A stretch of DNA of 64,000 nt from Acidobacteriota bacterium (GTDB lineage: Bacteria; Acidobacteriota; UBA890; WLXD01): the NCBI GenBank assembly GCA_965205505.1, contig CBDBHB010000008.1, forward strand, positions 544,001-608,000. The letters run 5' to 3'. Within the stretch, counting starts at the first letter, position 1, and every line of letters starts with the position of its first letter. This document shows positions 1-64,000 of this stretch, piece after piece. The translations under genes were made by a program, and so were the position numbers. The notes beneath the pieces were generated by a model. It searched no databases and was not told where the DNA came from. It saw nothing but the letters and a program-made list of their open reading frames with translations.

Positions 1-370
1 AATCGCCCAAACGAACAACGTCCTGCGGCGCTCGGGAATCAACGGTCGCTTGCGCCTGGTCCAGTCTGCCGAGGTCTCCTACAACGAGGGCGGGCGGAGT
101 ACGCGCGATGTGCTCAAGCATCTCCATGAGCCGCTCAGTCGGCGTCGGGCCTTTCTTCTTCGGCTTGTCGCACTTCGCCGGGGTTTCCGTAGCCTCCTCC
201 TCCTCGGCCGCCTCAGCGCGTGCGCGCTCCATGGTGCGCCGCGACACCTTGGCCACCTCGGCGAGCTCCTCGGTGGTGCGCGGTGGCGGGCCCGTCGGAA
301 AATTCGCCACGGGGCGTATTTTTCGGCCGACCGCGCTACGGAGGTGGCTGAGGCGCAGCTCGGTACGGGG
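1..370 (-). pseudogene. Partial ORF running off the left edge; phage/plasmid-like protein with a possible HTH segment
   Basis: The minus frame reads ...TTEELAEVAKVSRRTMERARAEAAEEEE...; no clear start. The + ORF 108..392 is its antisense shadow. Confidence 0.3.
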
Positions 371-388
371 TGACCGTGCTGAGATTTT

Positions 389-895
389 CTAGTGAGGCGA
401 TGAGGCACCAGGCTTTTCGACCTCGCGCCGTTCGATGGTGATGCCGTAATCGACTGCCGTCCGGTTCCTGCTGGCAACGCGCGTGAGCACGAACTGATAG
501 TTCGTACGGCGCCGAGTCGGGACGCCGATGGATGTTTCGACCCAGCCGTCGCGACCTTCACTCGTGGCAACGTCGCCATCAGAGTTTCGCACGATGGTCT
601 TCAGGAACGGGGAGGCCGGGGCGTGTTCGACCCTGAACCGGTACTGGAAGACTCTTTCGCGGTGCCGCGATATCGAAAGCCGCACCGCGACATCCTCTCG
701 CTCGAATGCTTCTAGGCGACCGGAAACTGTACGGACGTGTGTCCAGTTAGGCGGCGGTGGAGGTGGTGGGTCGGACGTGCAGCTCAGTTGCGCTCCCCCA
801 CCTGCGAGCAGCACCTCGAGCGCAGCCCGCTCGGCGGGATCGACGCTCAATCCGTATTCCCGCTTTGCCTGGATCACCCGGTTCGCGAACGCGGC
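389..895 (-). pseudogene. C-terminal fragment of a secreted DUF1524/HNH-like nuclease with a poly-Pro linker and beta-rich tail
   Basis: FANRVIQAKREYGLSVDPAERAALEVLL resembles the DUF1524 C-terminal helix, followed by PPPPPPP. The catalytic N-terminal part is absent. Confidence 0.45.
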
Positions 896-1680
896 GACCG
901 TGCCCGCGAAGCCGGCCTGGTGATCCGCGCCTCTGCTCGTTTCTGTGAAGCCGTTGCGAGGGCGCATGGCAAGACCGAATGAAAGCGGCTACCGGCGTGG
1001 CGATTGCTCGGCGGCTGAATCCGAGCGCGCGAATGCCGTCCACCAATTCGGCGAATATTCCCTGGCGTTATTGAAGGTCGGTCGACCCCTGCGTCCCTAC
1101 GTGCCCTAGTGGGGACGTGTAAGGGAGCGGCCCGTGGCCTGACGGCCAACCGCCCCACAGTCCAAGAATAAGCAACATCGCTCCGCGGCCCCTCGAGGAC
1201 GGGACCCTGGTGCTCGCCGGCCTCAACCCCATCGCTGGGATTGACGGCGAGCAACCGGCGAAGTCTGCCAAACCGGCTGTTCGCCCCCGCTCGTCACTCG
1301 GGCATCAAGGGGATGCCGACCCATCGTTCAGCCGGCGCTGGCCAATGCGACAAGGCGAGGATCACTCGCCGCGACACGGTGGCCGCGTTCTTTGCGCCAT
1401 GTCCAAATGGCGCAATACCTGGCGCGATAGTCGCCGCTCACCGGCCGCCACGGTGGCAGGTGGGACGGCTGGAACGGATGATCAACGGCGCGATCCAGGC
1501 CTCCGCTACGGGGGCGCATGCAGGCATGGCGTGAGGAAGACCCAAGAAACGGCAATCCGATCAGGATGCGAAGCCGGGCGATCAGGCTGCCACGATCGGG
1601 TACGAAGCGGACCTGGGGCGCATGGCCGACACGCTACGCGGCAGCATAGCGCTGAGCCTGGTGGGCCCGCTGCGCCCACC

Positions 1681-1736
1681 CTCCGCGGCTCATAGATGCC
1701 TCCGAGTTCAAGGAGTACATCTTCGGGCTATTGTGT
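1681..1736 (+). pseudogene. hsdM: Tiny frameshifted relic of a type I R-M HsdM N-terminus
   Basis: LRG-(frameshift)-IDASEFKEYIFGLL resembles the LRGxMDASEFKEYIFGxLF motif. Confidence 0.55.
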
Positions 1737-1789
1737 CGGGGGGAGGCCGACGAACGCAACGACGCGACTCCACACCGTGAGAGGGAGCG

Positions 1790-2107
1790 ATGATCACCGG
1801 CGAACTCAAATCCAAGGTCGACCGCATGTGGGACACTATGTGGTCCGGGGGCATCTCGAACCCTCTCTCGGTCATCGAGCAGCTTACCTACCTGCTCTTC
1901 ATCAAGCGCCTCGACGAGTTGCAGACGCTCAAGGAAGCCAAGGCCGCCCGCACCGGCAAGCCCATCGAAGGGCCGATCTTCGCCGCCGACCAAGACAGGC
2001 TCCGCTGGTCGCGCTTCAAGGAGGTCGCCCCAGAGCAGATATTCGAGACAGTCCGCGACGGCGTGTTCCCCTTCATCAACACTCTCGGCAACAAAGAAGG
2101 GTATTGA
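1790..2107 (+). pseudogene. hsdM: Type I R-M methyltransferase HsdM, N-terminal 105 aa only
   Basis: MITGELKSKVDRMWDTMWSGGISNPLSVIEQLTYLLFIKRLDE is a typical HsdM_N. The ORF stops where GC content drops at ~2100. Confidence 0.85.
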
Positions 2108-2325
2108 TATACTTCGCTAATCCCCCAACGTGCCCATTTTAAAGGGTTTTCAACACGTAAAGAGAACAACGTCTAGAGATTTCTTCCTCTCTGAGCGGCG
2201 GTTCCTTCCGTCGCTCTTTTTATATGGAGCTAACGATTTTCTCTTCCTCTACTAATTCCTCTCAATCGTCACTCAAGCGCTAGCGAAAGTCGCAGTTATA
2301 TTGCTGCGCGGCGATCCGCAACTGT

Positions 2326-2781
2326 TTAGTCGGTGCCCAAATGATATCGGTCATAGCCATCCCTCACCCCCAAGTGGGATAGATGCATTACGCTGAGGAC
2401 GCAATCTTCATTGAATGGGACGAGAAGGCCTATCTTGTCCCCTTCGTCCAACGAATATGGCAACTTGCCAACAGTGAACTTCTCTATTATGAACTTGTTC
2501 TGCTTACCCCGAGGCAATCGCTGCCACCAGCGACCTGCCCTGCCTTCTACCATCGCTATCTTGATCCGTCCAGGACCACGATTAGTGACCTCAATCGCAA
2601 CGTAAACGTCACCGGAAAGTTGGTTGTCGCTAGCCTTCAAGCTCCGGGCAAGGAGCACCCGTCCGGTCACCTGAATTACATGCACACGGACGCGGAGACG
2701 TGGCTTCCTACGATCGGTATAGATCTTCCAACCCAGTCCCAATAAAGCGACGACGAGGCTGCCGATTACGAGAAGGTCCAA
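2326..2781 (-). CDS. Hypothetical protein with an N-terminal membrane anchor (IS passenger)
   Basis: 151-aa ORF; hydrophobic N-terminus followed by the basic stretch RRKPRLRV. Confidence 0.6.
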   Translation of the reverse strand: MDLLVIGSLVVALLGLGWKIYTDRRKPRLRVRVHVIQVTGRVLLARSLKASDNQLSGDVYVAIEVTNRGPGRIKIAMVEGRAGRWWQRLPRGKQNKFIIEKFTVGKLPYSLDEGDKIGLLVPFNEDCVLSVMHLSHLGVRDGYDRYHLGTD

Positions 2782-2940
2782 CTTGGAATCACCCTATTAC
2801 TTGTAAGCGGCGGATAAAGGAGAGGTTATCGTAATCTACTGAAGCTCAAAAAGACATAAACAACTATAACTAAATAATCCAAAGACAGGCAGGGGAGCGT
2901 ACCCTCGCTCTCCTGCCTGTTCTATGTGTGGACAGAGAAC

Positions 2941-3489
2941 ATGACTACTACGCCGAAGACACTACTAGAAGCCATCCGTGTTGATTCCGACTTGGATATC
3001 TGCGAGGAGACATTAGCCGAGGCTAGATGGCCTGATGGTGTGATCTGCCCACAATGCGGTCGTGATCGCCCGACTTATCTGTTCAATCAGAGACGGTGGC
3101 AATGCAGGCGAAAGCATCCCAAGCGGCAGTTCTCAGCCAAGGTTGGCACGGTGTTCGAATCTTCTCCCATCGGCCTGGACAAGTGGTTCGCTGCGGTCTG
3201 GCTGATTGCCAACGCGAAGAACGGTATCAGTAGCCACGAGATCCACAGGTCCATAGGTGTTACTCAGAAATGCGCATGGTTCATGCTGCATCGTGTGCGC
3301 CTAGCCATGCAGAAGGAAGTAGAAATATTACGAGGTGAAATAGAAGTAGATGAGACCTTCATTGGTGGTAAGGCTCGGAACATGCATGTGCATAAGCGCA
3401 GGGAAAAGATAACGGGCCGAGGTCCGAGCGGCAAGACGGCAGTGCTACGTCTACTACAACGCAAGGGCATGTACGAACAATTCCAATAG
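2941..3489 (+). pseudogene. tnp: IS1595-family transposase, truncated
   Basis: RWPDGVICPQCG zinc ribbon, KNGISSHEIHRSIGVTQKCAWFMLHRVR HTH and EVDETFIGGK. The rest of the DDE domain is missing after a frameshift at ~3465. Confidence 0.9.
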
Positions 3490-3524
3490 ATCCTTATCCT
3501 CTGGCTTCACATCGTTAGTAACCA

Positions 3525-3702
3525 TGATATCCTTGTCCCGGTCGATCAGCTTGAGCAAGGCAGCCAGGTGCCGGTCGGTCGGTTCCAGCTCGTCGCCGGT
3601 TTTGATCGATCGCTCGATCCGCGCCTTCAGCGACCGGTCGCGAGTCGAGTTGACTTGCTGACCCCACGGGATCTGGTCGGCCGTGATCGGTGGCTCGCTC
3701 AT
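3525..3702 (-). pseudogene. Satellite ORF truncated at the junction with IS1595
   Basis: Start overlaps the stop of the 3699..4004 ORF. The last ~20 codons of the track ORF are antisense transposase sequence. Confidence 0.4.
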
Positions 3703-4004
3703 GACGCGCGCTCCCGGCGCACCTGGATCCAGCCCACAAGGTCATCCTCAGCGTCGTGGTAGGGCCACGTGTGCGCTGGCCTGCCGAGCTCGGGGTGGCG
3801 GCGGATGCCCAGACTCCGGGCCGTGAGGGCCTCCAGGACCGCCTCCTGCATGCATCCGGCGTGACAGTGCAACAGCACCTGCCCGTCGCGCTCTGTCGCG
3901 CTCAGACTCACGTTGCGGTCCTTGTGCGCCGGGCAACGGCACATGCCGCCATGTCCGCTGCATCGACCCGCGAGCGCGCGGACGATCTGCTCCATGCTGG
4001 CCAT
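3699..4004 (-). CDS. Primase-type zinc-finger N-terminal domain protein (possibly truncated)
   Basis: CRCPAHKDRNVSLS...VLLHCHAGC (CHC2-like zinc finger). Confidence 0.75.
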   Translation of the reverse strand: MASMEQIVRALAGRCSGHGGMCRCPAHKDRNVSLSATERDGQVLLHCHAGCMQEAVLEALTARSLGIRRHPELGRPAHTWPYHDAEDDLVGWIQVRRERAS

Positions 4005-4005
4005 G

Positions 4006-4233
4006 TCACGTTGACGACAGCGGGGACGGGGCTGGCTGATCGCCGCCCGGCAGGGCCGTCGGACGGCTCGCCAACCAGGCCTCGATGTCCGCCAGGCGCC
4101 AGGCTACGGCACGCCGGCCGATGCGCACCGGACGGGGAAACTCCCCCGCATCCATCGCAGCGTAGATCGCTGACCTGGAAAGTAGCGTGATCCGCTCAAC
4201 TTCAGGGCGTCGGATAAGTGTCGGTTGCATCAT
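4006..4233 (-). CDS. alpA: AlpA-family regulator/excisionase
   Basis: LIRRPEVERITLLSRSAIYAAMDAGEFPRPVRIGRRAVAW. Confidence 0.92.
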   Translation of the reverse strand: MMQPTLIRRPEVERITLLSRSAIYAAMDAGEFPRPVRIGRRAVAWRLADIEAWLASRPTALPGGDQPAPSPLSST

Positions 4234-4342
4234 TGGGAACCCTCCGGGTAGCTGTAGGATCCCCACTGTGCACGCCACGACTTGGCGTGTCATTGGGACA
4301 GGTTTTCGGAAACTCGTCCCTACACAGCGCGACGCGTAGGCG

Positions 4343-5008
4343 CTAGCGCTTGCTCTGCCAGATAGCGAGAACGCTGCTGTACTTGCTCACGCTTTGATTT
4401 CTGTCGGCGAGCACCCCGGCCACGATGTCGCAGGCAGATGCACGCTCGGTAAGTTCATTGCGCATCACATTCATGCCGCACTTTTTCAGGATGTAGACTG
4501 CCCATGCGATCACGTAGTTTCGCTCGGCCATCTTGGGCTCAGGGCCCCTGCTGCCTTCGCTGGCTCTGGGACGCTGTCCCCGCTCGGCCACCCATCTTTG
4601 CAGCGTTTGCCCAAGCGGATACTTGCCTCCTTTTTGCATGAGCACCCAATCCAGTACGTCCCAATGTAGTGCGGAGGTACGTGATCGTTCAGCGAAAAGA
4701 TCGACCACCTCCTCGCGCGGGGTGCCGTCCAGAGGGCCCAGAGACGAAGCGAGCATCCCTACGTAGTAGTCGCGAGCCCACTCCGGGTCATCCGACAGGT
4801 CCAGGTCCAGCCACAAGTGCACGAGGGCCCGCGCATCGTCGTCTGAAATGCGCTCTCCCTGCTCCGTGAATCGTGCCACGTGCTCGCGGTGTTTACGGTG
4901 AAACTCATCGTGCTGGGATTGGTCGTAGGCGGCACGCACAGGCGGTATGGGACTACAGAGCTTCAGCTTCAGTCGAACGGTCTGCCTCGGGCGCGGTTCC
5001 TCACCCAT
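4343..5008 (-). CDS. Hypothetical satellite protein with a putative C-terminal HTH
   Basis: ORF between int and alpA; C-terminus ERNYVIAWAV...SACDIVA...YSSVLAIW. Confidence 0.6.
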   Translation of the reverse strand: MGEEPRPRQTVRLKLKLCSPIPPVRAAYDQSQHDEFHRKHREHVARFTEQGERISDDDARALVHLWLDLDLSDDPEWARDYYVGMLASSLGPLDGTPREEVVDLFAERSRTSALHWDVLDWVLMQKGGKYPLGQTLQRWVAERGQRPRASEGSRGPEPKMAERNYVIAWAVYILKKCGMNVMRNELTERASACDIVAGVLADRNQSVSKYSSVLAIWQSKR

Positions 5009-5312
5009 GAGGCAGCACCGGCACGATGGTCTGGATCGGGGCGGGCAACCTGGAGTGCGGCCCGGGCCCACTGATCGATGGGGACAGCAGCATCAGGCCC
5101 AGGATGACGGCCGGAATCAGCGTCAGTGCACGGCCCGAAAGGTTGATCCTGGGCGAGCGGAGATCGCCCATCCGCACGTTGCCGAGCTCACCTCTGTCCA
5201 TATCATCTCTCCGTAGGCACGGGGGCGGTGGGGTAGACACGTCTTCAGGGTAGCGTGCGTGGCCGTGTGCCAACCCACTTCAGCAGGCAGGGAACCGACC
5301 CGGTACTGCTCC

Positions 5313-6566
5313 CTAGACAGGGCGCAGCATCGGCACCACCTTGCCGCCCTCAGCACTCAGGTAGGCGGCCCAGTCTTCCATCAGCTTCCGGCGCCGCTCC
5401 AGCAGGTCCGAGCGCGCATAGGCCGCCTCGGTCGGGTCGCGCACCGCATGCGCCAGCGCCGCCTCCATGACCGCCCGCGGTGCGTTGGTGCACTCCGCCG
5501 CCCAGTCCCGGAACGATGAGCGAAACCCGTGCGGTACCGCTTCAATACCCAGCTGCCGCAGCACCCGGGAAAGCGTTGCGTCCGCCAGCGGCCTGCCGGC
5601 CCGTGCGCCGGGAAACACCAGCCCCTCGCCATCCCTGAGCCCCCGCGCCTGGCGCAGGATCTCCATTGCCCGGCCCGATAGCGGTACCCGGTGCGCCCGG
5701 TTCGACTTCATGCGCTCGGGTGCAAGAGTCCACTCCCTCGCCTCCAGGTCCATCTCCTGCCAGGTAGCCAACCGCACCTCGCCGGAGCGGGCCGCCGTCA
5801 ACACCAGAAACTCCAGGGCCAGCTTCACCACCCCGGAGGCATCCGAAGCCCGTACCGCCTCGATCGCACCGTCCACCTCGGCATGCGGCAACGCCCGCAT
5901 ATGCTGTCGCCGCTTGCGGTGCCGTGGCAGCGCCTGGGTGATCGCCTCACCAGCCGGGTTGTCGCCACGGTACCCCTGCGCCATGGCCCACTTCATCACC
6001 GCACCGATGCGCGCCCGCACCCGCCGTGCGGTCTCGGCCTTGTCATGCCAGATCGGACCCAGTACCTCCAACACCTCGGCCGTCGTCACCTCCGACACCG
6101 GCATCTCACCGATGCGCCCGTACGCATAGGTGCGCAACTCCGTTTTCCATTGCGCCGCATACTTGGCGTTGCGCCACCCGGGGCGGTGCATCTCATACAC
6201 CTTGGCCGCTGCTTGCGCGAACGTCGGCATGCCCTCGGCCCGGCGCTTGTCTGTCAGCGGGTCACCGCCGGCACGGGCCAGCTTGCGGTTGGCAAATGCC
6301 ACCTCGCGCGCCTCCGACAGCGACACCAAGGGGTAGCCTCCGAGACCCAGTTCCCGGCGACGGCCCTGGATCACGATCCGCTGTACCCAGCTGCGCGCTC
6401 CGCTCGGGATCACGTTCAGGTACAGGCCGTGTCCATCGCAGTACCGGCCCGGCTTCATTACCGTGCGTACGAACGCCGCCGACAGGGCCCGCTCCGGGTG
6501 CTTGCCGCTCTTGCGCCGAGGGCTGGGTTTCGGTGCAGTTGCTTGCGCATCGGCGATATTCTGCAT
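5313..6566 (-). CDS. int: P4-type tyrosine integrase with an arm-DNA-binding domain
   Basis: DGHGLYL...LGGYPLVSLSEAR arm domain; catalytic motifs ARSGE, RMK, HGFRSSFRDW, LAH and AAY. Confidence 0.95.
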   Translation of the reverse strand: MQNIADAQATAPKPSPRRKSGKHPERALSAAFVRTVMKPGRYCDGHGLYLNVIPSGARSWVQRIVIQGRRRELGLGGYPLVSLSEAREVAFANRKLARAGGDPLTDKRRAEGMPTFAQAAAKVYEMHRPGWRNAKYAAQWKTELRTYAYGRIGEMPVSEVTTAEVLEVLGPIWHDKAETARRVRARIGAVMKWAMAQGYRGDNPAGEAITQALPRHRKRRQHMRALPHAEVDGAIEAVRASDASGVVKLALEFLVLTAARSGEVRLATWQEMDLEAREWTLAPERMKSNRAHRVPLSGRAMEILRQARGLRDGEGLVFPGARAGRPLADATLSRVLRQLGIEAVPHGFRSSFRDWAAECTNAPRAVMEAALAHAVRDPTEAAYARSDLLERRRKLMEDWAAYLSAEGGKVVPMLRPV

Positions 6567-6689
6567 CCCCCTCTCATTCCGCCATTAAAGGCGGGAATGT
6601 AGCGGATTGTCCGGGAACACGCAAGATGGACGAATACTCGTAACTGTCTGACTCTACTGATGATTAGGGACTAATAGGTCAACTCAGGA

Positions 6690-7814
6690 ATGCACCGGAT
6701 CTGGATGATGGCAGAGGTACGCGCTGCCGTCAGGCGCACGCGGCTCACATGGGACGACGCGCTGCTCGACCACAACGTGTTCGGGCGCTTGGCGCAGATC
6801 GTGCCCGCGATCGTCATCTACTCCGGCATTGGTCTCGTGCCGGATATCGTCGAGCCCGCCGAAAGGGCCATCCACAACGTCGCGAGCGCTTACATGGTCG
6901 TCATGATCATGCTGACCCTGACCGCGACAATGTCGGCGGCTAACCAGATCTACGTGACCTTCCCGCTGGCGCGCCACCGACCGATCAAGGGCTTCGTCCA
7001 GCTCGCGCAGATCGCTGTATACGTACTCGGCGCGATCGTGGTGATCGGAATGCTGATCGACCGCTCGCCGGTGATCCTCCTGAGCGGCCTCGGCGCTATG
7101 ACGGCGGTGCTGTTGCTTATCTTCAAAGACACGCTGCTGTCGGTGGTGGCCAGCATTCAGCTCACGGCCCAAGACCTGGTGCGCGTCGGCGACTGGATCG
7201 AGGTGCCTCAGTTCGGCGCCGACGGCGACGTGGTCGACGTCGCGCTCTACACCGTAACGGTGCAGAACTGGGACAAGACGATCACGACGATCCCGACTCA
7301 CTGGATGATCTCCGATTCGTTCAAGAACTGGCGCAGCATGAGTGATTCCGGCGGACGGCGGATCAAGCGGTCGATCAACGTCGATGTCAACTCGATTCGC
7401 GTTCTGACCGATCGTGAAATGGAGCGCTTCAAGGGTTTTGCGTTGCTGAAGAACTACATCGAGGCCAAGGAGGCCGACCTCAAGACCTACAACGAGACCC
7501 TCGATGAGCCGGGTGAGGCAGGCATCAACCTACGGCGGCTGACGAATATCGGCACTTTCCGCGCGTACATCCGCAACTACCTGGAACATCATCCGAAGAT
7601 TCATCACCGCCTGACGCTGATCGTGCGCCAATTGCAGCCCGGCGCCGAAGGTGTGCCGATCGAGGTCTACGCGTTCACCAACGACACGAACTGGGTGGCC
7701 TATGAAGGCATCCAGGCCGACATCTTCGATCACATTTACACGATCGCGCCCGAGTTCGGCCTGCGCATCTATCAGAAACCCGCTGGCGCGGATCTGGCTG
7801 GGCTGCGGGCCTGA
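6690..7814 (+). CDS. ybdG: Mechanosensitive channel of the YbdG/MscM type, probably 5'-truncated
   Basis: LIFKDTLLS, GDWIEVPQFGADGDV, QNWDKTITTIP and SFKNWRSMSDSGGRRIKRS. The usual N-terminal helices are missing; the first codons come from the element end. Confidence 0.85.
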   Translation: MHRIWMMAEVRAAVRRTRLTWDDALLDHNVFGRLAQIVPAIVIYSGIGLVPDIVEPAERAIHNVASAYMVVMIMLTLTATMSAANQIYVTFPLARHRPIKGFVQLAQIAVYVLGAIVVIGMLIDRSPVILLSGLGAMTAVLLLIFKDTLLSVVASIQLTAQDLVRVGDWIEVPQFGADGDVVDVALYTVTVQNWDKTITTIPTHWMISDSFKNWRSMSDSGGRRIKRSINVDVNSIRVLTDREMERFKGFALLKNYIEAKEADLKTYNETLDEPGEAGINLRRLTNIGTFRAYIRNYLEHHPKIHHRLTLIVRQLQPGAEGVPIEVYAFTNDTNWVAYEGIQADIFDHIYTIAPEFGLRIYQKPAGADLAGLRA

Positions 7815-8063
7815 CCGTAGAAGGTCCTAGCAGGCCGAGACGCCAGTAGCCGTGGCCTCTGCCTTCACTCCTCCGATGCCATCTGCTCACGCCAGGGATC
7901 GTCAGGGTGCGCTATGCTCGTGCCCTGGCAGAGGGCCGTTTCGGAGCACTCAGACATTGTTTCCTTGGTGCTCGGATGGACACCGTTATGGTCACCAACG
8001 TGTTTTTTGAGCGACCCTGGGTGGCCTCGAAATCGACGCAAGCCCTTGATTTCAAGGAACGTA

Positions 8064-8147
8064 GCCGAGGTGGCGGAATTGGCAGACGCGCCGGACTCAA
8101 AATCCGGTGGGCTTACGCTCGTGAGGGTTCGAGTCCCTCCCTCGGTA
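8064..8147 (+). tRNA. tRNA-Leu (anticodon CAA)
   Basis: GCCGAGG/CCTCGGT acceptor stem, CCGGA-CTCAAAA-TCCGG anticodon arm, long variable arm, GAGGG-TTCGAGT-CCCTC T-arm. CCA is not encoded. Confidence 0.96.
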
Positions 8148-8919
8148 CTTTTGTATAATCAGCGACTTACAGACGATTAGGCAGCGGGCCTGTCGCCCCT
8201 GATTTCTCGTTTCGGACACCAAATCGGACACCTTCTGTGTCCTCGGATCCCGCTCAAGGAAGCGCAGCTCGGCCCCTAGAATACCGAAACTGGCAGAAAG
8301 CAGTATGAGGTCATCCGACGAGACACGGAGACCGCTCGTCACGATTTCGACTCGGATCACGTAGCGTGGGACGGTAGTGGCTTCGCGTTTACCAAGTACG
8401 GTGGCCCGGGCCGGCCTCCACTGCCGCTGGAGCAGACATATCCCACTCAAGGGCAGCCCGCTGATCAGCGGGCGCCGGTCCCTTTCGGAGTCATGCTCTC
8501 GGGCGGCAGAAGTCTGTCCGGGCGGACCCTTTGCTTCCAGGCCGGGAGTCTCACAGTCCCTTTTCTACTTGCCGTTACGAACCCATCACAACGCGATCGT
8601 GACTGCATGCGAGACAGAGGCAACATGGACCGCAAATCGCGTTCGTTGGTGGACTGGTCCAAGACCCTTGTACGCGCCGCCGATGGAGAGCAAGATCGTT
8701 AGGCTAAGCGCTCTCCGGACTTCAGCCACCCGAGTGCAGGTCAGCCTAGTCCCAGCCCCGCGGCGATCTGAGCAACCAGACCTCCGATCGAGGACACATC
8801 GCCAGAAACGCGCGCTAAGGAAGACCGGGTGAAACACGAGGACGCGGTGGAGGCCTGCCACAGCCTTCGGCGTCTCGCGTACAAGGGAGGTCAAGGGAAA
8901 AGCTCTGGAACAGGGAGTC

Positions 8920-8938
8920 TCAAATCCTGGCCCCGCTA
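8920..8938 (+). repeat. Relic 3' end of an initiator tRNA-Met (att scar)
   Basis: TCAAATCCTGGCCCCGCTA resembles a tRNA-fMet T-loop and acceptor strand; a hairpin follows directly. Confidence 0.55.
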
Positions 8939-8942
8939 GTCT

Positions 8943-8992
8943 AAAGCCCCGGTGACGTACGCTCTGTTCCCCGTGCTCGTCACCGGGGCTTT
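8943..8992. terminator. Terminator-like hairpin, possibly bidirectional
   Basis: Perfect 15-bp inverted repeat AAAGCCCCGGTGACG / CGTCACCGGGGCTTT. Confidence 0.7.
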
Positions 8993-9081
8993 CTGCGTCC
9001 AGAGGCCGAAGGTCCTCCCCGAGTGCTCCGGGTGCTCGTGCGGCGAGTTCCGGGTCTCACTTCAGCCGGTTTTGAACCGCC

Positions 9082-10554
9082 GTGTGTAAACTACCGTCCA
9101 TGGAGAGTATTTGGTCTCGATGGAGCACGGTCGCAACGTTACTGGGGGCTGGCGCGACGGTGGGCGCTCTTTACTACATCATGGCCCAGTCTGCACCTGG
9201 GTGGCTTCGCACGGTTGTTCTAATCCTATCGATATCGCTCATTGTCGGCGGGGTTCTCACGGCGCTCTATCTCTCTTGGGATCCTGTTCAGGCGGCGGTG
9301 AAAGTCGTCGCAGGAAACTGGCCAGAACGCGTGTTTTGGTCCGGTGTCGCGTTCGTCACGACAGGCGGTTTCCTGCTGGTTGTCTACTACGGTGTGATCC
9401 GTCCCGTAACGAGTTCTTCCAACTCACCGGCGCCACGCACCGTGTCCGATGCCGAGAACGAAAACCGCGGATCTGAGGACCAGCCTGCAACCGTCCCGGC
9501 GGATCCAGCGCCCGAGGAAGTCCTGGAAATCGATCAAGATCGTGTCGAGGCGTTTGACCAAACCGTTTTCGCAGGTACCGGCGACGCGGCGTACGACGGA
9601 GATGGAGGACCCGCAGTTCAAGCCGATCTGTGGGGGCCGCGCGGAATCGATGTTGATGCGGGCGGCAACGTCTATTTCGCGGCGGAAGGGAATCACGCGA
9701 TTCGGAGAGTGGACACCGACGGCATCATCACAACGATCGCCGGCAACGGAACAGGTGGCTGCGGAAAAGCCGAAGGGAGGGCGCAAGAGGTCCAACTACT
9801 AGCGCCGAAGGACGTCGCCGTTGACAGTCACGGCTTCGCCTTCATCGCCGACCCGAACTGCAACCGAGTGCTCCGGGTCGACGCGAACGGGACGATTACC
9901 AAGGTTGCGGGTACCAGCACGGCAGGCTTCAGCGGGGACGGAGGTCCAGCCACGGCAGCCCAGCTGGACGGTCCGTACGGTGTGGCGATCGATCACCAAG
10001 GGGCCGTGTACATAGCGGATCTCCACAATCAGCGGATCCGGCGAGTCGATCCCTCGGGCAGAATCTCGACAGTCGCAGGAACCGGCACCGCCGGATTCTC
10101 TGGAGACGGCAAGCAGGCTACCGACGCGACCCTCAACGACCCTCTCCGAGTCGCGGTGGACGCTGACGGCAGTATCTACATCACCGACCGTGGCAACCAG
10201 CGCATTCGCAGGGTCGACGCTGCAGGCATCATCGAGACCGTCGCCGGGAACGGCTCCCGAGGATTCTCTGGCGATGGGGGTTCGGCAATTCTCGCGCAAC
10301 TCAATGATCCCTCGTACGTCGAGCCCCTTGAGGAAGGCGCTTTCCTGATCGCCGATCATCTGAACAACCGGGTCCGACATGTCGACTCGTCGGGCCTGAT
10401 CACCACCTATCTCGGCGGCGAGCCGGATGAGGGGCACGAGGGGGCTACAGCTGTGCGCTTTGATGGAGTAATGGGCGTGGCCGTTGCCCCCGCCGGCAAC
10501 ATCTTCGTTTCCGAGAGCAATCGCCATCGAATCCGAAGACTCTCGGCTCAATGA
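9082..10554 (+). CDS. Membrane-anchored NHL-repeat beta-propeller protein
   Basis: Three N-terminal hydrophobic segments; repeated AGTGTAGFSGDGG...P.GVAVD..G.IYIAD..N.RIRRV. Start could be the ATG at 9100. Confidence 0.9.
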   Translation: MCKLPSMESIWSRWSTVATLLGAGATVGALYYIMAQSAPGWLRTVVLILSISLIVGGVLTALYLSWDPVQAAVKVVAGNWPERVFWSGVAFVTTGGFLLVVYYGVIRPVTSSSNSPAPRTVSDAENENRGSEDQPATVPADPAPEEVLEIDQDRVEAFDQTVFAGTGDAAYDGDGGPAVQADLWGPRGIDVDAGGNVYFAAEGNHAIRRVDTDGIITTIAGNGTGGCGKAEGRAQEVQLLAPKDVAVDSHGFAFIADPNCNRVLRVDANGTITKVAGTSTAGFSGDGGPATAAQLDGPYGVAIDHQGAVYIADLHNQRIRRVDPSGRISTVAGTGTAGFSGDGKQATDATLNDPLRVAVDADGSIYITDRGNQRIRRVDAAGIIETVAGNGSRGFSGDGGSAILAQLNDPSYVEPLEEGAFLIADHLNNRVRHVDSSGLITTYLGGEPDEGHEGATAVRFDGVMGVAVAPAGNIFVSESNRHRIRRLSAQ

Positions 10555-10695
10555 CTGACGCTGTGACGATCGCACGGACGATCCACCCGCCGACGGCGCA
10601 AGCCAGTCTGTCGGCGAGCACGCCATACCGCTTCGAGTGGTCAGCTTGCTCCAGGACGTCTTTCGGTATTGCGCAAGTATATGCCGCGACGTCCT

Positions 10696-11037
10696 CTAGT
10701 ACTCGTTCCTGAGCATCATCACGCCGTCAACACAGTAGAACGAGAATTCCTGCATTGGGAAGTCGGTGTACGGAATCGACTGCTCCACGATGACGGGTTC
10801 GCCAGTGTCTTCTTTAGCACACACGACAGCGCTCCGGTCTTCCTCGACCGCAAGCTCCCAAAGCTGGAATGGAACTCTCCTGAGCTGCGGCTGATAGCTT
10901 CCCACCAAATCAATGAGCCAGTAGCACTCCGCCTGATCAGCCAAGTACTTTATCCCATCGGTAAACAGCAGTCCCGTGTAGTTCCGGTAGTACTGCGTCG
11001 TTCCAATGAAGCCAGCTAGCTCATCCTCCAGTCCCAT
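10696..11037 (-). CDS. DUF6876-like protein
   Basis: FIGTTQYYR...TDGIKYLADQAECYWLID...QSIPYTDFP...MMLRNEY. Confidence 0.8.
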   Translation of the reverse strand: MGLEDELAGFIGTTQYYRNYTGLLFTDGIKYLADQAECYWLIDLVGSYQPQLRRVPFQLWELAVEEDRSAVVCAKEDTGEPVIVEQSIPYTDFPMQEFSFYCVDGVMMLRNEY

Positions 11038-11102
11038 AACTGCTGCAGAGCTCTTGGACGTTATAAAGCCCACGCCGTCAACTAGTACCTGTGGGAGAAG
11101 CT

Positions 11103-11255
11103 TCAAGACGCAATTACATCGGCTTCGTCCTCTTGCTGCTGCACGTGGTGTTCGATTGCCGAGATAATCTGTTGTCGAATGCTCACTCCTGTGCGTTCGC
11201 GTATTCGGTACATGGCACAAATCAGTGGCGGCGGGATGACCAGGCTGTACGTCAT
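11103..11255 (-). CDS. Small ribbon-helix-helix-like protein
   Basis: MTYSLVIP...MYRIRERTGVSIRQQIISAIEHH; GGAGG RBS upstream. Confidence 0.55.
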   Translation of the reverse strand: MTYSLVIPPPLICAMYRIRERTGVSIRQQIISAIEHHVQQQEDEADVIAS

Positions 11256-11359
11256 CTTCCTCCCTCCACAGTCGCAAGCTCCTGCTCGTGCAGGTACGCC
11301 ACGTAGACTTCCCGTACATCCTGCCAAAACGTCTGCCACATGAGCGGATCTCCTCGACG

Positions 11360-11587
11360 TTATAAGTAACTCTGGAAGACGAACCTAGTGCCCATCTTAA
11401 AGGCACTTCGCTTCTCTGCTCTCGTAATCAACAACTTCACCTTCAAGCCTAGTTCATCTGTTGGCGCTGCAATAACAAGCTGGCTCTCCGTTGGCTTTAC
11501 CTCGCACGTCCGCTGATCACATCTACGGAATCTTCTCCAAACTTTTTCTTCTTCTTTGCGGATTCTCTCCACTATTTCCTTCTTCAT
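11360..11587 (-). CDS. Hypothetical protein
   Basis: 75-aa charged ORF preceded by GAGGTGA SD. Confidence 0.55.
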   Translation of the reverse strand: MKKEIVERIRKEEEKVWRRFRRCDQRTCEVKPTESQLVIAAPTDELGLKVKLLITRAEKRSAFKMGTRFVFQSYL

Positions 11588-12564
11588 TACCTTTCACCTC
11601 TGTTGTATTCGCTTTCCGACCCCAAAAGGGTGGGCCTCTTCGGGCCTTCTCCGACCAAGAGGGTCCGCCTGCCGATATGTCTTTAGGCCGTTAGGCCGAC
11701 CGGAGAGCAGCGGGGAGCGTCGTGGAGGGGAAAGACTTACGTGCAGGCGGAGAATCTATAACCAGCTAGACAAACACTTGGGCAGCCTGACTCGTTGGGA
11801 GCCTTTTGTGCGGTAGAACTCGGCATCATCACTGGAGCTGCGTGACGTTCCGTGTAGACACATGCAGACTGCGTCAGGACAGAAACTGGCGGGAGCCATA
11901 TCACCCTTCGCGGCTCTAGGCCATATGCTTCAAACCGAACCCGCAGAGAGCAATAGCCGCGACCCTCATGCCCCTTCGTTCCGACAGAGAGAAGATCATG
12001 TCCCGAAACAATAACCACGAGATTCGGTTCGAAGATCAGAACCGCGAAGGCAGAAATGCCTCCCGTTGGCAGCAGGAGTGTGCCGCAAGAGACGCGGTCG
12101 TTTTCCACGCCGTGAGACCGCGCGCCTAGGACGCTCCGAGCAAGCGGGCGTCAGCAGACACCGTTGGTAAATTCGATCTACAACGGCCTTCTCTGCTTGA
12201 CTCGGTCCATTTCAAGTTAACAGATGAAGCTTATGATGAAACAAAGACCTGTATACAAAATTGAAGAAAAACCACATTATCAAACAGAAACGCTATGGGC
12301 TGATAGTTATACTTAATGTTTCCTGCTTCTTTCATGTAATATACAGTGAACTTGACAATAGTTATTACGTAACTACTATTATTCTATTGTTAGAGACGAG
12401 ACTGATTTCCCACCTCACCACTACGCCACCCGTCCCCCTGGGGTGTTATTAGATGTATTTAAGTTTTGTAATGCAGATTAGTAGCTAGTCTGTCGTCAAT
12501 ATCATCGAACCTCTACGCTTTTTCTAGTTGATAGAAATCGTTACTCATGATGGCAACAGATAAC

Positions 12565-12765
12565 TCATCCTTTAGCTGCTGCCGGCCTTTGCACGCTCTC
12601 ACTGAACCGTGACGCCTGGAGAATCTCAACTCCAATCAGGTCGCCGTTCTCATCCAATTCGACATTGACCCCTGGGACAATCTCTTCAAAACTCTCCTGC
12701 TTGCCCTCTTTCACTAGTATGAAGAGAGAGTCAGATTCTTCGTCGTAGTTGTATTGCTTACTCAT
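12565..12765 (-). CDS. DUF2283-family putative antitoxin
   Basis: YNYDEESDSLFI...VELDENGDLIGVEILQAS; overlaps the end of the upstream gene. Confidence 0.85.
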   Translation of the reverse strand: MSKQYNYDEESDSLFILVKEGKQESFEEIVPGVNVELDENGDLIGVEILQASRFSESVQRPAAAKG

Positions 12766-13048
12766 TCTTCGTCCACCTCTTGTTAGCAATTCGGTTGATC
12801 ATCTGTTCTTCCCGTATCGGATGTATCGTTATAATTTCGACAGTATCATTCTTGTTGTAGGCAATCATCATCTGTCGCATTTTGCTGTTGTATTCCAAGC
12901 GCTTGATAGCGATAAGCGTCCGCTCGACCGTATCAAAGAACTTCTGGTCGGGCTCTTCCAAGACGAGCCTGGGATACTCACGCGGTATCCTCCGGGCCTT
13001 CAATCTCAGCTCTAGATGGCTCGTGTAAACAACTCTTGCCCTTTGCAT
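12758..13048 (-). CDS. DUF4258/RelE-like putative toxin
   Basis: VYTSHLELRLKARRIP...IITIHP...RIANKRW; coupled to DUF2283. Confidence 0.7.
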   Translation of the reverse strand: MQRARVVYTSHLELRLKARRIPREYPRLVLEEPDQKFFDTVERTLIAIKRLEYNSKMRQMMIAYNKNDTVEIITIHPIREEQMINRIANKRWTKNE

Positions 13049-13068
13049 CTCTTGTAGATCGCTGAGTC

Positions 13069-13084
13069 TATAAAGCTATCGATT
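13069..13084 (-). promoter_or_regulatory. Putative archaeal-type BRE/TATA promoter of a leaderless TA transcript
   Basis: Minus strand CGATAGC-TTTATA, 20 nt before the ATG; no SD. Confidence 0.45.
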
Positions 13085-13181
13085 GCGAAAATCAGAGCGA
13101 GCGTCGTTCCAGTAGCTCCATTCTACTACCCGAACAGGCCGGGCCGGCCGGGCGTCACTGGACTTCCACTGAAGACGGGAC

Positions 13182-14507
13182 TTAGGATCTGTTCTGTACC
13201 AAGCCCTTCCCCACCTCAACCTTCGGAAACGCCACGTGTAGAGGACACCGCACTCGTCCTTTCAACGCAACAACGGCCTCTCCAACCTCGAGTAGATCGA
13301 TATAACCACGCTCCTCGTCATCCAGATTCAGACAACGAGCCATATCATCAACATCGTCGCCATTTCCTAGGTTGAAAACAATCTTGCAGTAGGTGTTCGC
13401 CTTGATGGAGTTGCTGAGCTTCGTCGGCTCCTGATCTATCACAACAACAGCTTCTCCAAATTCACGAATCTGACGCAGGCTCGTTTCGAGAATCGTCTCA
13501 GCCCCTTCCGCGCGTTCCTTCCGCCGAGACAGCACATGATGCCCTTCTTCGATGACGAGAGCGTGCTTGAAGACTTCGCGATTTCCTTCGTGTTTCCTGA
13601 ACTCGTAGAGCCACAGAATCACAGCCTCTGTGAGGAACACCTTATCTACGTCTGACAGGACGTCGAGTTCGAGCACGGCCGGAGCGTTGAGAAGCTGCTC
13701 GTCAAGCGCAGAATCAGTGTTCACCACCGGACCAAGGCCGTGGCGGAAGCACAGGCTTTCGAAAACGCGCACTGCGGATGCCTTCCACAGTTGCATCCTT
13801 CCCTGCGCGCGCTTCTTCAGCACACGATAGCGCACCAACAAGAACGTCGGCGTCCCCGTTGATGATTCATCATAGAACCCGCATTCGTCATACACGGTGT
13901 CGATGGCTTCCCTGAGCAAATACTCAACTCCTTCTCCCACGAAGTAGGCATGCTTGATAACATCGACTAGTTTCATCAGCCATTCGCCCGGCGCGGTGCC
14001 GGGAGGCGGAATCACCGGATTGAACTTGAATGGCTCAACATCGCCGCCAGGCCTATAGACACGTAGCTCCTTGAACTCCGGAAGCTGGCGAAGATCGCGG
14101 TAGTTGCGCTTCCAGTCAAATACCATGAATGGCTTCTTGTTCTTCTGGAACTCTCTCAGCATGTGGAAGACGAGATTCGTCTTTCCCGTGCCTGTCATCC
14201 CAACAATGAGCATGTGCTTGATCCAGTCGTCCTCCCGCATGCCGAAGCCACAGTATGTCTTTTCAGGCGGATAGCGGACGGTGCCGAGAACATACTTTCC
14301 ATAGCAGAGCGAAGGATGCGGCGGATCTAGCAGAATTCTCTTGCGATAGTCCTTCGCGAGCTTCTGAAACAGAAGAACGTCAACTAGCTCACTAGCGTGG
14401 CTACGCTCCTCGCCTTCCCCAGACAGATAGAGCAGCCAACCTTTGTCGCCTCTTCCCTTCCCCAGGGGAGCGAGCTTCCGCAGTTTCTCCTCAGTGCTCT
14501 CTCTCAT
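13182..14507 (-). CDS. HerA/VirB4/TraD-superfamily ATPase (DUF87-like), possibly 3'-truncated
   Basis: Walker A GMTGTGKT, Walker B LVIEEGHH, IREFGEAVVVIDQEP. Confidence 0.85.
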   Translation of the reverse strand: MRESTEEKLRKLAPLGKGRGDKGWLLYLSGEGEERSHASELVDVLLFQKLAKDYRKRILLDPPHPSLCYGKYVLGTVRYPPEKTYCGFGMREDDWIKHMLIVGMTGTGKTNLVFHMLREFQKNKKPFMVFDWKRNYRDLRQLPEFKELRVYRPGGDVEPFKFNPVIPPPGTAPGEWLMKLVDVIKHAYFVGEGVEYLLREAIDTVYDECGFYDESSTGTPTFLLVRYRVLKKRAQGRMQLWKASAVRVFESLCFRHGLGPVVNTDSALDEQLLNAPAVLELDVLSDVDKVFLTEAVILWLYEFRKHEGNREVFKHALVIEEGHHVLSRRKERAEGAETILETSLRQIREFGEAVVVIDQEPTKLSNSIKANTYCKIVFNLGNGDDVDDMARCLNLDDEERGYIDLLEVGEAVVALKGRVRCPLHVAFPKVEVGKGLVQNRS

Positions 14508-14796
14508 TGTTCTGGAACAGCCGCTTGTGTAGAGCGAGCACGTCTTTGAAGCACTTGATTTCTTCGAGTAGCTTGAGCCTCTTCGTGTCGTTCAACTTCT
14601 TGATGAGTTCCTCGGATTCCCGTTCCAAACGCTCGATTTCCTCATCATGAAGTTGTTCCCTGTTACGGATTAGGTAGCTGATTACATCTCTCAGCTCAGC
14701 CCCGCTCGCCGTCACCTTGAGTAGCTCGTCGATGGCGTGCCTTCTTTGCTTATCGTTGTTTGTAACGTCCTTCCTTGACGTTGCTTTGTCTTCCAT
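14491..14796 (-). CDS. Small coiled-coil protein coupled to the ATPase
   Basis: 101-aa E/K/L-rich ORF overlapping the ATPase start. Confidence 0.65.
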   Translation of the reverse strand: MEDKATSRKDVTNNDKQRRHAIDELLKVTASGAELRDVISYLIRNREQLHDEEIERLERESEELIKKLNDTKRLKLLEEIKCFKDVLALHKRLFQNNEREH

Positions 14797-14989
14797 CTTG
14801 TATCAGGAATCGATAGAGAATCTCCGTTCTTAAGCTTTATAGTGCATCCTGCACTTCTCAGGGCCATTGAAACGCGTTAGCTGACCATTTGCAGGCGTGC
14901 CAGGCCTTCGGCTTCGATCGACTTGAAATTGGGTGAAGCCGTTATATAGTCCCCCCGCATTTACAACGACAGGAAAAGGGGATCACCTA

Positions 14990-15437
14990 ATGACCGAGGT
15001 AACGCTCACAAGGCCAACGAAACCTATGATGGAGGCTGTCAACGCTTCTTATCGCCGGCAACCAACAAGCGGTGGATGGGTTTGTGAAGCAGCACAAGCT
15101 AGACCGCCAGCTATTAGACAGATACGTGGCGAAGCGTGCGGGTAAGTCTTACGGCCTTACGCGTCAGAAGCGAGGCAAGAAGAAAGCCACGAAGAAGAGA
15201 GCGAAGAAAGCGCCGCCTCACGCTGAGGTACAAGATGTCCTGACGATGCTCGACCGCCGAACCAAGGTAGCTACGCTGCTAAGGTTGCAGGCCAAGGTAG
15301 CGGACTTAATCGCTCAGAAGGACGCGGAAGAGGTCGCCGCCATGCAGAGCACTCTCAAAAATCTCGAGAAGTTTCGCGAGCAGGCAGACGCGGCCGCCAA
15401 GAAGGTGAAGGACGCAGAAGCTCTACTAGGGATGTGA
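14990..15437 (+). pseudogene. Lys/Ala-rich hypothetical protein with a single-base frameshift at ~15047
   Basis: TTGAAA-N16-TATAGT promoter and AAGGGG RBS before ATG 14990. MTEVTL...AVNA joins LIAGNQQAVDGFVKQH in another frame. Confidence 0.55.
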
Positions 15438-15610
15438 GTCCCGACCGTCCAGCGTCCATCAAGCGCACACCCTACTTCTTTAACGTCGACTACTACCCGC
15501 GGACCGAGTACGAAGAATCATCTCCGGTACAGCGAAGGACGCGGGAATGCTCGTGATCTGCCATAGGCTGCTGGCCACGAGCGCGGCGCGCGAGGAGTTG
15601 GCCGATTACA

Positions 15611-16690
15611 GGCGTTGGTGCATGGCTCCTGATCTCAGTGCATCATCGTGGCAAGGTCCCCGATCTGGAGTTGCCACCCATGAAGTACCCGAAACGGAGC
15701 CAATACAAGTACGCGAAGTCTCGATATCGGATTCGCAATTGGCCTGAGTACGAGGCGGGCCTACAAAGACGAGGCAACGTTACGGTATGGTTTTCCGCCG
15801 ATGCCCTCGACTCCTGGTGGGCTCCACCTAGCGGGAAACCCGGCGGCCAACGCACCTACGCGGACATCGCAATCGAGGCAGCTCTCACGATCCGCATGGT
15901 CTTCCACCTTCCGCTCCGGCAGACCGAGGGCTTCCTGCGTTCTCTCGCAGACATGCTGCACGTGGAGATCCCTATTCCCGACCATACGCCTCTGTCCCGA
16001 CGGCTCAAGAAGCTTGGCGAGATTCCATTTCGTGCGGTCGCGAGCGATCAACCTATCCACCTGCTCATCGACAGTACGGGGCTCCGGATTCATGTCGGCC
16101 ATCTGCGCAAGCCACCGAAGCACAGAGCCTGGCGGAAGCTGCACCTGGCGGTCGACGCGAGTACGGGCGAGATCGTTGCCTCGGATCTGACCGGTCGTCG
16201 GACGCGTGACTGTGCTCGAGTTCCTGTGTTACTCGAACAGATCGACGATCCGGTGGCGTCCATCTCTGCAGACGGTGCCTACGACACCGAGGGGGTCTAC
16301 GAAGCGGCTCAAGCAAGGGGCGACGGGCGAGCAGTCAGAGTGGTCATTCCACCTGGACGCAACGCCCGGTTGCGTCCAAGACCGTCGGATGCGTTGAAGG
16401 AGAGAAACCGGAACGTTTGCTCCATCAGCAGACTCGGCCGACGCGAGTGGCACACGCGATCCGGCTACAGCAGCGCGCCATGGTCGAGAACGCGATCTAT
16501 CGATACAAGACGATCATCGGCCGAGACTTGAGGAGTCGCACGTTGGTGGGCCAACGCGTGGAGGTGCGACTTGCGTGCAGGATCCTCAATACGATGGCTC
16601 GTCTCGGGATGCCCGACAGCTACCGAGCGGCGTGATTCCATCTCGGACGAGGAACGAACTGTCCTGAGCTCCGAGCCATGCACCAACGCC
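15611..16690 (+). mobile_element. IS5-family (IS903-group-like) insertion sequence
   Basis: Perfect 18-bp terminal IRs GGCGTTGGTGCATGGCTC / GAGCCATGCACCAACGCC; no target duplication. Confidence 0.92.
15680..16635 (+). pseudogene. tnp: IS5-family transposase with a frameshift at ~16470
   Basis: YRIRNWPEYEAGLQRRG, LIDSTGL, WRKLHLAVD, ADGAYD; RAMVENAIYRYK continues in another frame. Confidence 0.9.
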
Positions 16691-16958
16691 CGTTCGGTCT
16701 GGAGTGAGGCCATGGTAACGCTCACTCCGCTGCGATATTACCGGGGATCGTGCTGACAGTCCGTCTTGTCGACTGGCAGGCTTCAACAACCTCTTGTCAG
16801 CACCGAGTTACTGAGAATAAGACGTGATACTAACCGAGGGGGCAGGTCACTTCGATCGATCGTGCCGCTCGGCGCAGCCGCTCAGGAAGTCGTCTACTTG
16901 GTTCGCCACCCCGAGAGGTGCAGGGTGGGAGGATCCGCCCGAAAGACGTCCCTCTTAC

Positions 16959-18179
16959 TTATTGACCCACTTTAAACTTAGCAGCTTCTCCAGATCCGCC
17001 GGTTGCATCACCCTCAGTGTAGGAATGTGCTCCGGCTCCTGCGAGCTTTCCGCCTTCCACGATAAGATATTCTTCTCGTATTTGCCTATCATCAAACCAG
17101 CATTCCAAGATTTCCTTGACGCCCGCTGCGTATCGAGCTTGAGCCGCCAGCGAAGTTCCGGATGTATGTGGCGTCATTGCATGGTTTGGCATTGTTCGCC
17201 AAGGGTGATCTCTTGGTGCTGGCTGTGGAAACCAAACATCCCCGGCATAACCGGCTAATTGGCCGCTCTCAAGTGCTCTTGCAACTGCATTACGATCACA
17301 GATCTTTCCCCGAGCAGTATTAACAAGATAAGCTCCACGCTTCATCTTGCCAATCATCTCGTCATCAAAGAGGTGTTCCGTCTCGGGATGAAGTGGACAA
17401 TTAACCGACACAACGTCGCAGACCTCGACCATAGACTCAACGCTATCGTGAACGGTTAAATCAAGTTCCTCTTCAACCTCTGGTGGGAGTCTATGTTTAT
17501 CAAAGTAATGGAGTTCTACATCGAAAGGCTTCATACGTCTTAGAACTGCTGAACCAATTCGACCTGCTCCTCCAACGATACCCACTCGCATTCCTTCAAC
17601 GTCATAAGACCTTGATACGCAATCAGCGATATTCCATCCTCCTTTGATAACCCAATTATATGAGGGAATGTAATTTCGAACGAGCGTCAAGATCATCATC
17701 ACAACATGCTCGGATACACTGATGCTGTTACAATAAGTGACCTCCGCCACCGTGATATCGTTATCGATAGCGGCTTGTAAGTCCACATGATCTGAACCAA
17801 TACCTGCTGTAATCGCCAGTTTCAATTTGGGCGAGTTAGCAACTCTTTCCGCAGTTATATACGCAGGCCAAAACGGTTGTGAGATAACAATGTCAGCATC
17901 AACGATTTCTTTTTCGAAGACGGAATCCGGACCGTCTTTATCAGCGGTAACAACAAATCGATGGCCGCGGCCTTCGACGAAGTTCCGTAGACGAAGTTCG
18001 CCAGAGACACATCCAAGAAGATCCCCAGGATGGAAATCTATCGCGCTCGGTGATGGCATTGATTGCCCATCAGGATAATGAGGTAGATTCGGGATATCGC
18101 GGCGCGCATATTGTGGCGGATATCCATCTACGGGATCATCATATAAGACACAGACGATCTTCAGGTTGTCTTTGCCCAT
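16959..18179 (-). CDS. fdh: NAD-dependent formate dehydrogenase
   Basis: SQPFWPAY, AGIGSDHVDL, GAGRIG, NTARG, YAGDVWFPQPAP and MTPHTSG. Confidence 0.96.
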   Translation of the reverse strand: MGKDNLKIVCVLYDDPVDGYPPQYARRDIPNLPHYPDGQSMPSPSAIDFHPGDLLGCVSGELRLRNFVEGRGHRFVVTADKDGPDSVFEKEIVDADIVISQPFWPAYITAERVANSPKLKLAITAGIGSDHVDLQAAIDNDITVAEVTYCNSISVSEHVVMMILTLVRNYIPSYNWVIKGGWNIADCVSRSYDVEGMRVGIVGGAGRIGSAVLRRMKPFDVELHYFDKHRLPPEVEEELDLTVHDSVESMVEVCDVVSVNCPLHPETEHLFDDEMIGKMKRGAYLVNTARGKICDRNAVARALESGQLAGYAGDVWFPQPAPRDHPWRTMPNHAMTPHTSGTSLAAQARYAAGVKEILECWFDDRQIREEYLIVEGGKLAGAGAHSYTEGDATGGSGEAAKFKVGQ

Positions 18180-18325
18180 TTTGCTCCACCTGGTTGTCTA
18201 ATCCGATCATTCCCCATGTGACATCTTGGCAAGCCCAGCGCTTGCCCCGAAGGACGTCAAACTACCGCCTTCCCCCGACAAGGCTGCCCTCTGTCGCGGG
18301 AGCTGTCTGCGTGGCCGCGGAACCG

Positions 18326-18470
18326 AGAGGTGGACCCCATCCTTCGGACAGGTTTTCGTCACCGCTAGGGTGGAATCTGGGTTGATGATTCAGGCAGCCT
18401 CCTCGTCAGTGTACGCGTCATCGGGCGTCAGGTCACCCAGCGACGAGTAGGGGCGCCGATATTGACGCCG
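18326..18470 (-). mobile_element. IS3-family right-end remnant
   Basis: OrfB C-terminus RRPYSSLGDLTPDDAY...AA* followed by the end CTGTCCGAAGGATGGGGTCCACCTCT. Confidence 0.7.
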
Positions 18471-18850
18471 GTTGCTCGGGGTCACCTCCCGGGGAAGGAA
18501 CCGAGGCTTCGGGAGGTTCAGACGGTCGTGCTAATTGACGGTCAGCAGCACTAGCCGGCCACATCGCGCCCGTTTGAGGTTCATCTGTTCAATATCCACC
18601 TGTCTGCACGTCGGCCCCGGCTCGGGACACCGGTGCTGGGCCGGTGGTTCGAGGGTATGAGCTACAGGGTATCTACTTCATCCCGGCGATCCTCGGAGCT
18701 TTCGGAGTACTCGTCCTCGCCATCGATTTGCTCAGCAGTTTTGGAAGCGTCTGTCAGGGAAAGCAAGCCGAAACGAGCTAGCCGCAAGGAAGAGGCGTGA
18801 AACGGTCAGCGTGCGCGGTAGTTGTGCGCCGCGTGGCCGAGGCCGGACAC

Positions 18851-19324
18851 TCAGTGGGTGACGTGGCTGAAGGTGCCGCGCCGGGGGTGTACGAGTCGCT
18901 CATAGTCTTGGAACGACATCCTGAACGTCTCGCGGTGATTGCCGGCGTTGAAGACGATGTACTCGTCGGCGGCGAGGCTCTCGTCGATGATTACCGGGAC
19001 GTCGTAGAGGTTGCCGAAGGGCGGCATGGCGCCCACTTCACAGTCCTCGAAGACCGCTCCGAACTCCTCCTCGGCCGCTAGCCGAACGCGCTCGGCGCCG
19101 ACCGCCTTGGCCGCGGTGTCGAACTCGATCTCGTGGTGCGCAGGGACGCAGAGCATCACCAGGCTGTCATCCGCCTTCACCATGACGACCTTGACGAAGT
19201 TCTTCCCGGGGACGTGCTCGGCGGCCGCGACCTCCTGCGCGGTATAGGTCTCGGGATGCACCACCACGGAGAACTCGGCTCCGTGCTCCTGCAAGTAGCT
19301 CGCAAGTCGTTGACGTCCGTCCAT
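18851..19324 (-). CDS. YbaK/EbsC-family aminoacyl-tRNA deacylase
   Basis: HPETYTAQEVAA...VKVVMV...CEVGAMPPFG...FNAGNH; GGGAGAG RBS. Confidence 0.92.
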   Translation of the reverse strand: MDGRQRLASYLQEHGAEFSVVVHPETYTAQEVAAAEHVPGKNFVKVVMVKADDSLVMLCVPAHHEIEFDTAAKAVGAERVRLAAEEEFGAVFEDCEVGAMPPFGNLYDVPVIIDESLAADEYIVFNAGNHRETFRMSFQDYERLVHPRRGTFSHVTH

Positions 19325-19362
19325 CTCTCCCTCCCGACCCGGCAGGCCAACAGTCACACCCT

Positions 19363-20532
19363 CTAGCGGCTCGCCCCGACAGTGTCCCCTTCCGGCGCCG
19401 GTTGTAAAGCCAGTCGAACCGGTTGCCGCTTCGGGCCCCAGGAGCCGGGGGCCGATTCGAAAACACCGGCGCACGGGGTGCCGCACGCGGCACAAGCGCC
19501 GGCGGTCGGGTTCGCGCCCCCGTCTCCCTGCACATCCAGGTTCCACGCGGTCAGCAGGTACCAGTCGCGACCGATGAGGCGCTCCCCGCAAGCGTGACTA
19601 TAGGTGCTGCCCCCTTGTTCATCGTGGACGTTGCCGGTGTAGGCGTAGCGGACACCGTTGCTCACGGCGATCTCGCGGGCCCGCACCAGCGTCGCGGCCG
19701 GGGTCCTGGGTCGGTCCATCATCTTGTAATCGGGATGGAAGGCGGTGAAGTGGACGGGCACCGCGGGGCCGAGCTTGTCGACGATCCAGGCGCTCATCTC
19801 GTCGAGCTCCGCATCGGAGTCGTTGAGGCCGGGAATCAAGAGGTTGGTGATCTCGAACCAGACGTCGGTCTCGTGGGCGAGGTACTCGAGCGTCTCTAGC
19901 ACCGGGGCCAGCTCCGACAGCGTCACGCTCTTGTAGAACTCCTCGGTAAACGCTTTCAGGTCGACGTTGGCCGCGTCCATGTGGGCATAGAACTCGGCCC
20001 TGGGTTCGGTGCACACGTAGCCGGCTGTCACCGCCACCGTTTTGATTCCCCTCTCGCGGCAGGCATCGGCGACGTCGATCGCATACTCGTGAAAGATCAC
20101 GGGATCGTTGTAGGTGAAGGCTATGCTGCGCGAGCCCGATTCCTCGGCGGCGCGAGCCATCGCCTCGGGCGTCGCCTGGTCGGCGAGCGTATCGAACTCC
20201 CGTGACTTGCTGATATCCCAGTTCTGGCAGAATCGGCATGCGAGGTTGCAACCGGCCGTGCCAAACGACAGGACAGGGGTTCCGGGCAGGAAGTGGTTCA
20301 GTGGCTTCTTCTCGATCGGATCAACGCAAAAACCGCTCGAGCGACCGTAGCTCGTGAGAACGATCTGGTCCCCGTCACTGGCGCGCACGAAGCAGTGGCC
20401 CTGCTGCCCCTCGCGCAGCCGGCAGTAGCGCGGGCACAGATCGCACTGGATGCGGCCGTCTTCGAGCTGGTGCCAAAAGCGGCCGGGGTAGACATCGGGC
20501 GCCGTGGAGATTTGTCCCGAAAGAGCGGTCAT
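19363..20532 (-). CDS. amrS: AmmeMemoRadiSam system radical SAM enzyme
   Basis: CDLCPRYC, DPIEKKPLNHF, GCNLACRFCQNW, AFTYNDP, NVDLK and HFTAFHPDY. Confidence 0.93.
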   Translation of the reverse strand: MTALSGQISTAPDVYPGRFWHQLEDGRIQCDLCPRYCRLREGQQGHCFVRASDGDQIVLTSYGRSSGFCVDPIEKKPLNHFLPGTPVLSFGTAGCNLACRFCQNWDISKSREFDTLADQATPEAMARAAEESGSRSIAFTYNDPVIFHEYAIDVADACRERGIKTVAVTAGYVCTEPRAEFYAHMDAANVDLKAFTEEFYKSVTLSELAPVLETLEYLAHETDVWFEITNLLIPGLNDSDAELDEMSAWIVDKLGPAVPVHFTAFHPDYKMMDRPRTPAATLVRAREIAVSNGVRYAYTGNVHDEQGGSTYSHACGERLIGRDWYLLTAWNLDVQGDGGANPTAGACAACGTPCAGVFESAPGSWGPKRQPVRLALQPAPEGDTVGASR

Positions 20533-20732
20533 CGTCTTTGAGATAGCGCGGGTAAACCGTTCCCGTATTCAACAAGCGCCGAGCGGCCGTGGACACTGGG
20601 CTGGTTGGGCGGTACGAAAACGCCTTCCTCGATGAAGCATGCGGCCCAGCCTTCCCAGTCTCGCGTGCGAAAGGCCTCTTCCACCGCCCGCACGTGGTCC
20701 CCGAGTGCTGCAAAGGCTTCTGAATACAGCAT
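20529..20732 (-). pseudogene. SnoaL/DUF4440-like fragment
   Basis: EEAFRTRDWEGWAACF.EEGVFVPPNQPSVHGR; truncated at the amrS junction. Confidence 0.6.
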
Positions 20733-20862
20733 GATTCCCCTCCTGGTCGGTACTCGTGCTATTGGCAGCCGTCGTTGAACCCGGCCGAACTCGGCTCCGT
20801 CCTCGTCTCGTACGACGAGGGTGTCGCCCATCGATGACCTCGAGCGTATTCATGGGCGGGGC

Positions 20863-21075
20863 CTACTCCTCGAGCTCGTGAAGACCGGCCATCTGTCGAT
20901 GTCCGTTGACCTGAGCCTGACTGAGGTCGATCCGCAAATGACCGCAGCCGCAGTAGTCGACCGCTCCGGTAGATAGGTTCGAGGCGTGAACCCGGACGAT
21001 ACGCCTGCACTTGCACCGATAGCTGACCTGCCCTGACAGAAGGTCCATCTTTAAGGGGATGAGCTGGCTTCTCAT
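20863..21075 (-). CDS. Small Cys-rich protein resembling phage HNH/AP2-associated zinc modules
   Basis: CKCRRIVRV..SNLSTG..DYCGCG; coupled to the upstream ORF. Confidence 0.5.
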   Translation of the reverse strand: MRSQLIPLKMDLLSGQVSYRCKCRRIVRVHASNLSTGAVDYCGCGHLRIDLSQAQVNGHRQMAGLHELEE

Positions 21076-21398
21076 TGGGCCGCCTTGGCCCGCAGGCCGG
21101 CCAGGCGCTTAGCCAGCCTCTCTGGAACGGCCCCAAGGGCCTTCGCTTGTCGTTCGTACCGCTCGAGGATCGCGAGCTCGTCGGCCGGCTGCTCCTTCTT
21201 CCGGTAGATGATGGCCAGGTGTTCGTAGTACCACGGATCAACCCCCCAGCCTCCGCCGTCGGCCTCGGCCTCGGAGGCGTCCACCAGGCGCAGGAGAAGC
21301 TCCTTCGCGCCATCGAGGTCGCCCACCCGCTTGAGGCGACGAACCTCCACCACGTAGGCCGAGTAGTGCCGTCCGTCGACGAAGCCCAGCTTGCTCAT
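21072..21398 (-). CDS. Hypothetical TPR-like helical protein
   Basis: PWYYEHLAIIYRKKEQPADELAILERY. Confidence 0.7.
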   Translation of the reverse strand: MSKLGFVDGRHYSAYVVEVRRLKRVGDLDGAKELLLRLVDASEAEADGGGWGVDPWYYEHLAIIYRKKEQPADELAILERYERQAKALGAVPERLAKRLAGLRAKAAQ

Positions 21399-21488
21399 GC
21401 TCGTCGGCCTCTCACTGGAGGGCTCGGTAGGTGGTCGGGGTCATGGGACGGGACGCGCTGCAGCCGTGAAGGGGCACCGGATCAAGCG

Positions 21489-21682
21489 CGGCTACATGCG
21501 AGGCCCCCCAGCGCGGGACTCTCGACACTAGCTCTCCCTCTACAGTCCCAGTGTTGCCCGCTAGCGGCGGTCGGGGTTGCGGCCAAACTTGTCCCGCGCC
21601 GAGAGGTAACCTCATCCTAGTCGCAACGGGGGCGACTCGGCTACAGCGCGGGGAGCACTGAGCAACTCGGACACGGCTACAT
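21489..21682. repeat. ~185-195-bp non-coding repeat, left copy
   Basis: Aligns by eye with 22314-22540; core GTCCCG.GCC.AGAGG.AAC..CATCCTAG. Confidence 0.85.
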
Positions 21683-21863
21683 GATGCGGGGAGCTAAGTT
21701 TCTGCCCGCGACTTTCCCTATTTCTGATAGTGGGGCGAAGTAGTCGCGGGCCATCGCCGATCGGGCGGCGCCGGCGGAGGTGGAGGAGGAAGAGGAGGAG
21801 GAGGAGGCTCCGGATATTTCCCTGTGTCCTGCGCCGTCCACAGTTTGTCGCTCTTCGGATCGG

Positions 21864-22136
21864 TCACTTAGTACCGTTCTCTTGTCTGGCGGCGAGGGCG
21901 CGGTCGATGGCATCATGTTTGAGCCTGGCGTGGATATCCTCGCTTACCCGCACCGCCCGCACCAGCGCCTCTACCTTCTCGGTGCATGTTTCCAGCAGGC
22001 CGTTGTCCACGTCGCGGGCTATCAACGCGCCGGCTAGTTTGCTCACTGCTTCCCGCGCCTCGTCGCGTAGGCTGTCGATGGTGGCGTCCATTTTCTCGAT
22101 GGCGGCTTCATATTGCTGTTTGGTGAACGGCATCAT
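21864..22136 (-). CDS. Small coiled-coil hypothetical protein
   Basis: MMPFTKQQYEAAIEKMDATIDSLRDEARE; GAGGG RBS. Confidence 0.55.
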   Translation of the reverse strand: MMPFTKQQYEAAIEKMDATIDSLRDEAREAVSKLAGALIARDVDNGLLETCTEKVEALVRAVRVSEDIHARLKHDAIDRALAARQENGTK

Positions 22137-22313
22137 GCCCCTCGGACCCCGTAATTCTGGGGATTTTCGATACAACATGCAAGGCTGCGTAGCGCCTTCT
22201 CGCTCGCTAGGTTCCCCAGACCCCCCCCCAACACGGGACGCCGCCGCTAATTGGACCTGGGACAGGCGCAGTCCTCTCGGGAAGCCTGCTACGGCGGTGA
22301 AGCACCCAAGCTC

Positions 22314-22540
22314 GTCCCGTGCCGAGAGGCAACAACCATCCTAGTCGCAACGGAGTCGACTCGGCTACAGCGGGGGGCGCACGGAGCAACTCGGACACGG
22401 CTACATACGAGCCCTCCCAACGCGAGACGCTCGCCGCTAGGCGTCTGTCTCTATCTACTTTCCTAGTGCTGCCCGCGTAGCGACTGCCATGGGGTCGCTG
22501 CCGGGCGCGTCCCGCGCCAAGAGGTAACACCATCCTAGAC
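22314..22540. repeat. ~190-bp non-coding repeat, right copy (about 1.2 tandem units)
   Basis: Core recurs at 22314 and 22509 (period 195 bp). Confidence 0.85.
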
Positions 22541-22630
22541 TCCCAGCAGCCCAACCGGGTAGTGCCTAGTGAACTGCGTCCTTCTTCGTGCCAACCGTCG
22601 GGTCGAGCTCGATGACTACGGTCCCTCCCG

Positions 22631-22659
22631 TGGACCCTCGCGTGCCCCAGCGATAGTCT
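22631..22659 (+). promoter_or_regulatory. Sigma70-like promoter shared by the two kinase genes
   Basis: TGGACC-N17-TAGTCT; homologous TGGACC-N17-TAGGCT at 28847-28875. Confidence 0.6.
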
Positions 22660-22691
22660 GCAGGCGCTCACCCCCCCTCTGCGGTAGCGCC

Positions 22692-22991
22692 ATGGAACCT
22701 GGCACCAAACTAGGCCCCTACGAGATCACCGAGCAGCTCGGCGCTGGCGGCATGGGTGAGGTGTACCTGGCGCAGGACACGCGCCTGGGCCGCAAGGTGG
22801 CCATCAAGGTGCTGCCTGCCGAGTTCGCCTCTGACCCCGAGCGCCTGGCCCGCTTCGAGCAGGAGGCCCGCGCTGCCGCTGCCCTGAATCACCCGCACAT
22901 CGCCGCCGTCTTCGATGTCGGCACCGAGGACGGCACCCACTTCATGGTGCAGGAGTACCTGGAGGGAGACACGCTTCGGGAGCCGCTGAAG
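22692..22991 (+). pseudogene. Ser/Thr protein kinase, N-lobe only
   Basis: [33 protein letters not shown]; breaks before HRD. Confidence 0.9.
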
Positions 22992-23180
22992 TTGTGCCGC
23001 GGACGCAGCGCGAGGATACTCGCAAGAACAACTGTAGAGCGAGCGCCGAGTCTCTCTCACCGTGGCCCGGTGTTGACAATTCCGCTGCGAAGAACCGCAA
23101 ACAACCGCAAGTAACACTAAGTCTCGGCTGCGCTAAACGCTGATAACGGCAAGCGATCGCAACTATTCGTCATCATGTCC

Positions 23181-23228
23181 CCGTTTCACACGGCGGAAGT
23201 CCCAGGTTCGAATCCCGGTTGCCCCCAC
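23181..23228 (+). repeat. Degenerate 3' half of tRNA-Val(CAC) (att scar)
   Basis: CCGT-TTCACAC-GGCGG-AAGTC-CCAGGTTCGAATCCCGG-TTGCCCCCAC; no 5' half. Confidence 0.65.
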
Positions 23229-23444
23229 TTTCCCGTATCGCGCCGTCCGCTCGCCCAGCGACGTCGGATGCTGCTGCCCGGAAACTCAGCGGACGCTATC
23301 GGACACTAATCGGACACCTACGTGTTCCCATTTCTTCGAATCCCTTCGAAGTCTATCGAAAGGAGAAGGGATCATAACCTCTTGAGAATCAGTCGGTTCC
23401 GAGAAGCCCAGAGCGCTATCGAGCCCCTTCGAAAACAGGGTTCA

Positions 23445-23504
23445 CCGGACTCAAAATCCGGTGGGCTTACGCTCGTGAGGGTTCGAGTCCCTCCCTCGGT
23501 ACTT
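23445..23504 (+). repeat. tRNA-Leu 3' duplication (attR 1)
   Basis: 60 bp identical to 8091-8150. Confidence 0.95.
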
Positions 23505-23752
23505 CTTTAGATACAACGAGTTACAGTATTCTCGACGCCACTAGGGGCGTCAGGTAGCGGTTGCGTGGGGCCACATTTGGGGCCACATCACAGCGCAAGA
23601 TCGGTCCCCATAGCAAGGATCGATAAAGATCGAGAGCAGCCAGCAACACCGCGACGACAGGCGTTGCGGGAAATAGCCAGGTATCACGGGCGATCGCGGC
23701 AGGTGCGCGAAATGGGGTGAACCCTCCGCCGCTAACGCACGTCCGCCTTCCG

Positions 23753-24514
23753 TCAGAAGTCCTTGACCCGCTTGATGGTCTCCGCGTCGAGGAAGCAGGC
23801 GACGGTGGCCTCCCGTTCCAGCCGCATCGCAGCAGCGAGGTCCGTCATCGCCGTGCGGTAGAGCGTCCGGCGCATGGCGCGTACCGCCAGCGGCGGCAGC
23901 TCGGCGAGCTGGCGCGCCACAGCGCGCGCCTCGTCCATCAGCGCGGCATCGGGCACCACGCGCCAGGCAATGCCGTACTCGCGCAGCGTTGCGGCGTCGT
24001 AGCGCGCACCGAGAAACAGCATCTCTCTCGCGCGGTTGAGGCCGACCAGCGCTGGCAGCAGTGCGGTGACGCCGCCGGTGACGAACAGGTTGAGCGAGAC
24101 CTCCGGGAAGAAGCCCTTGGCGCTTTCGGCCCAGATCGGAAAGTCGCAGTTGATCGCCCATTCGAAGCCGCCGCCGACGGCCCAGCCGTTGATCGCGCCA
24201 ACCACCGGCTTGCCGCCGAAGACGATGGCGTCGGTCGCGCGCTGGATCGCGTCGACGATGTCGCGTGCAGCGGCCTCGGTCTCCGGGTGCGTGTGCTCGC
24301 GCCGGTCATCGCCGGCACAGAACCCGCGGCCGGCGCCGGTGAAGATCACTGCCCGCGTGTCGGGGTCGGCGTCGGCGTCGGCGAAGGCCTGCGCCACGTC
24401 GTCGATCAACTGGCGGTTCATGGCGTTGAGGCTCTCCGGCCGATTAAGCGTGATGGTGCGGACGCCGTCGGCCTCGCGCTCGCTCAGCACCGTCGCGTAG
24501 CCGAATGCAGTCAT
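23753..24514 (-). CDS. Enoyl-CoA hydratase/isomerase family protein
   Basis: TLNRPESLNAM, GFCAGDD, AINGWAVGGGFE, FPEVSL. Confidence 0.93.
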   Translation of the reverse strand: MTAFGYATVLSEREADGVRTITLNRPESLNAMNRQLIDDVAQAFADADADPDTRAVIFTGAGRGFCAGDDRREHTHPETEAAARDIVDAIQRATDAIVFGGKPVVGAINGWAVGGGFEWAINCDFPIWAESAKGFFPEVSLNLFVTGGVTALLPALVGLNRAREMLFLGARYDAATLREYGIAWRVVPDAALMDEARAVARQLAELPPLAVRAMRRTLYRTAMTDLAAAMRLEREATVACFLDAETIKRVKDF

Positions 24515-25827
24515 GTGTAGGTTCTCCAGACGCGGCGAGTCTTTCCTTCGGTGCGCGGCAGGCTGAGCGGTGGCAGCACCGTCACCCGCGCCGTGGCGCC
24601 AAGCTCCCGCTTGATTGCCGCCTCGATGCTGGCCGCCAGATCAGCGCCGTCCTGCCCTTCGGCTAGCTCGACCTCGACCGGCAGCACATCGTAGGGCGGC
24701 GGCCGGTCGAGCACGATGCGGTACTCGCCGCTCGCCGCGTCGAAGCGGTTGAGCACGGACGCCACCATGGTCGGGTATGTATTGAGACCGCGCACCACCA
24801 CCATGTCGTCGCTGCGGCCGACGACGCGGAACCGCGGTACCGTGCGGCCGCAGTCAGCCCGGCCGGTGCCGGTCAACGTGACGATGTCGCCGGTGCGGAA
24901 GCGCACCAGCGGCTGGCAATCCTTAGCGAGGTGGGTCAGCACCAGCTCGCCGGACTCGCCCTCGCGCCACGGCAGCCGGATGCCGGCGTCGGGGTCGATC
25001 AGCTCCGCCTCCAGCACGTCGGTCGCCATGAGGTGCAGGTCGTTGCAGAGTTCCGTCTGGCCGGCGAAGTTGCACAGCACGTCGGAGACGCCGTAGTTCG
25101 CGTTGCGGGCGCGGAAGCCCCAGGTCTCCTCCAGCCGGGCACGGAACGCCGGGTCGTCGAGGCCGGGCTCTCCGCCGAACAGGCCGAGCTGCAGGCCGAG
25201 GTCACGCGGCGCCAGGCCGGGATAGTGCTCCGCCAGGACCTGCCCCAGCACCGCCGGATAGGAGGGCGTGCAGGAGATCGCGGTGACGCCGAGCTCGCGG
25301 ATCACCCGGATCAGGCCCGTACTGCCGCCGACCCCGTAGGGGATCACCGTGGCGCCGGTGGCCTCCAGCGTCGTGTGGTCGGTGAACCCGCCCATCCAAA
25401 GCTGATAGTTGAGACAGTGCACCACCCGGTGGCCCGGTCCGAGTCCGGCAGCGGACTGGGCGCGCGCGCCGACCGCAGCGGTCATCCTCGCGTCCGCGGC
25501 CGACAGCGCCAAGTTCATGGCGTCGCCGGTGGTCGCCGAGGTGCGGTGGACGCGGCAAATTTCCTGCGGCGGCGCGGCGAGGTAGCTGCCGAACGGCGGC
25601 TGGGCGCGCTGGTCGGCGCGCAGCATCTCCTTGTCAGTGAACGGCAGGTCCGCCAGCTCCGCGAGGTCGCCGGTCAGTTTCAACCCGGCGAAGTGCCTTG
25701 CGTAGAACACGGACGCGCGCGCTACATAGGCGCTCTGCGCGCGCCAACGGTCTGTGCGGATCGCTGCGAGGTCGCCTTCGTCGAGGAACTCTGCCCCATC
25801 GATCGCGTGCTGTGTCCGCACCGTCAT
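24511..25827 (-). CDS. Phenylacetate-CoA ligase family protein
   Basis: LPFTDK, HRTSATTG, GGEPG, PLVRFRTGD, GRSDDMVVVRGLN, GKTRRV. Confidence 0.9.
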   Translation of the reverse strand: MTVRTQHAIDGAEFLDEGDLAAIRTDRWRAQSAYVARASVFYARHFAGLKLTGDLAELADLPFTDKEMLRADQRAQPPFGSYLAAPPQEICRVHRTSATTGDAMNLALSAADARMTAAVGARAQSAAGLGPGHRVVHCLNYQLWMGGFTDHTTLEATGATVIPYGVGGSTGLIRVIRELGVTAISCTPSYPAVLGQVLAEHYPGLAPRDLGLQLGLFGGEPGLDDPAFRARLEETWGFRARNANYGVSDVLCNFAGQTELCNDLHLMATDVLEAELIDPDAGIRLPWREGESGELVLTHLAKDCQPLVRFRTGDIVTLTGTGRADCGRTVPRFRVVGRSDDMVVVRGLNTYPTMVASVLNRFDAASGEYRIVLDRPPPYDVLPVEVELAEGQDGADLAASIEAAIKRELGATARVTVLPPLSLPRTEGKTRRVWRTYT

Positions 25828-26059
25828 CCGCCGTACAAATAGCCAGGATTGAATTTGCTGCAACCCAGACTGTCTACCACTCGACAGTCTCCCTGTCTCG
25901 GCTCCTGTTGCCGGTTATGCTCCCGTGCGGCAAGCGCTCAGGTGGGGGTCGCTGCCAGCAAAGCAGCAGCAACTAGCCGCGGGGGCTGCAGCGCTGCGGC
26001 TTCACCGCGATTGGTTGAGCGAACGACCCACTGACCAACCACCTGCCTGTTCCCGTCGC

Positions 26060-28030
26060 CTAGGGGAGCGCCACCGCGACGTACTCCGGCGGGTGGTTCT
26101 GGTCGCCGACCGACACGACGATGTACTGCCTACCGTCTAGCATGTAGGTCATGGGGCCGGCTGTGGTTCCGGATGGCAACTCCATGGCCCACACCACGTC
26201 GCCGGTAGCCTTGTCATAGGCGCGAAAGACCCTGCCCCAGGCCCACTCCTCGTCGAGGGTACCCATGACGGCGTTGCTGCCCTCTCCGAGGAAGAGCAGG
26301 GTCTTGGTCAGCAGCGGCGCCGGACGGTTCGGAACGCCGAGCGGCGGCAGGTTCAGGTGCCGCAGCAACGGGTGCTTTCGCTGCCCGTCGCCGTTGGCCG
26401 CCATCCACAGCTGCTCGCCGCGGTTCAGGTCCAGGGCCGTGATGCGGCCGTGGGGGGGCTTCATGATGAACAGCCCGTCGATCGTGGGCGCGGCGGCCGG
26501 CTCGTAGGCGTACTCCATGGTCGCCGCCGGGTCGGTCTGCTTGACTGCGTTGCGGTTCGTCGGGCCGTAGGAGCTGTTGGAGACCGCGTAGTAGACGCCG
26601 GTCTCCGGGTCGAACGCGCCAGTGTTCCAGTTGCCCGCGCCCCAGGAGCCGGGGTACAGCAGCGAGCCCTTCGTGCCTCCGGGCTCGTCGCTGGGGACGG
26701 AGGGCGGCGTGAACAGGGGCCCGGTGACGTACTGGCTGGCGAGCTCGCGCGCCTGGCGGTTGAGCGCCGGCGTGTAGTCGATCAGGTCGGCTTCGGTGAT
26801 GCCCTGCCAGTCGAACGGCGGCGGCTTGGTGGGGAACGGCTGTGTCGGCGAGGCTGCCTCCCCGGGCACCGTCGACGCCGGCACCGGGCGCTCCTCGATG
26901 GGCCACAAGGGCTCGCCGTTCCGGCGGTCGAACACGAACAGGAACGCGTGCTTGGTGGGCTGCATCACCACCGGGATCCGGCGCCCGTCGACCGTGATCT
27001 CGCCCAGCGTCGCCGGGCCGATGGGCTCGTAGTCCCACAGGCCATGGTGGATCATCTGGAAGTGCCAGACGCGCTCACCGGTCTGCGCGTCGAGCGCCAC
27101 GAGGCTGTTGGAAAAGAGGTTGTCGCCCGGCCTCCAGCCCCCGTACCAGGCGGTCGTCGGAGCCGAGAACGCCACATACACGTGGCCGAGCTCCTCGTCG
27201 GCGCTCATCAGCGACCAGGCACCCATGTCGCCGGCGACCTTCCACGAGTCGTTGCCCCAGGTCGAGACGCCGAACTCGCCTTCTTGTGGCACCACGTGGA
27301 ACGTCCACAGCAACTCGCCCGTGCGCACGTCATAGCCACGGGCATCCTCGGGAACCGCTTCCCTCTTGTTGCCCCTGTCCCCGGCGCCGGCGGTTAAGCC
27401 GCTGACCACAACGACATCACCGACGATGATCGGGCCGCTGCTGTCGCTGAACCTGCCGGCGAGCGGCTGACGATCCTCGAACCTCAGGCTGACCCTGCCG
27501 TCGTCGCCGAAATCACCGTACGGCTCGCCGGTGCCGGTGTTGAGTGCGTACAGATACTCGCCGCGAACCGCGAGGATCCGGTCGTCTCCAGAGCCACTGC
27601 TCCAGTAGTCGACGCCACGAGTGGACTCGCCCTCGGCCTCCTCCTGGGTGAACTCGACGAGCTCCTGTTCCCAGACGATCTCGCCGGTGGCTGCGTCGAG
27701 GGCGATCACCAGGCCGTGGGCGTCCTGCGTGTAGAGCACACCGTCGACGAAGATCGGCGTGGAGCGCAGGTAGGCGCTGGGGAACAGGTCGGGAAACGCC
27801 TCGGTGAGCTCGCTGCGCACTGCCGGGCGCCGCCAGACGATACGCAGGTCGGCGACGTTGTCGCGGTGAATCTGATCGAGGGGGGAGTAGCGGGTGAACG
27901 CTTTGCTGCCACCGAAGTAGCTCCACTCCGACTGCTGTGGTTGTGTAGGCGGGGTTGTTGCGGCCGGTAGCGCCCCCGCACCGAGGCTGGCCATGAGGCA
28001 GATGATGACGGAATGGCGGAAACGAGCCAT
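26060..28030 (-). CDS. Secreted PQQ-dependent (quinoprotein glucose-type) dehydrogenase
   Basis: Signal peptide; RYSPLDQI, WHFQMIHHGLWDY, PTQPFP, PMTYMLDGRQYIVV. Confidence 0.9.
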   Translation of the reverse strand: MARFRHSVIICLMASLGAGALPAATTPPTQPQQSEWSYFGGSKAFTRYSPLDQIHRDNVADLRIVWRRPAVRSELTEAFPDLFPSAYLRSTPIFVDGVLYTQDAHGLVIALDAATGEIVWEQELVEFTQEEAEGESTRGVDYWSSGSGDDRILAVRGEYLYALNTGTGEPYGDFGDDGRVSLRFEDRQPLAGRFSDSSGPIIVGDVVVVSGLTAGAGDRGNKREAVPEDARGYDVRTGELLWTFHVVPQEGEFGVSTWGNDSWKVAGDMGAWSLMSADEELGHVYVAFSAPTTAWYGGWRPGDNLFSNSLVALDAQTGERVWHFQMIHHGLWDYEPIGPATLGEITVDGRRIPVVMQPTKHAFLFVFDRRNGEPLWPIEERPVPASTVPGEAASPTQPFPTKPPPFDWQGITEADLIDYTPALNRQARELASQYVTGPLFTPPSVPSDEPGGTKGSLLYPGSWGAGNWNTGAFDPETGVYYAVSNSSYGPTNRNAVKQTDPAATMEYAYEPAAAPTIDGLFIMKPPHGRITALDLNRGEQLWMAANGDGQRKHPLLRHLNLPPLGVPNRPAPLLTKTLLFLGEGSNAVMGTLDEEWAWGRVFRAYDKATGDVVWAMELPSGTTAGPMTYMLDGRQYIVVSVGDQNHPPEYVAVALP

Positions 28031-28299
28031 TGCAGGTCCTCCTGAACTGGTCTCCAGTCCCTGCGAACGAGCAGCTCGCAGGGCAGACGTACGCTTTAGT
28101 CGTGACAGAGTAACGGCATCGCCGTGGCTCTTCACCGGGACGCAACGTCGCCGGTCCATTGGCCACCCTCGCAGCCTTGCGACCCCGCGCCTGGGGCCGG
28201 GAGAGTCTAGCCTCGGCCACGACTATGCCTCAACCGGGCGAACGCCCGATCTCGTGGACATCCGTGGGTAAGTGGCCACGAAAAGAGCCTCTTCGAGGC

Positions 28300-28344
28300 A
28301 ACTGGGTCGACGAGCTGCAGCGACTCGTGCCGACGGAGCCGTAG
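28300..28344 (+). repeat. Orphan kinase C-terminal tail 1 (NWVDELQRLVPTEP*)
   Basis: Similar to the tails at 32975-33037 and 63124-63177 and to the C-terminus of the kinase at 28909. Confidence 0.8.
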
Positions 28345-28587
28345 CGGGCTCAGCGGAGTCTTGTGAGCCGCCCAGAGAGGTTCGATCCGGCCCTGCGTAA
28401 CGCGCTGGCCCGGCCACCCAGACGTGGCACAGTTTTTGGCACAGTACGCCCTGCATTGATCTGCAACGAAAGTGCATGATCGCGTACGATCTGCACCCCC
28501 GGCGAGCATACTGAGAGCCCGGCCCTAGGCGAAACTCCAGGGATGGCAAGGGGTTGCGGGCATGGGCGTTGAGGCACGTGCACCGTT

Positions 28588-28642
28588 CTCAAAATCCGGT
28601 GGGCTTACGCTCGTGAGGGTTCGAGTCCCTCCCTCGGTACTT
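28588..28642 (+). repeat. tRNA-Leu 3' duplication (attR 2)
   Basis: 55 bp identical to 8096-8150, starting at the anticodon loop. Confidence 0.95.
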
Positions 28643-28908
28643 GAAAACAAAGGACTTACGCGGCGGCGCGGGTTCGAGTTGTTGTCTCGTACGGGCTGAT
28701 TGTCCCCATTCTGTCCCTGTCGCGGGCCTCGGGCCTTCCACGGGGTGCGAGCACAGCGAAGCGCCCTCGCGATAGGTGGCTTCCGGAATCCCGTGGTATC
28801 GGGACGTTCTGCACGCGAAGCTGGGGACAAGACGCGGCACCCTCCGTGGACCCTCGCCCGTCCCAGCGATAGGCTTCCGGCGTTCCCCCACATCCCTGTG
28901 GAAGCGCC

Positions 28909-31563
28909 ATGGACCCCGGCACCCGACTCGGCCACTACGAGATCCTCGCCCCGCTCGGCGCAGGCGGGATGGGGCAAGTGTACCGAGCCCGCGACACGAC
29001 GCTGGATCGTGATGTCGCCATCAAGGTGCTGCCGGAGGACTTCGCCAGCGATGCCAACAGGCTGGCTCGATTCGAGCGCGAAGCCAAGCTGCTCGCATCG
29101 CTGAACCACCCGAACATCGCCACCATCCACGGCTTCGATGAATCCGACGGTGTGCGCTTCATCGCCATGGAGTTGGTCGAGGGCCAGAGCCTCGCCGAGC
29201 GCATCGCAGCCTCCGGTCGCATCGAGATCGATGAGGCGTTGGAGATCGCTCGCCGGATCGCTCTGGCGCTCGAAGCTGCCCACGAGGCAGGTGTCATCCA
29301 TCGTGATCTGAAGCCTGCCAACGTGCAGGTCGCAACCGATGGCACGGTCAAGGTGCTCGACTTCGGGTTGGCAAAAGCCTACGAAGTGGACGGCAGCGAT
29401 CCGTCATCGGATCTGAGCCACTCGCCCACCATGATGGCGGCTACCGGCGCCGGCGTGATCATGGGTACGGCCCCCTACATGAGCCCAGAGCAGGCGCGTG
29501 GCACCCCGGTTGATAAACGGAGCGATATCTGGGCTTTTGGTTGTGTGCTGTACGAGATGTTGAGCGGTCACCGTACGTTTGCGGCCGACTCCGTGTCCGA
29601 GACGTTGGCGGAGATGCTGAAGTCCGAGCCGGATTGGAGCAGGCTCCCGGTCGACACGCCCGATGCGATCCGGCGCCTGCTGCGCCGGAGCCTGCGCAAG
29701 GACCCGAGGGTCCGGTTGCCCGACATAGGTGTGGCGAGGCTCGAGATCGATGACGCGGTCGTGGAACCGGCCGGCCCCCAGCCCCCGGCCGGACAACCGC
29801 CTTCGGGTAGCGGTTGGCGACAACGGCTCCCCTGGGCGCTCGCCGCGCTGTTCGCGGTGGCAGCCGGAGTCGGCATATGGACGGGTCTGCAGCCACGCGA
29901 CGCGCCCCCGCCGCAGCGACTCGATATGGCGCTTCCGTTCCCGCAGCAACTCGCGCGGAGCGCGGAGGGGGGCGTGAGTCCCATCGCGCTGTCGCCCGAC
30001 GGGCAGCTGTTCGCCTACGTGGCCGCCCGGCCCGGTGCAACGACCCAACTGTTTCTTCGCGCCATCGATGCGTTCGAGTCGAGGCCGATCGAGGGCAGCC
30101 AGCGCGCACAGGCCCCCTTTTTCTCGCCGGACGGCCGGTCGATCGGTTTCTTCGCCAACGAGGCGCTTTGGAAGGTCTCGCTCCCTGACGGGCAGCCGCT
30201 GAAGATCGCCGACATGACCGTGCTTTTCCCGAGCGCGAGCTGGGGGGTCGACGGCACCATCATCTTTTCGAACTATTCGCTCGGCTTGGCCGAAGTGTCG
30301 GCGGAGGGGGGAGAGCCCGAGCCGCTGACCCATCCGGATCCCGAGCATGGAGAGCTACGCTACTTCGCGCCCCAGATCCTCCCCGGCGGGCGCTCCGTGC
30401 TGTTCACCGTCGCCGACGCCGACAGTTTTTTCGTCGCGGTCCTGTCCCGGGAGTCGAACCAGTGGCATCGGGTACTCGACAATGCCGAGAGTGCGCGGTA
30501 CGTCTCGACCGGTCACCTCGTCTTTGCTCCGTCGGGGGCGTTGCATGCGATTTCGTTTGAGCTCGACGGTCTGGAGACCAGCGGCGCCGCGTTCTCGACG
30601 GCAGAAAGGGTGCCGTCGGCCGTGGGTCTGGGTGCCCAGCGTTTCGCGGTTTCCGATGCCGGCACACTCGCGTACCTGCCGGAAGATGCGGGAGCGACGA
30701 GCACCAGGTTGGTGTGGGTAGACCGGCAGGGTGGTGTGATCCCCATCCTGGACGACCCTGCCCCCTTCCGCTCCCCCCGAGTGTCGCCCGACGGCAAACG
30801 GATTGCCATCATCGCCGGCACCGACATCTGGGTCTACGATGCCGAGCGTGCCACTCCCAGCGTGCTGACCACCGACGGGTACAATCTCTCGCCCTTGTGG
30901 GACGGAGATCGGCTGCTGTTTTCCGCGGTCAGGTCGGGGGCTTATTTCGACATACACTCGGTGCCGGCAAACGGGGGGGCCGAGCCGGAGCTGCTCCTAC
31001 GACGCGAGAGTCGTCAATTCCCGTTCTCGCGGGGTGGGCCCGACATGAGTGTCATCAGCTTCGTCGAGGTCACGCCGGTGGGAGGAGACGTTGGCATGCT
31101 GGAAGGGGGGACGGCGAGCATCGTCCTCGACGGCGCCTACAACGAACACTCTCCGGTGTTCCATCCCGACGGTCGATGGTTCGCGTACGTTTCCGACGAA
31201 TCCGGCGAAGAAGAAGTCTACGTGACGCGATATCCGGAACGCGCCGACCGTGTGCCGGTATCCCGTGGTGGCGGCCGTGAACCGGTGTGGTCGCGCGACG
31301 GTCGTGAACTGTTCTATCGCAACGGGGAGCGGGTAATGGTCGTCGATGTACAGAGCACCGACAACGCCTTCACGGCCGAGTCGCCACAGGAGCTCTTCCA
31401 GGGGAGGTTCTCGCTGCTGGGCGTCGGCACCATCAGCTACGACGTCGCCCCCGACGGCCGGTTCGTCATGCTGCAGCTGCCCGAGGTCACCTCGTCTCGA
31501 ATCAAGGTGGTTCTTCATTGGTTGGAGGAGCTGAAAGAGCTGGTTGCGACGGGAGGGCGGTGA
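28909..31563 (+). CDS. Ser/Thr protein kinase with a TM segment and TolB-like (PD40) beta-propeller
   Basis: GAGGMG, HRDLKPAN, DFG, YMSPEQ; TM segment; repeated SPDG motifs. Confidence 0.95.
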   Translation: MDPGTRLGHYEILAPLGAGGMGQVYRARDTTLDRDVAIKVLPEDFASDANRLARFEREAKLLASLNHPNIATIHGFDESDGVRFIAMELVEGQSLAERIAASGRIEIDEALEIARRIALALEAAHEAGVIHRDLKPANVQVATDGTVKVLDFGLAKAYEVDGSDPSSDLSHSPTMMAATGAGVIMGTAPYMSPEQARGTPVDKRSDIWAFGCVLYEMLSGHRTFAADSVSETLAEMLKSEPDWSRLPVDTPDAIRRLLRRSLRKDPRVRLPDIGVARLEIDDAVVEPAGPQPPAGQPPSGSGWRQRLPWALAALFAVAAGVGIWTGLQPRDAPPPQRLDMALPFPQQLARSAEGGVSPIALSPDGQLFAYVAARPGATTQLFLRAIDAFESRPIEGSQRAQAPFFSPDGRSIGFFANEALWKVSLPDGQPLKIADMTVLFPSASWGVDGTIIFSNYSLGLAEVSAEGGEPEPLTHPDPEHGELRYFAPQILPGGRSVLFTVADADSFFVAVLSRESNQWHRVLDNAESARYVSTGHLVFAPSGALHAISFELDGLETSGAAFSTAERVPSAVGLGAQRFAVSDAGTLAYLPEDAGATSTRLVWVDRQGGVIPILDDPAPFRSPRVSPDGKRIAIIAGTDIWVYDAERATPSVLTTDGYNLSPLWDGDRLLFSAVRSGAYFDIHSVPANGGAEPELLLRRESRQFPFSRGGPDMSVISFVEVTPVGGDVGMLEGGTASIVLDGAYNEHSPVFHPDGRWFAYVSDESGEEEVYVTRYPERADRVPVSRGGGREPVWSRDGRELFYRNGERVMVVDVQSTDNAFTAESPQELFQGRFSLLGVGTISYDVAPDGRFVMLQLPEVTSSRIKVVLHWLEELKELVATGGR

Positions 31564-31582
31564 CCCTCGGGCTGTGGTGGAG

Positions 31583-32581
31583 TTACCTCACTTTGGTGGA
31601 CACCTGAACGCTTGGAGTTTGGGTACTCGTAGTAGTAGTGAAGTGGGAACTCGTGGGAGCCGCACAGCGGCTTCCAAGGGGCTGTGCGGATCGCGCAGCG
31701 ATCTGCATGGCCACGTCAGTTTCCACGTCCGTGGCCGGATCTTCTCCATGCCTCCTTTCGTACTGGATCGGGGAGATCCTGCCGAGAGCCGAGTGGCGCC
31801 GGCGGGGATTGTAGAAGCCCTCGATGAACTCGAAGATTGCCATCCGCGCCTCCGCGTGGCTGCGGAAGGTGCTGCGCCACAGCAGCTCCGTCTCGAGCGT
31901 CGCGAAGAAGCTCTCGGCCATGGCGTTGTCGTAAGCATCGCCGACTGAGCCGGTCGAGGGGCGCACGCCGAGCTGTTTGCATCGCTTGCCGAACTGGATG
32001 GATGTGTACTGTGTCCCCTGGTCGCTATGGTGGATCACCTGCCCCGGCCGCCTCTGCCAGATCGCCATGTTCAGCGCTTCCAGTACAAGCTCCGTGCGCA
32101 GGTGGTTGGCCATCGACCAACCGACCACGCGGCGAGAGTAGGCATCCAGAACGATGGCCAGGTACAGGAACCCCGACCAGGTCGAGACATACGTGATATC
32201 CGAGACCCACAGCTGGTTGGCAGCCTCCACTCGGAAGTTCCGCTTCACCAGATCAGGCACCACTTGTGCGCTGTTGCCACGACTCGTCGTTCGACAGCGG
32301 CGCCGGCGGCTCACGCCTTCCAGCCGCGCCTGCTTCATCAGCCGTGCCACACGGCGGCGACTGATCCGAACTCCGTCCTCGGCCAGCTCCGCGTGCACAC
32401 GCGGGGTACCGTACGTGCCACGGCTCTCAGCGTGGATCGTCTCGATCCGGGCACGGAGGCGCGCATCTTGGCGCACCCGAGAACTCGTCGGCCGTTGGCG
32501 CCACGCATAGTACCCGCTGGTGGAGATCTCCAGCACGCGGCACATCGTGGCGACCGGGTAGTGGGCCTGGTACTCGCTCAC
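31583..32581 (-). CDS. IS3 transposase OrfB
   Basis: WVSDITY, HHSDQG, DNAMAESFF, YNPRRRHSALG. Confidence 0.95.
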   Translation of the reverse strand: MSEYQAHYPVATMCRVLEISTSGYYAWRQRPTSSRVRQDARLRARIETIHAESRGTYGTPRVHAELAEDGVRISRRRVARLMKQARLEGVSRRRRCRTTSRGNSAQVVPDLVKRNFRVEAANQLWVSDITYVSTWSGFLYLAIVLDAYSRRVVGWSMANHLRTELVLEALNMAIWQRRPGQVIHHSDQGTQYTSIQFGKRCKQLGVRPSTGSVGDAYDNAMAESFFATLETELLWRSTFRSHAEARMAIFEFIEGFYNPRRRHSALGRISPIQYERRHGEDPATDVETDVAMQIAARSAQPLGSRCAAPTSSHFTTTTSTQTPSVQVSTKVR

Positions 32582-32889
32582 GAACTCGAACGCTTCTTGG
32601 GCACCGAGTCGGTCTCCTGTGCGAACCAGGCCGCGGCTTTTGCCAGGATCTCCCGTTCTGTTTTGAGCTGACGGTTCTCTCGGCGCAGACGCCGCAGTTC
32701 CTCGCGCTCCTTCGTGCTCAGACCCTCAGCCGTGCGCCCGTCATCTCGGTCCGCCTGCTTGATCCACTGATGGATCGTCCAGTACGACGGCTCGAACTCC
32801 TGGGCCAGCTCGTACGCGCTTCGGCCGGCTCTCGCCAGCTCGATGATCTGCTGCCGGTACTCCGGCGGATACGGTCTCGTTCTTGCCAT
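32578..32889 (-). CDS. IS3 transposase OrfA
   Basis: YPPEYRQQII HTH; LRRENRQLKTEREILAKA zipper; GTGA overlap with orfB. Confidence 0.93.
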   Translation of the reverse strand: MARTRPYPPEYRQQIIELARAGRSAYELAQEFEPSYWTIHQWIKQADRDDGRTAEGLSTKEREELRRLRRENRQLKTEREILAKAAAWFAQETDSVPKKRSSS

Positions 32890-32974
32890 GGTGGATTTCC
32901 TCCACCCCAAGCTCTAGACCGTCCACGGAACCGAGGCAACTCCAGTGGTCGTTCCTCACCACCCACGTGGCCGA

Positions 32975-33037
32975 CTAATCAACGTGGTCACCAACTGGTT
33001 CGACGAGCTAAAGCGGCTCGTGCCGACGGACCCGTAG
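32975..33037 (+). repeat. Orphan kinase C-terminal tail 2 (LINVVTNWFDELKRLVPTDP*)
   Basis: Direct translation; ~45 bp behind the intact kinase stop once IS3 is removed. Confidence 0.85.
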
Positions 33038-33146
33038 CTCTTCGCGGGTGCCAGGTGGCGCGAAGAGCTATCTACGAAGTGAGGCGAGATTCTCCAAGGC
33101 ACTCCCGTGAGAAGCGGTGGTAGGGACGGGGCACCCAACCAGACGG

Positions 33147-33629
33147 ATGGAGGTAGCACTGCGCATCGTTTCGAGAACGCCTTCGGAGCTCGTCCTAGTG
33201 CACAGACCGCTTGTCGTCCCGTTGGTGGCAGCAGCGATGGTCGTTGGTGTTGCTATCGAGACGGCGGGATCCGGGCGATCTCTCTCGCTCGGTGAATGGA
33301 TCGCCGCTGGGATGGGGATGCTCGTCGGATCCTTCATCTCGTATCTTTCTGCATTGCGCACTCGGGTCGTTTTCGACGCTCCCCGTGGCCGTGTGCACTG
33401 GCAACACTTCGGCTGGCCTGGTCGTGCTCGCGGGGGCTGCTCGCTAAGTGAAGTGACGGGGGTTGAAGTGCTCGGCGATCAATCTGGAGCTTCCCGACTA
33501 GCGCTTTCAACCACCGGGGGAGTTGTCCCTCTTACCCGTCACTTCACCGGCTTCGAACGCCACGCCGAGAACGCCGCAGCTGTTCGAGAGTGGCTTTCGA
33601 ATTGCCGCCCAGACACGCCTGTCGTCTGA
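33147..33629 (+). CDS. Hypothetical membrane protein (2 TM plus beta domain)
   Basis: Two hydrophobic segments; plausible ORF. Confidence 0.65.
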   Translation: MEVALRIVSRTPSELVLVHRPLVVPLVAAAMVVGVAIETAGSGRSLSLGEWIAAGMGMLVGSFISYLSALRTRVVFDAPRGRVHWQHFGWPGRARGGCSLSEVTGVEVLGDQSGASRLALSTTGGVVPLTRHFTGFERHAENAAAVREWLSNCRPDTPVV

Positions 33630-33653
33630 CTTCAGGTTCGAACTGCCGCGTGG

Positions 33654-33781
33654 GTACTGTCAAGTTAAGCCGATTCTTGCCCGCTTAGGCGCCTCACCCA
33701 GACCGCAAAGGCCCGAATACCAGGGGTTCCTGTCCTACGGGTCACGCGTTTCTTGCCGATTTCGACTTAACTTGACAGTAT
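33654..33781. mobile_element. MITE copy 1 (~130 bp, IS701-like ends)
   Basis: 15-bp IR TACTGTCAAGTTAAG / CTTAACTTGACAGTA; near-identical copy at 62231. Confidence 0.88.
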
Positions 33782-33784
33782 CCC

Positions 33785-34690
33785 TACCAGGTGTTCGTTC
33801 CCGAGCGCCGCACTCAGGCGGTGCAGGAGATGCGTCGGCTACGGCGGCAGTACGGCGGCGAGCGGCTGCGGTTTCGTACGGTGAAGCTGTTCATGGACGG
33901 CATTCTCTCGAACCACTCTGGCGCCTTGCTCGAGCCCTACACTGATGATCCGAGCTTCGCCAGCGACACCATGTTATCGATGGCCGAGCTGCGCGACTTC
34001 CTGCTCGAGCTGCACGAGGCGCAGCTCGACCTGCACTTGCATACCATCGGCGACCGCGCCGTTCGCACCGCGCTCGACGCTGTGGAGGCGGCGAGGGCGG
34101 CAGTCTCGGGCGAGCTGTACCCGCGTGTCACGCTGTCGCACGTCCAGGTCATCGATCCTGTCGACATACCGCGCTTCGCGCCGCTCGACGTCTCCGCCAA
34201 CCTCACGGCCTGGTGGTTCGCCGTCGGCGCTGCCTACCCCGAAGAGACAGAGATGCTGGCGCTGGGCCCGGAGCGAGCGATGCGTATCTACATCGCCAAG
34301 TCGCTAGTCGACGCCGGTGGCCGCGTGACCTTCTCGAGCGACGACTGGCGGCTGTCAGTCATCAGCCCGTATCTAAACATGCACGGTGCCCATACGCGGG
34401 AGGCGCCCCGGGGCGAGGGCGCGAGCCCTCGACCGCCGGCGACCGAGCGTATGGATCTGCGCTCGATCGTGCGCGGTTTCACCGTCGATGGCGCCTATCC
34501 GTTTCGCATGGAGGACCGCATTGGCTCCCTCGAGGTCGGCAAGCTCGCCGACCTCGTGGTGCTCGACGAGGACCTCTTCATGCTCGATCCCGCGGACATC
34601 CCCGAGGTGCAGCCCACGGCGGTGATGATGGAAGGCGTGCTAGTGCACGGCGAGCTACCGGTTGCGTCGCCGCCGGCCATAGAGCAGTAG
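33785..34690 (+). pseudogene. Amidohydrolase-3 family, C-terminal half only
   Basis: Paralog of 60238..62175 from YQVFVPERR onward; begins right at the MITE end. Confidence 0.88.
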
Positions 34691-34767
34691 CCAGAAGATC
34701 CAGGGAAGCCGACTGCAGCAACGCACGGGAAGCTCCGTAGCCTACGCGGGCGAAGTCCAGCTCCGAA

Positions 34768-34820
34768 GTGGAGGCGGCGGGAATTGAACCCTCACGAGCG
34801 TAAGCGCACCGGATCTTGAG
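34768..34820 (-). repeat. Chimeric att: tRNA-Leu anticodon/variable arm fused to a tmRNA-like 3' end
   Basis: Minus strand CTCAAGATCCGGTGCGCTTACGCTCGTGA-GGGTTC-AATTCCCGCCGCCTCCAC. Confidence 0.8.
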
Positions 34821-34842
34821 TTCTTTGCAACCCCCTAACCGA

Positions 34843-35508
34843 CTAGCCGCTCTCTTGTTGATCCGATGCGATCAAGCTCATCGCGAGATCGCCGTTCGCG
34901 TCCGCCCGCACCTGCACCTCGCGCTGGAGGATGCGGTCACCCGCAACTCCCCATGCTGTTAGCAGGTACGACCCCTTCGGGATGTCCTCGACGCGAAAGC
35001 TCCCCCGATCATTGGCGATCGCCGCATACGGGTGCGAGACCACGAGGATGAGCGCCATCATCCCCGGGTGCATGTCGCAGCGGACGCTATAGGGGCCCGT
35101 CTGCTCGAACCGGTGCTCGACCTCGTCGTCGTGCCTCAGGTCGGCGTTGATGACCACGGCCTGTGTCTGCGCTTGCGTCACGCGCACGTTGTGCTCGGTG
35201 TCGTCGCCGTTGCCGAACCGCACCTGTTGACCTCTCGCGGCGATCGCCATCCGCGGATAGAAGGTGCGAGCGAACTGCTCGATCACGATCGCCGTTGCCG
35301 GCGCCTCGCGTTCCGGTGCAACCGACGCTGCCTCTGCGAGGGGCTCCAGCGACACGACCGCCGGGCCGAGCCCATCGGGGAGCGTCGCGAGCAGCGTTGC
35401 CGCCGCCGCGTCGGGTGCAGCCGACCTGTCGGGCTCGGGACCGGCCGACGGCGAGCCGTCGGGAGCACACGACACCAGCACGAGCGTGATGACCGTCGAC
35501 CACACCAT
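34843..35508 (-). CDS. Lipoprotein with cupredoxin-like and carboxypeptidase-regulatory-like domains
   Basis: LVSC lipobox, F.NGDDTEHNV, CDMHPGM, GSFRVEDIPKGSY. Confidence 0.75.
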   Translation of the reverse strand: MVWSTVITLVLVSCAPDGSPSAGPEPDRSAAPDAAAATLLATLPDGLGPAVVSLEPLAEAASVAPEREAPATAIVIEQFARTFYPRMAIAARGQQVRFGNGDDTEHNVRVTQAQTQAVVINADLRHDDEVEHRFEQTGPYSVRCDMHPGMMALILVVSHPYAAIANDRGSFRVEDIPKGSYLLTAWGVAGDRILQREVQVRADANGDLAMSLIASDQQESG

Positions 35509-35847
35509 CGGTCGCCGTTCCCGCGGAGCATGTCGCGAGTTCATGCCGCGAAGTTTAACGAACTGTCGGTCTTCCAGTGAGCGGGCACGGCGTACGCGTT
35601 GGATACGCGGCGGCATGGGTAGGTGGTTCGCTTGGTCGGTTCTAACGTGGCAAGAATTTGGCAGGGTCGGGACTGAGGCCGGCTGCGTTGCGCTCTGCCG
35701 GCCTCAACAGCCTGTTGTCAGCACCGAGGTACTGAGATAGAAGGTGGTGCTAGCGCCGTGGGGTCTGGATCATCGCTATCTGGCCTCCGCTCTGGGGAAG
35801 AACTGTAAATCACCCCAGCGAGTGTGATCTCGACTGAAGGAGTACCG

Positions 35848-38589
35848 ATGAAGAAATGGACGATCCTCACCGTGTCTCTCTTGTGGCTGGCGTCGAGCGC
35901 CAGTTCTTTCGCTAAGCAGTCGAACGTGCCGACCCCGGAGTCGGTGCTCGGGCATCAGATAGGCGCCGATTTCCAGTTAGCCTCCTACGAAGAATCGCTC
36001 GACTATTTCCGGCAGCTCGACGCCGCCAGCGACCGACTCCAACTCGTAGAGATTGGGCGAACTTCCTTCAACCGTCCATGGTATGTCGCGCTCGTCTCCT
36101 CACCCGAAAACCTGGCCAACCTCGAGCGCTACCGGGAGATCTCTCAACAGCTTGCTCATCCGCTGGGACTGACCGATGAAGAGGCACGGCAGCTCGCGCG
36201 GGAGGGCAAGGCCATCGTTCATATCGACGGCGGCCTCCACGCGAGTGAAGTTGCCCCCGCGCAACACACCATGGAGCTCGCGTATGACCTAGTGGCGGGG
36301 GTCGACGATCCTGAGATTCAGGCCATCCACGAGAACCTCATCGTGATGCTTTGGCCGTCCATCAATCCGGATGGCCAAACTCTCATTGCCGATTGGTATG
36401 AGCCCAACGTGGGCACCCCTTACGAGACCTCGTCGATGCCGTGGCTCTACCAGAAGTACGTCGGCCATGACAACAACCGTGACGCGTACACGCTCAATAT
36501 GATCGAATCGCGGGTCATCGAACGGACCTGGCGCTACTGGGAGCCGCAGATCCGCTACGTCCCGCATCAGTCGCCGCCCTTTCCGACGCGGATCTTTTTG
36601 CCGCCCTATGCGGATCCGGTCGCGAATCGAGTCCATCCGCTGATGTCGAGGACCGTCAACACCTTGGGCATGCTCAATGCGCAGGCCTTGGAGGAGCGTG
36701 GCCAGGTTGGCGCCGCCCATATGGAGACCTTCGACGTCTGGTACCCGGGGTACGTGGATCACTTGCCCAACCTGCAGAACGCCGTCGCCTTCTTTACCGA
36801 GACGGCGCTCTTCGAGTACGCTACGCTGCGTTTCTATACTCTCAGAGACATCCCCGACAATCGGCAGGATCTGCGCCCCGAATCGCTCTACTCGAGCCCC
36901 TGGCCGGGTGGCTGGTGGCGTCTGCGGGATGCGGTCGAGTACATACTCACCTCCTCGCATGCGACCCTGGGCTTCGCCGCGAAGTACAAAGAGCGTGTGC
37001 TGTACAACCGGTATCAGGCGGGCCGCGACACCATACGCAGGTACACGAGCGATCCACCGTACGCGTATTTGATAGGCCAGCAGCAGAGGGACCCCGTCGC
37101 ACCCGTCGAGCTGCTCCGGCGCTTGGCATTCAACGGCATCCGGGTTCATCAACTCCAATCATCGGTGAGCATCGAAGGAAACACGTACCCGCCAGGGACC
37201 TGGGTGATCCCCATGAATCAGGAGTTCGCCGAGCTAGCCCGCAATGTTCTGGAGGTACAGAGCTACCCTGACCTCCGAGTCTCCGAGGAGGCACCTCCGC
37301 TGCAACCCTACGATGTAGCGGGTTGGACCCTCGCGTATCAGTTCGACGTTGAGGTGATCGAAGTGACGACACCGTTGTCCGACGATATCCGCGCGGCGAT
37401 GAATCCGGTAGAAGGAGAGGTCGCCGATTGGCGGCCGCTCTTTCAGCAGAGCGTCGATCCGGCGAGCCGCGACATCGATTCGGCGCCGTTCGACAGCGTC
37501 CCGGGTTTGGGATTCGATACCGATCCGGTGGCGGCGGGCATCGTGCCTCCGGCCGGTGAAGTGACCTCCTCGGGAGTTGCTCTGGCATTGAGCCCCGCTC
37601 AAAACAATAGCTTTCGCGCCGTCAATCGAGCCTGGCGCGAGGGCGGAGCAGTACGATTTCGCGAAGGGCGTTACGTGGTCACGGGACTCAGCGACCAGGT
37701 GGCTGGCGAGCTGCATCTGCAAGCGGAGCGCACCGGTGCCTCCGGTACAGCCGTTCCGCAACCACGCATCGGACTCTACCGGCCCTGGCGTCCGAGCCTG
37801 GACGAGGGATGGACGCGATGGCTGCTCGAGCAATACGATTTCGAGTTCACAAGTTTGCGGAATGCCGACTTCCATGCCCGACCGTTGGGCGATCGTTTCG
37901 ACGTCATCTTCTTCACCGATGAAGACGCGAGGACGATCCTTCAGGGGTTCCAACAAGGATCGGTTCCGCCTCGATACGCGGGCGGCATCGGCCCCCAGGG
38001 CGTGCGCGCGCTGAGCGAGTTCGTACAGGCGGGGGGAACGTTGGTTTACTTGAACCGGAGCAGTATTTTCGCAATCCAGGAGCTGAACCTACCGGTCCAG
38101 AATGTGGTAGCGGATCTCGACAGGCAGGACTTTTACGTGGGAGGGTCGTTATTGGAAGTCGCCGTCGATCCCGTCCATCCCGTGATGGCCGGGATGCCTG
38201 CGAAGGCCAATGTCTTCGTGGGGCGGAGCCCCGTGTTTACAACCACAGAGGGCTTCGAGGGGGCTGCCCTGGCAAAGTACCAAGAGGCCGGCTCACCGCT
38301 TCTTTCCGGCTACCTCTTGGGCGAGGAGCACGTCAACGGATACGCCGCGGCGCTGGACGTCCGCCACGGCGACGGCCACGTCATCTTGATCGGTTTCCGT
38401 CCGCAGTGGCGTGGTCAGGCGTTCGGCACGTTTCGGGTGCTTTTCAACGCCGCCCTATTCCACGGGGAGAATGCCGTCAATGCCGAGGGCAACACGGACT
38501 TCTGGAGCCCACCGCCCGAGCCCGAAGCGACGCAAGAAGCCGAGTCTACGCAGACGTCCCGATTACCGGCAATCCCATCGTCGCGGTAG
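35848..38589 (+). CDS. Secreted M14 zinc carboxypeptidase family protein
   Basis: Signal peptide; GLHASE, SINPDG, GHDNNRD, PYDVAGWTL. Confidence 0.9.
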   Translation: MKKWTILTVSLLWLASSASSFAKQSNVPTPESVLGHQIGADFQLASYEESLDYFRQLDAASDRLQLVEIGRTSFNRPWYVALVSSPENLANLERYREISQQLAHPLGLTDEEARQLAREGKAIVHIDGGLHASEVAPAQHTMELAYDLVAGVDDPEIQAIHENLIVMLWPSINPDGQTLIADWYEPNVGTPYETSSMPWLYQKYVGHDNNRDAYTLNMIESRVIERTWRYWEPQIRYVPHQSPPFPTRIFLPPYADPVANRVHPLMSRTVNTLGMLNAQALEERGQVGAAHMETFDVWYPGYVDHLPNLQNAVAFFTETALFEYATLRFYTLRDIPDNRQDLRPESLYSSPWPGGWWRLRDAVEYILTSSHATLGFAAKYKERVLYNRYQAGRDTIRRYTSDPPYAYLIGQQQRDPVAPVELLRRLAFNGIRVHQLQSSVSIEGNTYPPGTWVIPMNQEFAELARNVLEVQSYPDLRVSEEAPPLQPYDVAGWTLAYQFDVEVIEVTTPLSDDIRAAMNPVEGEVADWRPLFQQSVDPASRDIDSAPFDSVPGLGFDTDPVAAGIVPPAGEVTSSGVALALSPAQNNSFRAVNRAWREGGAVRFREGRYVVTGLSDQVAGELHLQAERTGASGTAVPQPRIGLYRPWRPSLDEGWTRWLLEQYDFEFTSLRNADFHARPLGDRFDVIFFTDEDARTILQGFQQGSVPPRYAGGIGPQGVRALSEFVQAGGTLVYLNRSSIFAIQELNLPVQNVVADLDRQDFYVGGSLLEVAVDPVHPVMAGMPAKANVFVGRSPVFTTTEGFEGAALAKYQEAGSPLLSGYLLGEEHVNGYAAALDVRHGDGHVILIGFRPQWRGQAFGTFRVLFNAALFHGENAVNAEGNTDFWSPPPEPEATQEAESTQTSRLPAIPSSR

Positions 38590-38709
38590 GAGATCTCGCG
38601 TCCAAGACCACCCAGACGACCATCTGACCTGCCCCAAGTGCTTGGGCCATGACGTCTCGTCTCGACGTAACCGTTTGCGTGTGAAGCGTATCCATCGGTC
38701 GCCAAGGTC

Positions 38710-39213
38710 ATGAGAATGCCCGATTCGTACGACATCCGACCAGTCGGCACAGAGGACCACTCCGATTGGCTGACGCTGTGGCAGCATTACCTCGTCTTTT
38801 ACCAGGCGTCACTACCTGAGGTCACGACGACACGGCTGTGGCAGCGATTGCTGGATCCGGTACACCCATTTCGTTGCTTCGTCGCCGTGGATACGAATAC
38901 TCAGCGCCTGGTCGGCATCGTGCACTTCTTCGCACATCCTGATACCTGGGAGTCTAAGCCCGTCTGTTACCTGCAAGACCTGTACGTCGATGAACCGGCG
39001 CGGGGCCGCGGCGTGGGCGCCGCGCTTATCGAAGCCGTTCTCGACGAATCGGAGCGTTGCGGTTGGGCGGTCGTATACTGGCACACCATGCACGACAACA
39101 CGCGGGCGCGCGGCCTCTACGACAAGCTCACCGGCGGGACGGATGGCTTCGTCACCTATCGGCTGAGCCGAACTCCGCGCCCCGCGGCCACGTCATCGGA
39201 CCAACTCGGCTAG
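38710..39213 (+). CDS. GNAT-family N-acetyltransferase
   Basis: YLQDLYVDEPARGRGVGAALI, NTRARGLYDK. Confidence 0.92.
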   Translation: MRMPDSYDIRPVGTEDHSDWLTLWQHYLVFYQASLPEVTTTRLWQRLLDPVHPFRCFVAVDTNTQRLVGIVHFFAHPDTWESKPVCYLQDLYVDEPARGRGVGAALIEAVLDESERCGWAVVYWHTMHDNTRARGLYDKLTGGTDGFVTYRLSRTPRPAATSSDQLG

Positions 39214-39378
39214 CAGGCCGTGGTGAAAGTGTGGTGGGTCTGGCGACAGGGTGTTGCGAAGTGGAGGCAAGGAGAGAGGAGGAGGCGATGGATACCCCAG
39301 CACCCTGCTAGATCTCGCAGCTGCTTGGCACAGAGATCACCCGCAGGCCGGACAACCGAGAACCCAGGAAGGTCGCGA

Positions 39379-39828
39379 ATGAGATTCCATAGCGCAGCGG
39401 CATTTGCAGTGGCGATACTGCTGATATCGGCCGAACCGGCTCGCGCCGCACAACAAACCAGCGGTGCGGACGTCGACGCGGTGATCGCCGCGATGGACGC
39501 GACCGGCGACGCGCTGCGCGCCGGCGACAACGAAGCGTTCCTGTCGATGTATTCCCAAGACGTGTTCTTCATGCCGCCCGATAGCGCGCCCGCCGTGGGC
39601 AAGGCCGCGATGGCGGCAACGAACAGCCTGGAAGGCCCCCTCGCCTGGGCTGAGGATTACGAGGAGGTCATGGTGCACGGCGACTGGGCGCACGTCGTCG
39701 CTACCTGGACAATCGGCGATCAGGTTGCTGGGAAGGCAATCTACATTCTTGCGAGGCAGGCGGACGGATCATGGAAGATCGCACGCGAGTTCTGGAACAC
39801 AGACGCGGCTTCGGGGGACAACCAGTGA
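39379..39828 (+). CDS. Secreted SnoaL/DUF4440 (NTF2-like) protein
   Basis: Signal peptide; MPPDSAPAVG, GDWA, RQADGSWKIAREFWN. Confidence 0.85.
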   Translation: MRFHSAAAFAVAILLISAEPARAAQQTSGADVDAVIAAMDATGDALRAGDNEAFLSMYSQDVFFMPPDSAPAVGKAAMAATNSLEGPLAWAEDYEEVMVHGDWAHVVATWTIGDQVAGKAIYILARQADGSWKIAREFWNTDAASGDNQ

Positions 39829-39932
39829 GACGCGGCGCTTGTTCGTAGGGAAAGTTCTCGCAGAAATCGAGCCGGGCATGACCAAGACCCGCGAGAGCCT
39901 TTACATCCGCGACGCGGACTGAGGGAGCAACG

Positions 39933-40376
39933 GTGGGATTCGTTCTCAAGACGGGAGAGGGTGAACCGCTGCTGAACGGCATTGTCGTCAAGGCATCGCC
40001 GACGAGCGGGACGTCGGGCTCTATTCTGGTTGAACAAACATTCCAGCGGGGCTGTACAACGAATCTTCACATTCACGAACAGGGCGATGAGCTGTTCTAT
40101 GTCGTGTCAGGTCGGGGCACCGCGACGCTGGGTGACAAGACCGAAGCAATTGAACCTGGTGACGTGATTCTTGTGGCCCAGAGTGCAGTTCACCGCATCG
40201 AGAACCTGGACAATGACGAGCCCCTAAAGGTCGTCTATTTCATGGACAGTCCGGAGTTAGTCGAGCAATTTCGTGCGCTTCACGAGCGCGTTACATCGGA
40301 ACCGGATCGACCGATTACGCCGGAAGAGAGGGCCGCGATTGAAGACCGAATTGGTGGTGGCAAGACGGTGAGATAA
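39933..40376 (+). CDS. Cupin-domain protein
   Basis: HIHEQGDELFYVVSGRG...PGDVILV....VH. Confidence 0.85.
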   Translation: MGFVLKTGEGEPLLNGIVVKASPTSGTSGSILVEQTFQRGCTTNLHIHEQGDELFYVVSGRGTATLGDKTEAIEPGDVILVAQSAVHRIENLDNDEPLKVVYFMDSPELVEQFRALHERVTSEPDRPITPEERAAIEDRIGGGKTVR

Positions 40377-40397
40377 ATCGTTTGGTCCTTGGGGCGC

Positions 40398-41159
40398 TCA
40401 GCCGGCGATGCCACCACCGTCCACGACCAGAAACTCGCCGGTGACGAACGAAGATTGGTCGGAAGCGAGGAAGACCACCGCGTCCGCGATCTCGTCTGCG
40501 GTGCCGATGCGCCCCAGCGGCCGTGCCGAGCAGCCGGCGAGATACTCCTCCCACGACTGGCCACGCTTGGCGGCGTCGTCGGGGAGCATCGGGGTATCGA
40601 CGTCGCCAGGGCACACGCAGTTGACGCGAATGCCGTCGGGGCCGTGGTCGATCGCCATCGCCTTGGCCATGACGATCAGGCCTCCCTTCGCCGCGCAGTA
40701 CGCCGCCGCCTTGTCGCCGCCGAGGATGCCCCAGCCGGAGCTGGTGTGGATGATCGAGCCGCCACCGCTCTCGATCATCGACGGGATGACGTACTTCGAC
40801 ATGAGAAAGGCCCCTTTCAGGCTGGAGTCGATCGTCTCGTCCCACTCCTCCTCGGTACAGTCCGGAACGGTCTTTGGATGAAACACCCCGGCATTGTTGA
40901 ACAGGATATCGATGCGGCCGAAGCGCTCCAGTGTCTGCTCTACGGCCTGCCGGCAATCCTCGGCGAGGCGCACGTCGGAACGGATGAACATCGCCTCGCC
41001 GCCGGCGTCGGCGATCGACTGCGCCACCGCCTCGCCGCGCTCCGAGTTGCGTCCCGTCAGTGCCACGGATGCCCCTTCGCGCGCGAAGCGCACCGCGGTG
41101 GCAGTGCCGATTCCGGCGGTGCCACCGGTGATCAGGCCCACCTTGCCTTCCAATCTCAT
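40398..41159 (-). CDS. SDR-family oxidoreductase
   Basis: TGGTAGIG, NNAG, YCAAK. Confidence 0.95.
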   Translation of the reverse strand: MRLEGKVGLITGGTAGIGTATAVRFAREGASVALTGRNSERGEAVAQSIADAGGEAMFIRSDVRLAEDCRQAVEQTLERFGRIDILFNNAGVFHPKTVPDCTEEEWDETIDSSLKGAFLMSKYVIPSMIESGGGSIIHTSSGWGILGGDKAAAYCAAKGGLIVMAKAMAIDHGPDGIRVNCVCPGDVDTPMLPDDAAKRGQSWEEYLAGCSARPLGRIGTADEIADAVVFLASDQSSFVTGEFLVVDGGGIAG

Positions 41160-41180
41160 GCGAGCGATTCCCCTTCTTGG

Positions 41181-41410
41181 TTAGCGGCTGCTCCGGCGTC
41201 CCGACCGGGGACGGCCGGAGGCGAACAGTGCCGCGATCTCCTCCGGCTTCGCGTGTCGACCGAACGGTATCTTCCGGTTCACCGCTTTGAGCAAGGCGTC
41301 AGTGTACTCGGCCCGCTGCATCGGGAGGGCGCCTAGCTGTTCGGGACCACCTCGTTCATGTACCAATCCATGAAGTTCACCAGGCTACGCTCGTTGCGGG
41401 AGTAGTGTCT
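41181..41410 (-). pseudogene. Junction of gene fragments (SDR C-terminal piece; possible Rieske-oxygenase C-terminus)
   Basis: KIPFGRHAKPEEIAALFA and YSRNERSLVNFMDWY in adjacent frames. Confidence 0.45.
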
Positions 41411-41699
41411 CCACGCCTCGGAGCGCCTCAGCGTCGCCCGGTTGGTGGCGGGCTCAACGCTGCCCTGTCTGCAGACGGTCGCTGCTCGATGGGCGAACCG
41501 GCCTAGGGTCCCACGCGGAAGACGTCTCGGGAAGGGAGCGCACCAGGCATCAGTCGACCGAACTATCATGACGACCTGCTGGAGCGTTATCTCGGTGGGT
41601 TCGAGAAGTAGGTGAAGAGCAGACAGACAGTCCGGTTCATGACGCCCCGGCGACCATCGCTTGGGCGAGCGAAGCTCGTGAGCAGAAAAGGATCCCGTC

Positions 41700-43109
41700 G
41701 TGACGGAAAGCAAGCTGAAGGTCCCACACACGCTGGTCATCCTGTTCGCGATGGTGATCCTGGGCCAGGTCCTCTCCTACCTCCTTCCCGCCGGGTCGTT
41801 CGAACGAGTGGAGAATGCCGCTGGGCAACTCCAGGTCGTTCCCGGTAGCTTCGAGTTCACCGTCGATGCTCCGGCGTTGTCGCCCCTGGCCAGCCTGACC
41901 GCCGTTCCCAAGGGGCTCAGCGGCGCGCACCAGATCATCTTCTTGCTCCTCATCATCGGGGGTGCGTTCGCCGTTCTACGCGCCACGGGGGCGGTGGATT
42001 CCGTCATCGGGGCCCTCCTACGCCGATGGGGGGATCGACCTTTCTGGTTGGTAGCCGGCGGAACTACCTTGTTCGCCCTCGGTTCGAGCACCATCGGATT
42101 CGGCGAAGAGTATTTTCCCTTCGTACCCGTCCTCATCACTCTCGCTCTCGCCCTCGGATACGACAGGGTCACGGCTGTCGGGATCATCATGATCGGGTAT
42201 GGCGTCGGTTTCGGCGCTGCCCTCATCAACCCCTTCACCACTCTTCTCGCCCAGGACATCGCGGGGCTCCAACCCGCATCGGGGCTGTGGTACCGCGTCG
42301 CGCTCATGGTCGTCTTCCTGCCGATCGGAATTCACCACGTCTGGTCCTATGCCAAGAAGGTCGCGCGGGATCCGGCGGCGAGCCTGGTGGCCGACGTGAG
42401 CGCGCCTGAAGGGGCGTCGATCTCCAGTGGCGGAGACGGAGACGCCGGCGCCGACCATCCCCCGATGACCATTACGCACAAGCAGGTCCTGGCCGCCGTT
42501 GCCATCTCGCAGATCGTGCTTGTCTACGGGCTGAGCCAGTGGCAGTGGTTTCTGGTCGAGATGCAAGCACTCTTCGTCGCTCTCACAGTGATCATTGCCA
42601 TCATCGCCCGCATGAGGCCCGACCGCACAGCGGTGGAGTTCGGCGCCGGCGCAGCGAGCTTCACAAGCGTTGCCCTGCTGATCGGCGTGGCCCGGGGTAT
42701 CTCGGTGGTGCTGAACGAGGGCGGCATAGTGGACACGCTGGTCTACGGCATCAGCCTTCCCGTTAGGGAGCTTCCGGGGGCGCTCTCCGCCGTCGGGATG
42801 TTCTTCGTTCAGAGCCTCGCCAACTTCTTCATCCCCTCGGGAACCGGTCAGGCCTATGTCACCATGCCGATCATGGCGCCCCTGGCCGACCTCGCGGGCG
42901 TCAGCCGGCAAGTGGCGGTACTGGCCTTCCAGTTCGGCGACGGGTTCAGCAATATCCTGGTTCCCACCCAAGCCGTGCTCGTGGGAGCCCTGGCCATGGC
43001 GACGGTCCCATACGACCGCTGGCTGCGCTTCATCCTGCCCTTCATGGTGAAGATCTGGATCGTCGGCTCGATCGCATTGGCCGTGGCCGTATGGATCGGA
43101 TACGCCTGA
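41700..43109 (+). CDS. YfcC/DcuC-family transporter
   Basis: KVPHTLVILF, LLPAGSFER, NPFT, PSGTGQA, LAFQFGDG; many TM helices. Confidence 0.9.
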   Translation: MTESKLKVPHTLVILFAMVILGQVLSYLLPAGSFERVENAAGQLQVVPGSFEFTVDAPALSPLASLTAVPKGLSGAHQIIFLLLIIGGAFAVLRATGAVDSVIGALLRRWGDRPFWLVAGGTTLFALGSSTIGFGEEYFPFVPVLITLALALGYDRVTAVGIIMIGYGVGFGAALINPFTTLLAQDIAGLQPASGLWYRVALMVVFLPIGIHHVWSYAKKVARDPAASLVADVSAPEGASISSGGDGDAGADHPPMTITHKQVLAAVAISQIVLVYGLSQWQWFLVEMQALFVALTVIIAIIARMRPDRTAVEFGAGAASFTSVALLIGVARGISVVLNEGGIVDTLVYGISLPVRELPGALSAVGMFFVQSLANFFIPSGTGQAYVTMPIMAPLADLAGVSRQVAVLAFQFGDGFSNILVPTQAVLVGALAMATVPYDRWLRFILPFMVKIWIVGSIALAVAVWIGYA

Positions 43110-43183
43110 GAAATCCCCCCTCGAGAGGTGTTGTCGAGATTCCGGGATGCCTGCTCGGACTTTCCGGTGGGCCAGACAGGAAC

Positions 43184-43942
43184 TCAACGGCCAGCGGTCA
43201 CGCCACCATCAATCGCTAGCGCGGTACCAGTGACGAAACGCGCTTCGGATGAAGCCAGATAGAGCACCGCGTGGCTGATCTCGGCTGGCGTTGCGATGCG
43301 CTTCATCGGCGCGTAGTCGATCATCCTCTGCTCGGCCGCGGCCGGGTCTTCTTTCTTGTCGATATTGTCGCGGCGAATCATGTCGGTATCGACATAGCCC
43401 GGGCATACGGAATTAACTCGTACGTCTGGCGCGACCTCCAACGCCATGGCACGGGTCATGTTGACGACCCCTGCCTTTGACGCGCAGTACACGGCGACCC
43501 CTGCATACCCCATCAGCCCGGCATCCGAGGCAATGTTGACGATATTGCCGTTGGACTTGCGCAATTCGGACAATGCCGCGCGGCAGCAGAAGAAAGTGCC
43601 CTTCAGGTTGATGTCGAGTTGAGCGTCCCACATCGACTCGTCGCTGTCCTCGATGGGCTTAGCCGACACGATACCGGCGCTGTTCACCAGAATATCGAGG
43701 CCGCCGAAGGCGTCGTTCGCAGTGCTCACTACCGACTCGCAGCCAGGAACGGTGCCGATATCGCCGGGCGCTGCGACCAGGCGCGCACCATCGCCCAGTC
43801 TCTCCATGGCGGCGCTCACGGAGTGCGTTGTTCTGCCGTTGATGGCGACGCGGGCGCCAGCCTCGACAAAGGCTTTGGCAATCGCAAAGCCGATACCCCG
43901 ACTGCTACCCGTTACCAAAACTCGCTTGTCGGTGAAATCCAT
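43184..43942 (-). CDS. SDR-family oxidoreductase
   Basis: TGSSRGIG, NSAG, YCASK. Confidence 0.95.
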   Translation of the reverse strand: MDFTDKRVLVTGSSRGIGFAIAKAFVEAGARVAINGRTTHSVSAAMERLGDGARLVAAPGDIGTVPGCESVVSTANDAFGGLDILVNSAGIVSAKPIEDSDESMWDAQLDINLKGTFFCCRAALSELRKSNGNIVNIASDAGLMGYAGVAVYCASKAGVVNMTRAMALEVAPDVRVNSVCPGYVDTDMIRRDNIDKKEDPAAAEQRMIDYAPMKRIATPAEISHAVLYLASSEARFVTGTALAIDGGVTAGR

Positions 43943-44154
43943 GTCGGTTCCTCTGGAGATTATCGAGATACGCGCCCGAACTTGACCGGTGGTTCAGAAC
44001 CGCGCGCGGCGCATGGGTAGTCCTGCGCTCTCGAACGGCGATAGCGGTGGCTCGTGGAACATCTGGATCTCGCCGGCGCTTTGCGGGAAACCAGCCAGTA
44101 CTTGTGGCAAAGTTCGGCCACTTTCACAACCTAGAGGAGAAAGGTTTGACGCAC

Positions 44155-45711
44155 ATGCGGAGCACTTCGACAGCTTCCCGCACGACTTGCTCCAGCCCCT
44201 TGAGCCTGTTGCTGGTGTTCGGTCTTGCAACCCTGTTTCCCGCCGCGGCCGAGGCTCAAGAAGAGGGCGCAAGATCCTCACGCTACGTCGAGGAGAACAA
44301 CCAGATTCGTCGCGACAAGTTCGACCTCATCCTGCCGCAGATCATGCGGGCACGTGGCATCGACATGTGGATCCATGTGATGCGCGCCGCAATTCCCGAT
44401 CCGTTCGGGGCGGAAGAGTTGGGCGGTGCCTCCGGTGTCTTCGTCTTCACCGACCGTGGTGGTGGTCGGATCGAGCGGGCGATTATCGGGCGTCGCTGGC
44501 GAGCTTCACAGCGTCTCCTGCTTTCGGACTGGTCGGCTGAGCTGGCCAAGAGCCGCAGCGACTACGCAGATCCGATTGAAGCGCTCGGCGTCTACGACAT
44601 CGTCGGCGAGCCGGTTGTTTATGGCGAACCCTTGTCGAGCCCGATGACGGAGTATGACTACCGATTCAAGGGTCTCGGAGCCTTCGTCGAAGCGCGCAAC
44701 CCGGAGCGCATCGCGGTCAATTACCGAGACCGTCTCGCTCCGTGGGCGACCTCCACCAGAACAGACGACGGGATTTCGCACGCAGACTACCTCCTGCTAG
44801 CTGAGGAGCTCGGTGAGGAATACGCCGACAGGCTGGTGTCGTCCGAATACCTGATCATGGACTACAACATCAGTCCGGTGCCGAGCGAGGTCGAGCTGTT
44901 GAAGAAGATGCGCGCGGACGAGCTCGAACGCATGAAGGGCGCTCTTGCCGAAATGGTGCCGGGCGCGACCTTGACTCGAGATATGCCCATGACCGTCTTT
45001 CGCCGGATGCGCACCGCACTGTCGCAACGGGGAAGGAGTGAAGGCTGGAAAGACAATGTGGTTCAAGGAGGCGACATCCTTGCAGCGCCGAGCCAGGGAC
45101 TGTTCGCCTACGTGTTACGTGACGGAGAGAGCGAACCGCCCGCCGACATCAAGAAACTCTGGGCGGAACATCTGACGATCGCCGAGATCCTGTCGGAGAC
45201 CATCCGGGCGGGCCTTACCCCCCGCGAAATAATGAAGAGCTACCAGCAGAAGCTTGCCGACGCCGGCATCATTGTCAGAGATCCGCAGGTGCCCATGGTT
45301 CAGCCGAACCTCTTCGAGAGCCTCTGCTTCCTGAAGCCGGTGCTCGGCCAGTATCAATATATGGAGGAAGGCTGCTGGGACAACGGTTCCCACGTCTATC
45401 CTGAAGGCTTCGAGCCCGAGAATACCCGAGTTGCTTTCGACCTCCACGGGGTGGGAAAGGGAGCGCGCGAGGTGAGGTTCGATGCCGGCCTAGGCCCCAG
45501 AATGGGCTCGTATGGACCGGATTGGGCTTTCGACGTACCGCTCTCGCCCAATCACCACTTCGTTCTGGAGTACTTCTTTTATATGCCGTCGCCTGCCGAC
45601 GAGGGCGAGGCCCAATACTTGACCTTTTGGAACCATGAACAAGCGATCGCCACTGAAAATGGGGTCGAGCGTTTATCTCCGCCGCAACGAGAGCTCCTTC
45701 TCATTCAGTAG
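44155..45711 (+). CDS. Secreted divergent M24 peptidase-like protein
   Basis: KFDLILPQIMRARGIDMW, NPERIAVN, DGISHADY, HEQAIATENGV. Confidence 0.65.
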   Translation: MRSTSTASRTTCSSPLSLLLVFGLATLFPAAAEAQEEGARSSRYVEENNQIRRDKFDLILPQIMRARGIDMWIHVMRAAIPDPFGAEELGGASGVFVFTDRGGGRIERAIIGRRWRASQRLLLSDWSAELAKSRSDYADPIEALGVYDIVGEPVVYGEPLSSPMTEYDYRFKGLGAFVEARNPERIAVNYRDRLAPWATSTRTDDGISHADYLLLAEELGEEYADRLVSSEYLIMDYNISPVPSEVELLKKMRADELERMKGALAEMVPGATLTRDMPMTVFRRMRTALSQRGRSEGWKDNVVQGGDILAAPSQGLFAYVLRDGESEPPADIKKLWAEHLTIAEILSETIRAGLTPREIMKSYQQKLADAGIIVRDPQVPMVQPNLFESLCFLKPVLGQYQYMEEGCWDNGSHVYPEGFEPENTRVAFDLHGVGKGAREVRFDAGLGPRMGSYGPDWAFDVPLSPNHHFVLEYFFYMPSPADEGEAQYLTFWNHEQAIATENGVERLSPPQRELLLIQ

Positions 45712-45763
45712 TCATTGGCCCGGCCTGGTGCGACGACGTGCGCTGCCGCTCAAGCTGTGCGCC

Positions 45764-46744
45764 ATGGCTACAGCAGTGATCTCGTTGTCGGCGGCGACGC
45801 TGGGGCCGACGGCGGCGGCGCAGAGCACTGCTTCCGACGCCGCAGAGTGGCAGGTGCCCAGGACGCCGCACGGCCACCCGGATCTCCAGGGAAACTGGAC
45901 CAACGCCACGCTTACCCCCGTCCAGCGTCCGCAAGGGCTGGGGGCCGTTCTCAGCCCGGAACAGGTTGCGGAGGTCGAGGATCGAGGGGGGCCAGGCGAA
46001 TGCTGGAGCTGCAGCACGACGCCGAGCGAGGCCGGTGAGCGCGTGACGGTCGTCAATGGCGAGCCCAGAAGCTCGCTGATCACGCATCCGGCGGATGGCC
46101 GCGCGCCGGAGCTAACGCTGGAGGGACACCGGCGGGTCGAGGAACGTACGGCGTTCAGGAGCCAGTTTGGTCCTAACGATCATCCCGAGCTCCTACTGCT
46201 GGCCGACCGTTGCCTCGTATCGTTCGGCTCCAACGCCGGTCCGCCGATGCTCCCCAACTACTTCTACCTCAGCAACTACACGATCGTGCAGAACGCCGAT
46301 CACGTGATGATCATGACCGAGATGGTGCACGACGTCCGCATCATCCGGCTCGGAGAGCCCATACCGCTTCCGAACCACATTCGCCCCTGGTTCGGTGACT
46401 CGTGGGGTCGTTGGGAGGGGGACACGCTCGTTGTCGAGACCACCAACTTGAATCCCGATAACGCGCTCCACAGCGACAACGCGGCCGACGTCGAGGACCG
46501 CGGCGTCCCTCCCTCGGAAGATGCCAAGGTGATCGAGCGCTTCACCCTAGTCGATGAGGAGACCATTCACTACGAGTTCACCATCGACGACCCGACGATG
46601 TATGCGAGCACCTGGGGCGGCGAGGTTCTGTTCGAGCGCTTCGACGACCTGCTCTACGAGTATTCCTGTCACGAAGGCAACTACTCCCTCTCCAACTCGT
46701 TGAGCGGCGCGCGCTATGAAGAGAGAAACGAGGAGCACAGGTAG
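45764..46744 (+). CDS. Conserved secreted hypothetical protein
   Basis: PRTPHGHPDLQGNW, GDSWGRWEGDTLVVETTN, YEYSCHEGN. Confidence 0.85.
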   Translation: MATAVISLSAATLGPTAAAQSTASDAAEWQVPRTPHGHPDLQGNWTNATLTPVQRPQGLGAVLSPEQVAEVEDRGGPGECWSCSTTPSEAGERVTVVNGEPRSSLITHPADGRAPELTLEGHRRVEERTAFRSQFGPNDHPELLLLADRCLVSFGSNAGPPMLPNYFYLSNYTIVQNADHVMIMTEMVHDVRIIRLGEPIPLPNHIRPWFGDSWGRWEGDTLVVETTNLNPDNALHSDNAADVEDRGVPPSEDAKVIERFTLVDEETIHYEFTIDDPTMYASTWGGEVLFERFDDLLYEYSCHEGNYSLSNSLSGARYEERNEEHR

Positions 46745-46770
46745 CCGGTGGTCACCGCGGCAGCCGGAGC

Positions 46771-48039
46771 TCAAGATGCGCTGAAGACGCCGAGAGGCTG
46801 ATAGTCGCCCTTGAGGATAGCCCCGGTATCGCTGTAGCCCATCCACTCGTCGATCACCGTGGCGTAGACGCGTCGAAAGTCGGTGGTCATCACGAGATTG
46901 CCGTCGTCGAGATCAGTAAGACTCGGTGTCTTGCCGTAGAAGCCGCCCTCGAGCTTCTTTCCCACCACGAACATCGGCCCGGCGGTACCGTGATCGGTGC
47001 CGAGGCTGGCGTTCTCCTCGACTCGCCGGCCGAACTCCGAGAACAGGACCACCGCGACATCGTCGGCGCGTCCGAGGCGCTGCACATCCTCCATGAAGCC
47101 ACGTACCGCGTCGGACATGTACATGAGCAGTCGGGCGTGGAGGTCGGCCTGGTGGACGTGGGTGTCGAAGGAGTTGCCGCTGAAGCTGACGTAGTAGACC
47201 CGAGTGGGCATGTCGGCGGCGATGAGAGCCGCCACCTTGCGCAGATCGGCGCCGCCGAGGCCGTAGTCGACCGGTGTGCGATAGCCGGACCAGGCTTGAC
47301 GCACGAAGGCGGAGCTCTCAGTGGCGTTCTCCGCCGTTGCACGTAGAAAGTCGAGCTCGCTGTTGCTGGTCGCGTGGGCACCCGAGAGTCGAGTAAGAGC
47401 TGCGATCTCGTCTTCCTCTCCCTGGCGCTGAAAGCGGCCGGGATCGTTGAAGACCAGCGGCGAGTTCACCTTTCCGCGCACCGCCAGTGATTGCGAGTTG
47501 GCGATGTTGACGATCAAGTTGCGCTTGCCGTCGGGGGTGTGAGCGTCGGCGAAGCGACCCACCCAACCGAGCTTCTCGCCGCCGTTGGGGACGCCGGTGT
47601 GCCAGAAGCCCATCGAGGTGAAGTGCGACAAGCTGGGGTTGGGATAGCCGCAACCTTCGACGACGGCCAACATGCCGTCTTTGTAGAGCCGTTCGAAACC
47701 GACCAGGGACGGGTGGAGCCCCACTCCATTGGTGATCGGCAGGAGGTCGTTCCTCGGGATTCCGAGATTTGGACGCGCTCGGTAGTAAGCGTCGTCGCCG
47801 AACGGCACCACCGTGTTGAGACCGTCGTTGCCGCCGGAGAGCTCGACGACGACGAGGATTCGCTGCGGGTGCTTCTCAGCGGTTCCTCCGAGCGCCTGCG
47901 CCGCCAGAGCCGCCGAGGTGCGGTCCAGAACCATCGGTAGTCCGGCGGTCACTCCCAGACCGTAGAGGCCGCGACGCAGGAAGTCGCGCCGCGAGTAGGG
48001 GCAATCGATGTGTGCCCGTCCGATCAGTGGCCGTTTCAT
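46771..48039 (-). CDS. DUF1501 protein with a Tat signal
   Basis: SRRDFL, LSGGNDGLN, PSLSHF, FDTH, SEFGRR...GTDHG. Confidence 0.93.
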   Translation of the reverse strand: MKRPLIGRAHIDCPYSRRDFLRRGLYGLGVTAGLPMVLDRTSAALAAQALGGTAEKHPQRILVVVELSGGNDGLNTVVPFGDDAYYRARPNLGIPRNDLLPITNGVGLHPSLVGFERLYKDGMLAVVEGCGYPNPSLSHFTSMGFWHTGVPNGGEKLGWVGRFADAHTPDGKRNLIVNIANSQSLAVRGKVNSPLVFNDPGRFQRQGEEDEIAALTRLSGAHATSNSELDFLRATAENATESSAFVRQAWSGYRTPVDYGLGGADLRKVAALIAADMPTRVYYVSFSGNSFDTHVHQADLHARLLMYMSDAVRGFMEDVQRLGRADDVAVVLFSEFGRRVEENASLGTDHGTAGPMFVVGKKLEGGFYGKTPSLTDLDDGNLVMTTDFRRVYATVIDEWMGYSDTGAILKGDYQPLGVFSAS

Positions 48040-48043
48040 GGCG

Positions 48044-49969
48044 TTACCCCAGTTGGTACTCAGGAGTGCTCAAGACCAGGTAGAGGACTGCCCGTAGAGC
48101 GTCCTCCCTGCCGCCGGCTGACGATCCGCTCTCAACGAGTCGCTTCTCCAGGAAGGCGACGAGATCCGCTTGCGCATCGCGCTCGAGAGGGATGTGCAGA
48201 AACCGGCGAACGAGGCGATCGATCACTTCGGCGCTGGTTTCGGCGCCCTCGGCCGAGAGCATCCCCGCGAGGTCGAGATCGATGGCGTGGCGAGGAACGA
48301 GTTTGACCCTTTCGTAGGCCATGACGTATCCACGGTAGCCCCCGTAGCGAGTGTTGTAGTCCTCATCGGCGTCGGCCATCATGCTGGACGCCGAGTCGCC
48401 AACCTGGGTCGCGGAGGTGATGTTGGCTCCCTCCGCCAGACGGCGTCCCACCTGTCGGTAGATCCCGGGCATGCGGCGGTCGGGTGCCCCATAGGACTCG
48501 AGGTCGGGCGGGAAAAGGATGTTGCGCATCAGGTTGCCGCGCTCGAGGAGAGTCGCCGGAGTGATCCAGGTCCGACCGCCGGCCCAACCCGCCACGTTGG
48601 GTGGGTAAAAGAGTGACTGACCGAGGCTCGCGGTGAGCTCGTTGAAATCTGGAACCGTCGGCAACTTCTCGAGTCCGAGCTTGCGATAGGTCGAGACCAC
48701 CAGGTGCACCGGGCTCTTGATCTGGGTGGCGAAGGACCTGGGGCCGTAGAAATCACGCGACAGGAAGATCCTCTCGAGCACCGGACGGAGCTCGTAGCCC
48801 GACTCGCGAAAGAGCGCCGCGAGCTCGGCGAGGATGGCCGGCGGCGCCTCTTCGGCGACGAAGAAACGATAGAGCTTCGCGGCAATGAAGTCGGCCGTCG
48901 CCGGCTGCTCGAGGATGATGTCGATGATCTCGTCGCCGTCGAACTTCCCTTTCCTGCCTAGGAACTCCTTTTCTCCATAGTCGTGCAGCTTGCCGTCGAA
49001 GCGGAACTCGAGGACATCGTTGGTCCAACCCGTAAAGGCGCGCGATGCCTCTCGAATGTCGTGCTCGCTGTAGTTGCCGTCTCCCATTGTGAAGAGCTCA
49101 AGCAGCTCGCGGCCGAAGTTCTCATTGGGATGGTCCTTGACGTTCTCGCCGTTGTCGAGGAAGACGAGCATCGCCGGGTCTTTCATGATCGCCAGCAGCA
49201 CGTCGCGGAAGTTGCCGTTGGCGTGCCGGCGCAACGTTTGGTTCTGGACCAGCATCATGCGGTAGTCACGGACCTTGACGTCGGAGGTGGCGAAGTGACC
49301 GTGCCAGAAGAATGTGAGCTTTTCTTCGAGCGGCCGCTTGCTCTTCAGCATGCGTTCGCCCCACCAGAGGCCGAGTCGAAGCGCCTCGAGGCGGTCGGCC
49401 CGGAGGCCGTAGAAGAACTTGTCGACCACTGGCTGAAGGCGCCGCGACGACCCTTCCGGAAGGATGTCGACTCCGAGAGCGCGACCCTTCTCCCTGCCGA
49501 TGCGGACCGCTTCGGCCCGGCTCGGCGGAAACGGGTCCATACCCTCGTCGAAGATCCCGGAATGCTCGAACGGGCCCACCGAGGGATTGGCGGTCGACCG
49601 GTAGTCGACCAGACGTCGCACGACCTGGCGGGGATCCGCTTTGGCCAGAAGCTCGATCTCCTCCGGCGTCGCACCGAAGCCGGCGCGCTCCATCAGATGA
49701 GCGGCACGCTCGTAGCTCCAATCGGCGGCGCCGATAGGGTCGAGGTCGCCGATCCATGCGGCGGGCCCGGCGCCGGTGCCGGTGCCAGTGCCGTTGCCGG
49801 TCGCCTCGAGACCCGGCGCCGCGAGGGACGCGCAGAGAAGCGAGAAGGCGAGCAGGAGTCGGGGAGAGCGCGGTCGACGTGTCGGGCTTGTCCGCGCGGT
49901 CACGGTGCTGTCGTCGTCGCGGTGGCGCACGCTCCCTCCTTCCAGAACTCGAAATCGGGAGTCAAGCAT
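48044..49969 (-). CDS. DUF1800 protein
   Basis: AAHLMERAGFG, EKLTFFWHGHFAT, PNENFGRELLELFTMG, PPNVAGW, TPEYQL. Confidence 0.93.
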   Translation of the reverse strand: MLDSRFRVLEGGSVRHRDDDSTVTARTSPTRRPRSPRLLLAFSLLCASLAAPGLEATGNGTGTGTGAGPAAWIGDLDPIGAADWSYERAAHLMERAGFGATPEEIELLAKADPRQVVRRLVDYRSTANPSVGPFEHSGIFDEGMDPFPPSRAEAVRIGREKGRALGVDILPEGSSRRLQPVVDKFFYGLRADRLEALRLGLWWGERMLKSKRPLEEKLTFFWHGHFATSDVKVRDYRMMLVQNQTLRRHANGNFRDVLLAIMKDPAMLVFLDNGENVKDHPNENFGRELLELFTMGDGNYSEHDIREASRAFTGWTNDVLEFRFDGKLHDYGEKEFLGRKGKFDGDEIIDIILEQPATADFIAAKLYRFFVAEEAPPAILAELAALFRESGYELRPVLERIFLSRDFYGPRSFATQIKSPVHLVVSTYRKLGLEKLPTVPDFNELTASLGQSLFYPPNVAGWAGGRTWITPATLLERGNLMRNILFPPDLESYGAPDRRMPGIYRQVGRRLAEGANITSATQVGDSASSMMADADEDYNTRYGGYRGYVMAYERVKLVPRHAIDLDLAGMLSAEGAETSAEVIDRLVRRFLHIPLERDAQADLVAFLEKRLVESGSSAGGREDALRAVLYLVLSTPEYQLG

Positions 49970-50268
49970 ATGTCATGGCGAGGTTTCCTCGCCCTTTTCG
50001 CCTGCGCCGAGGCGGTCCAGGATCTTGTATTGGCCTAGTTTGGTGCCGGGTCCCATGACATCTCTAAAGCTGCACGGGTGAGCGAGTGAAGAGTACCGCT
50101 GATGATCTCAGCCATCGCTGCTCCCTGCCTGGTAGGATTCGATTTCGCCAAATGTTCAGTGGAACGGATATAGAGTTCAGGCGAGCGTGTTGGCACCTGA
50201 GATAGTCAGGGCGGCAGCCGCCGACCCACGGCGAGACGGAGGTTGCAAACACAGGGCAGGTAGGCTTC

Positions 50269-50466
50269 ATGCGCACCGTACGCACGATCGACAAGCAGTT
50301 CTCGACCGAAGATTCGCTGCTACAGCGGTGGCGACGTGACGTCCGACTACTGCTCCGCATCGCGCGCATGATTCTCGACTACTTCACCGTTGGCGCCCGG
50401 ACGCGCCGCCTCTACCGGGCCAAGCAGGCCCGGAGCGAGATCTTTTGGGTCGACGAGGAGCTCTGA
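50269..50466 (+). CDS. Small basic hypothetical protein
   Basis: 65-aa ORF directly upstream of the Rdh-like gene. Confidence 0.6.
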   Translation: MRTVRTIDKQFSTEDSLLQRWRRDVRLLLRIARMILDYFTVGARTRRLYRAKQARSEIFWVDEEL

Positions 50467-50530
50467 GAATGGAGAAGATCCGTCCCGCCAGGTGGGTCGC
50501 GACAAGCACTCCCGACGGGTGGGCGATCCC

Positions 50531-51508
50531 GTGAAGGTCATCGATCCGCCCGCCCCTACCTACGACTTCTTCTACAGGTCGCTGCCGCCGTCCGGCAACC
50601 AGATCAACGGCCTCGGCGTGAAGGAAAAACGACGCGCCCGGCGCGTCTTCCACGATCCCTCAGAGAACGCCGAGTGGACCGCGCTCGACGAGTTCTTCAG
50701 CCGCATCTCGATTTGGGGAATCATCCGGCACATCCTCGCCAACGTTTGGCAGCTCCGGCGCCAGAACGGCCCGGTCAGCGCGCACCGAGTCGAGGTCGAC
50801 GATCCCCAGGCCATGGCCGACCGGATCAAGACCAAGGCTCGGGCCTTCGGTGCCGAGCTGGTCGGCGTCGCCGAGATCACGGATGCGGCGCTCTTCGACG
50901 GGTGTGAGGTTCCATATCGTTACGCCATCTGCATCGGCGCATCGATGAAGCGCGAAGAGATGCTCCACGTGCCGCACGATCGCGCCGGCATCGAGGTGAT
51001 GCGCTCGTATCGGGAGCTCTCACGCATCGCCATCGACCTCGCCGCGGAGATCCGCGCCATGGGCTGGCCGGCGATGGCCTACGGCAACCCGAATAGCACC
51101 GACATCCTCCACATTCCGCTCGCTATTCAAGCGGGGCTCGGACAACTCGGCAAACACGGCTCGATGATCAGCGAGGAGTTCGGCTCCAACTTCCGGTTGT
51201 CGGCGGTGGCAACCGATCTGCCACTCGCCATCGACCAGCCGGTCGACATCGGCGTCGACGACGTCTGCCTCCATTGCCAGCGCTGCGTGATCGATTGCCC
51301 GGCAGACGCGATCTTCAACGAGAAGCAGGTCGTGCGCGGTGAGAAGAAATGGTACGTCGACTTCGACAAGTGCGTCCCGTACTTCGTGAAGACGCAGGGC
51401 TGCGCGATTTGCATCGAAGTTTGCCCGTATAGCGAGCCCGGCCGCGGACCATGGTTGGTCGAGAGGGTCATGGCGACGCGAAAGAAAAGGGGCGCCGACG
51501 TGCAGTAG
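50531..51508 (+). CDS. Reductive-dehalogenase/QueG-like cobalamin and 2x[4Fe-4S] protein
   Basis: GAELVGV, IPLAIQAGLGQLG, CLHCQRCVIDCP, CAICIEVCP; start uncertain (50492 or 50531). Confidence 0.82.
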   Translation: MKVIDPPAPTYDFFYRSLPPSGNQINGLGVKEKRRARRVFHDPSENAEWTALDEFFSRISIWGIIRHILANVWQLRRQNGPVSAHRVEVDDPQAMADRIKTKARAFGAELVGVAEITDAALFDGCEVPYRYAICIGASMKREEMLHVPHDRAGIEVMRSYRELSRIAIDLAAEIRAMGWPAMAYGNPNSTDILHIPLAIQAGLGQLGKHGSMISEEFGSNFRLSAVATDLPLAIDQPVDIGVDDVCLHCQRCVIDCPADAIFNEKQVVRGEKKWYVDFDKCVPYFVKTQGCAICIEVCPYSEPGRGPWLVERVMATRKKRGADVQ

Positions 51509-51701
51509 TGGCGGCGCCGGATAACCCTGTGCGTTCCCAGCGCGAAGCGCGTCGGAGCTCCCAGAAACTTCTCTCAGATCATCGGAACCCCGAGATGGTG
51601 GCTATGTTCGGGTGATTCAGGGAGGCCAGGAGCCACCCTCACCGAGATCAACCTCCCGGACCGCGACGACGATCCGAAATAGCCGACGGCCGCGAAATAG
51701 C

Positions 51702-53243
51702 ATGGAGTATTCACCAAGACGAGCGGAGGACTACGTCGACCTGATCGATGCGGCGGTCGTCTATGAAGTGGCGACGAGGACCCCGCTCGAACTCGCCGGC
51801 AACCTGTCTGCGCGAATCGGCAACCGGATCCTGCTGAAGCGCGAGGACCTGCAGCCGGTCTTCTCGTTCAAGCTCCGGGGTGCATACAACAAGATCGCAT
51901 CGCTCTCGCAGCAGGCGCTGGGCGCTGGGGTCATATGCAGCTCGGCCGGTAACCACGCGCAGGGCGTGGCACTCGCCGCGCGACGGAAAGGCGCGCGGGC
52001 GGTAATCGTCATGCCGGTCACGACACCGAGCATCAAGGTCGATGCCGTCAGGGGGCTGGGAGGCGAGGTGATATTGCATGGCGACACCTACGACGACGCC
52101 TACGTCAGGGCGCGAGAGCTCGAGAAGATCGACGGCCTGACGTTCATCCATCCCTTCGACGATCCCGCGGTCATCGCCGGCCAGGGCACGATCGGCAAGG
52201 AGATCCTCGAGCAGGCGGACGAAGCCGTGAGCGCCGTCTTCGTTCCCATCGGCGGTGGTGGACTCATCTCGGGAATCGCAGCCTATATCAAGGCGAAACG
52301 GCCAGAAATCCGCATGATCGGCGTCGAGCCGGGAGATTCGGCGGTGATGCGAGACTCGGTAGCCGCCGGCGAGCGCATCATCCTGGAGCATGTCGGCAGC
52401 TTTGCCGACGCCGTCGCCGTCAAGCAGGTGGGCGAGGAGACCTTTCGGCTCTGCCGGGAGTTGGTCGACGATTTCGTCACCGTCGACACGGATCAGATCT
52501 GTGCCGCCATTCGCGACATATTCGAGGACACGCGCTCGATCGTCGAGCCTGCCGGAGCGCTGGCGGTCGCTGGCGCGAAGCAATATCTCGCCGAACACGC
52601 GGCGCGGGACGAGACCGTCGTGGTGATCAACGGCGGCGCCAACGTCAACTTCGACCGGCTGCGTCATATCGCCGAGCGCGCCGCCGTCGGTGAACAACAG
52701 GAGATGTTGCTGGCCGTCGAGATCCCGGAGAAACGCGGCAGTTTCAAGGCATTCTCCGAAGCCGTTGGCCGGCGCGGCGTCACCGAATTCAATTACCGCT
52801 ACAGCGACCCGAAGAACGCGCACATCTTCGTCGGCATCGAACTGCGTGGTGGCGCGCGGGAACGAGCGGAACTGATCGAGACGCTGCGGGGGCTCGGCTA
52901 TCGGCTCGACGACCTGAGCGATGACGAGATGGCGAAGCTCCACATCCGGCACATGGTCGGCGGCAGGGCGGCGAACCTCGAAAACGAACGGCTGTTCCGC
53001 TTCGAGTTTCCGGAACGTCCCGGTGCCCTACTCGACTTTCTGACCGCGATCGGCGCGAACTGGAACGTTAGCCTCTTCCACTACAGGAACCACGGCTCCG
53101 ACCACGGCCGGGTCCTCGCCGGCATCCAGGCGCCCGAAGAGGACTCGGACGAACTCGAGGCACACCTCACCGAGCTGGGCTATCCGTACTGGGAGGAGAG
53201 CGACAATCCGTCGTACGCGATGTTCCTGGCCTCGCCCGGCTAG
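51702..53243 (+). CDS. ilvA: Threonine ammonia-lyase, biosynthetic
   Basis: KREDLQPVFSFKLRGAYNK, SAGNHAQG, two regulatory repeats, FPERPGAL. Confidence 0.96.
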   Translation: MEYSPRRAEDYVDLIDAAVVYEVATRTPLELAGNLSARIGNRILLKREDLQPVFSFKLRGAYNKIASLSQQALGAGVICSSAGNHAQGVALAARRKGARAVIVMPVTTPSIKVDAVRGLGGEVILHGDTYDDAYVRARELEKIDGLTFIHPFDDPAVIAGQGTIGKEILEQADEAVSAVFVPIGGGGLISGIAAYIKAKRPEIRMIGVEPGDSAVMRDSVAAGERIILEHVGSFADAVAVKQVGEETFRLCRELVDDFVTVDTDQICAAIRDIFEDTRSIVEPAGALAVAGAKQYLAEHAARDETVVVINGGANVNFDRLRHIAERAAVGEQQEMLLAVEIPEKRGSFKAFSEAVGRRGVTEFNYRYSDPKNAHIFVGIELRGGARERAELIETLRGLGYRLDDLSDDEMAKLHIRHMVGGRAANLENERLFRFEFPERPGALLDFLTAIGANWNVSLFHYRNHGSDHGRVLAGIQAPEEDSDELEAHLTELGYPYWEESDNPSYAMFLASPG

Positions 53244-55507
53244 TGGCCTTCCACCACGCGCAGCGGCATCAGCCGGACCGCCTCGGCGGTCGTATCCACT
53301 ACTTGCAGCTCGACCACGTAGTCGCCGGGGTCGAGATACGGCAGCGGCAGAATCCCGCCGAATACGCCCGGACCCTCGGGCCGCAATGGATGGAGCGATA
53401 CCCAGGCGATGGAGTTTCGTGTGGCCTCTTGGAAGATCAAGGCAGAAACGTAGGGGTCCGTCGCGCCGCTGACCTGAACGCTCGCGAAGATCGGGATGCC
53501 CGCGGAGATGCCCTGGTTTAACAAGGGTCTGAGCCCGGCATCGGCCTCCAGAACGCCGAGCATCGGATCCGCCATCGTCCACCCGTCGCTGGACGGAACG
53601 CGCACCTGTAGCCTCGACGTGCCGAATCGGTCACCGCCGCCTTCAGCGATCAGCAGCCGGATATCGTAGGTTCCCGGCTCGACTGACCACTCCGTTGTGT
53701 ACCGGAAGTGTCGGAACGCAGCATCGGGCGCGTACTCCGCCAGATCGGCGCGCGGCCGAACCAACGAGTGAGTCTCGCCGCTGATCTTGCCCGCACTATC
53801 CAACGCGAGGGCATGCACGAGGAAGTACGGGATGCCGAGCACGTCGATCAGCTGCTCGGGGATATCCTCGGCGGAATCGACTCCCCCGAACGCGGGCGCC
53901 CAGCTACCGGTGATCGTCTCTGCGGGCCGCGGCAACCCGGCAACCAGTAGGATCTTGGGCGAGCCGTCGGGCTCAAAGCGGTGGAACGAGGCGGCGGGCA
54001 CAGGACGTCCCATGACTGAGCCCGGCAGCGCCAAGGCTGCGGCCACCTTGCGCGCCCTGAGCTCCGAATCCGGCAGCTCTCGATAGCCTGACCGGGCTCG
54101 CACCTCCGAGTCCGGGTAGCTCACCTGCACCTCGATCGCGTGGTACTCGCCATCCTCGTGTGGCGCCGGTGGCTCATAGAAGATCAAGTAGAACTGCGTC
54201 GAGTCGTTGTACTGCTCCTCGAACGCCCGGTCGAGATCGCTCCAGCCGATGAACGCCCGGCCGCCGGTCTTGGCCGCCAGGTCCACGAGCGGTACGGTTA
54301 GATCGCGATAGGCTTGCCGCACGTGGCGTCGCATGGCCGTGTTGAGCACACCAGAGCCGATGGCGGCACTCTTGCCGAGGCTGTTGAGCTCCGAGATCGG
54401 GCGCGGATCGACCGCGTAAATGCTCACGTTGCCGGTGTTCGCGGTCTCGTACACCTCCTCCATCAGGTCGAGGACGCGCTGGTTGAGTGCCAACCTCGAC
54501 AGAGTCGAAGTTCCCATCGGAGCGTCGACCGCCTCACGCACCGCCGCCGAGAAAGCCGAGTAGGGTCCCCCCTCGGTGATCATCGCACCGGAGGAGATCC
54601 ACACCAGGGCAGTGCGGCCCTCCATTGCCGACAAGGCGTTGGTGAAGTGAAGAAGTGTCCGAAGCGTCTGCTCGCTGCGCAGACGCTCGAGCTCGCCATC
54701 TACCTCGGCCTTTCGCTCGAGGTTCTTGAGAATCACGCCCACCATGACCGGGGTCAAATCGTCGGAGTTCGCCGCTGACGGAGAATTTGCCGCGTCGATC
54801 GCCAGCTGCATGATCGGCTGATACTCCCGCTCCATGCGGCTGAAGATAGACGTGCTCGTCAGCCCTTCCGCCGTCACCGACGCCGCCGCATTGCGAAGCA
54901 CTTCACGATCGGTCGTCAACGGGGCCATCTCCCGAACAGTGCCCGTGCTATCGATCATGAACACGCTGCGCGGCACCTCCAGGTCACCCGCCCCTTCGAA
55001 CAAACTCTCGAGAGTTCTGGTTAGCCGTTGCTTGTTCCTTCGATCCAGGCTCGGCAGGTCGACCAGATAGACCACAGCCCCGAGACTTGCAGAGCTTCGC
55101 CGGATGGGTGTGGGCTCCGCCGGCACAGCGAGCGATTCCTCGCGCGCCGTGACCGTTTCGTCGTGAGAGGCCACGTTGGTGACCTTTCCGCTTGTCAGGC
55201 TGACGAACTGGACGTTCAAGATCTCCTGCTCGACCCCGTCCTCGAAGACCCGGAAGTCGTCCGCCTTCAAGTCGTCGATGAAATTGCCGTCCTTGTCGGT
55301 AACGATGGCGTCGACACGCACGCGCGAAACCGCGGACCGAAACGTCGGCGTCTGCGCCGGCAGCGCCTCCTGAGCCAGCATCACACTAGACGTCGCACTC
55401 CAGCTCGCGCCGGCCACCGCGACGGCACTCGCAGCCGGTAGCCCGACGACGGTCAACGCCAGGACGAAGCCGAAGAACCGAATTGCGTGCTCACGCTCTT
55501 TCACCAA
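53240..55507 (-). CDS. VWFA-related Acidobacterial-domain protein
   Basis: PTFRS...VDAIVTDKDG..IDDL..DDFRVFEDG, TGGRAF, VRARSGY. Confidence 0.85.
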   Translation of the reverse strand: MVKEREHAIRFFGFVLALTVVGLPAASAVAVAGASWSATSSVMLAQEALPAQTPTFRSAVSRVRVDAIVTDKDGNFIDDLKADDFRVFEDGVEQEILNVQFVSLTSGKVTNVASHDETVTAREESLAVPAEPTPIRRSSASLGAVVYLVDLPSLDRRNKQRLTRTLESLFEGAGDLEVPRSVFMIDSTGTVREMAPLTTDREVLRNAAASVTAEGLTSTSIFSRMEREYQPIMQLAIDAANSPSAANSDDLTPVMVGVILKNLERKAEVDGELERLRSEQTLRTLLHFTNALSAMEGRTALVWISSGAMITEGGPYSAFSAAVREAVDAPMGTSTLSRLALNQRVLDLMEEVYETANTGNVSIYAVDPRPISELNSLGKSAAIGSGVLNTAMRRHVRQAYRDLTVPLVDLAAKTGGRAFIGWSDLDRAFEEQYNDSTQFYLIFYEPPAPHEDGEYHAIEVQVSYPDSEVRARSGYRELPDSELRARKVAAALALPGSVMGRPVPAASFHRFEPDGSPKILLVAGLPRPAETITGSWAPAFGGVDSAEDIPEQLIDVLGIPYFLVHALALDSAGKISGETHSLVRPRADLAEYAPDAAFRHFRYTTEWSVEPGTYDIRLLIAEGGGDRFGTSRLQVRVPSSDGWTMADPMLGVLEADAGLRPLLNQGISAGIPIFASVQVSGATDPYVSALIFQEATRNSIAWVSLHPLRPEGPGVFGGILPLPYLDPGDYVVELQVVDTTAEAVRLMPLRVVEGH

Positions 55508-55625
55508 AGATCTCCTGCGCCCAAGGGCACCTCACACATCACCGCCCCAAACCTACCTGCTGGCGGCGCGCCGGTTCAACTCCCAGGCGATCGTCGACAA
55601 CGAATCTTCGTAAGCTGTTGAAAAA

Positions 55626-55651
55626 AAGTACCGAGGGAGGGACTCGAACCC
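55626..55651 (-). repeat. tRNA-Leu T-arm/acceptor fragment (att)
   Basis: GGGTTCGAGTCCCTCCCTCGGTACTT, identical to 8125-8150. Confidence 0.9.
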
Positions 55652-55760
55652 CGACTGCCCGAGTGATCTCCTTCGCCGTCTACACTATCGAACCCAACGC
55701 GGGGCGACGCCAGGTCGCGGCGCGCGCGTGTGTCGAAAACCAGCCAAGGAAGATGGAAGA

Positions 55761-57371
55761 ATGAGAAGTCTTGCTGCCGTCACCCTTGCGGGTGTTTTGT
55801 TGTCGGCCTGCGCGACCAGCCGGGGTACCGACACTCGAGCCGTGATTGCGGCGCCGGGAACTGGCAGCACGCCCGAGTTTCTCCAACCTATCGATCTGAT
55901 TCCGTCCGCTCTCGGACCCTTCACTTGGACCATCAGCACCAGCGAGCCACGAGCCCAGGAATACTTCGACCAGGGGATGCAGCTCCGGTATGCCTACAAC
56001 GTGACGGAGGCAGCGCGCTCGATGGCCGAGGCGAGGCGCCTGGATCCGCAGTGCGCGATGTGCTTCTGGGGTGAGGCCTTCGCCCTGGGCTCGTTTCTCA
56101 ACGGCGGCATGAGCGTCGATCGATCGCGGCGGGCGCACGCGGCGATCGAGGAAGCAGTCGCTCTTTCCAGCAGCGCGACAGCTATCGAGCGTGACCTGAT
56201 CCTGGCGGCGCGAGATCGCTACCCCGCGGACTACGACCCTGAACAACGGCGCCCAATCGACGAGTCGTTCGCCGAGGAAATGGCGAAGGTGTACGAGAAG
56301 TACCGGGACCATCCCGAGGTAGCCGTCGTCTATGCGGTGGCTCTGTTCCTGCTCGAGGAGAGACTCGGTCACCGAGATGTCGAGGACCCCGACCTGATTC
56401 GACTTCACGGAGTGCTGACCGGCGTTCTGGAGGACAACGTCGAGCATCCGGGCGCCTGCCACCTCTACGTCCACGCCACGGAGTCGAGCCAACACCCGGA
56501 GTTGGCGCTCGAGTGTGTTGAACACCTCGGTCGGTCGGTGCCGGTGGCCAGCCACGTCCAGCACATGCCCTCGCATACCTGGAACGAGGTCGGTCTGTGG
56601 GGGCGGTCGGTCCAGGCCAACGTTGCGGCCGGGCACTCGGACCAAAAAGCGGCGAAGAAGCTCGGCTTCTCCTACGGGAGGACTCACAACCTGCACATGC
56701 TGCTGTTCGCCGCCTCGATGGACGGACAAGGCGCGATCGCGACCCAGGCAGGCAAGGATTTCGCGAAGCTCGGCGGCAACACGATGCATCAGGTGTTGAC
56801 CCTTCTGCGTTTCGGTCGTTTCGACGAGATCCTCCAAGTCAAGAAGCGCCCCTCGGCTGAGGTTGCTCGCGGCTTCTGGGAGTTCGCCCAAGGCTATGCC
56901 GAGCTGCGGACCGGCGACGCTGCGGCCGCGCACAAACATCTGGCGTGGGTTCAGGACCTGGCGCAGCATTCCGAGGCAACACTCGGGTTTCACCCAGCCA
57001 AACAGCTGATGGGCCTCGCAGCGGCGATCCTCGAAGGCGAGATCCTCCGCGCCCAGGGCGACCTCCGAGCCGCGATCGACGCATTCGAGCGCGCGGCCGC
57101 TCTCGACGACCAGCAGCAATACGACGAGCCCGAGCCGATCCCGTTCGCAGCCCGCCACTGGCTTGGCGCAGCACTCCTTCAGGCCGGGCGCCCGGCCGAA
57201 GCGGAGGACGTGTACCGGACCGAGCTCGCGGACCATCCGCACAACGTTTGGTCGCTCCACGGCCTGAGAGCCGCATTGGAGGCCCAAGGCAAGACCGACC
57301 CGGAGGTGGAGCGAGACTTCGCCCAGAGCACTGCCCGAAGTGACACCTGGATCACTGCCTCCCGGTTCTAG
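55761..57371 (+). CDS. TPR-like lipoprotein
   Basis: LSAC lipobox; AQEYFDQG, HPGACHLYVH, HVQHMPSH. Confidence 0.88.
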   Translation: MRSLAAVTLAGVLLSACATSRGTDTRAVIAAPGTGSTPEFLQPIDLIPSALGPFTWTISTSEPRAQEYFDQGMQLRYAYNVTEAARSMAEARRLDPQCAMCFWGEAFALGSFLNGGMSVDRSRRAHAAIEEAVALSSSATAIERDLILAARDRYPADYDPEQRRPIDESFAEEMAKVYEKYRDHPEVAVVYAVALFLLEERLGHRDVEDPDLIRLHGVLTGVLEDNVEHPGACHLYVHATESSQHPELALECVEHLGRSVPVASHVQHMPSHTWNEVGLWGRSVQANVAAGHSDQKAAKKLGFSYGRTHNLHMLLFAASMDGQGAIATQAGKDFAKLGGNTMHQVLTLLRFGRFDEILQVKKRPSAEVARGFWEFAQGYAELRTGDAAAAHKHLAWVQDLAQHSEATLGFHPAKQLMGLAAAILEGEILRAQGDLRAAIDAFERAAALDDQQQYDEPEPIPFAARHWLGAALLQAGRPAEAEDVYRTELADHPHNVWSLHGLRAALEAQGKTDPEVERDFAQSTARSDTWITASRF

Positions 57372-57574
57372 CGCGAACCAGCGAACCAAAACGCTCGTGG
57401 GCCGAGTTGCGGCCCCGGAGTGGCCTCCGCGACCTTGGTTGCGCTCAAGCCTCGAGGGCCGTCAGAGGGCGCTTTCGGGCCCTCGCCAGGAGCCGCTCTA
57501 GCTCATGTTCGATGTTGGTACGTCGAACATCGGGAGCGTTCTGCGAGGCGACCTGAGCGTGATAGCTTGCTCGG

Positions 57575-58972
57575 ATGAATCGCCTCGTGCTCTGCACGGT
57601 CGGGTCAGCCCTGCTGGCGCTCATGGGCACATCCGCCGTTGGTCAAGACCAGTGGCCACGGTTCCGCGGCCCGCACGCGGGTGCCGTTGCCGACGATCCC
57701 GCCCTGCCCGACGCCTGGAGCGAGACCGACAACATCGTCTGGAAGATCGACATTCCCGGGCAGAGCTGGAGCTCGCCTGTGGTATGGGGCAATCACGTCT
57801 TCGTCACCTCCGCGGTCAGCGCCGGTGACGAGCCCGCTCCGGTACCTGGCCTCTACGAGGAGGGCCACGACTTCGGGGGGATAAAAACATCGGAGCAGCA
57901 TCGCTGGGTGGTGTACGACGTCGACTTCGCTACCGGAAACCTCAACTGGGAGCGCCAGCTGCACCGCGCCAACCCGCCCTTCGCCAAACACATCAAGAAC
58001 ACCTACGCGACCGAAACGCCGGTCACGGACGGCCGACATCTGTACGTGTACTTCGGCAGTATCGGTCTCGTCGGCGCCTTGAGCATGAGCGGCGAGACCG
58101 TCTGGACCACGAAGGTCGATGTGTTCGAGACGCGGTGGCAGTATGGCCCGGCTGCCTCGCCGGCCCTGCACGACGACCGTCTTTACATCCTCAACGACAA
58201 CGCCACCGGAACGTTCCTCGTTGCCTTCGACACGGAGACCGGCGAGGAGATCTGGAGGGTACTTCGCGAGGAGCACGGCGGGGCGAACTGGTCGAGGAGC
58301 TGGTCAACGCCGTTCGTATGGGAAAACGAGCTGCGCACCGAGATCGTTACGGCAGGAGCCGCCGGCGTCCGGTCGTACGATCTCGATGGCAACCTGCTGT
58401 GGCAGATCGACGGTATGTCGTCGATGACCGTACCCACACCGTTCGCCAAGCACGGGCTGGTCTATATCAGTGCGGGCTACCCAGGGGGAGCGCTGCGTCC
58501 GGTCTACGCTGTTCGCCCCGGCGCCTCGGGCGACATCACGCTCTGGGAAAAGGGTGGCCCGTCGACCGCTTTCCCCGGCCCGCTGAGATCATCAGAACAC
58601 ATCGCCTGGTCGTACCCACTGCTCGGTCCTTACAGCGTGTCGACGCTGGTGTACGGGGACTACCACTACACGTTGCTCGACCGGGGGTTCCTTCTCTGCC
58701 ACGACGCTCGCACCGGAGAAGAGATCTACGGCCGCCAGCGCATCGAGATCGGCAACGGTTTCACCGCCTCGCCGTGGGGCTACAACGGCAAGATCTTCCT
58801 GCTGAGCGAGGACGGCGATACGTTCGTGGTGCAAGCGGGGCCGGAGTTCAAGATACTCGGCAAGAATGCGCTCGATGAGATGTCGCTGGCAACGCCGGCC
58901 GTGGTGCGCGGAAGCGTGATTCTGCGGACGCAATCGAAGCTCTACCGGATCGCCAGAGGCACGCAGCGATGA
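57575..58972 (+). CDS. Secreted PQQ-like beta-propeller (BamB-like) protein
   Basis: WPRFRGP, SWSSPVVWG, SWSTP, FTASPW. Confidence 0.9.
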   Translation: MNRLVLCTVGSALLALMGTSAVGQDQWPRFRGPHAGAVADDPALPDAWSETDNIVWKIDIPGQSWSSPVVWGNHVFVTSAVSAGDEPAPVPGLYEEGHDFGGIKTSEQHRWVVYDVDFATGNLNWERQLHRANPPFAKHIKNTYATETPVTDGRHLYVYFGSIGLVGALSMSGETVWTTKVDVFETRWQYGPAASPALHDDRLYILNDNATGTFLVAFDTETGEEIWRVLREEHGGANWSRSWSTPFVWENELRTEIVTAGAAGVRSYDLDGNLLWQIDGMSSMTVPTPFAKHGLVYISAGYPGGALRPVYAVRPGASGDITLWEKGGPSTAFPGPLRSSEHIAWSYPLLGPYSVSTLVYGDYHYTLLDRGFLLCHDARTGEEIYGRQRIEIGNGFTASPWGYNGKIFLLSEDGDTFVVQAGPEFKILGKNALDEMSLATPAVVRGSVILRTQSKLYRIARGTQR

Positions 58973-58976
58973 GCCG

Positions 58977-59993
58977 ATGAGTCGCCGCTGGGCGCTGCCG
59001 GCCCGGTGCGCCCCGGTCTTCGTTGCCCTGGTCTTCGTTGCCCCGGTGCCTGGCGCCGTGCCGGCAATCACTCAAGGAGTGCACCTCGAACAGGTCGGCT
59101 CGATTCCCGTGCCGGCGGCGCCGCGGGCGGGGTATCTGGCTAGCCAGGTGACGGCACGCGATGACTACGCCTACATCTCGCTAGGCAAGGCCTTCACGAT
59201 CTACGAGGTCTCGGATCCAGCCGCACCGCAGCGCCTGGGATCGTACGAGTTCCCCGACGAGATCTGGAGGTTCAGGATCACCGGCTCGCGTGCGTACGTC
59301 GGCGCCAACTTCTTCGGGCTCGGCATCCTCGACCTGTCGGATCCGACGGCGCCGAGGCTCGTAGGCACGCACGACACACTCGGTCAGGCCTCGATCGCGG
59401 CGGCCTTCGAAACCAAGGTCGTGATCATCGACCACATGGAAGGCCTGGTGATGGTCGACGTATCTGACGAGGCCGAGCCAGTGCTAGTCGGTTCTTACTA
59501 CCTTGACGGCTACGCTCGCGATGTCGTCACGCTCGGGTCGCTGGCGTTTGCGACGGAATCGCCCAGCGGACTCTATGTGTTCGACCTCTCGAGGCCGGGC
59601 CCACCAGAGCCGGTCAGCATACTCCACGCTGCCGGCGCGCCGCGGGCGATCGAGGTGTCGTCCGCGGGTGGTGGGTCGACGCTCCTATGCGGTGCCAGCG
59701 GCGGCGATCTCCAGGTGTACGACGTGTCGGATCCGCTGGCGCCGGTCAGGGCGGCGACGTTCGAGACGCCAGGTCGTGCCGAGCACGTGGCGCTAGATGG
59801 TGCGGTCGCCTACGTTGCCGACGGCGAGGCGGGAATTCAGATCGTGGATCTGTCAACGCCCACGGAGCCGAGACTGCTCGGCTCCTACGAATTGGCAAGG
59901 CGGGCGCACTATGTGTCTGTCGCCGGCTCACACGTCTTCGTCGTCGCGGGCGACGAGGAAGACGCGGAAGTGGTGATCCTGAGACGGTTCTGA
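58977..59993 (+). CDS. LVIVD-repeat protein
   Basis: Repeated GL.I.D.SDP..P..VG units. Confidence 0.88.
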   Translation: MSRRWALPARCAPVFVALVFVAPVPGAVPAITQGVHLEQVGSIPVPAAPRAGYLASQVTARDDYAYISLGKAFTIYEVSDPAAPQRLGSYEFPDEIWRFRITGSRAYVGANFFGLGILDLSDPTAPRLVGTHDTLGQASIAAAFETKVVIIDHMEGLVMVDVSDEAEPVLVGSYYLDGYARDVVTLGSLAFATESPSGLYVFDLSRPGPPEPVSILHAAGAPRAIEVSSAGGGSTLLCGASGGDLQVYDVSDPLAPVRAATFETPGRAEHVALDGAVAYVADGEAGIQIVDLSTPTEPRLLGSYELARRAHYVSVAGSHVFVVAGDEEDAEVVILRRF

Positions 59994-60237
59994 CGAGCCA
60001 ACGTCGGCAATGCTGGAACGTCCCCGCATCGACTCTGGTCTCTTCAACATGTCCGATGCTGGGGCTGATCGCGAGGAGATCATCGGCCCCGTGAGGTGCT
60101 CGGCGGGGTAGCGACAGTGCCAGCCGCCGTGGGAGAGTCGGGGGCGCGGCAGGGCCAAACGGGTCGCCCCCTGCGGCACGATAGGATCGCAGCTTCATGG
60201 CGCGGGCGACGAGGCGCAGAGAACGGAGCCGGGTTCG

Positions 60238-62175
60238 ATGAGCAGGAAGCGCGATGAAGCCGCCAACCTCGAGCGTGGTGGCGAACCGCCCGGCGAACAG
60301 CATCTCGCAACAATCCGCCTACTGAGGCCGAAGACCGTATGGACGCGAGCGCGCAGCGCGATCCTGTCGAGCAGCTTCCGGTTGACTCTCGTGGGAACGA
60401 TCGCGCTGACGGTGAGCTGCGATGCCGTGGACGACGGGAGCGGCGGATCCGCCGCCGGCGCCGACTGGGTGCTCACCGGCGGCGACATCGTGACGATGGA
60501 CGACGCCAACCCGTCGGCCACCGCGATGGCGGTCGCGGACGGCGAGTTCACCTACGTGGGGGACGATGCCGGCGCGGCGGCCTTCGTGTCCGATGCCACG
60601 CGCACGGTCGATCTGACCGGACGCCTCGTGTTCCCTGGCCTCATCGACGGGCACACGCATCCCGGCTACATAGACCTCGAGGACTACGACGGGTCCGTCA
60701 GCGGCTCCAGCCGCGAGGAGTTCCTCGAATCGCTGCGCAACCACGTCGAGAGCTATCCGGGGGAGGGGTGGATCCGACTTTGCTGCTGGCCCAACGAGGC
60801 GTTCGTCGACGGGGCCACGGGGCCGCACCGACGCGACCTCGACCGCATCGTCGCCGACCGGCCGCTGTGGATCGCCAGCCGTTTCTGGCACAGCTACTGG
60901 CTAAACTCGAAGGCGCTCGAGGCGCTCGGGGTCGACGCCAGCACGCCCGATCCGCGGCCCGGAGTCGCCATGTACGCCCGCGACGCCGACGGCGTCCCCA
61001 CCGGGTGGGTCAAGGAGGGGGCCGGCTGGCAGCACCTGGCGTCGCAGTTCGATCCCGACGACGACGAGCACGAGGCCAGCGTCGTGGCCTTCCTGCAGAC
61101 GCTGTCGGAGAACGGCGTGACGACGGTCTACGACGGCGGCAACTTCGGCTACGAGGACCACGTATACGCCCTGCTGGCCCGTCTCGACCGTGCCGGTGAG
61201 TTGCCGCTGCGCTACGAGGGCACCTACCAGGTGTTCGTTCCCGAGCGTCGCTTCGCGGCGGTTGAGGAGATGCGTCGGCTGCAGCGGACGTATGGCGGCG
61301 AGCGGTTAAGGTTCCGCACCGTCAAGTTGTTCATGGACGGCATCAACGCCAATCGCTCCGGAGCCTTGCTCGAGCCCTACGCCGACGACCCTGGCTCCTC
61401 CGGCAACACCATGATGTCGGTGCCCGACTTGTCGGACTTCATCCTCGAGCTGCACGAGGCGCAGCTCGACCTGCACGTGCACACCATCGGCGACCGTGCG
61501 GTGCGTGCCACCCTCGATGCCGTGGAGGCGGCGAGGGCTGCGGTCGCGGGCGAGCTGTACACCCGCGTCACGCTGTCCCACCTGCAGCTCATCGACCCCG
61601 CCGACATACCGCGCTTCGCGCCGCTCGACGTCTCCGCCAACTTCACGGCGTGGTGGTTCGCCGGCGCGAATGCCGGCAGCTCAGGGGCACGAGGCATGGG
61701 CTCGGAGCGCACGGAGCGCACCTACATGGCCAAGTCGATGTTCGACGCCGGCGCCCGTGTGACCCTCTCCAGCGACGACTGGGGCCTTTCGGTCATCAGC
61801 CCGTTTCTGACCATCCACGGTGCCCACACACGCGTGGCGCCGCCTCGGCCGCCGCGAGGCGGGGATAGGACTCGACCGCCTCTACCTCCCGCCAGCGAAC
61901 GCGTCGATATGCATACGATCCTGCGCGGGTTCACCATCAACGGCGCCTACCCGTTCCGCTTGGAGGATCGCATCGGCTCGATAGAAGTCGGCAAGCTGGC
62001 CGATCTGGTGGTGCTCGACGAGGACTTGTTCACGATCGACCCCAAGGACATTCCCGACGTGCACCCTTCGGCGGTGATGATGGAGGGCGTGCTGGTCCAC
62101 GGCGATCTGCCGGGCGTGTCGTCGACGGCGATCGTCGATGAGGGCGGTGCGGGCAGCGCTGCGGCGGAGCAGTAG
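60238..62175 (+). CDS. Amidohydrolase-3 family lipoprotein
   Basis: PGLIDGHTH, VKLFMDG, HTIGD, LSH, GSIEVGKLADLVVLD; true start probably downstream. Confidence 0.92.
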   Translation: MSRKRDEAANLERGGEPPGEQHLATIRLLRPKTVWTRARSAILSSSFRLTLVGTIALTVSCDAVDDGSGGSAAGADWVLTGGDIVTMDDANPSATAMAVADGEFTYVGDDAGAAAFVSDATRTVDLTGRLVFPGLIDGHTHPGYIDLEDYDGSVSGSSREEFLESLRNHVESYPGEGWIRLCCWPNEAFVDGATGPHRRDLDRIVADRPLWIASRFWHSYWLNSKALEALGVDASTPDPRPGVAMYARDADGVPTGWVKEGAGWQHLASQFDPDDDEHEASVVAFLQTLSENGVTTVYDGGNFGYEDHVYALLARLDRAGELPLRYEGTYQVFVPERRFAAVEEMRRLQRTYGGERLRFRTVKLFMDGINANRSGALLEPYADDPGSSGNTMMSVPDLSDFILELHEAQLDLHVHTIGDRAVRATLDAVEAARAAVAGELYTRVTLSHLQLIDPADIPRFAPLDVSANFTAWWFAGANAGSSGARGMGSERTERTYMAKSMFDAGARVTLSSDDWGLSVISPFLTIHGAHTRVAPPRPPRGGDRTRPPLPPASERVDMHTILRGFTINGAYPFRLEDRIGSIEVGKLADLVVLDEDLFTIDPKDIPDVHPSAVMMEGVLVHGDLPGVSSTAIVDEGGAGSAAAEQ

Positions 62176-62230
62176 ACGAGCCTGGCGAGTTCAGCCAACC
62201 ACGCAGCGCGCTGCGCGGCGACTAACCGGA

Positions 62231-62363
62231 CGGTACTGTCAAGTTAAGCTGATTCTTGCCCGCTTAGGCGCCTCGCCCAGACCGCAAACGCCCGAATACC
62301 AGGGGTTTCCTGTCCTACGGGTCACGCGTTTCTTGCCGATTTCGAGTTAACTTGACAGTACCG
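62231..62363. mobile_element. MITE copy 2
   Basis: 17-bp perfect IR CGGTACTGTCAAGTTAA / TTAACTTGACAGTACCG; same orientation as copy 1. Confidence 0.9.
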
Positions 62364-62537
62364 TGCCAAAAACTGTGCCAGCGGATGGCCCGGAGCGGCG
62401 CGTTGCACGAGGCGGACTGCCGGTTGTGCCTGATGCTGCGCCCCTTCCTCGTGCCGATCCCCGGTTTGGCCTACCATCAGCGGCATCCCACGGTGACAGA
62501 CACGGGCCCCGCTGCCCATTGTGTGAGGAGTGCCGCG

Positions 62538-63038
62538 ATGAAACTCATGGGGCGAATTGTATTGACGCTGGTGTTGCTGCTCGGTGTGCCCATGTCATCG
62601 GTCAGTGATGAGGCGTCCACCCAGGGGGCCGACTCGGTCGACGCGGTACGGCAGATGTTCGTGGGCAACTACGAGCTCGTGAAACTCGAGTCGTTTCCGT
62701 CGCCCGGCGAGGTCGTTCCGCGGCACTTTATCGCTCGGATCATGTACGACGCCCACGGCAACATGGCGGCGATCGGCATGCCGAAAGATCTGCCAGAGCT
62801 CGACCGAGCGTCGGGCGACGAACGGGTACGACGTGGCTTTGCGTACTTCGGCAAGTTCCAGATCGACATCGAGCAAGGCACCGTCACCCACCACTTGATC
62901 GGCTCGCCCGTAGCGGCGCGATCGGTGGGCGAGGTCTGGGTGCGGTATTACGAGTTCGACGGCGACCTGCTGACGCTGTCCATCAAGAACGCTGAGGGTC
63001 GTATCACCAGCCAGCTAACATGGAAGAAGTTTAGATAG
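62538..63038 (+). CDS. Secreted lipocalin-like domain protein
   Basis: GAGGAG RBS; FVGNYELV, IMYDAHGNM, FAYFGKF, LTWKK. Confidence 0.82.
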   Translation: MKLMGRIVLTLVLLLGVPMSSVSDEASTQGADSVDAVRQMFVGNYELVKLESFPSPGEVVPRHFIARIMYDAHGNMAAIGMPKDLPELDRASGDERVRRGFAYFGKFQIDIEQGTVTHHLIGSPVAARSVGEVWVRYYEFDGDLLTLSIKNAEGRITSQLTWKKFR

Positions 63039-63123
63039 GGCGCAGCCTAGGTGATTGTTCCTGGCGCTACGGACGAGCGGAATCGAAGTTCGGTGGGCGG
63101 CTCCCGAGACTCGGCTGAGCGCG

Positions 63124-63177
63124 CTACGGGTCCGTCGGCACGAGCCGGTTGAGCGCGTCGAACCAGTTGGTGATTAG
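63124..63177 (-). repeat. Orphan kinase C-terminal tail 3 (LITNWFDALNRLVPTDP*)
   Basis: Direct translation; the downstream ~45 bp are also homologous to 28345-28390. Confidence 0.85.
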
Positions 63178-63603
63178 GGGCACATTTCCGCTGTTGCTCT
63201 GGCTACTCTGGCCGACGCTGGGGGAATTCCAGGAGCGTGCGGGGCCTCGTTGTTCGAAACCTCTATGCCTTTGTCGCTCTAGCAACTTTTTCAACGACGA
63301 AAACGCTGACCTCGAGGCGCTAGTAAATGACGATTGCCTCCTTTAGGTAGTCCAATACTGTCTCATCCGCGAAGGTCATCTCGACTGCTTGTTTGGTCTG
63401 GGGCCTTTTGCAATTGACGTGATATCGGCGAGGGGCAAGCCAGGAGACTGGCTCATCGTTCTGCGCATTCGCTCAGGAGCCTGATACAGGGACCGACGAA
63501 CTCCATAGAACAACCATGACGACGCCGCAAGACTGTCTCTTGACACGTGTAAACAGATGCCGTGTTGACGGGTATAGGTCACACCCCCTCGAGCCCGCCA
63601 ACA

Positions 63604-64000
63604 TCACCGTTTCACCGGCAAACTCGGAGCTTTCCTCCAGGGGGCCGAGTAAACAAAAGTGCCAGGGTGGTGCTGCTCCCAGTCGAACCAGTAATCCTTG
63701 ATCGCCGGTATGCGGCGCAGAGACTGACCTTCCAGCTCTCCCCCGACCGCACGCCCGGCGAAGTCCCACGTGCTGCCGGTCTGGGCGTCGACCAGGACCA
63801 AAGGCAGCGGCGTGACCTCGCCCGAATCCGGGTCGATGACGGCAGGCTCTACGGTTTGTCGAAACAAGTCGAGTACCTGGCCACCGACCTCGCGATCGAA
63901 ACAGCGCACCGACCGTCCGTCATCATCCACGACGACGAGAATCGACCGCCCGGCGAAACGATCTACGATGACGCTCGCGGCGGTCAGGGCGTCCATCGGA
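63604..64000 (-). CDS. DUF3179-family protein, C-terminal part (runs off the window)
   Basis: DAQTGSTWDFAGRAVGGELEG..L...YWFDW...HP.T.VY. Confidence 0.8.
   Translation of the reverse strand, partial: PMDALTAASVIVDRFAGRSILVVVDDDGRSVRCFDREVGGQVLDLFRQTVEPAVIDPDSGEVTPLPLVLVDAQTGSTWDFAGRAVGGELEGQSLRRIPAIKDYWFDWEQHHPGTFVYSAPWRKAPSLPVKR

Follow-up and report, generated by a model that had tools for sequence, protein, structure and literature searches.

Archaeal 'dark matter' islands encode HerA-like ATPases (arCOG00280) whose function has been put no more precisely than 'possible DNA pumping ATPase or helicase' (PMC4158269). We analysed a window of 64,000 nucleotides from an Acidobacteriota bacterium, and it contains a 4.2-kb low-GC module with an ATPase of the same FtsK-HerA superfamily (Table 1). 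The fold and motifs are common to the arCOG00280 proteins, to bacterial DUF87 element ATPases and to ours, and all of these are frequently linked to integrases in small integrated elements. In this comparison of fold and linkage, the arCOG00280 proteins belong to archaeal islands, whereas the nearest relatives of the module's ATPase appear to be bacterial. The passages on arCOG00280 ATPases in PMC4158269 do not mention a coiled-coil partner or ArdC or DUF6876 companions.

HerA-type ATPases are also the core of the defence complexes Sir2-HerA/Nezha, DUF4297-HerA, and MAD7-MAD8 of MADS. The module's ATPase is structurally similar to these, its best PADLOC match is mad8, and its relatives neighbour defence genes. 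As in MAD7-MAD8, long-form relatives are fused to a nuclease-like domain. However, the module lacks Sir2, DUF4297, NurA, and the other mad genes; the ATPase itself has no nuclease and scores far below the NCBIfam cut-offs; and its partner is a 101-aa coiled-coil protein.

A third group of similar proteins is the conjugative ATPases (TrwB/VirD4, VirB4, and actinomycete TraB). The P-loop region of the module's ATPase matches the TrwB_AAD_bind and TraG models, its fold resembles VirB4, and the companions of its relatives (ArdC, NikA-like proteins, and RadC) are usual on DNA that moves by conjugation. But neither the ATPase (no 19-aa window with hydropathy of at least 1.6) nor its partner has a transmembrane segment, all scores against conjugation models are far below the cut-offs, and the module has no relaxase or other type IV secretion genes.

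Finally, the module has a small overlapping gene pair, as do DUF4258/DUF2283 two-gene cassettes. The second protein scores above the DUF2283 cut-off, but the first belongs to a divergent branch and misses the DUF4258 model, and the toxin and antitoxin roles are putative here. In an account of an ICE, DUF2283 is treated as a transcription-activator domain (FseA; PMC4755241).

Table 1. Features of the module and its left edge (positions in the window)
Feature	Position	Strand	Basis
Left edge of strain-variable DNA	10573..10695		X5 contig divergence
113-aa DUF6876 protein	10696..11037	-	Pfam 1.3e-36, 125.6 bits vs cut-off 27
50-aa ORF	11103..11255	-	ORF; GGAGG Shine-Dalgarno sequence, upstream GGAGGGAGGAAG
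75-aa ORF	11360..11587	-	ORF; GAGGTGA Shine-Dalgarno sequence upstream
Conserved non-coding motif	11668..11742		Common to one related element, L025:1875-1945
AT-rich non-coding spacer	12201..12400		33% GC, 200-bp GC profile
66-aa DUF2283 protein, putative antitoxin or regulator	12565..12765	-	Pfam
96-aa DUF4258-like (BECR-fold nuclease-like) putative toxin	12758..13048	-	Profile relatives
441-aa soluble FtsK-HerA-superfamily ATPase (HerA/VirB4/DndH-like fold), short form	13182..14507	-	Pfam, PADLOC, AF2/Foldseek
101-aa charged helical (coiled-coil-like) partner protein	14491..14796	-	ORF, composition

A foreign stretch with seven genes

The stretch from 10696 to 14845 has a GC content of 51.4%, as compared to a genome mean of 64.3% (standard deviation 1.7), which confirms the low GC noted in a preliminary description of this DNA. 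Between 11001 and 15000, each of the four 1-kb windows has a GC content of 0.46-0.54, versus 0.58-0.62 immediately outside. Just 0.017% of the 5947 genome windows of the same size (about one window) have GC this low. The tetranucleotide distance between the module and the genome is 0.531, which is beyond the maximum of 0.35 for 302 genome windows (0.162 ± 0.027), and GC3 is 0.53-0.70 for the module's seven genes versus 0.83-0.87 for three native genes. This is the most atypical 4-kb stretch in the genome, and because of its atypical composition, we conclude that it is foreign and was horizontally acquired. All seven ORFs are on the minus strand, as first described.

The stop of the coiled-coil gene overlaps the start of the ATPase by 17 nt. 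The coiled-coil assignment is one of composition (45% charged residues, no proline, and one glycine); no Pfam, NCBIfam, PADLOC, or PHROGs family matches the protein. It does match HMMs for three clusters of coiled-coil proteins that are encoded upstream of related ATPases (cc16, 6e-30; cc3, 6e-7; and cc15, 1.4e-4), and in 9 related loci, tblastn places a homologue immediately upstream of the ATPase gene.

The description of the ATPase as HerA/VirB4-like was borne out by Pfam (DUF87, 37.4 bits; TrwB_AAD_bind, 28.6 bits) and by its predicted fold. Foldseek searches with the AF2 model (pLDDT 85.1) gave HerA as the top match (4d2i, E 1e-14), along with DndH-C (TM 0.64/0.75), the C-terminal domain of VirB4 (0.61/0.71), Sir2/HerA, and DUF4297-HerA, with TrwB at rank 50. 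In PADLOC, the match to mad8 (3.8e-15) covers residues 97-419, and 8 HerA defence models also match. Against the NCBIfam HerA equivalog models, scores were 27-29 bits, far below the cut-offs of 800-970.

The DUF4258-like and DUF2283 genes form a separate cassette, in which the stop of the DUF4258-like gene and the ATG of the DUF2283 gene overlap in ATGA. DUF2283 is well above its Pfam cut-off (5.7e-15 to 8e-15, 55.7 bits versus 23). The name 'DUF4258-like' holds only indirectly: the 96-aa protein matches no Pfam family, but among 106 scanned relatives from a profile search (306 representative clusters), 19 match DUF4258, 5 match PBECR2, and 4 match PBECR3. It has 6 relatives at 54-63% identity.

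The DUF6876 assignment was confirmed (Table 1), and an 8-bp inverted repeat can be read past the stop of this gene, at 10653-10695. An earlier call of RHH for the 50-aa ORF is backed by no model (Pfam gives no match up to E 1). The 75-aa ORF, which is preceded by the GAGGTGA sequence that had been pointed out, has no family match and no relative in 89 related loci. The AT-rich gap is real, and an Rfam search up to E 1 matched nothing in it. The motif at 11668-11742 is single-copy in the genome; in blastn it is 42/47 identical to the related element (E 4e-10), and the alignment lengthens to about 75 nt, with no convincing common RNA fold between the two.

Related loci and the question of defence

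The coiled-coil gene and the ATPase are a conserved pair in about 65 related loci. Across 89 loci, the coiled-coil gene upstream of the ATPase belongs to cc3 in 46, to cc15 in 11, and to cc16 in 10, and these clusters are homologous. Frequent companions of the pair are a tyrosine integrase, ArdC, RadC, a small NikA-like protein, and DUF6876. ArdC is an anti-restriction protein and is typical of transferred DNA. The gene order in L021 and L022 is integrase, cc3, NikA-like, c30, Cys-rich, DUF6876, ATPase; the DUF6876 proteins immediately upstream of the ATPase are 62% (L022) and 61% (L021) identical to the module's. In L016 and L017, the order is cc16, ATPase, ArdC. In L013, ArdC also follows the ATPase, and the cc16 gene overlaps the called ATPase ORF. 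G153 and G165, two genomes from the host's phylum, have long-form ATPase relatives together with an integrase, in DNA of native GC; the C-terminal domain of the long form has a PD-(D/E)xK-like motif. The common integrase type is present in only 5 of the 17 loci that have at least 4 kb on both sides, so the link between the pair and an integrase is not a strict one.

Foreign composition, gene families, and the conserved gene pairing are established for the stretch. We propose that a small plasmid-like element, integrative or mobilisable and of a bacterial lineage, probably left it as a fragment, and that it is a mosaic of three cassettes. We consider it an integrase-less fragment because the module has no integrase and no flanking repeats: there were no integrase, ArdC, or RadC remnants in 10400-15700, and the two junction zones have no direct repeat of at least 10 nt in common. 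The integrase would have been lost. That this is a fragment of a poorly described element type, as originally suggested, agrees with our results, as it is named in no library and the coiled-coil partner has no family.

A live rival, although we think it rather unlikely, is that the coiled-coil/ATPase pair, and perhaps the toxin-like pair as well, forms an anti-phage cassette in a variable defence hotspot and is not the backbone of an element. A HerA-type ring would then sense or process invading DNA, as happens with Sir2-HerA, DUF4297-HerA, or the MAD7-MAD8 module. The PADLOC matches and the structural neighbours (Sir2/HerA, DUF4297-HerA, and DndH) fit this idea. Also, three close relatives of the ATPase sit within defence islands: L016 (63% identical) adjoins a sigma-54 NtrC-type regulator (2e-115) and Hachiman HamA/HamB, L013 adjoins BREX and a GmrSD-like gene, and L017 adjoins a Ppl/mad3-like gene. 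The C-terminal domain of the long form gives an ATPase-nuclease layout like that described for MAD7-MAD8 (PMC13662399). The scarcity of integrases and the absence of the stretch from some strains (see below) are consistent with defence as well. However, the form in the module has no nuclease, no other MADS component, Sir2, DUF4297, or NurA is present among the seven ORFs, and the equivalog scores are very low. In relatives, the operon partner is the anti-restriction protein ArdC, and the fixed synteny with an integrase, a NikA-like protein, RadC, and DUF6876 also argues against a defence cassette.

Origin of the cassettes

The preliminary description viewed the module as a recent transfer from archaea, and we found little to support this. 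In a tree of 82 ATPases, the module's copy and two Acidobacteria proteins, to which it is 72% and 69% identical, fall in a clade of four (SH-aLRT 90), and this clade is nested in a clade of seven (support 95). The nearest relatives of the backbone thus appear to be bacteria of the host's own phylum. Among the 120 ATPase matches listed, three are named by organism and a fourth is named via a cluster member, and one of these four is archaeal, so the 'bacterial' lineage is read from a few labels and from the flanks of a few loci, with metagenome contigs that carry no taxonomy. DUF6876 matches 99 plasmid records, and the 10 genera shown, which account for 90 records, are all bacterial; it is in none of 14 control genomes, among which 4 are archaeal, and is a family of bacterial plasmids. 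As for the host, it carries a bacterial SSU rRNA, and a native radical-SAM gene has its best named matches in Acidobacteria/Acidobacteriota. All three cassettes are rare in this phylum: counting the host, the ATPase is in 8 of 301 genomes, DUF6876 is in 3, and the toxin family is in 2.

Since the best matches of the backbone are bacterial, the archaeal claim fails for it; the ATPase tree, the DUF6876 plasmid records, and the sigma-54 and Hachiman flanks speak against an archaeal backbone. The claim fares better for the DUF4258-like gene, whose only named relatives (2/2) are archaeal, one from an ANME-2c archaeon and one, 61% identical, from a Nanoarchaeota MAG. For the 4.2-kb module as a whole, a recent transfer of an archaeal integrative element between the domains is in our view very unlikely. 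In archaeal integrated islands, HerA-like helicases rank among the most frequent genes (PMC4158269), and a Methanosarcinales MAG has a related ATPase (58% identity), but that protein is from a 2.3-kb contig and is more distant, at the base of the subgroup. Orc1/Cdc6 is found in 7 more distant loci, but only the distant long-form group has it, and in genomes of the host phylum this group is also found without it. Furthermore, close relatives lie in bacterial chromosomes with bacterial flanks, the companions ArdC, RadC, and the NikA-like protein are those expected on transferable DNA of bacteria, and DUF6876 is known in this analysis from bacteria only.

The TATA-like motifs that had been reported before starts lacking a Shine-Dalgarno sequence are present. 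Of six such sites on the minus strand of 10573-15071, three fall 26-45 nt upstream of the ATGs of such first genes (three genes), including TTTATA 26 nt upstream of the DUF4258-like gene and TTTATAA 29-30 nt upstream of the DUF6876 gene. This placement exceeds chance at roughly 1e-3, an estimate that is uncorrected for AT-rich intergenic DNA. There are no sigma-70 consensus sites on the coding strand. These signals might suggest archaeal promoters, but AT-rich boxes of this kind could equally be bacterial -10 elements, and strong GGAGG-type Shine-Dalgarno sequences precede internal genes.

Junctions, strain variability and a proposed role

Logan contigs that were built separately from two runs cross both junctions without any difference (X1, 9254-15584; X2, 8121-15654), although both runs are from one sample that is possibly the source of the assembly itself. 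Run X4, from another study, yields pieces that match without any difference both in the module and in its flanks, and the depth is similarly low for the two. Given these contigs and pieces, we can practically dismiss the idea, which the extreme composition and the absence of flanking repeats might raise, that the low-GC stretch is a contaminant or the product of a chimeric assembly, attached to a bacterial contig. A contig from run X5 (another study) matches 9300-10572 with 6 differences and is then unlike the stretch, so X5 holds a related, near-identical strain that diverges at about 10573. The left edge of the strain-variable DNA is at about 10573, rather than near 10690 where the junction was originally placed. 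Some strains have the stretch and others lack it, and none of 4 genomes from the same genus has the ATPase, the toxin family, or DUF6876. The module lies in a strain-variable region beside tRNA-Leu(CAA), in an Acidobacteriota-like genome.

If the module is an integrase-less fragment of a bacterial element, then the 75-aa ORF, the 50-aa ORF, and DUF6876 may be accessory plasmid-type genes. The DUF4258-like nuclease-fold toxin and DUF2283 would stabilise the DNA as an addiction pair or a regulatory pair, and would have been acquired separately, from a gene pool that archaea also draw on. The translationally coupled coiled-coil protein and soluble HerA/VirB4-fold ATPase would be the conserved hallmark of the element family. 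We predict that the ATPase forms a ring translocase, which the coiled-coil protein may recruit, as an adaptor, to the element's DNA, and which would serve the transfer, replication, or resolution of the element.

Composition and genes of the module

The module differs from the rest of the host genome in GC content, tetranucleotide profile and GC3, so the lower GC that was reported from the sequence is real; the window has one clear trough of this kind. In 1-kb windows across 11001-15000, GC is 0.46-0.54, versus about 0.60 in the flanks and 0.60-0.69 in most of the window. The module as a whole (10696-14845) is 51.4% GC, versus a genome mean of 64.3% (standard deviation 1.7) in windows of equal size, and GC this low is found in about 1 of 5947 genome windows of that size. 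(The host genome is 5.98 Mb in 9 contigs.) Its tetranucleotide distance from the genome is 0.531, versus 0.162 ± 0.027, with a maximum of 0.35, for 302 windows. GC3 is 0.53-0.70 in the module's genes and 0.83-0.87 in native genes. Several neighbouring genes also look foreign by GC3 (an NHL-repeat gene, 0.67; a 121-aa ORF, 0.68; an IS5 transposase, 0.66; and a formate dehydrogenase gene, 0.40), so the DNA is atypical throughout about 8.2-18.4 kb, downstream of a tRNA-Leu(CAA) gene at 8064-8148.

Genes of the low-GC module, with positions in the window
Feature	Position	Strand	Family or basis
101-aa charged protein, no Pro	14491-14796	minus	ORF
441-aa ATPase, ATG overlapping the end of the 101-aa ORF	13182-14507	minus	Pfam DUF87/TrwB_AAD_bind
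96-aa toxin-like ORF	12758-13048	minus	no Pfam family itself
66-aa DUF2283 protein, ATG overlapping the preceding stop	12565-12765	minus	Pfam
75-aa ORF behind a GAGGTGA Shine-Dalgarno sequence	11360-11587	minus	no family
50-aa ORF behind GGAGG	11103-11255	minus	no family
113-aa DUF6876 protein	10696-11037	minus	Pfam

All seven ORFs share one strand, as the preliminary description stated, and its DUF6876 and DUF2283 assignments hold: DUF6876 (PF21781) scores 125.6 bits against a cut-off of 27 and covers model positions 3-117 of 117, and DUF2283 (PF10049) scores 55.7 bits against a cut-off of 23. The other four small ORFs (101, 96, 75 and 50 aa) have no family match in the libraries scanned. The label of ribbon-helix-helix (RHH) protein is unconfirmed because the 50-aa ORF matches no Pfam family at E up to 1; a 78-aa form of it has no match either. 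In all seven proteins, any hydrophobic segments are too short for a membrane helix. The toxin-like gene, the DUF2283 gene and the 75-aa and 50-aa ORFs have no counterpart among 89 related loci.

Rfam at E up to 1 across 7500-17500 finds the tRNA-Leu alone, and neither the AT-rich gap nor the gap that had been called structured is matched. A tblastx search of 99 loci gave no match to the gap at 11588-12564, which in the host genome matches only itself; a 123-aa ORF within it has no Pfam family. About 75 nt of GC-rich, non-coding sequence in this gap (11668-11742) form a motif that is also present in a related locus (L025:1875-1945), whose element is 37% GC. The core is identical at 42 of 47 positions, and the two copies differ in hairpin inserts. 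The motif may act as an origin, as an origin of transfer or as an attachment site. Its 47-75 nt have no exact match in viral contigs and are single-copy in the genome, and a convincing shared fold was not found (z of -3.1 on one strand for the window copy and -0.2 to -0.4 for the L025 copy).

Bacterial and archaeal relatives

It had been proposed that the module is a fragment of an archaeal mobile element, acquired in a recent inter-domain transfer. An archaeal source does not hold for the backbone (the coiled-coil gene, the ATPase and DUF6876), as the ATPase lies in an Acidobacteria clade and DUF6876 is on bacterial plasmids. A recent inter-domain transfer of the backbone is likewise unsupported, since the nearest relatives known for the window copy are from bacteria, within the phylum of the host.

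A large protein collection contains 458 relatives of the ATPase, and the best 120 are 57-72% identical. Four of these 120 can be assigned to an organism, three by their own names and one via a cluster member: Acidobacteria bacterium AH-259-D05 (in the cluster of the 72% match) and MAGs of Acidobacteria (69%), Thermodesulfobacteriota (60%) and Methanosarcinales (58%; the contig is 2.3 kb long). A quick maximum-likelihood tree was built from 82 ATPases. It places the window protein and both Acidobacteria proteins in a clade of four sequences (SH-aLRT 90), which is nested in a clade of seven (support 95), and leaves the Methanosarcinales protein among the unresolved branches at the base of a 22-sequence group of short-form ATPases. 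A pattern search of species-representative genomes found only two relatives, both long-form and 41-43% identical, one each in MAGs of Gemmatimonadetes and Latescibacterota. For DUF6876, 99 plasmid records matched, and the 10 genera shown (90 records) are all bacterial; it was absent from 14 control genomes, four of them archaeal. The ATPase's plasmid matches are all below 30% identity (one is on an Embleya plasmid) and the toxin-like gene has no plasmid match. The patterns with which viral contigs were searched brought up no relatives of the ATPase or the toxin, and a phage collection gave two distant matches, at 25% identity.

The host itself looks like a member of the Acidobacteriota, judging from its genes: it carries a bacterial SSU rRNA, and the best named matches of its native AmmeMemoRadiSam gene are from Acidobacteria, Acidobacteriota and Thermoanaerobaculia (74-77% identity). 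A simple story in which the module is native to the phylum is disfavoured because all three cassettes are rare there: counting the host each time, the ATPase is in 8 of 301 genomes, DUF6876 in 3 and the toxin family in 2 (that is, in one further genome). The ATPase is also absent from all four genomes of the same genus. (One of the 8 is an unpublished genome, G024, on which no claim rests; its locus, L007, contributed ORFs to the clustering described below.)

Archaeal nearest relatives were found for the toxin-like gene (both of the two that are named), but not for the ATPase or DUF6876. The 96-aa protein has six word-sharing relatives (54-63% identity), of which the one that is named is from a Nanoarchaeota MAG. 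A profile search with this protein gave 306 representative clusters; among the best ten, one has a named member, a "DUF4258 domain-containing protein" from an ANME-2c Methanosarcinales archaeon (UniRef). The gene had been described as DUF4258-like. Its link to that family runs only through this relative and through 19 of 106 relatives scanned, which match DUF4258 (PF14076); the window protein itself matches no family. Of the 106, 5 match PBECR2 and 4 PBECR3, and the gene appears to encode a divergent DUF4258/BECR-type nuclease-like protein. Its AF2 model has a pLDDT of 70.7 and no Foldseek match in PDB at E up to 1e-3. Clusters that look like its DUF2283 partner are a mixture of Bacteria and Archaea, and the DNA around the pair is the most AT-rich of the module. 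We read the pair as a probable separately acquired cassette from a pool that is shared with archaea. Small cassettes of this kind are habitually exchanged between bacteria and archaea. The toxin-like gene illustrates how a cassette that has archaeal relatives comes to lie in a bacterial element, which may mislead a reading from sequence alone.

The TATA-like boxes ahead of starts with no Shine-Dalgarno sequence, and the GAGGTGA Shine-Dalgarno sequence, are present as described. There are only six TATA-like sites on the coding strand of 10573-15071, and three of them precede three first genes without Shine-Dalgarno sequences, at distances of 26, 29-30 and 45 nt from the ATG. A scan with the sigma-70 consensus found no sites on the coding strand and four on the opposite strand (2.7 ± 1.8 expected from shuffles). 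Together, the TATA-like sites and the missing sigma-70 sites would be the best remaining point for an archaeal reading. AT-rich boxes at these distances would also be compatible with bacterial -10 elements and short leaders. The internal genes of the module have strong GGAGG-type Shine-Dalgarno sites.

Boundaries and the surrounding hotspot

Both proposed junctions, near 10690 and 14860, are spanned by read-derived contigs. Logan contigs from X1 and X2, which are two runs of one sample and possibly the source of the assembly, cover 9254-15584 and 8121-15654 with zero differences. A run from another study (X4) has zero-difference pieces of the module and its flanks at low depth, with some bins uncovered and no contig that bridges a junction. 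In a run from a third study (X5), a 2958-nt contig agrees with the window over 9300-10572, apart from six differences, and is unrelated to it from there on, and there is essentially no coverage of 10853-15607. Because of this divergence and the uncovered module, we infer that X5 contains a close strain without the module and that the variable DNA starts at about 10573, which is 18 nt past the NHL gene.

On the other side, an IS5 copy (15608-16693) has 21-nt inverted repeats and no obvious target duplication. Internally deleted, MITE-like forms of this element, which join 15759 to 16659, are in contigs of all four runs, and a join of 15761 to 16472 is in contigs of three (X1, X2 and X4).

The module has neither the internal recombinase nor the terminal direct repeats of an integrative element. 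No direct repeat of at least 10 nt is shared between 10540-10720 and 14790-15620 (no common 10-mer), Pfam shows no recombinase family among the seven ORFs, and cluster HMMs found no remnants of integrase, ArdC or RadC when 10400-15700 was scanned in six-frame segments. The nearest integrase (5313-6566) is separated from the module by an MscS gene and the tRNA. It is a P4-type integrase with an arm-binding domain, in a second atypical patch upstream of the tRNA (2001-6566) that has GC of 0.50 at 2001-3000 and an IS1595-type transposase fragment at 2926-3489.

About 60 nt of the 3' part of tRNA-Leu(CAA) (8091-8150) are directly repeated at 23445-23506 and 28580-28642. These partial repeats look like old attachment-site scars, yet the interval holds native genes. 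We considered the half-copies at 23445 and 28580 as possible island ends and rejected them: the gene at 19363-20532 is native (GC3 of 0.83, conserved across the order) and the arrangement in G118, a genome from the same genus, is different. There, a second partial copy of tRNA-Leu is 45 kb away on the opposite side of the tRNA and adjoins tRNA-Met. In the window, 22569-23114 encodes an N-terminal Ser/Thr kinase fragment that resembles the start of a full kinase-PD40 gene (28909-31563), and several such fragments lie downstream of the tRNA-Leu in G118 (L097). The kinase fragments suggest that rearrangement may have been repeated at this hotspot. The NAD-dependent formate dehydrogenase gene (16959-18179; GC 0.48, GC3 0.40, NCBIfam 690 bits) lies between two copies of a roughly 74-nt repeat (16776-16849 and 18326-18400) with dozens of genomic copies, and G118 has at least three near-full copies of this 1.65-kb unit (16776-18422) at 94-96% identity.

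The ATPase and its element family

The ATPase matches DUF87 (PF01935) at 37.4 bits (cut-off 23.2) over residues 97-154, and its Walker A motif (GMTGTGKT) is invariant in 23 sequences. An AlphaFold model from 23 homologues (pLDDT 85.1) matches 174 PDB chains at E up to 1e-3 (Foldseek). HerA, DndH-C and VirB4 are foremost, including HerA of S. solfataricus at E 1e-14, the DndH C-domain (TM 0.64/0.75) and the VirB4 C-domain (0.61/0.71). The Sir2-HerA and DUF4297-HerA complexes also match, with TrwB lower in the list. Sequence profiles link the protein to solved HerA-type chains over its C-terminal third only. The model predicts that the ATPase shares its RecA-like core fold with HerA, VirB4 and TrwB.

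All curated NCBIfam models are far below their cut-offs, and the ATPase is thus a soluble member of the FtsK-HerA superfamily outside the named subfamilies. Unlike HerA proper, it has no full-length equivalog match (27.5-29.2 bits against cut-offs of 800-970, in the C-terminal part only) and no neighbouring NurA, Sir2 or DUF4297 (none among the seven ORFs by Pfam or PADLOC). Unlike the type IV coupling proteins (TrwB/VirD4/TraD), it has no membrane anchor (the highest 19-aa hydropathy mean is 1.21, with no window at or above 1.6), and Pfam and NCBIfam showed no relaxase or T4SS families in the region. It scores 21.5 bits against TraD (cut-off 521), and the TrwB-type Pfam match covers residues 97-135 only. 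In PADLOC, its top match is mad8 (3.8e-15), followed by HerA models. In MADS, a mad8-type ATPase goes with the other mad genes in one operon (PMC13662399); unlike MADS, the module has the mad8-like ATPase alone, as no other mad model in PADLOC matched the seven ORFs.

A metagenome scan found 374 relatives of the ATPase; we kept 80 loci and clustered their ORFs with those of nine further loci. In most loci, the ATPase is directly preceded by a small coiled-coil gene of cluster cc3 (46 loci), cc15 (11) or cc16 (10, including the window). The window's 101-aa protein matches the HMMs of all three clusters, so we consider them to be one partner family and the pair to be one conserved two-gene module. 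The predicted complex of the ATPase and its partner scored 0.00 with controls not run, which is evidence neither way.

There are three architectures. In the window's group, a short ATPase and cc16 are followed by ArdC (ArdcN at 8e-31 plus a zincin peptidase domain) and, further along, by RadC, a Cys-rich ORF, a small repeated ORF, a small, weakly NikA-like protein, a second coiled-coil gene and a tyrosine integrase. The second architecture is very AT-rich and combines a short ATPase and cc15 with methylases and further conserved ORFs. In the third, the ATPase is 650-760 aa, with a C-terminal extension that has a PD-(D/E)xK-like motif (the REase match is weak), and its companions are cc3, a 119-aa ORF, an integrase and, in seven loci, Orc1/Cdc6. 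In those seven (L055, L060, L067, L075, L082, L083 and L090), the long ATPase is fused to a wHTH-like stretch and the PD-(D/E)xK-like domain, and an Orc1/Cdc6-type initiator (Cdc6_lid, Cdc6_C) accompanies the integrases. Long-form copies with an integrase are at native GC in G153, from the host's family, and in G165. In two loci, L021 and L022, DUF6876 directly precedes the ATPase (61-62% identity to the window copy), so both ends of the module belong to one kind of element.

We propose that the backbone is a piece of an element from a plasmid-like integrative or mobilisable family, and that the window copy lost its integrase or never had one and carries the toxin-like pair as an extra cassette. 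The ATPase would form a ring that moves or processes DNA, with the coiled-coil protein as the adaptor that recruits it. On gene order, this probable role is favoured because the pair keeps a fixed synteny with integrase, the NikA-like protein, ArdC, RadC and DUF6876, and because it belongs to the only approximately eight element genes in L021 and L022.

A serious rival is that the pair serves in defence against phages. The similarity to mad8, the HerA defence complexes among the structural neighbours and the nuclease-like fusion in the long forms all speak for it, as does the presence of an integrase in only 5 of 17 well-flanked loci. So do the defence genes that adjoin close relatives: Hachiman HamA/HamB at L016 (63% identity), BrxA/BrxB (BREX) and a GmrSD-like gene at L013, and a Ppl/mad3-like gene at L017. 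These three loci are the closest low-GC relatives of the module, and the Hachiman and BREX genes there look complete. Few relatives have a direct taxonomic label, and for the close ones the flanking genes help to show that the hosts are bacterial: L016 also has a sigma-54-dependent NtrC-type regulator (2e-115) and a hybrid histidine kinase in its flanks, and L017 adjoins NuoL.

We read the module as what is left of a mobile element that carried a HerA-type ATPase, a kind already known. The element type had been called poorly described, and its coiled-coil partner is in none of the four libraries searched. The wider pairing of coiled-coil protein and ATPase may merit a description of its own. 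It is possible, although we think it rather unlikely, that the pair defines an undescribed family of small integrative plasmid-like elements, perhaps spanning both domains, with the soluble ATPase ring as their own DNA-moving or replication motor. Its three architectures would be a short ATPase with ArdC, DUF6876 and the NikA-like protein; a short ATPase with methylases; and a long wHTH/nuclease-like fusion with Orc1/Cdc6 and an integrase. The window would then hold an integrase-less derivative with a toxin-like cassette from an archaeal pool. Our search of one literature library found nothing on DUF6876, on DUF2283 together with DUF4258, or on HerA-bearing mobile elements of Acidobacteriota. 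Cryptic integrated elements of archaea that carry Orc1/Cdc6 have been reported (PMC6563490), as have pT26-2 plasmids with a HerA/VirB4-like ATPase in a membrane-rich transfer module (PMC6972569); the module's gene set is unlike either.

For this genome, the module means ordinary, decayed, horizontally acquired mobile DNA in a tRNA-adjacent hotspot, with no inter-domain jump in the backbone. More broadly, a two-gene module of a coiled-coil protein and a soluble ATPase of the HerA/VirB4 fold recurs across hundreds of environmental contigs, in three fixed architectures.
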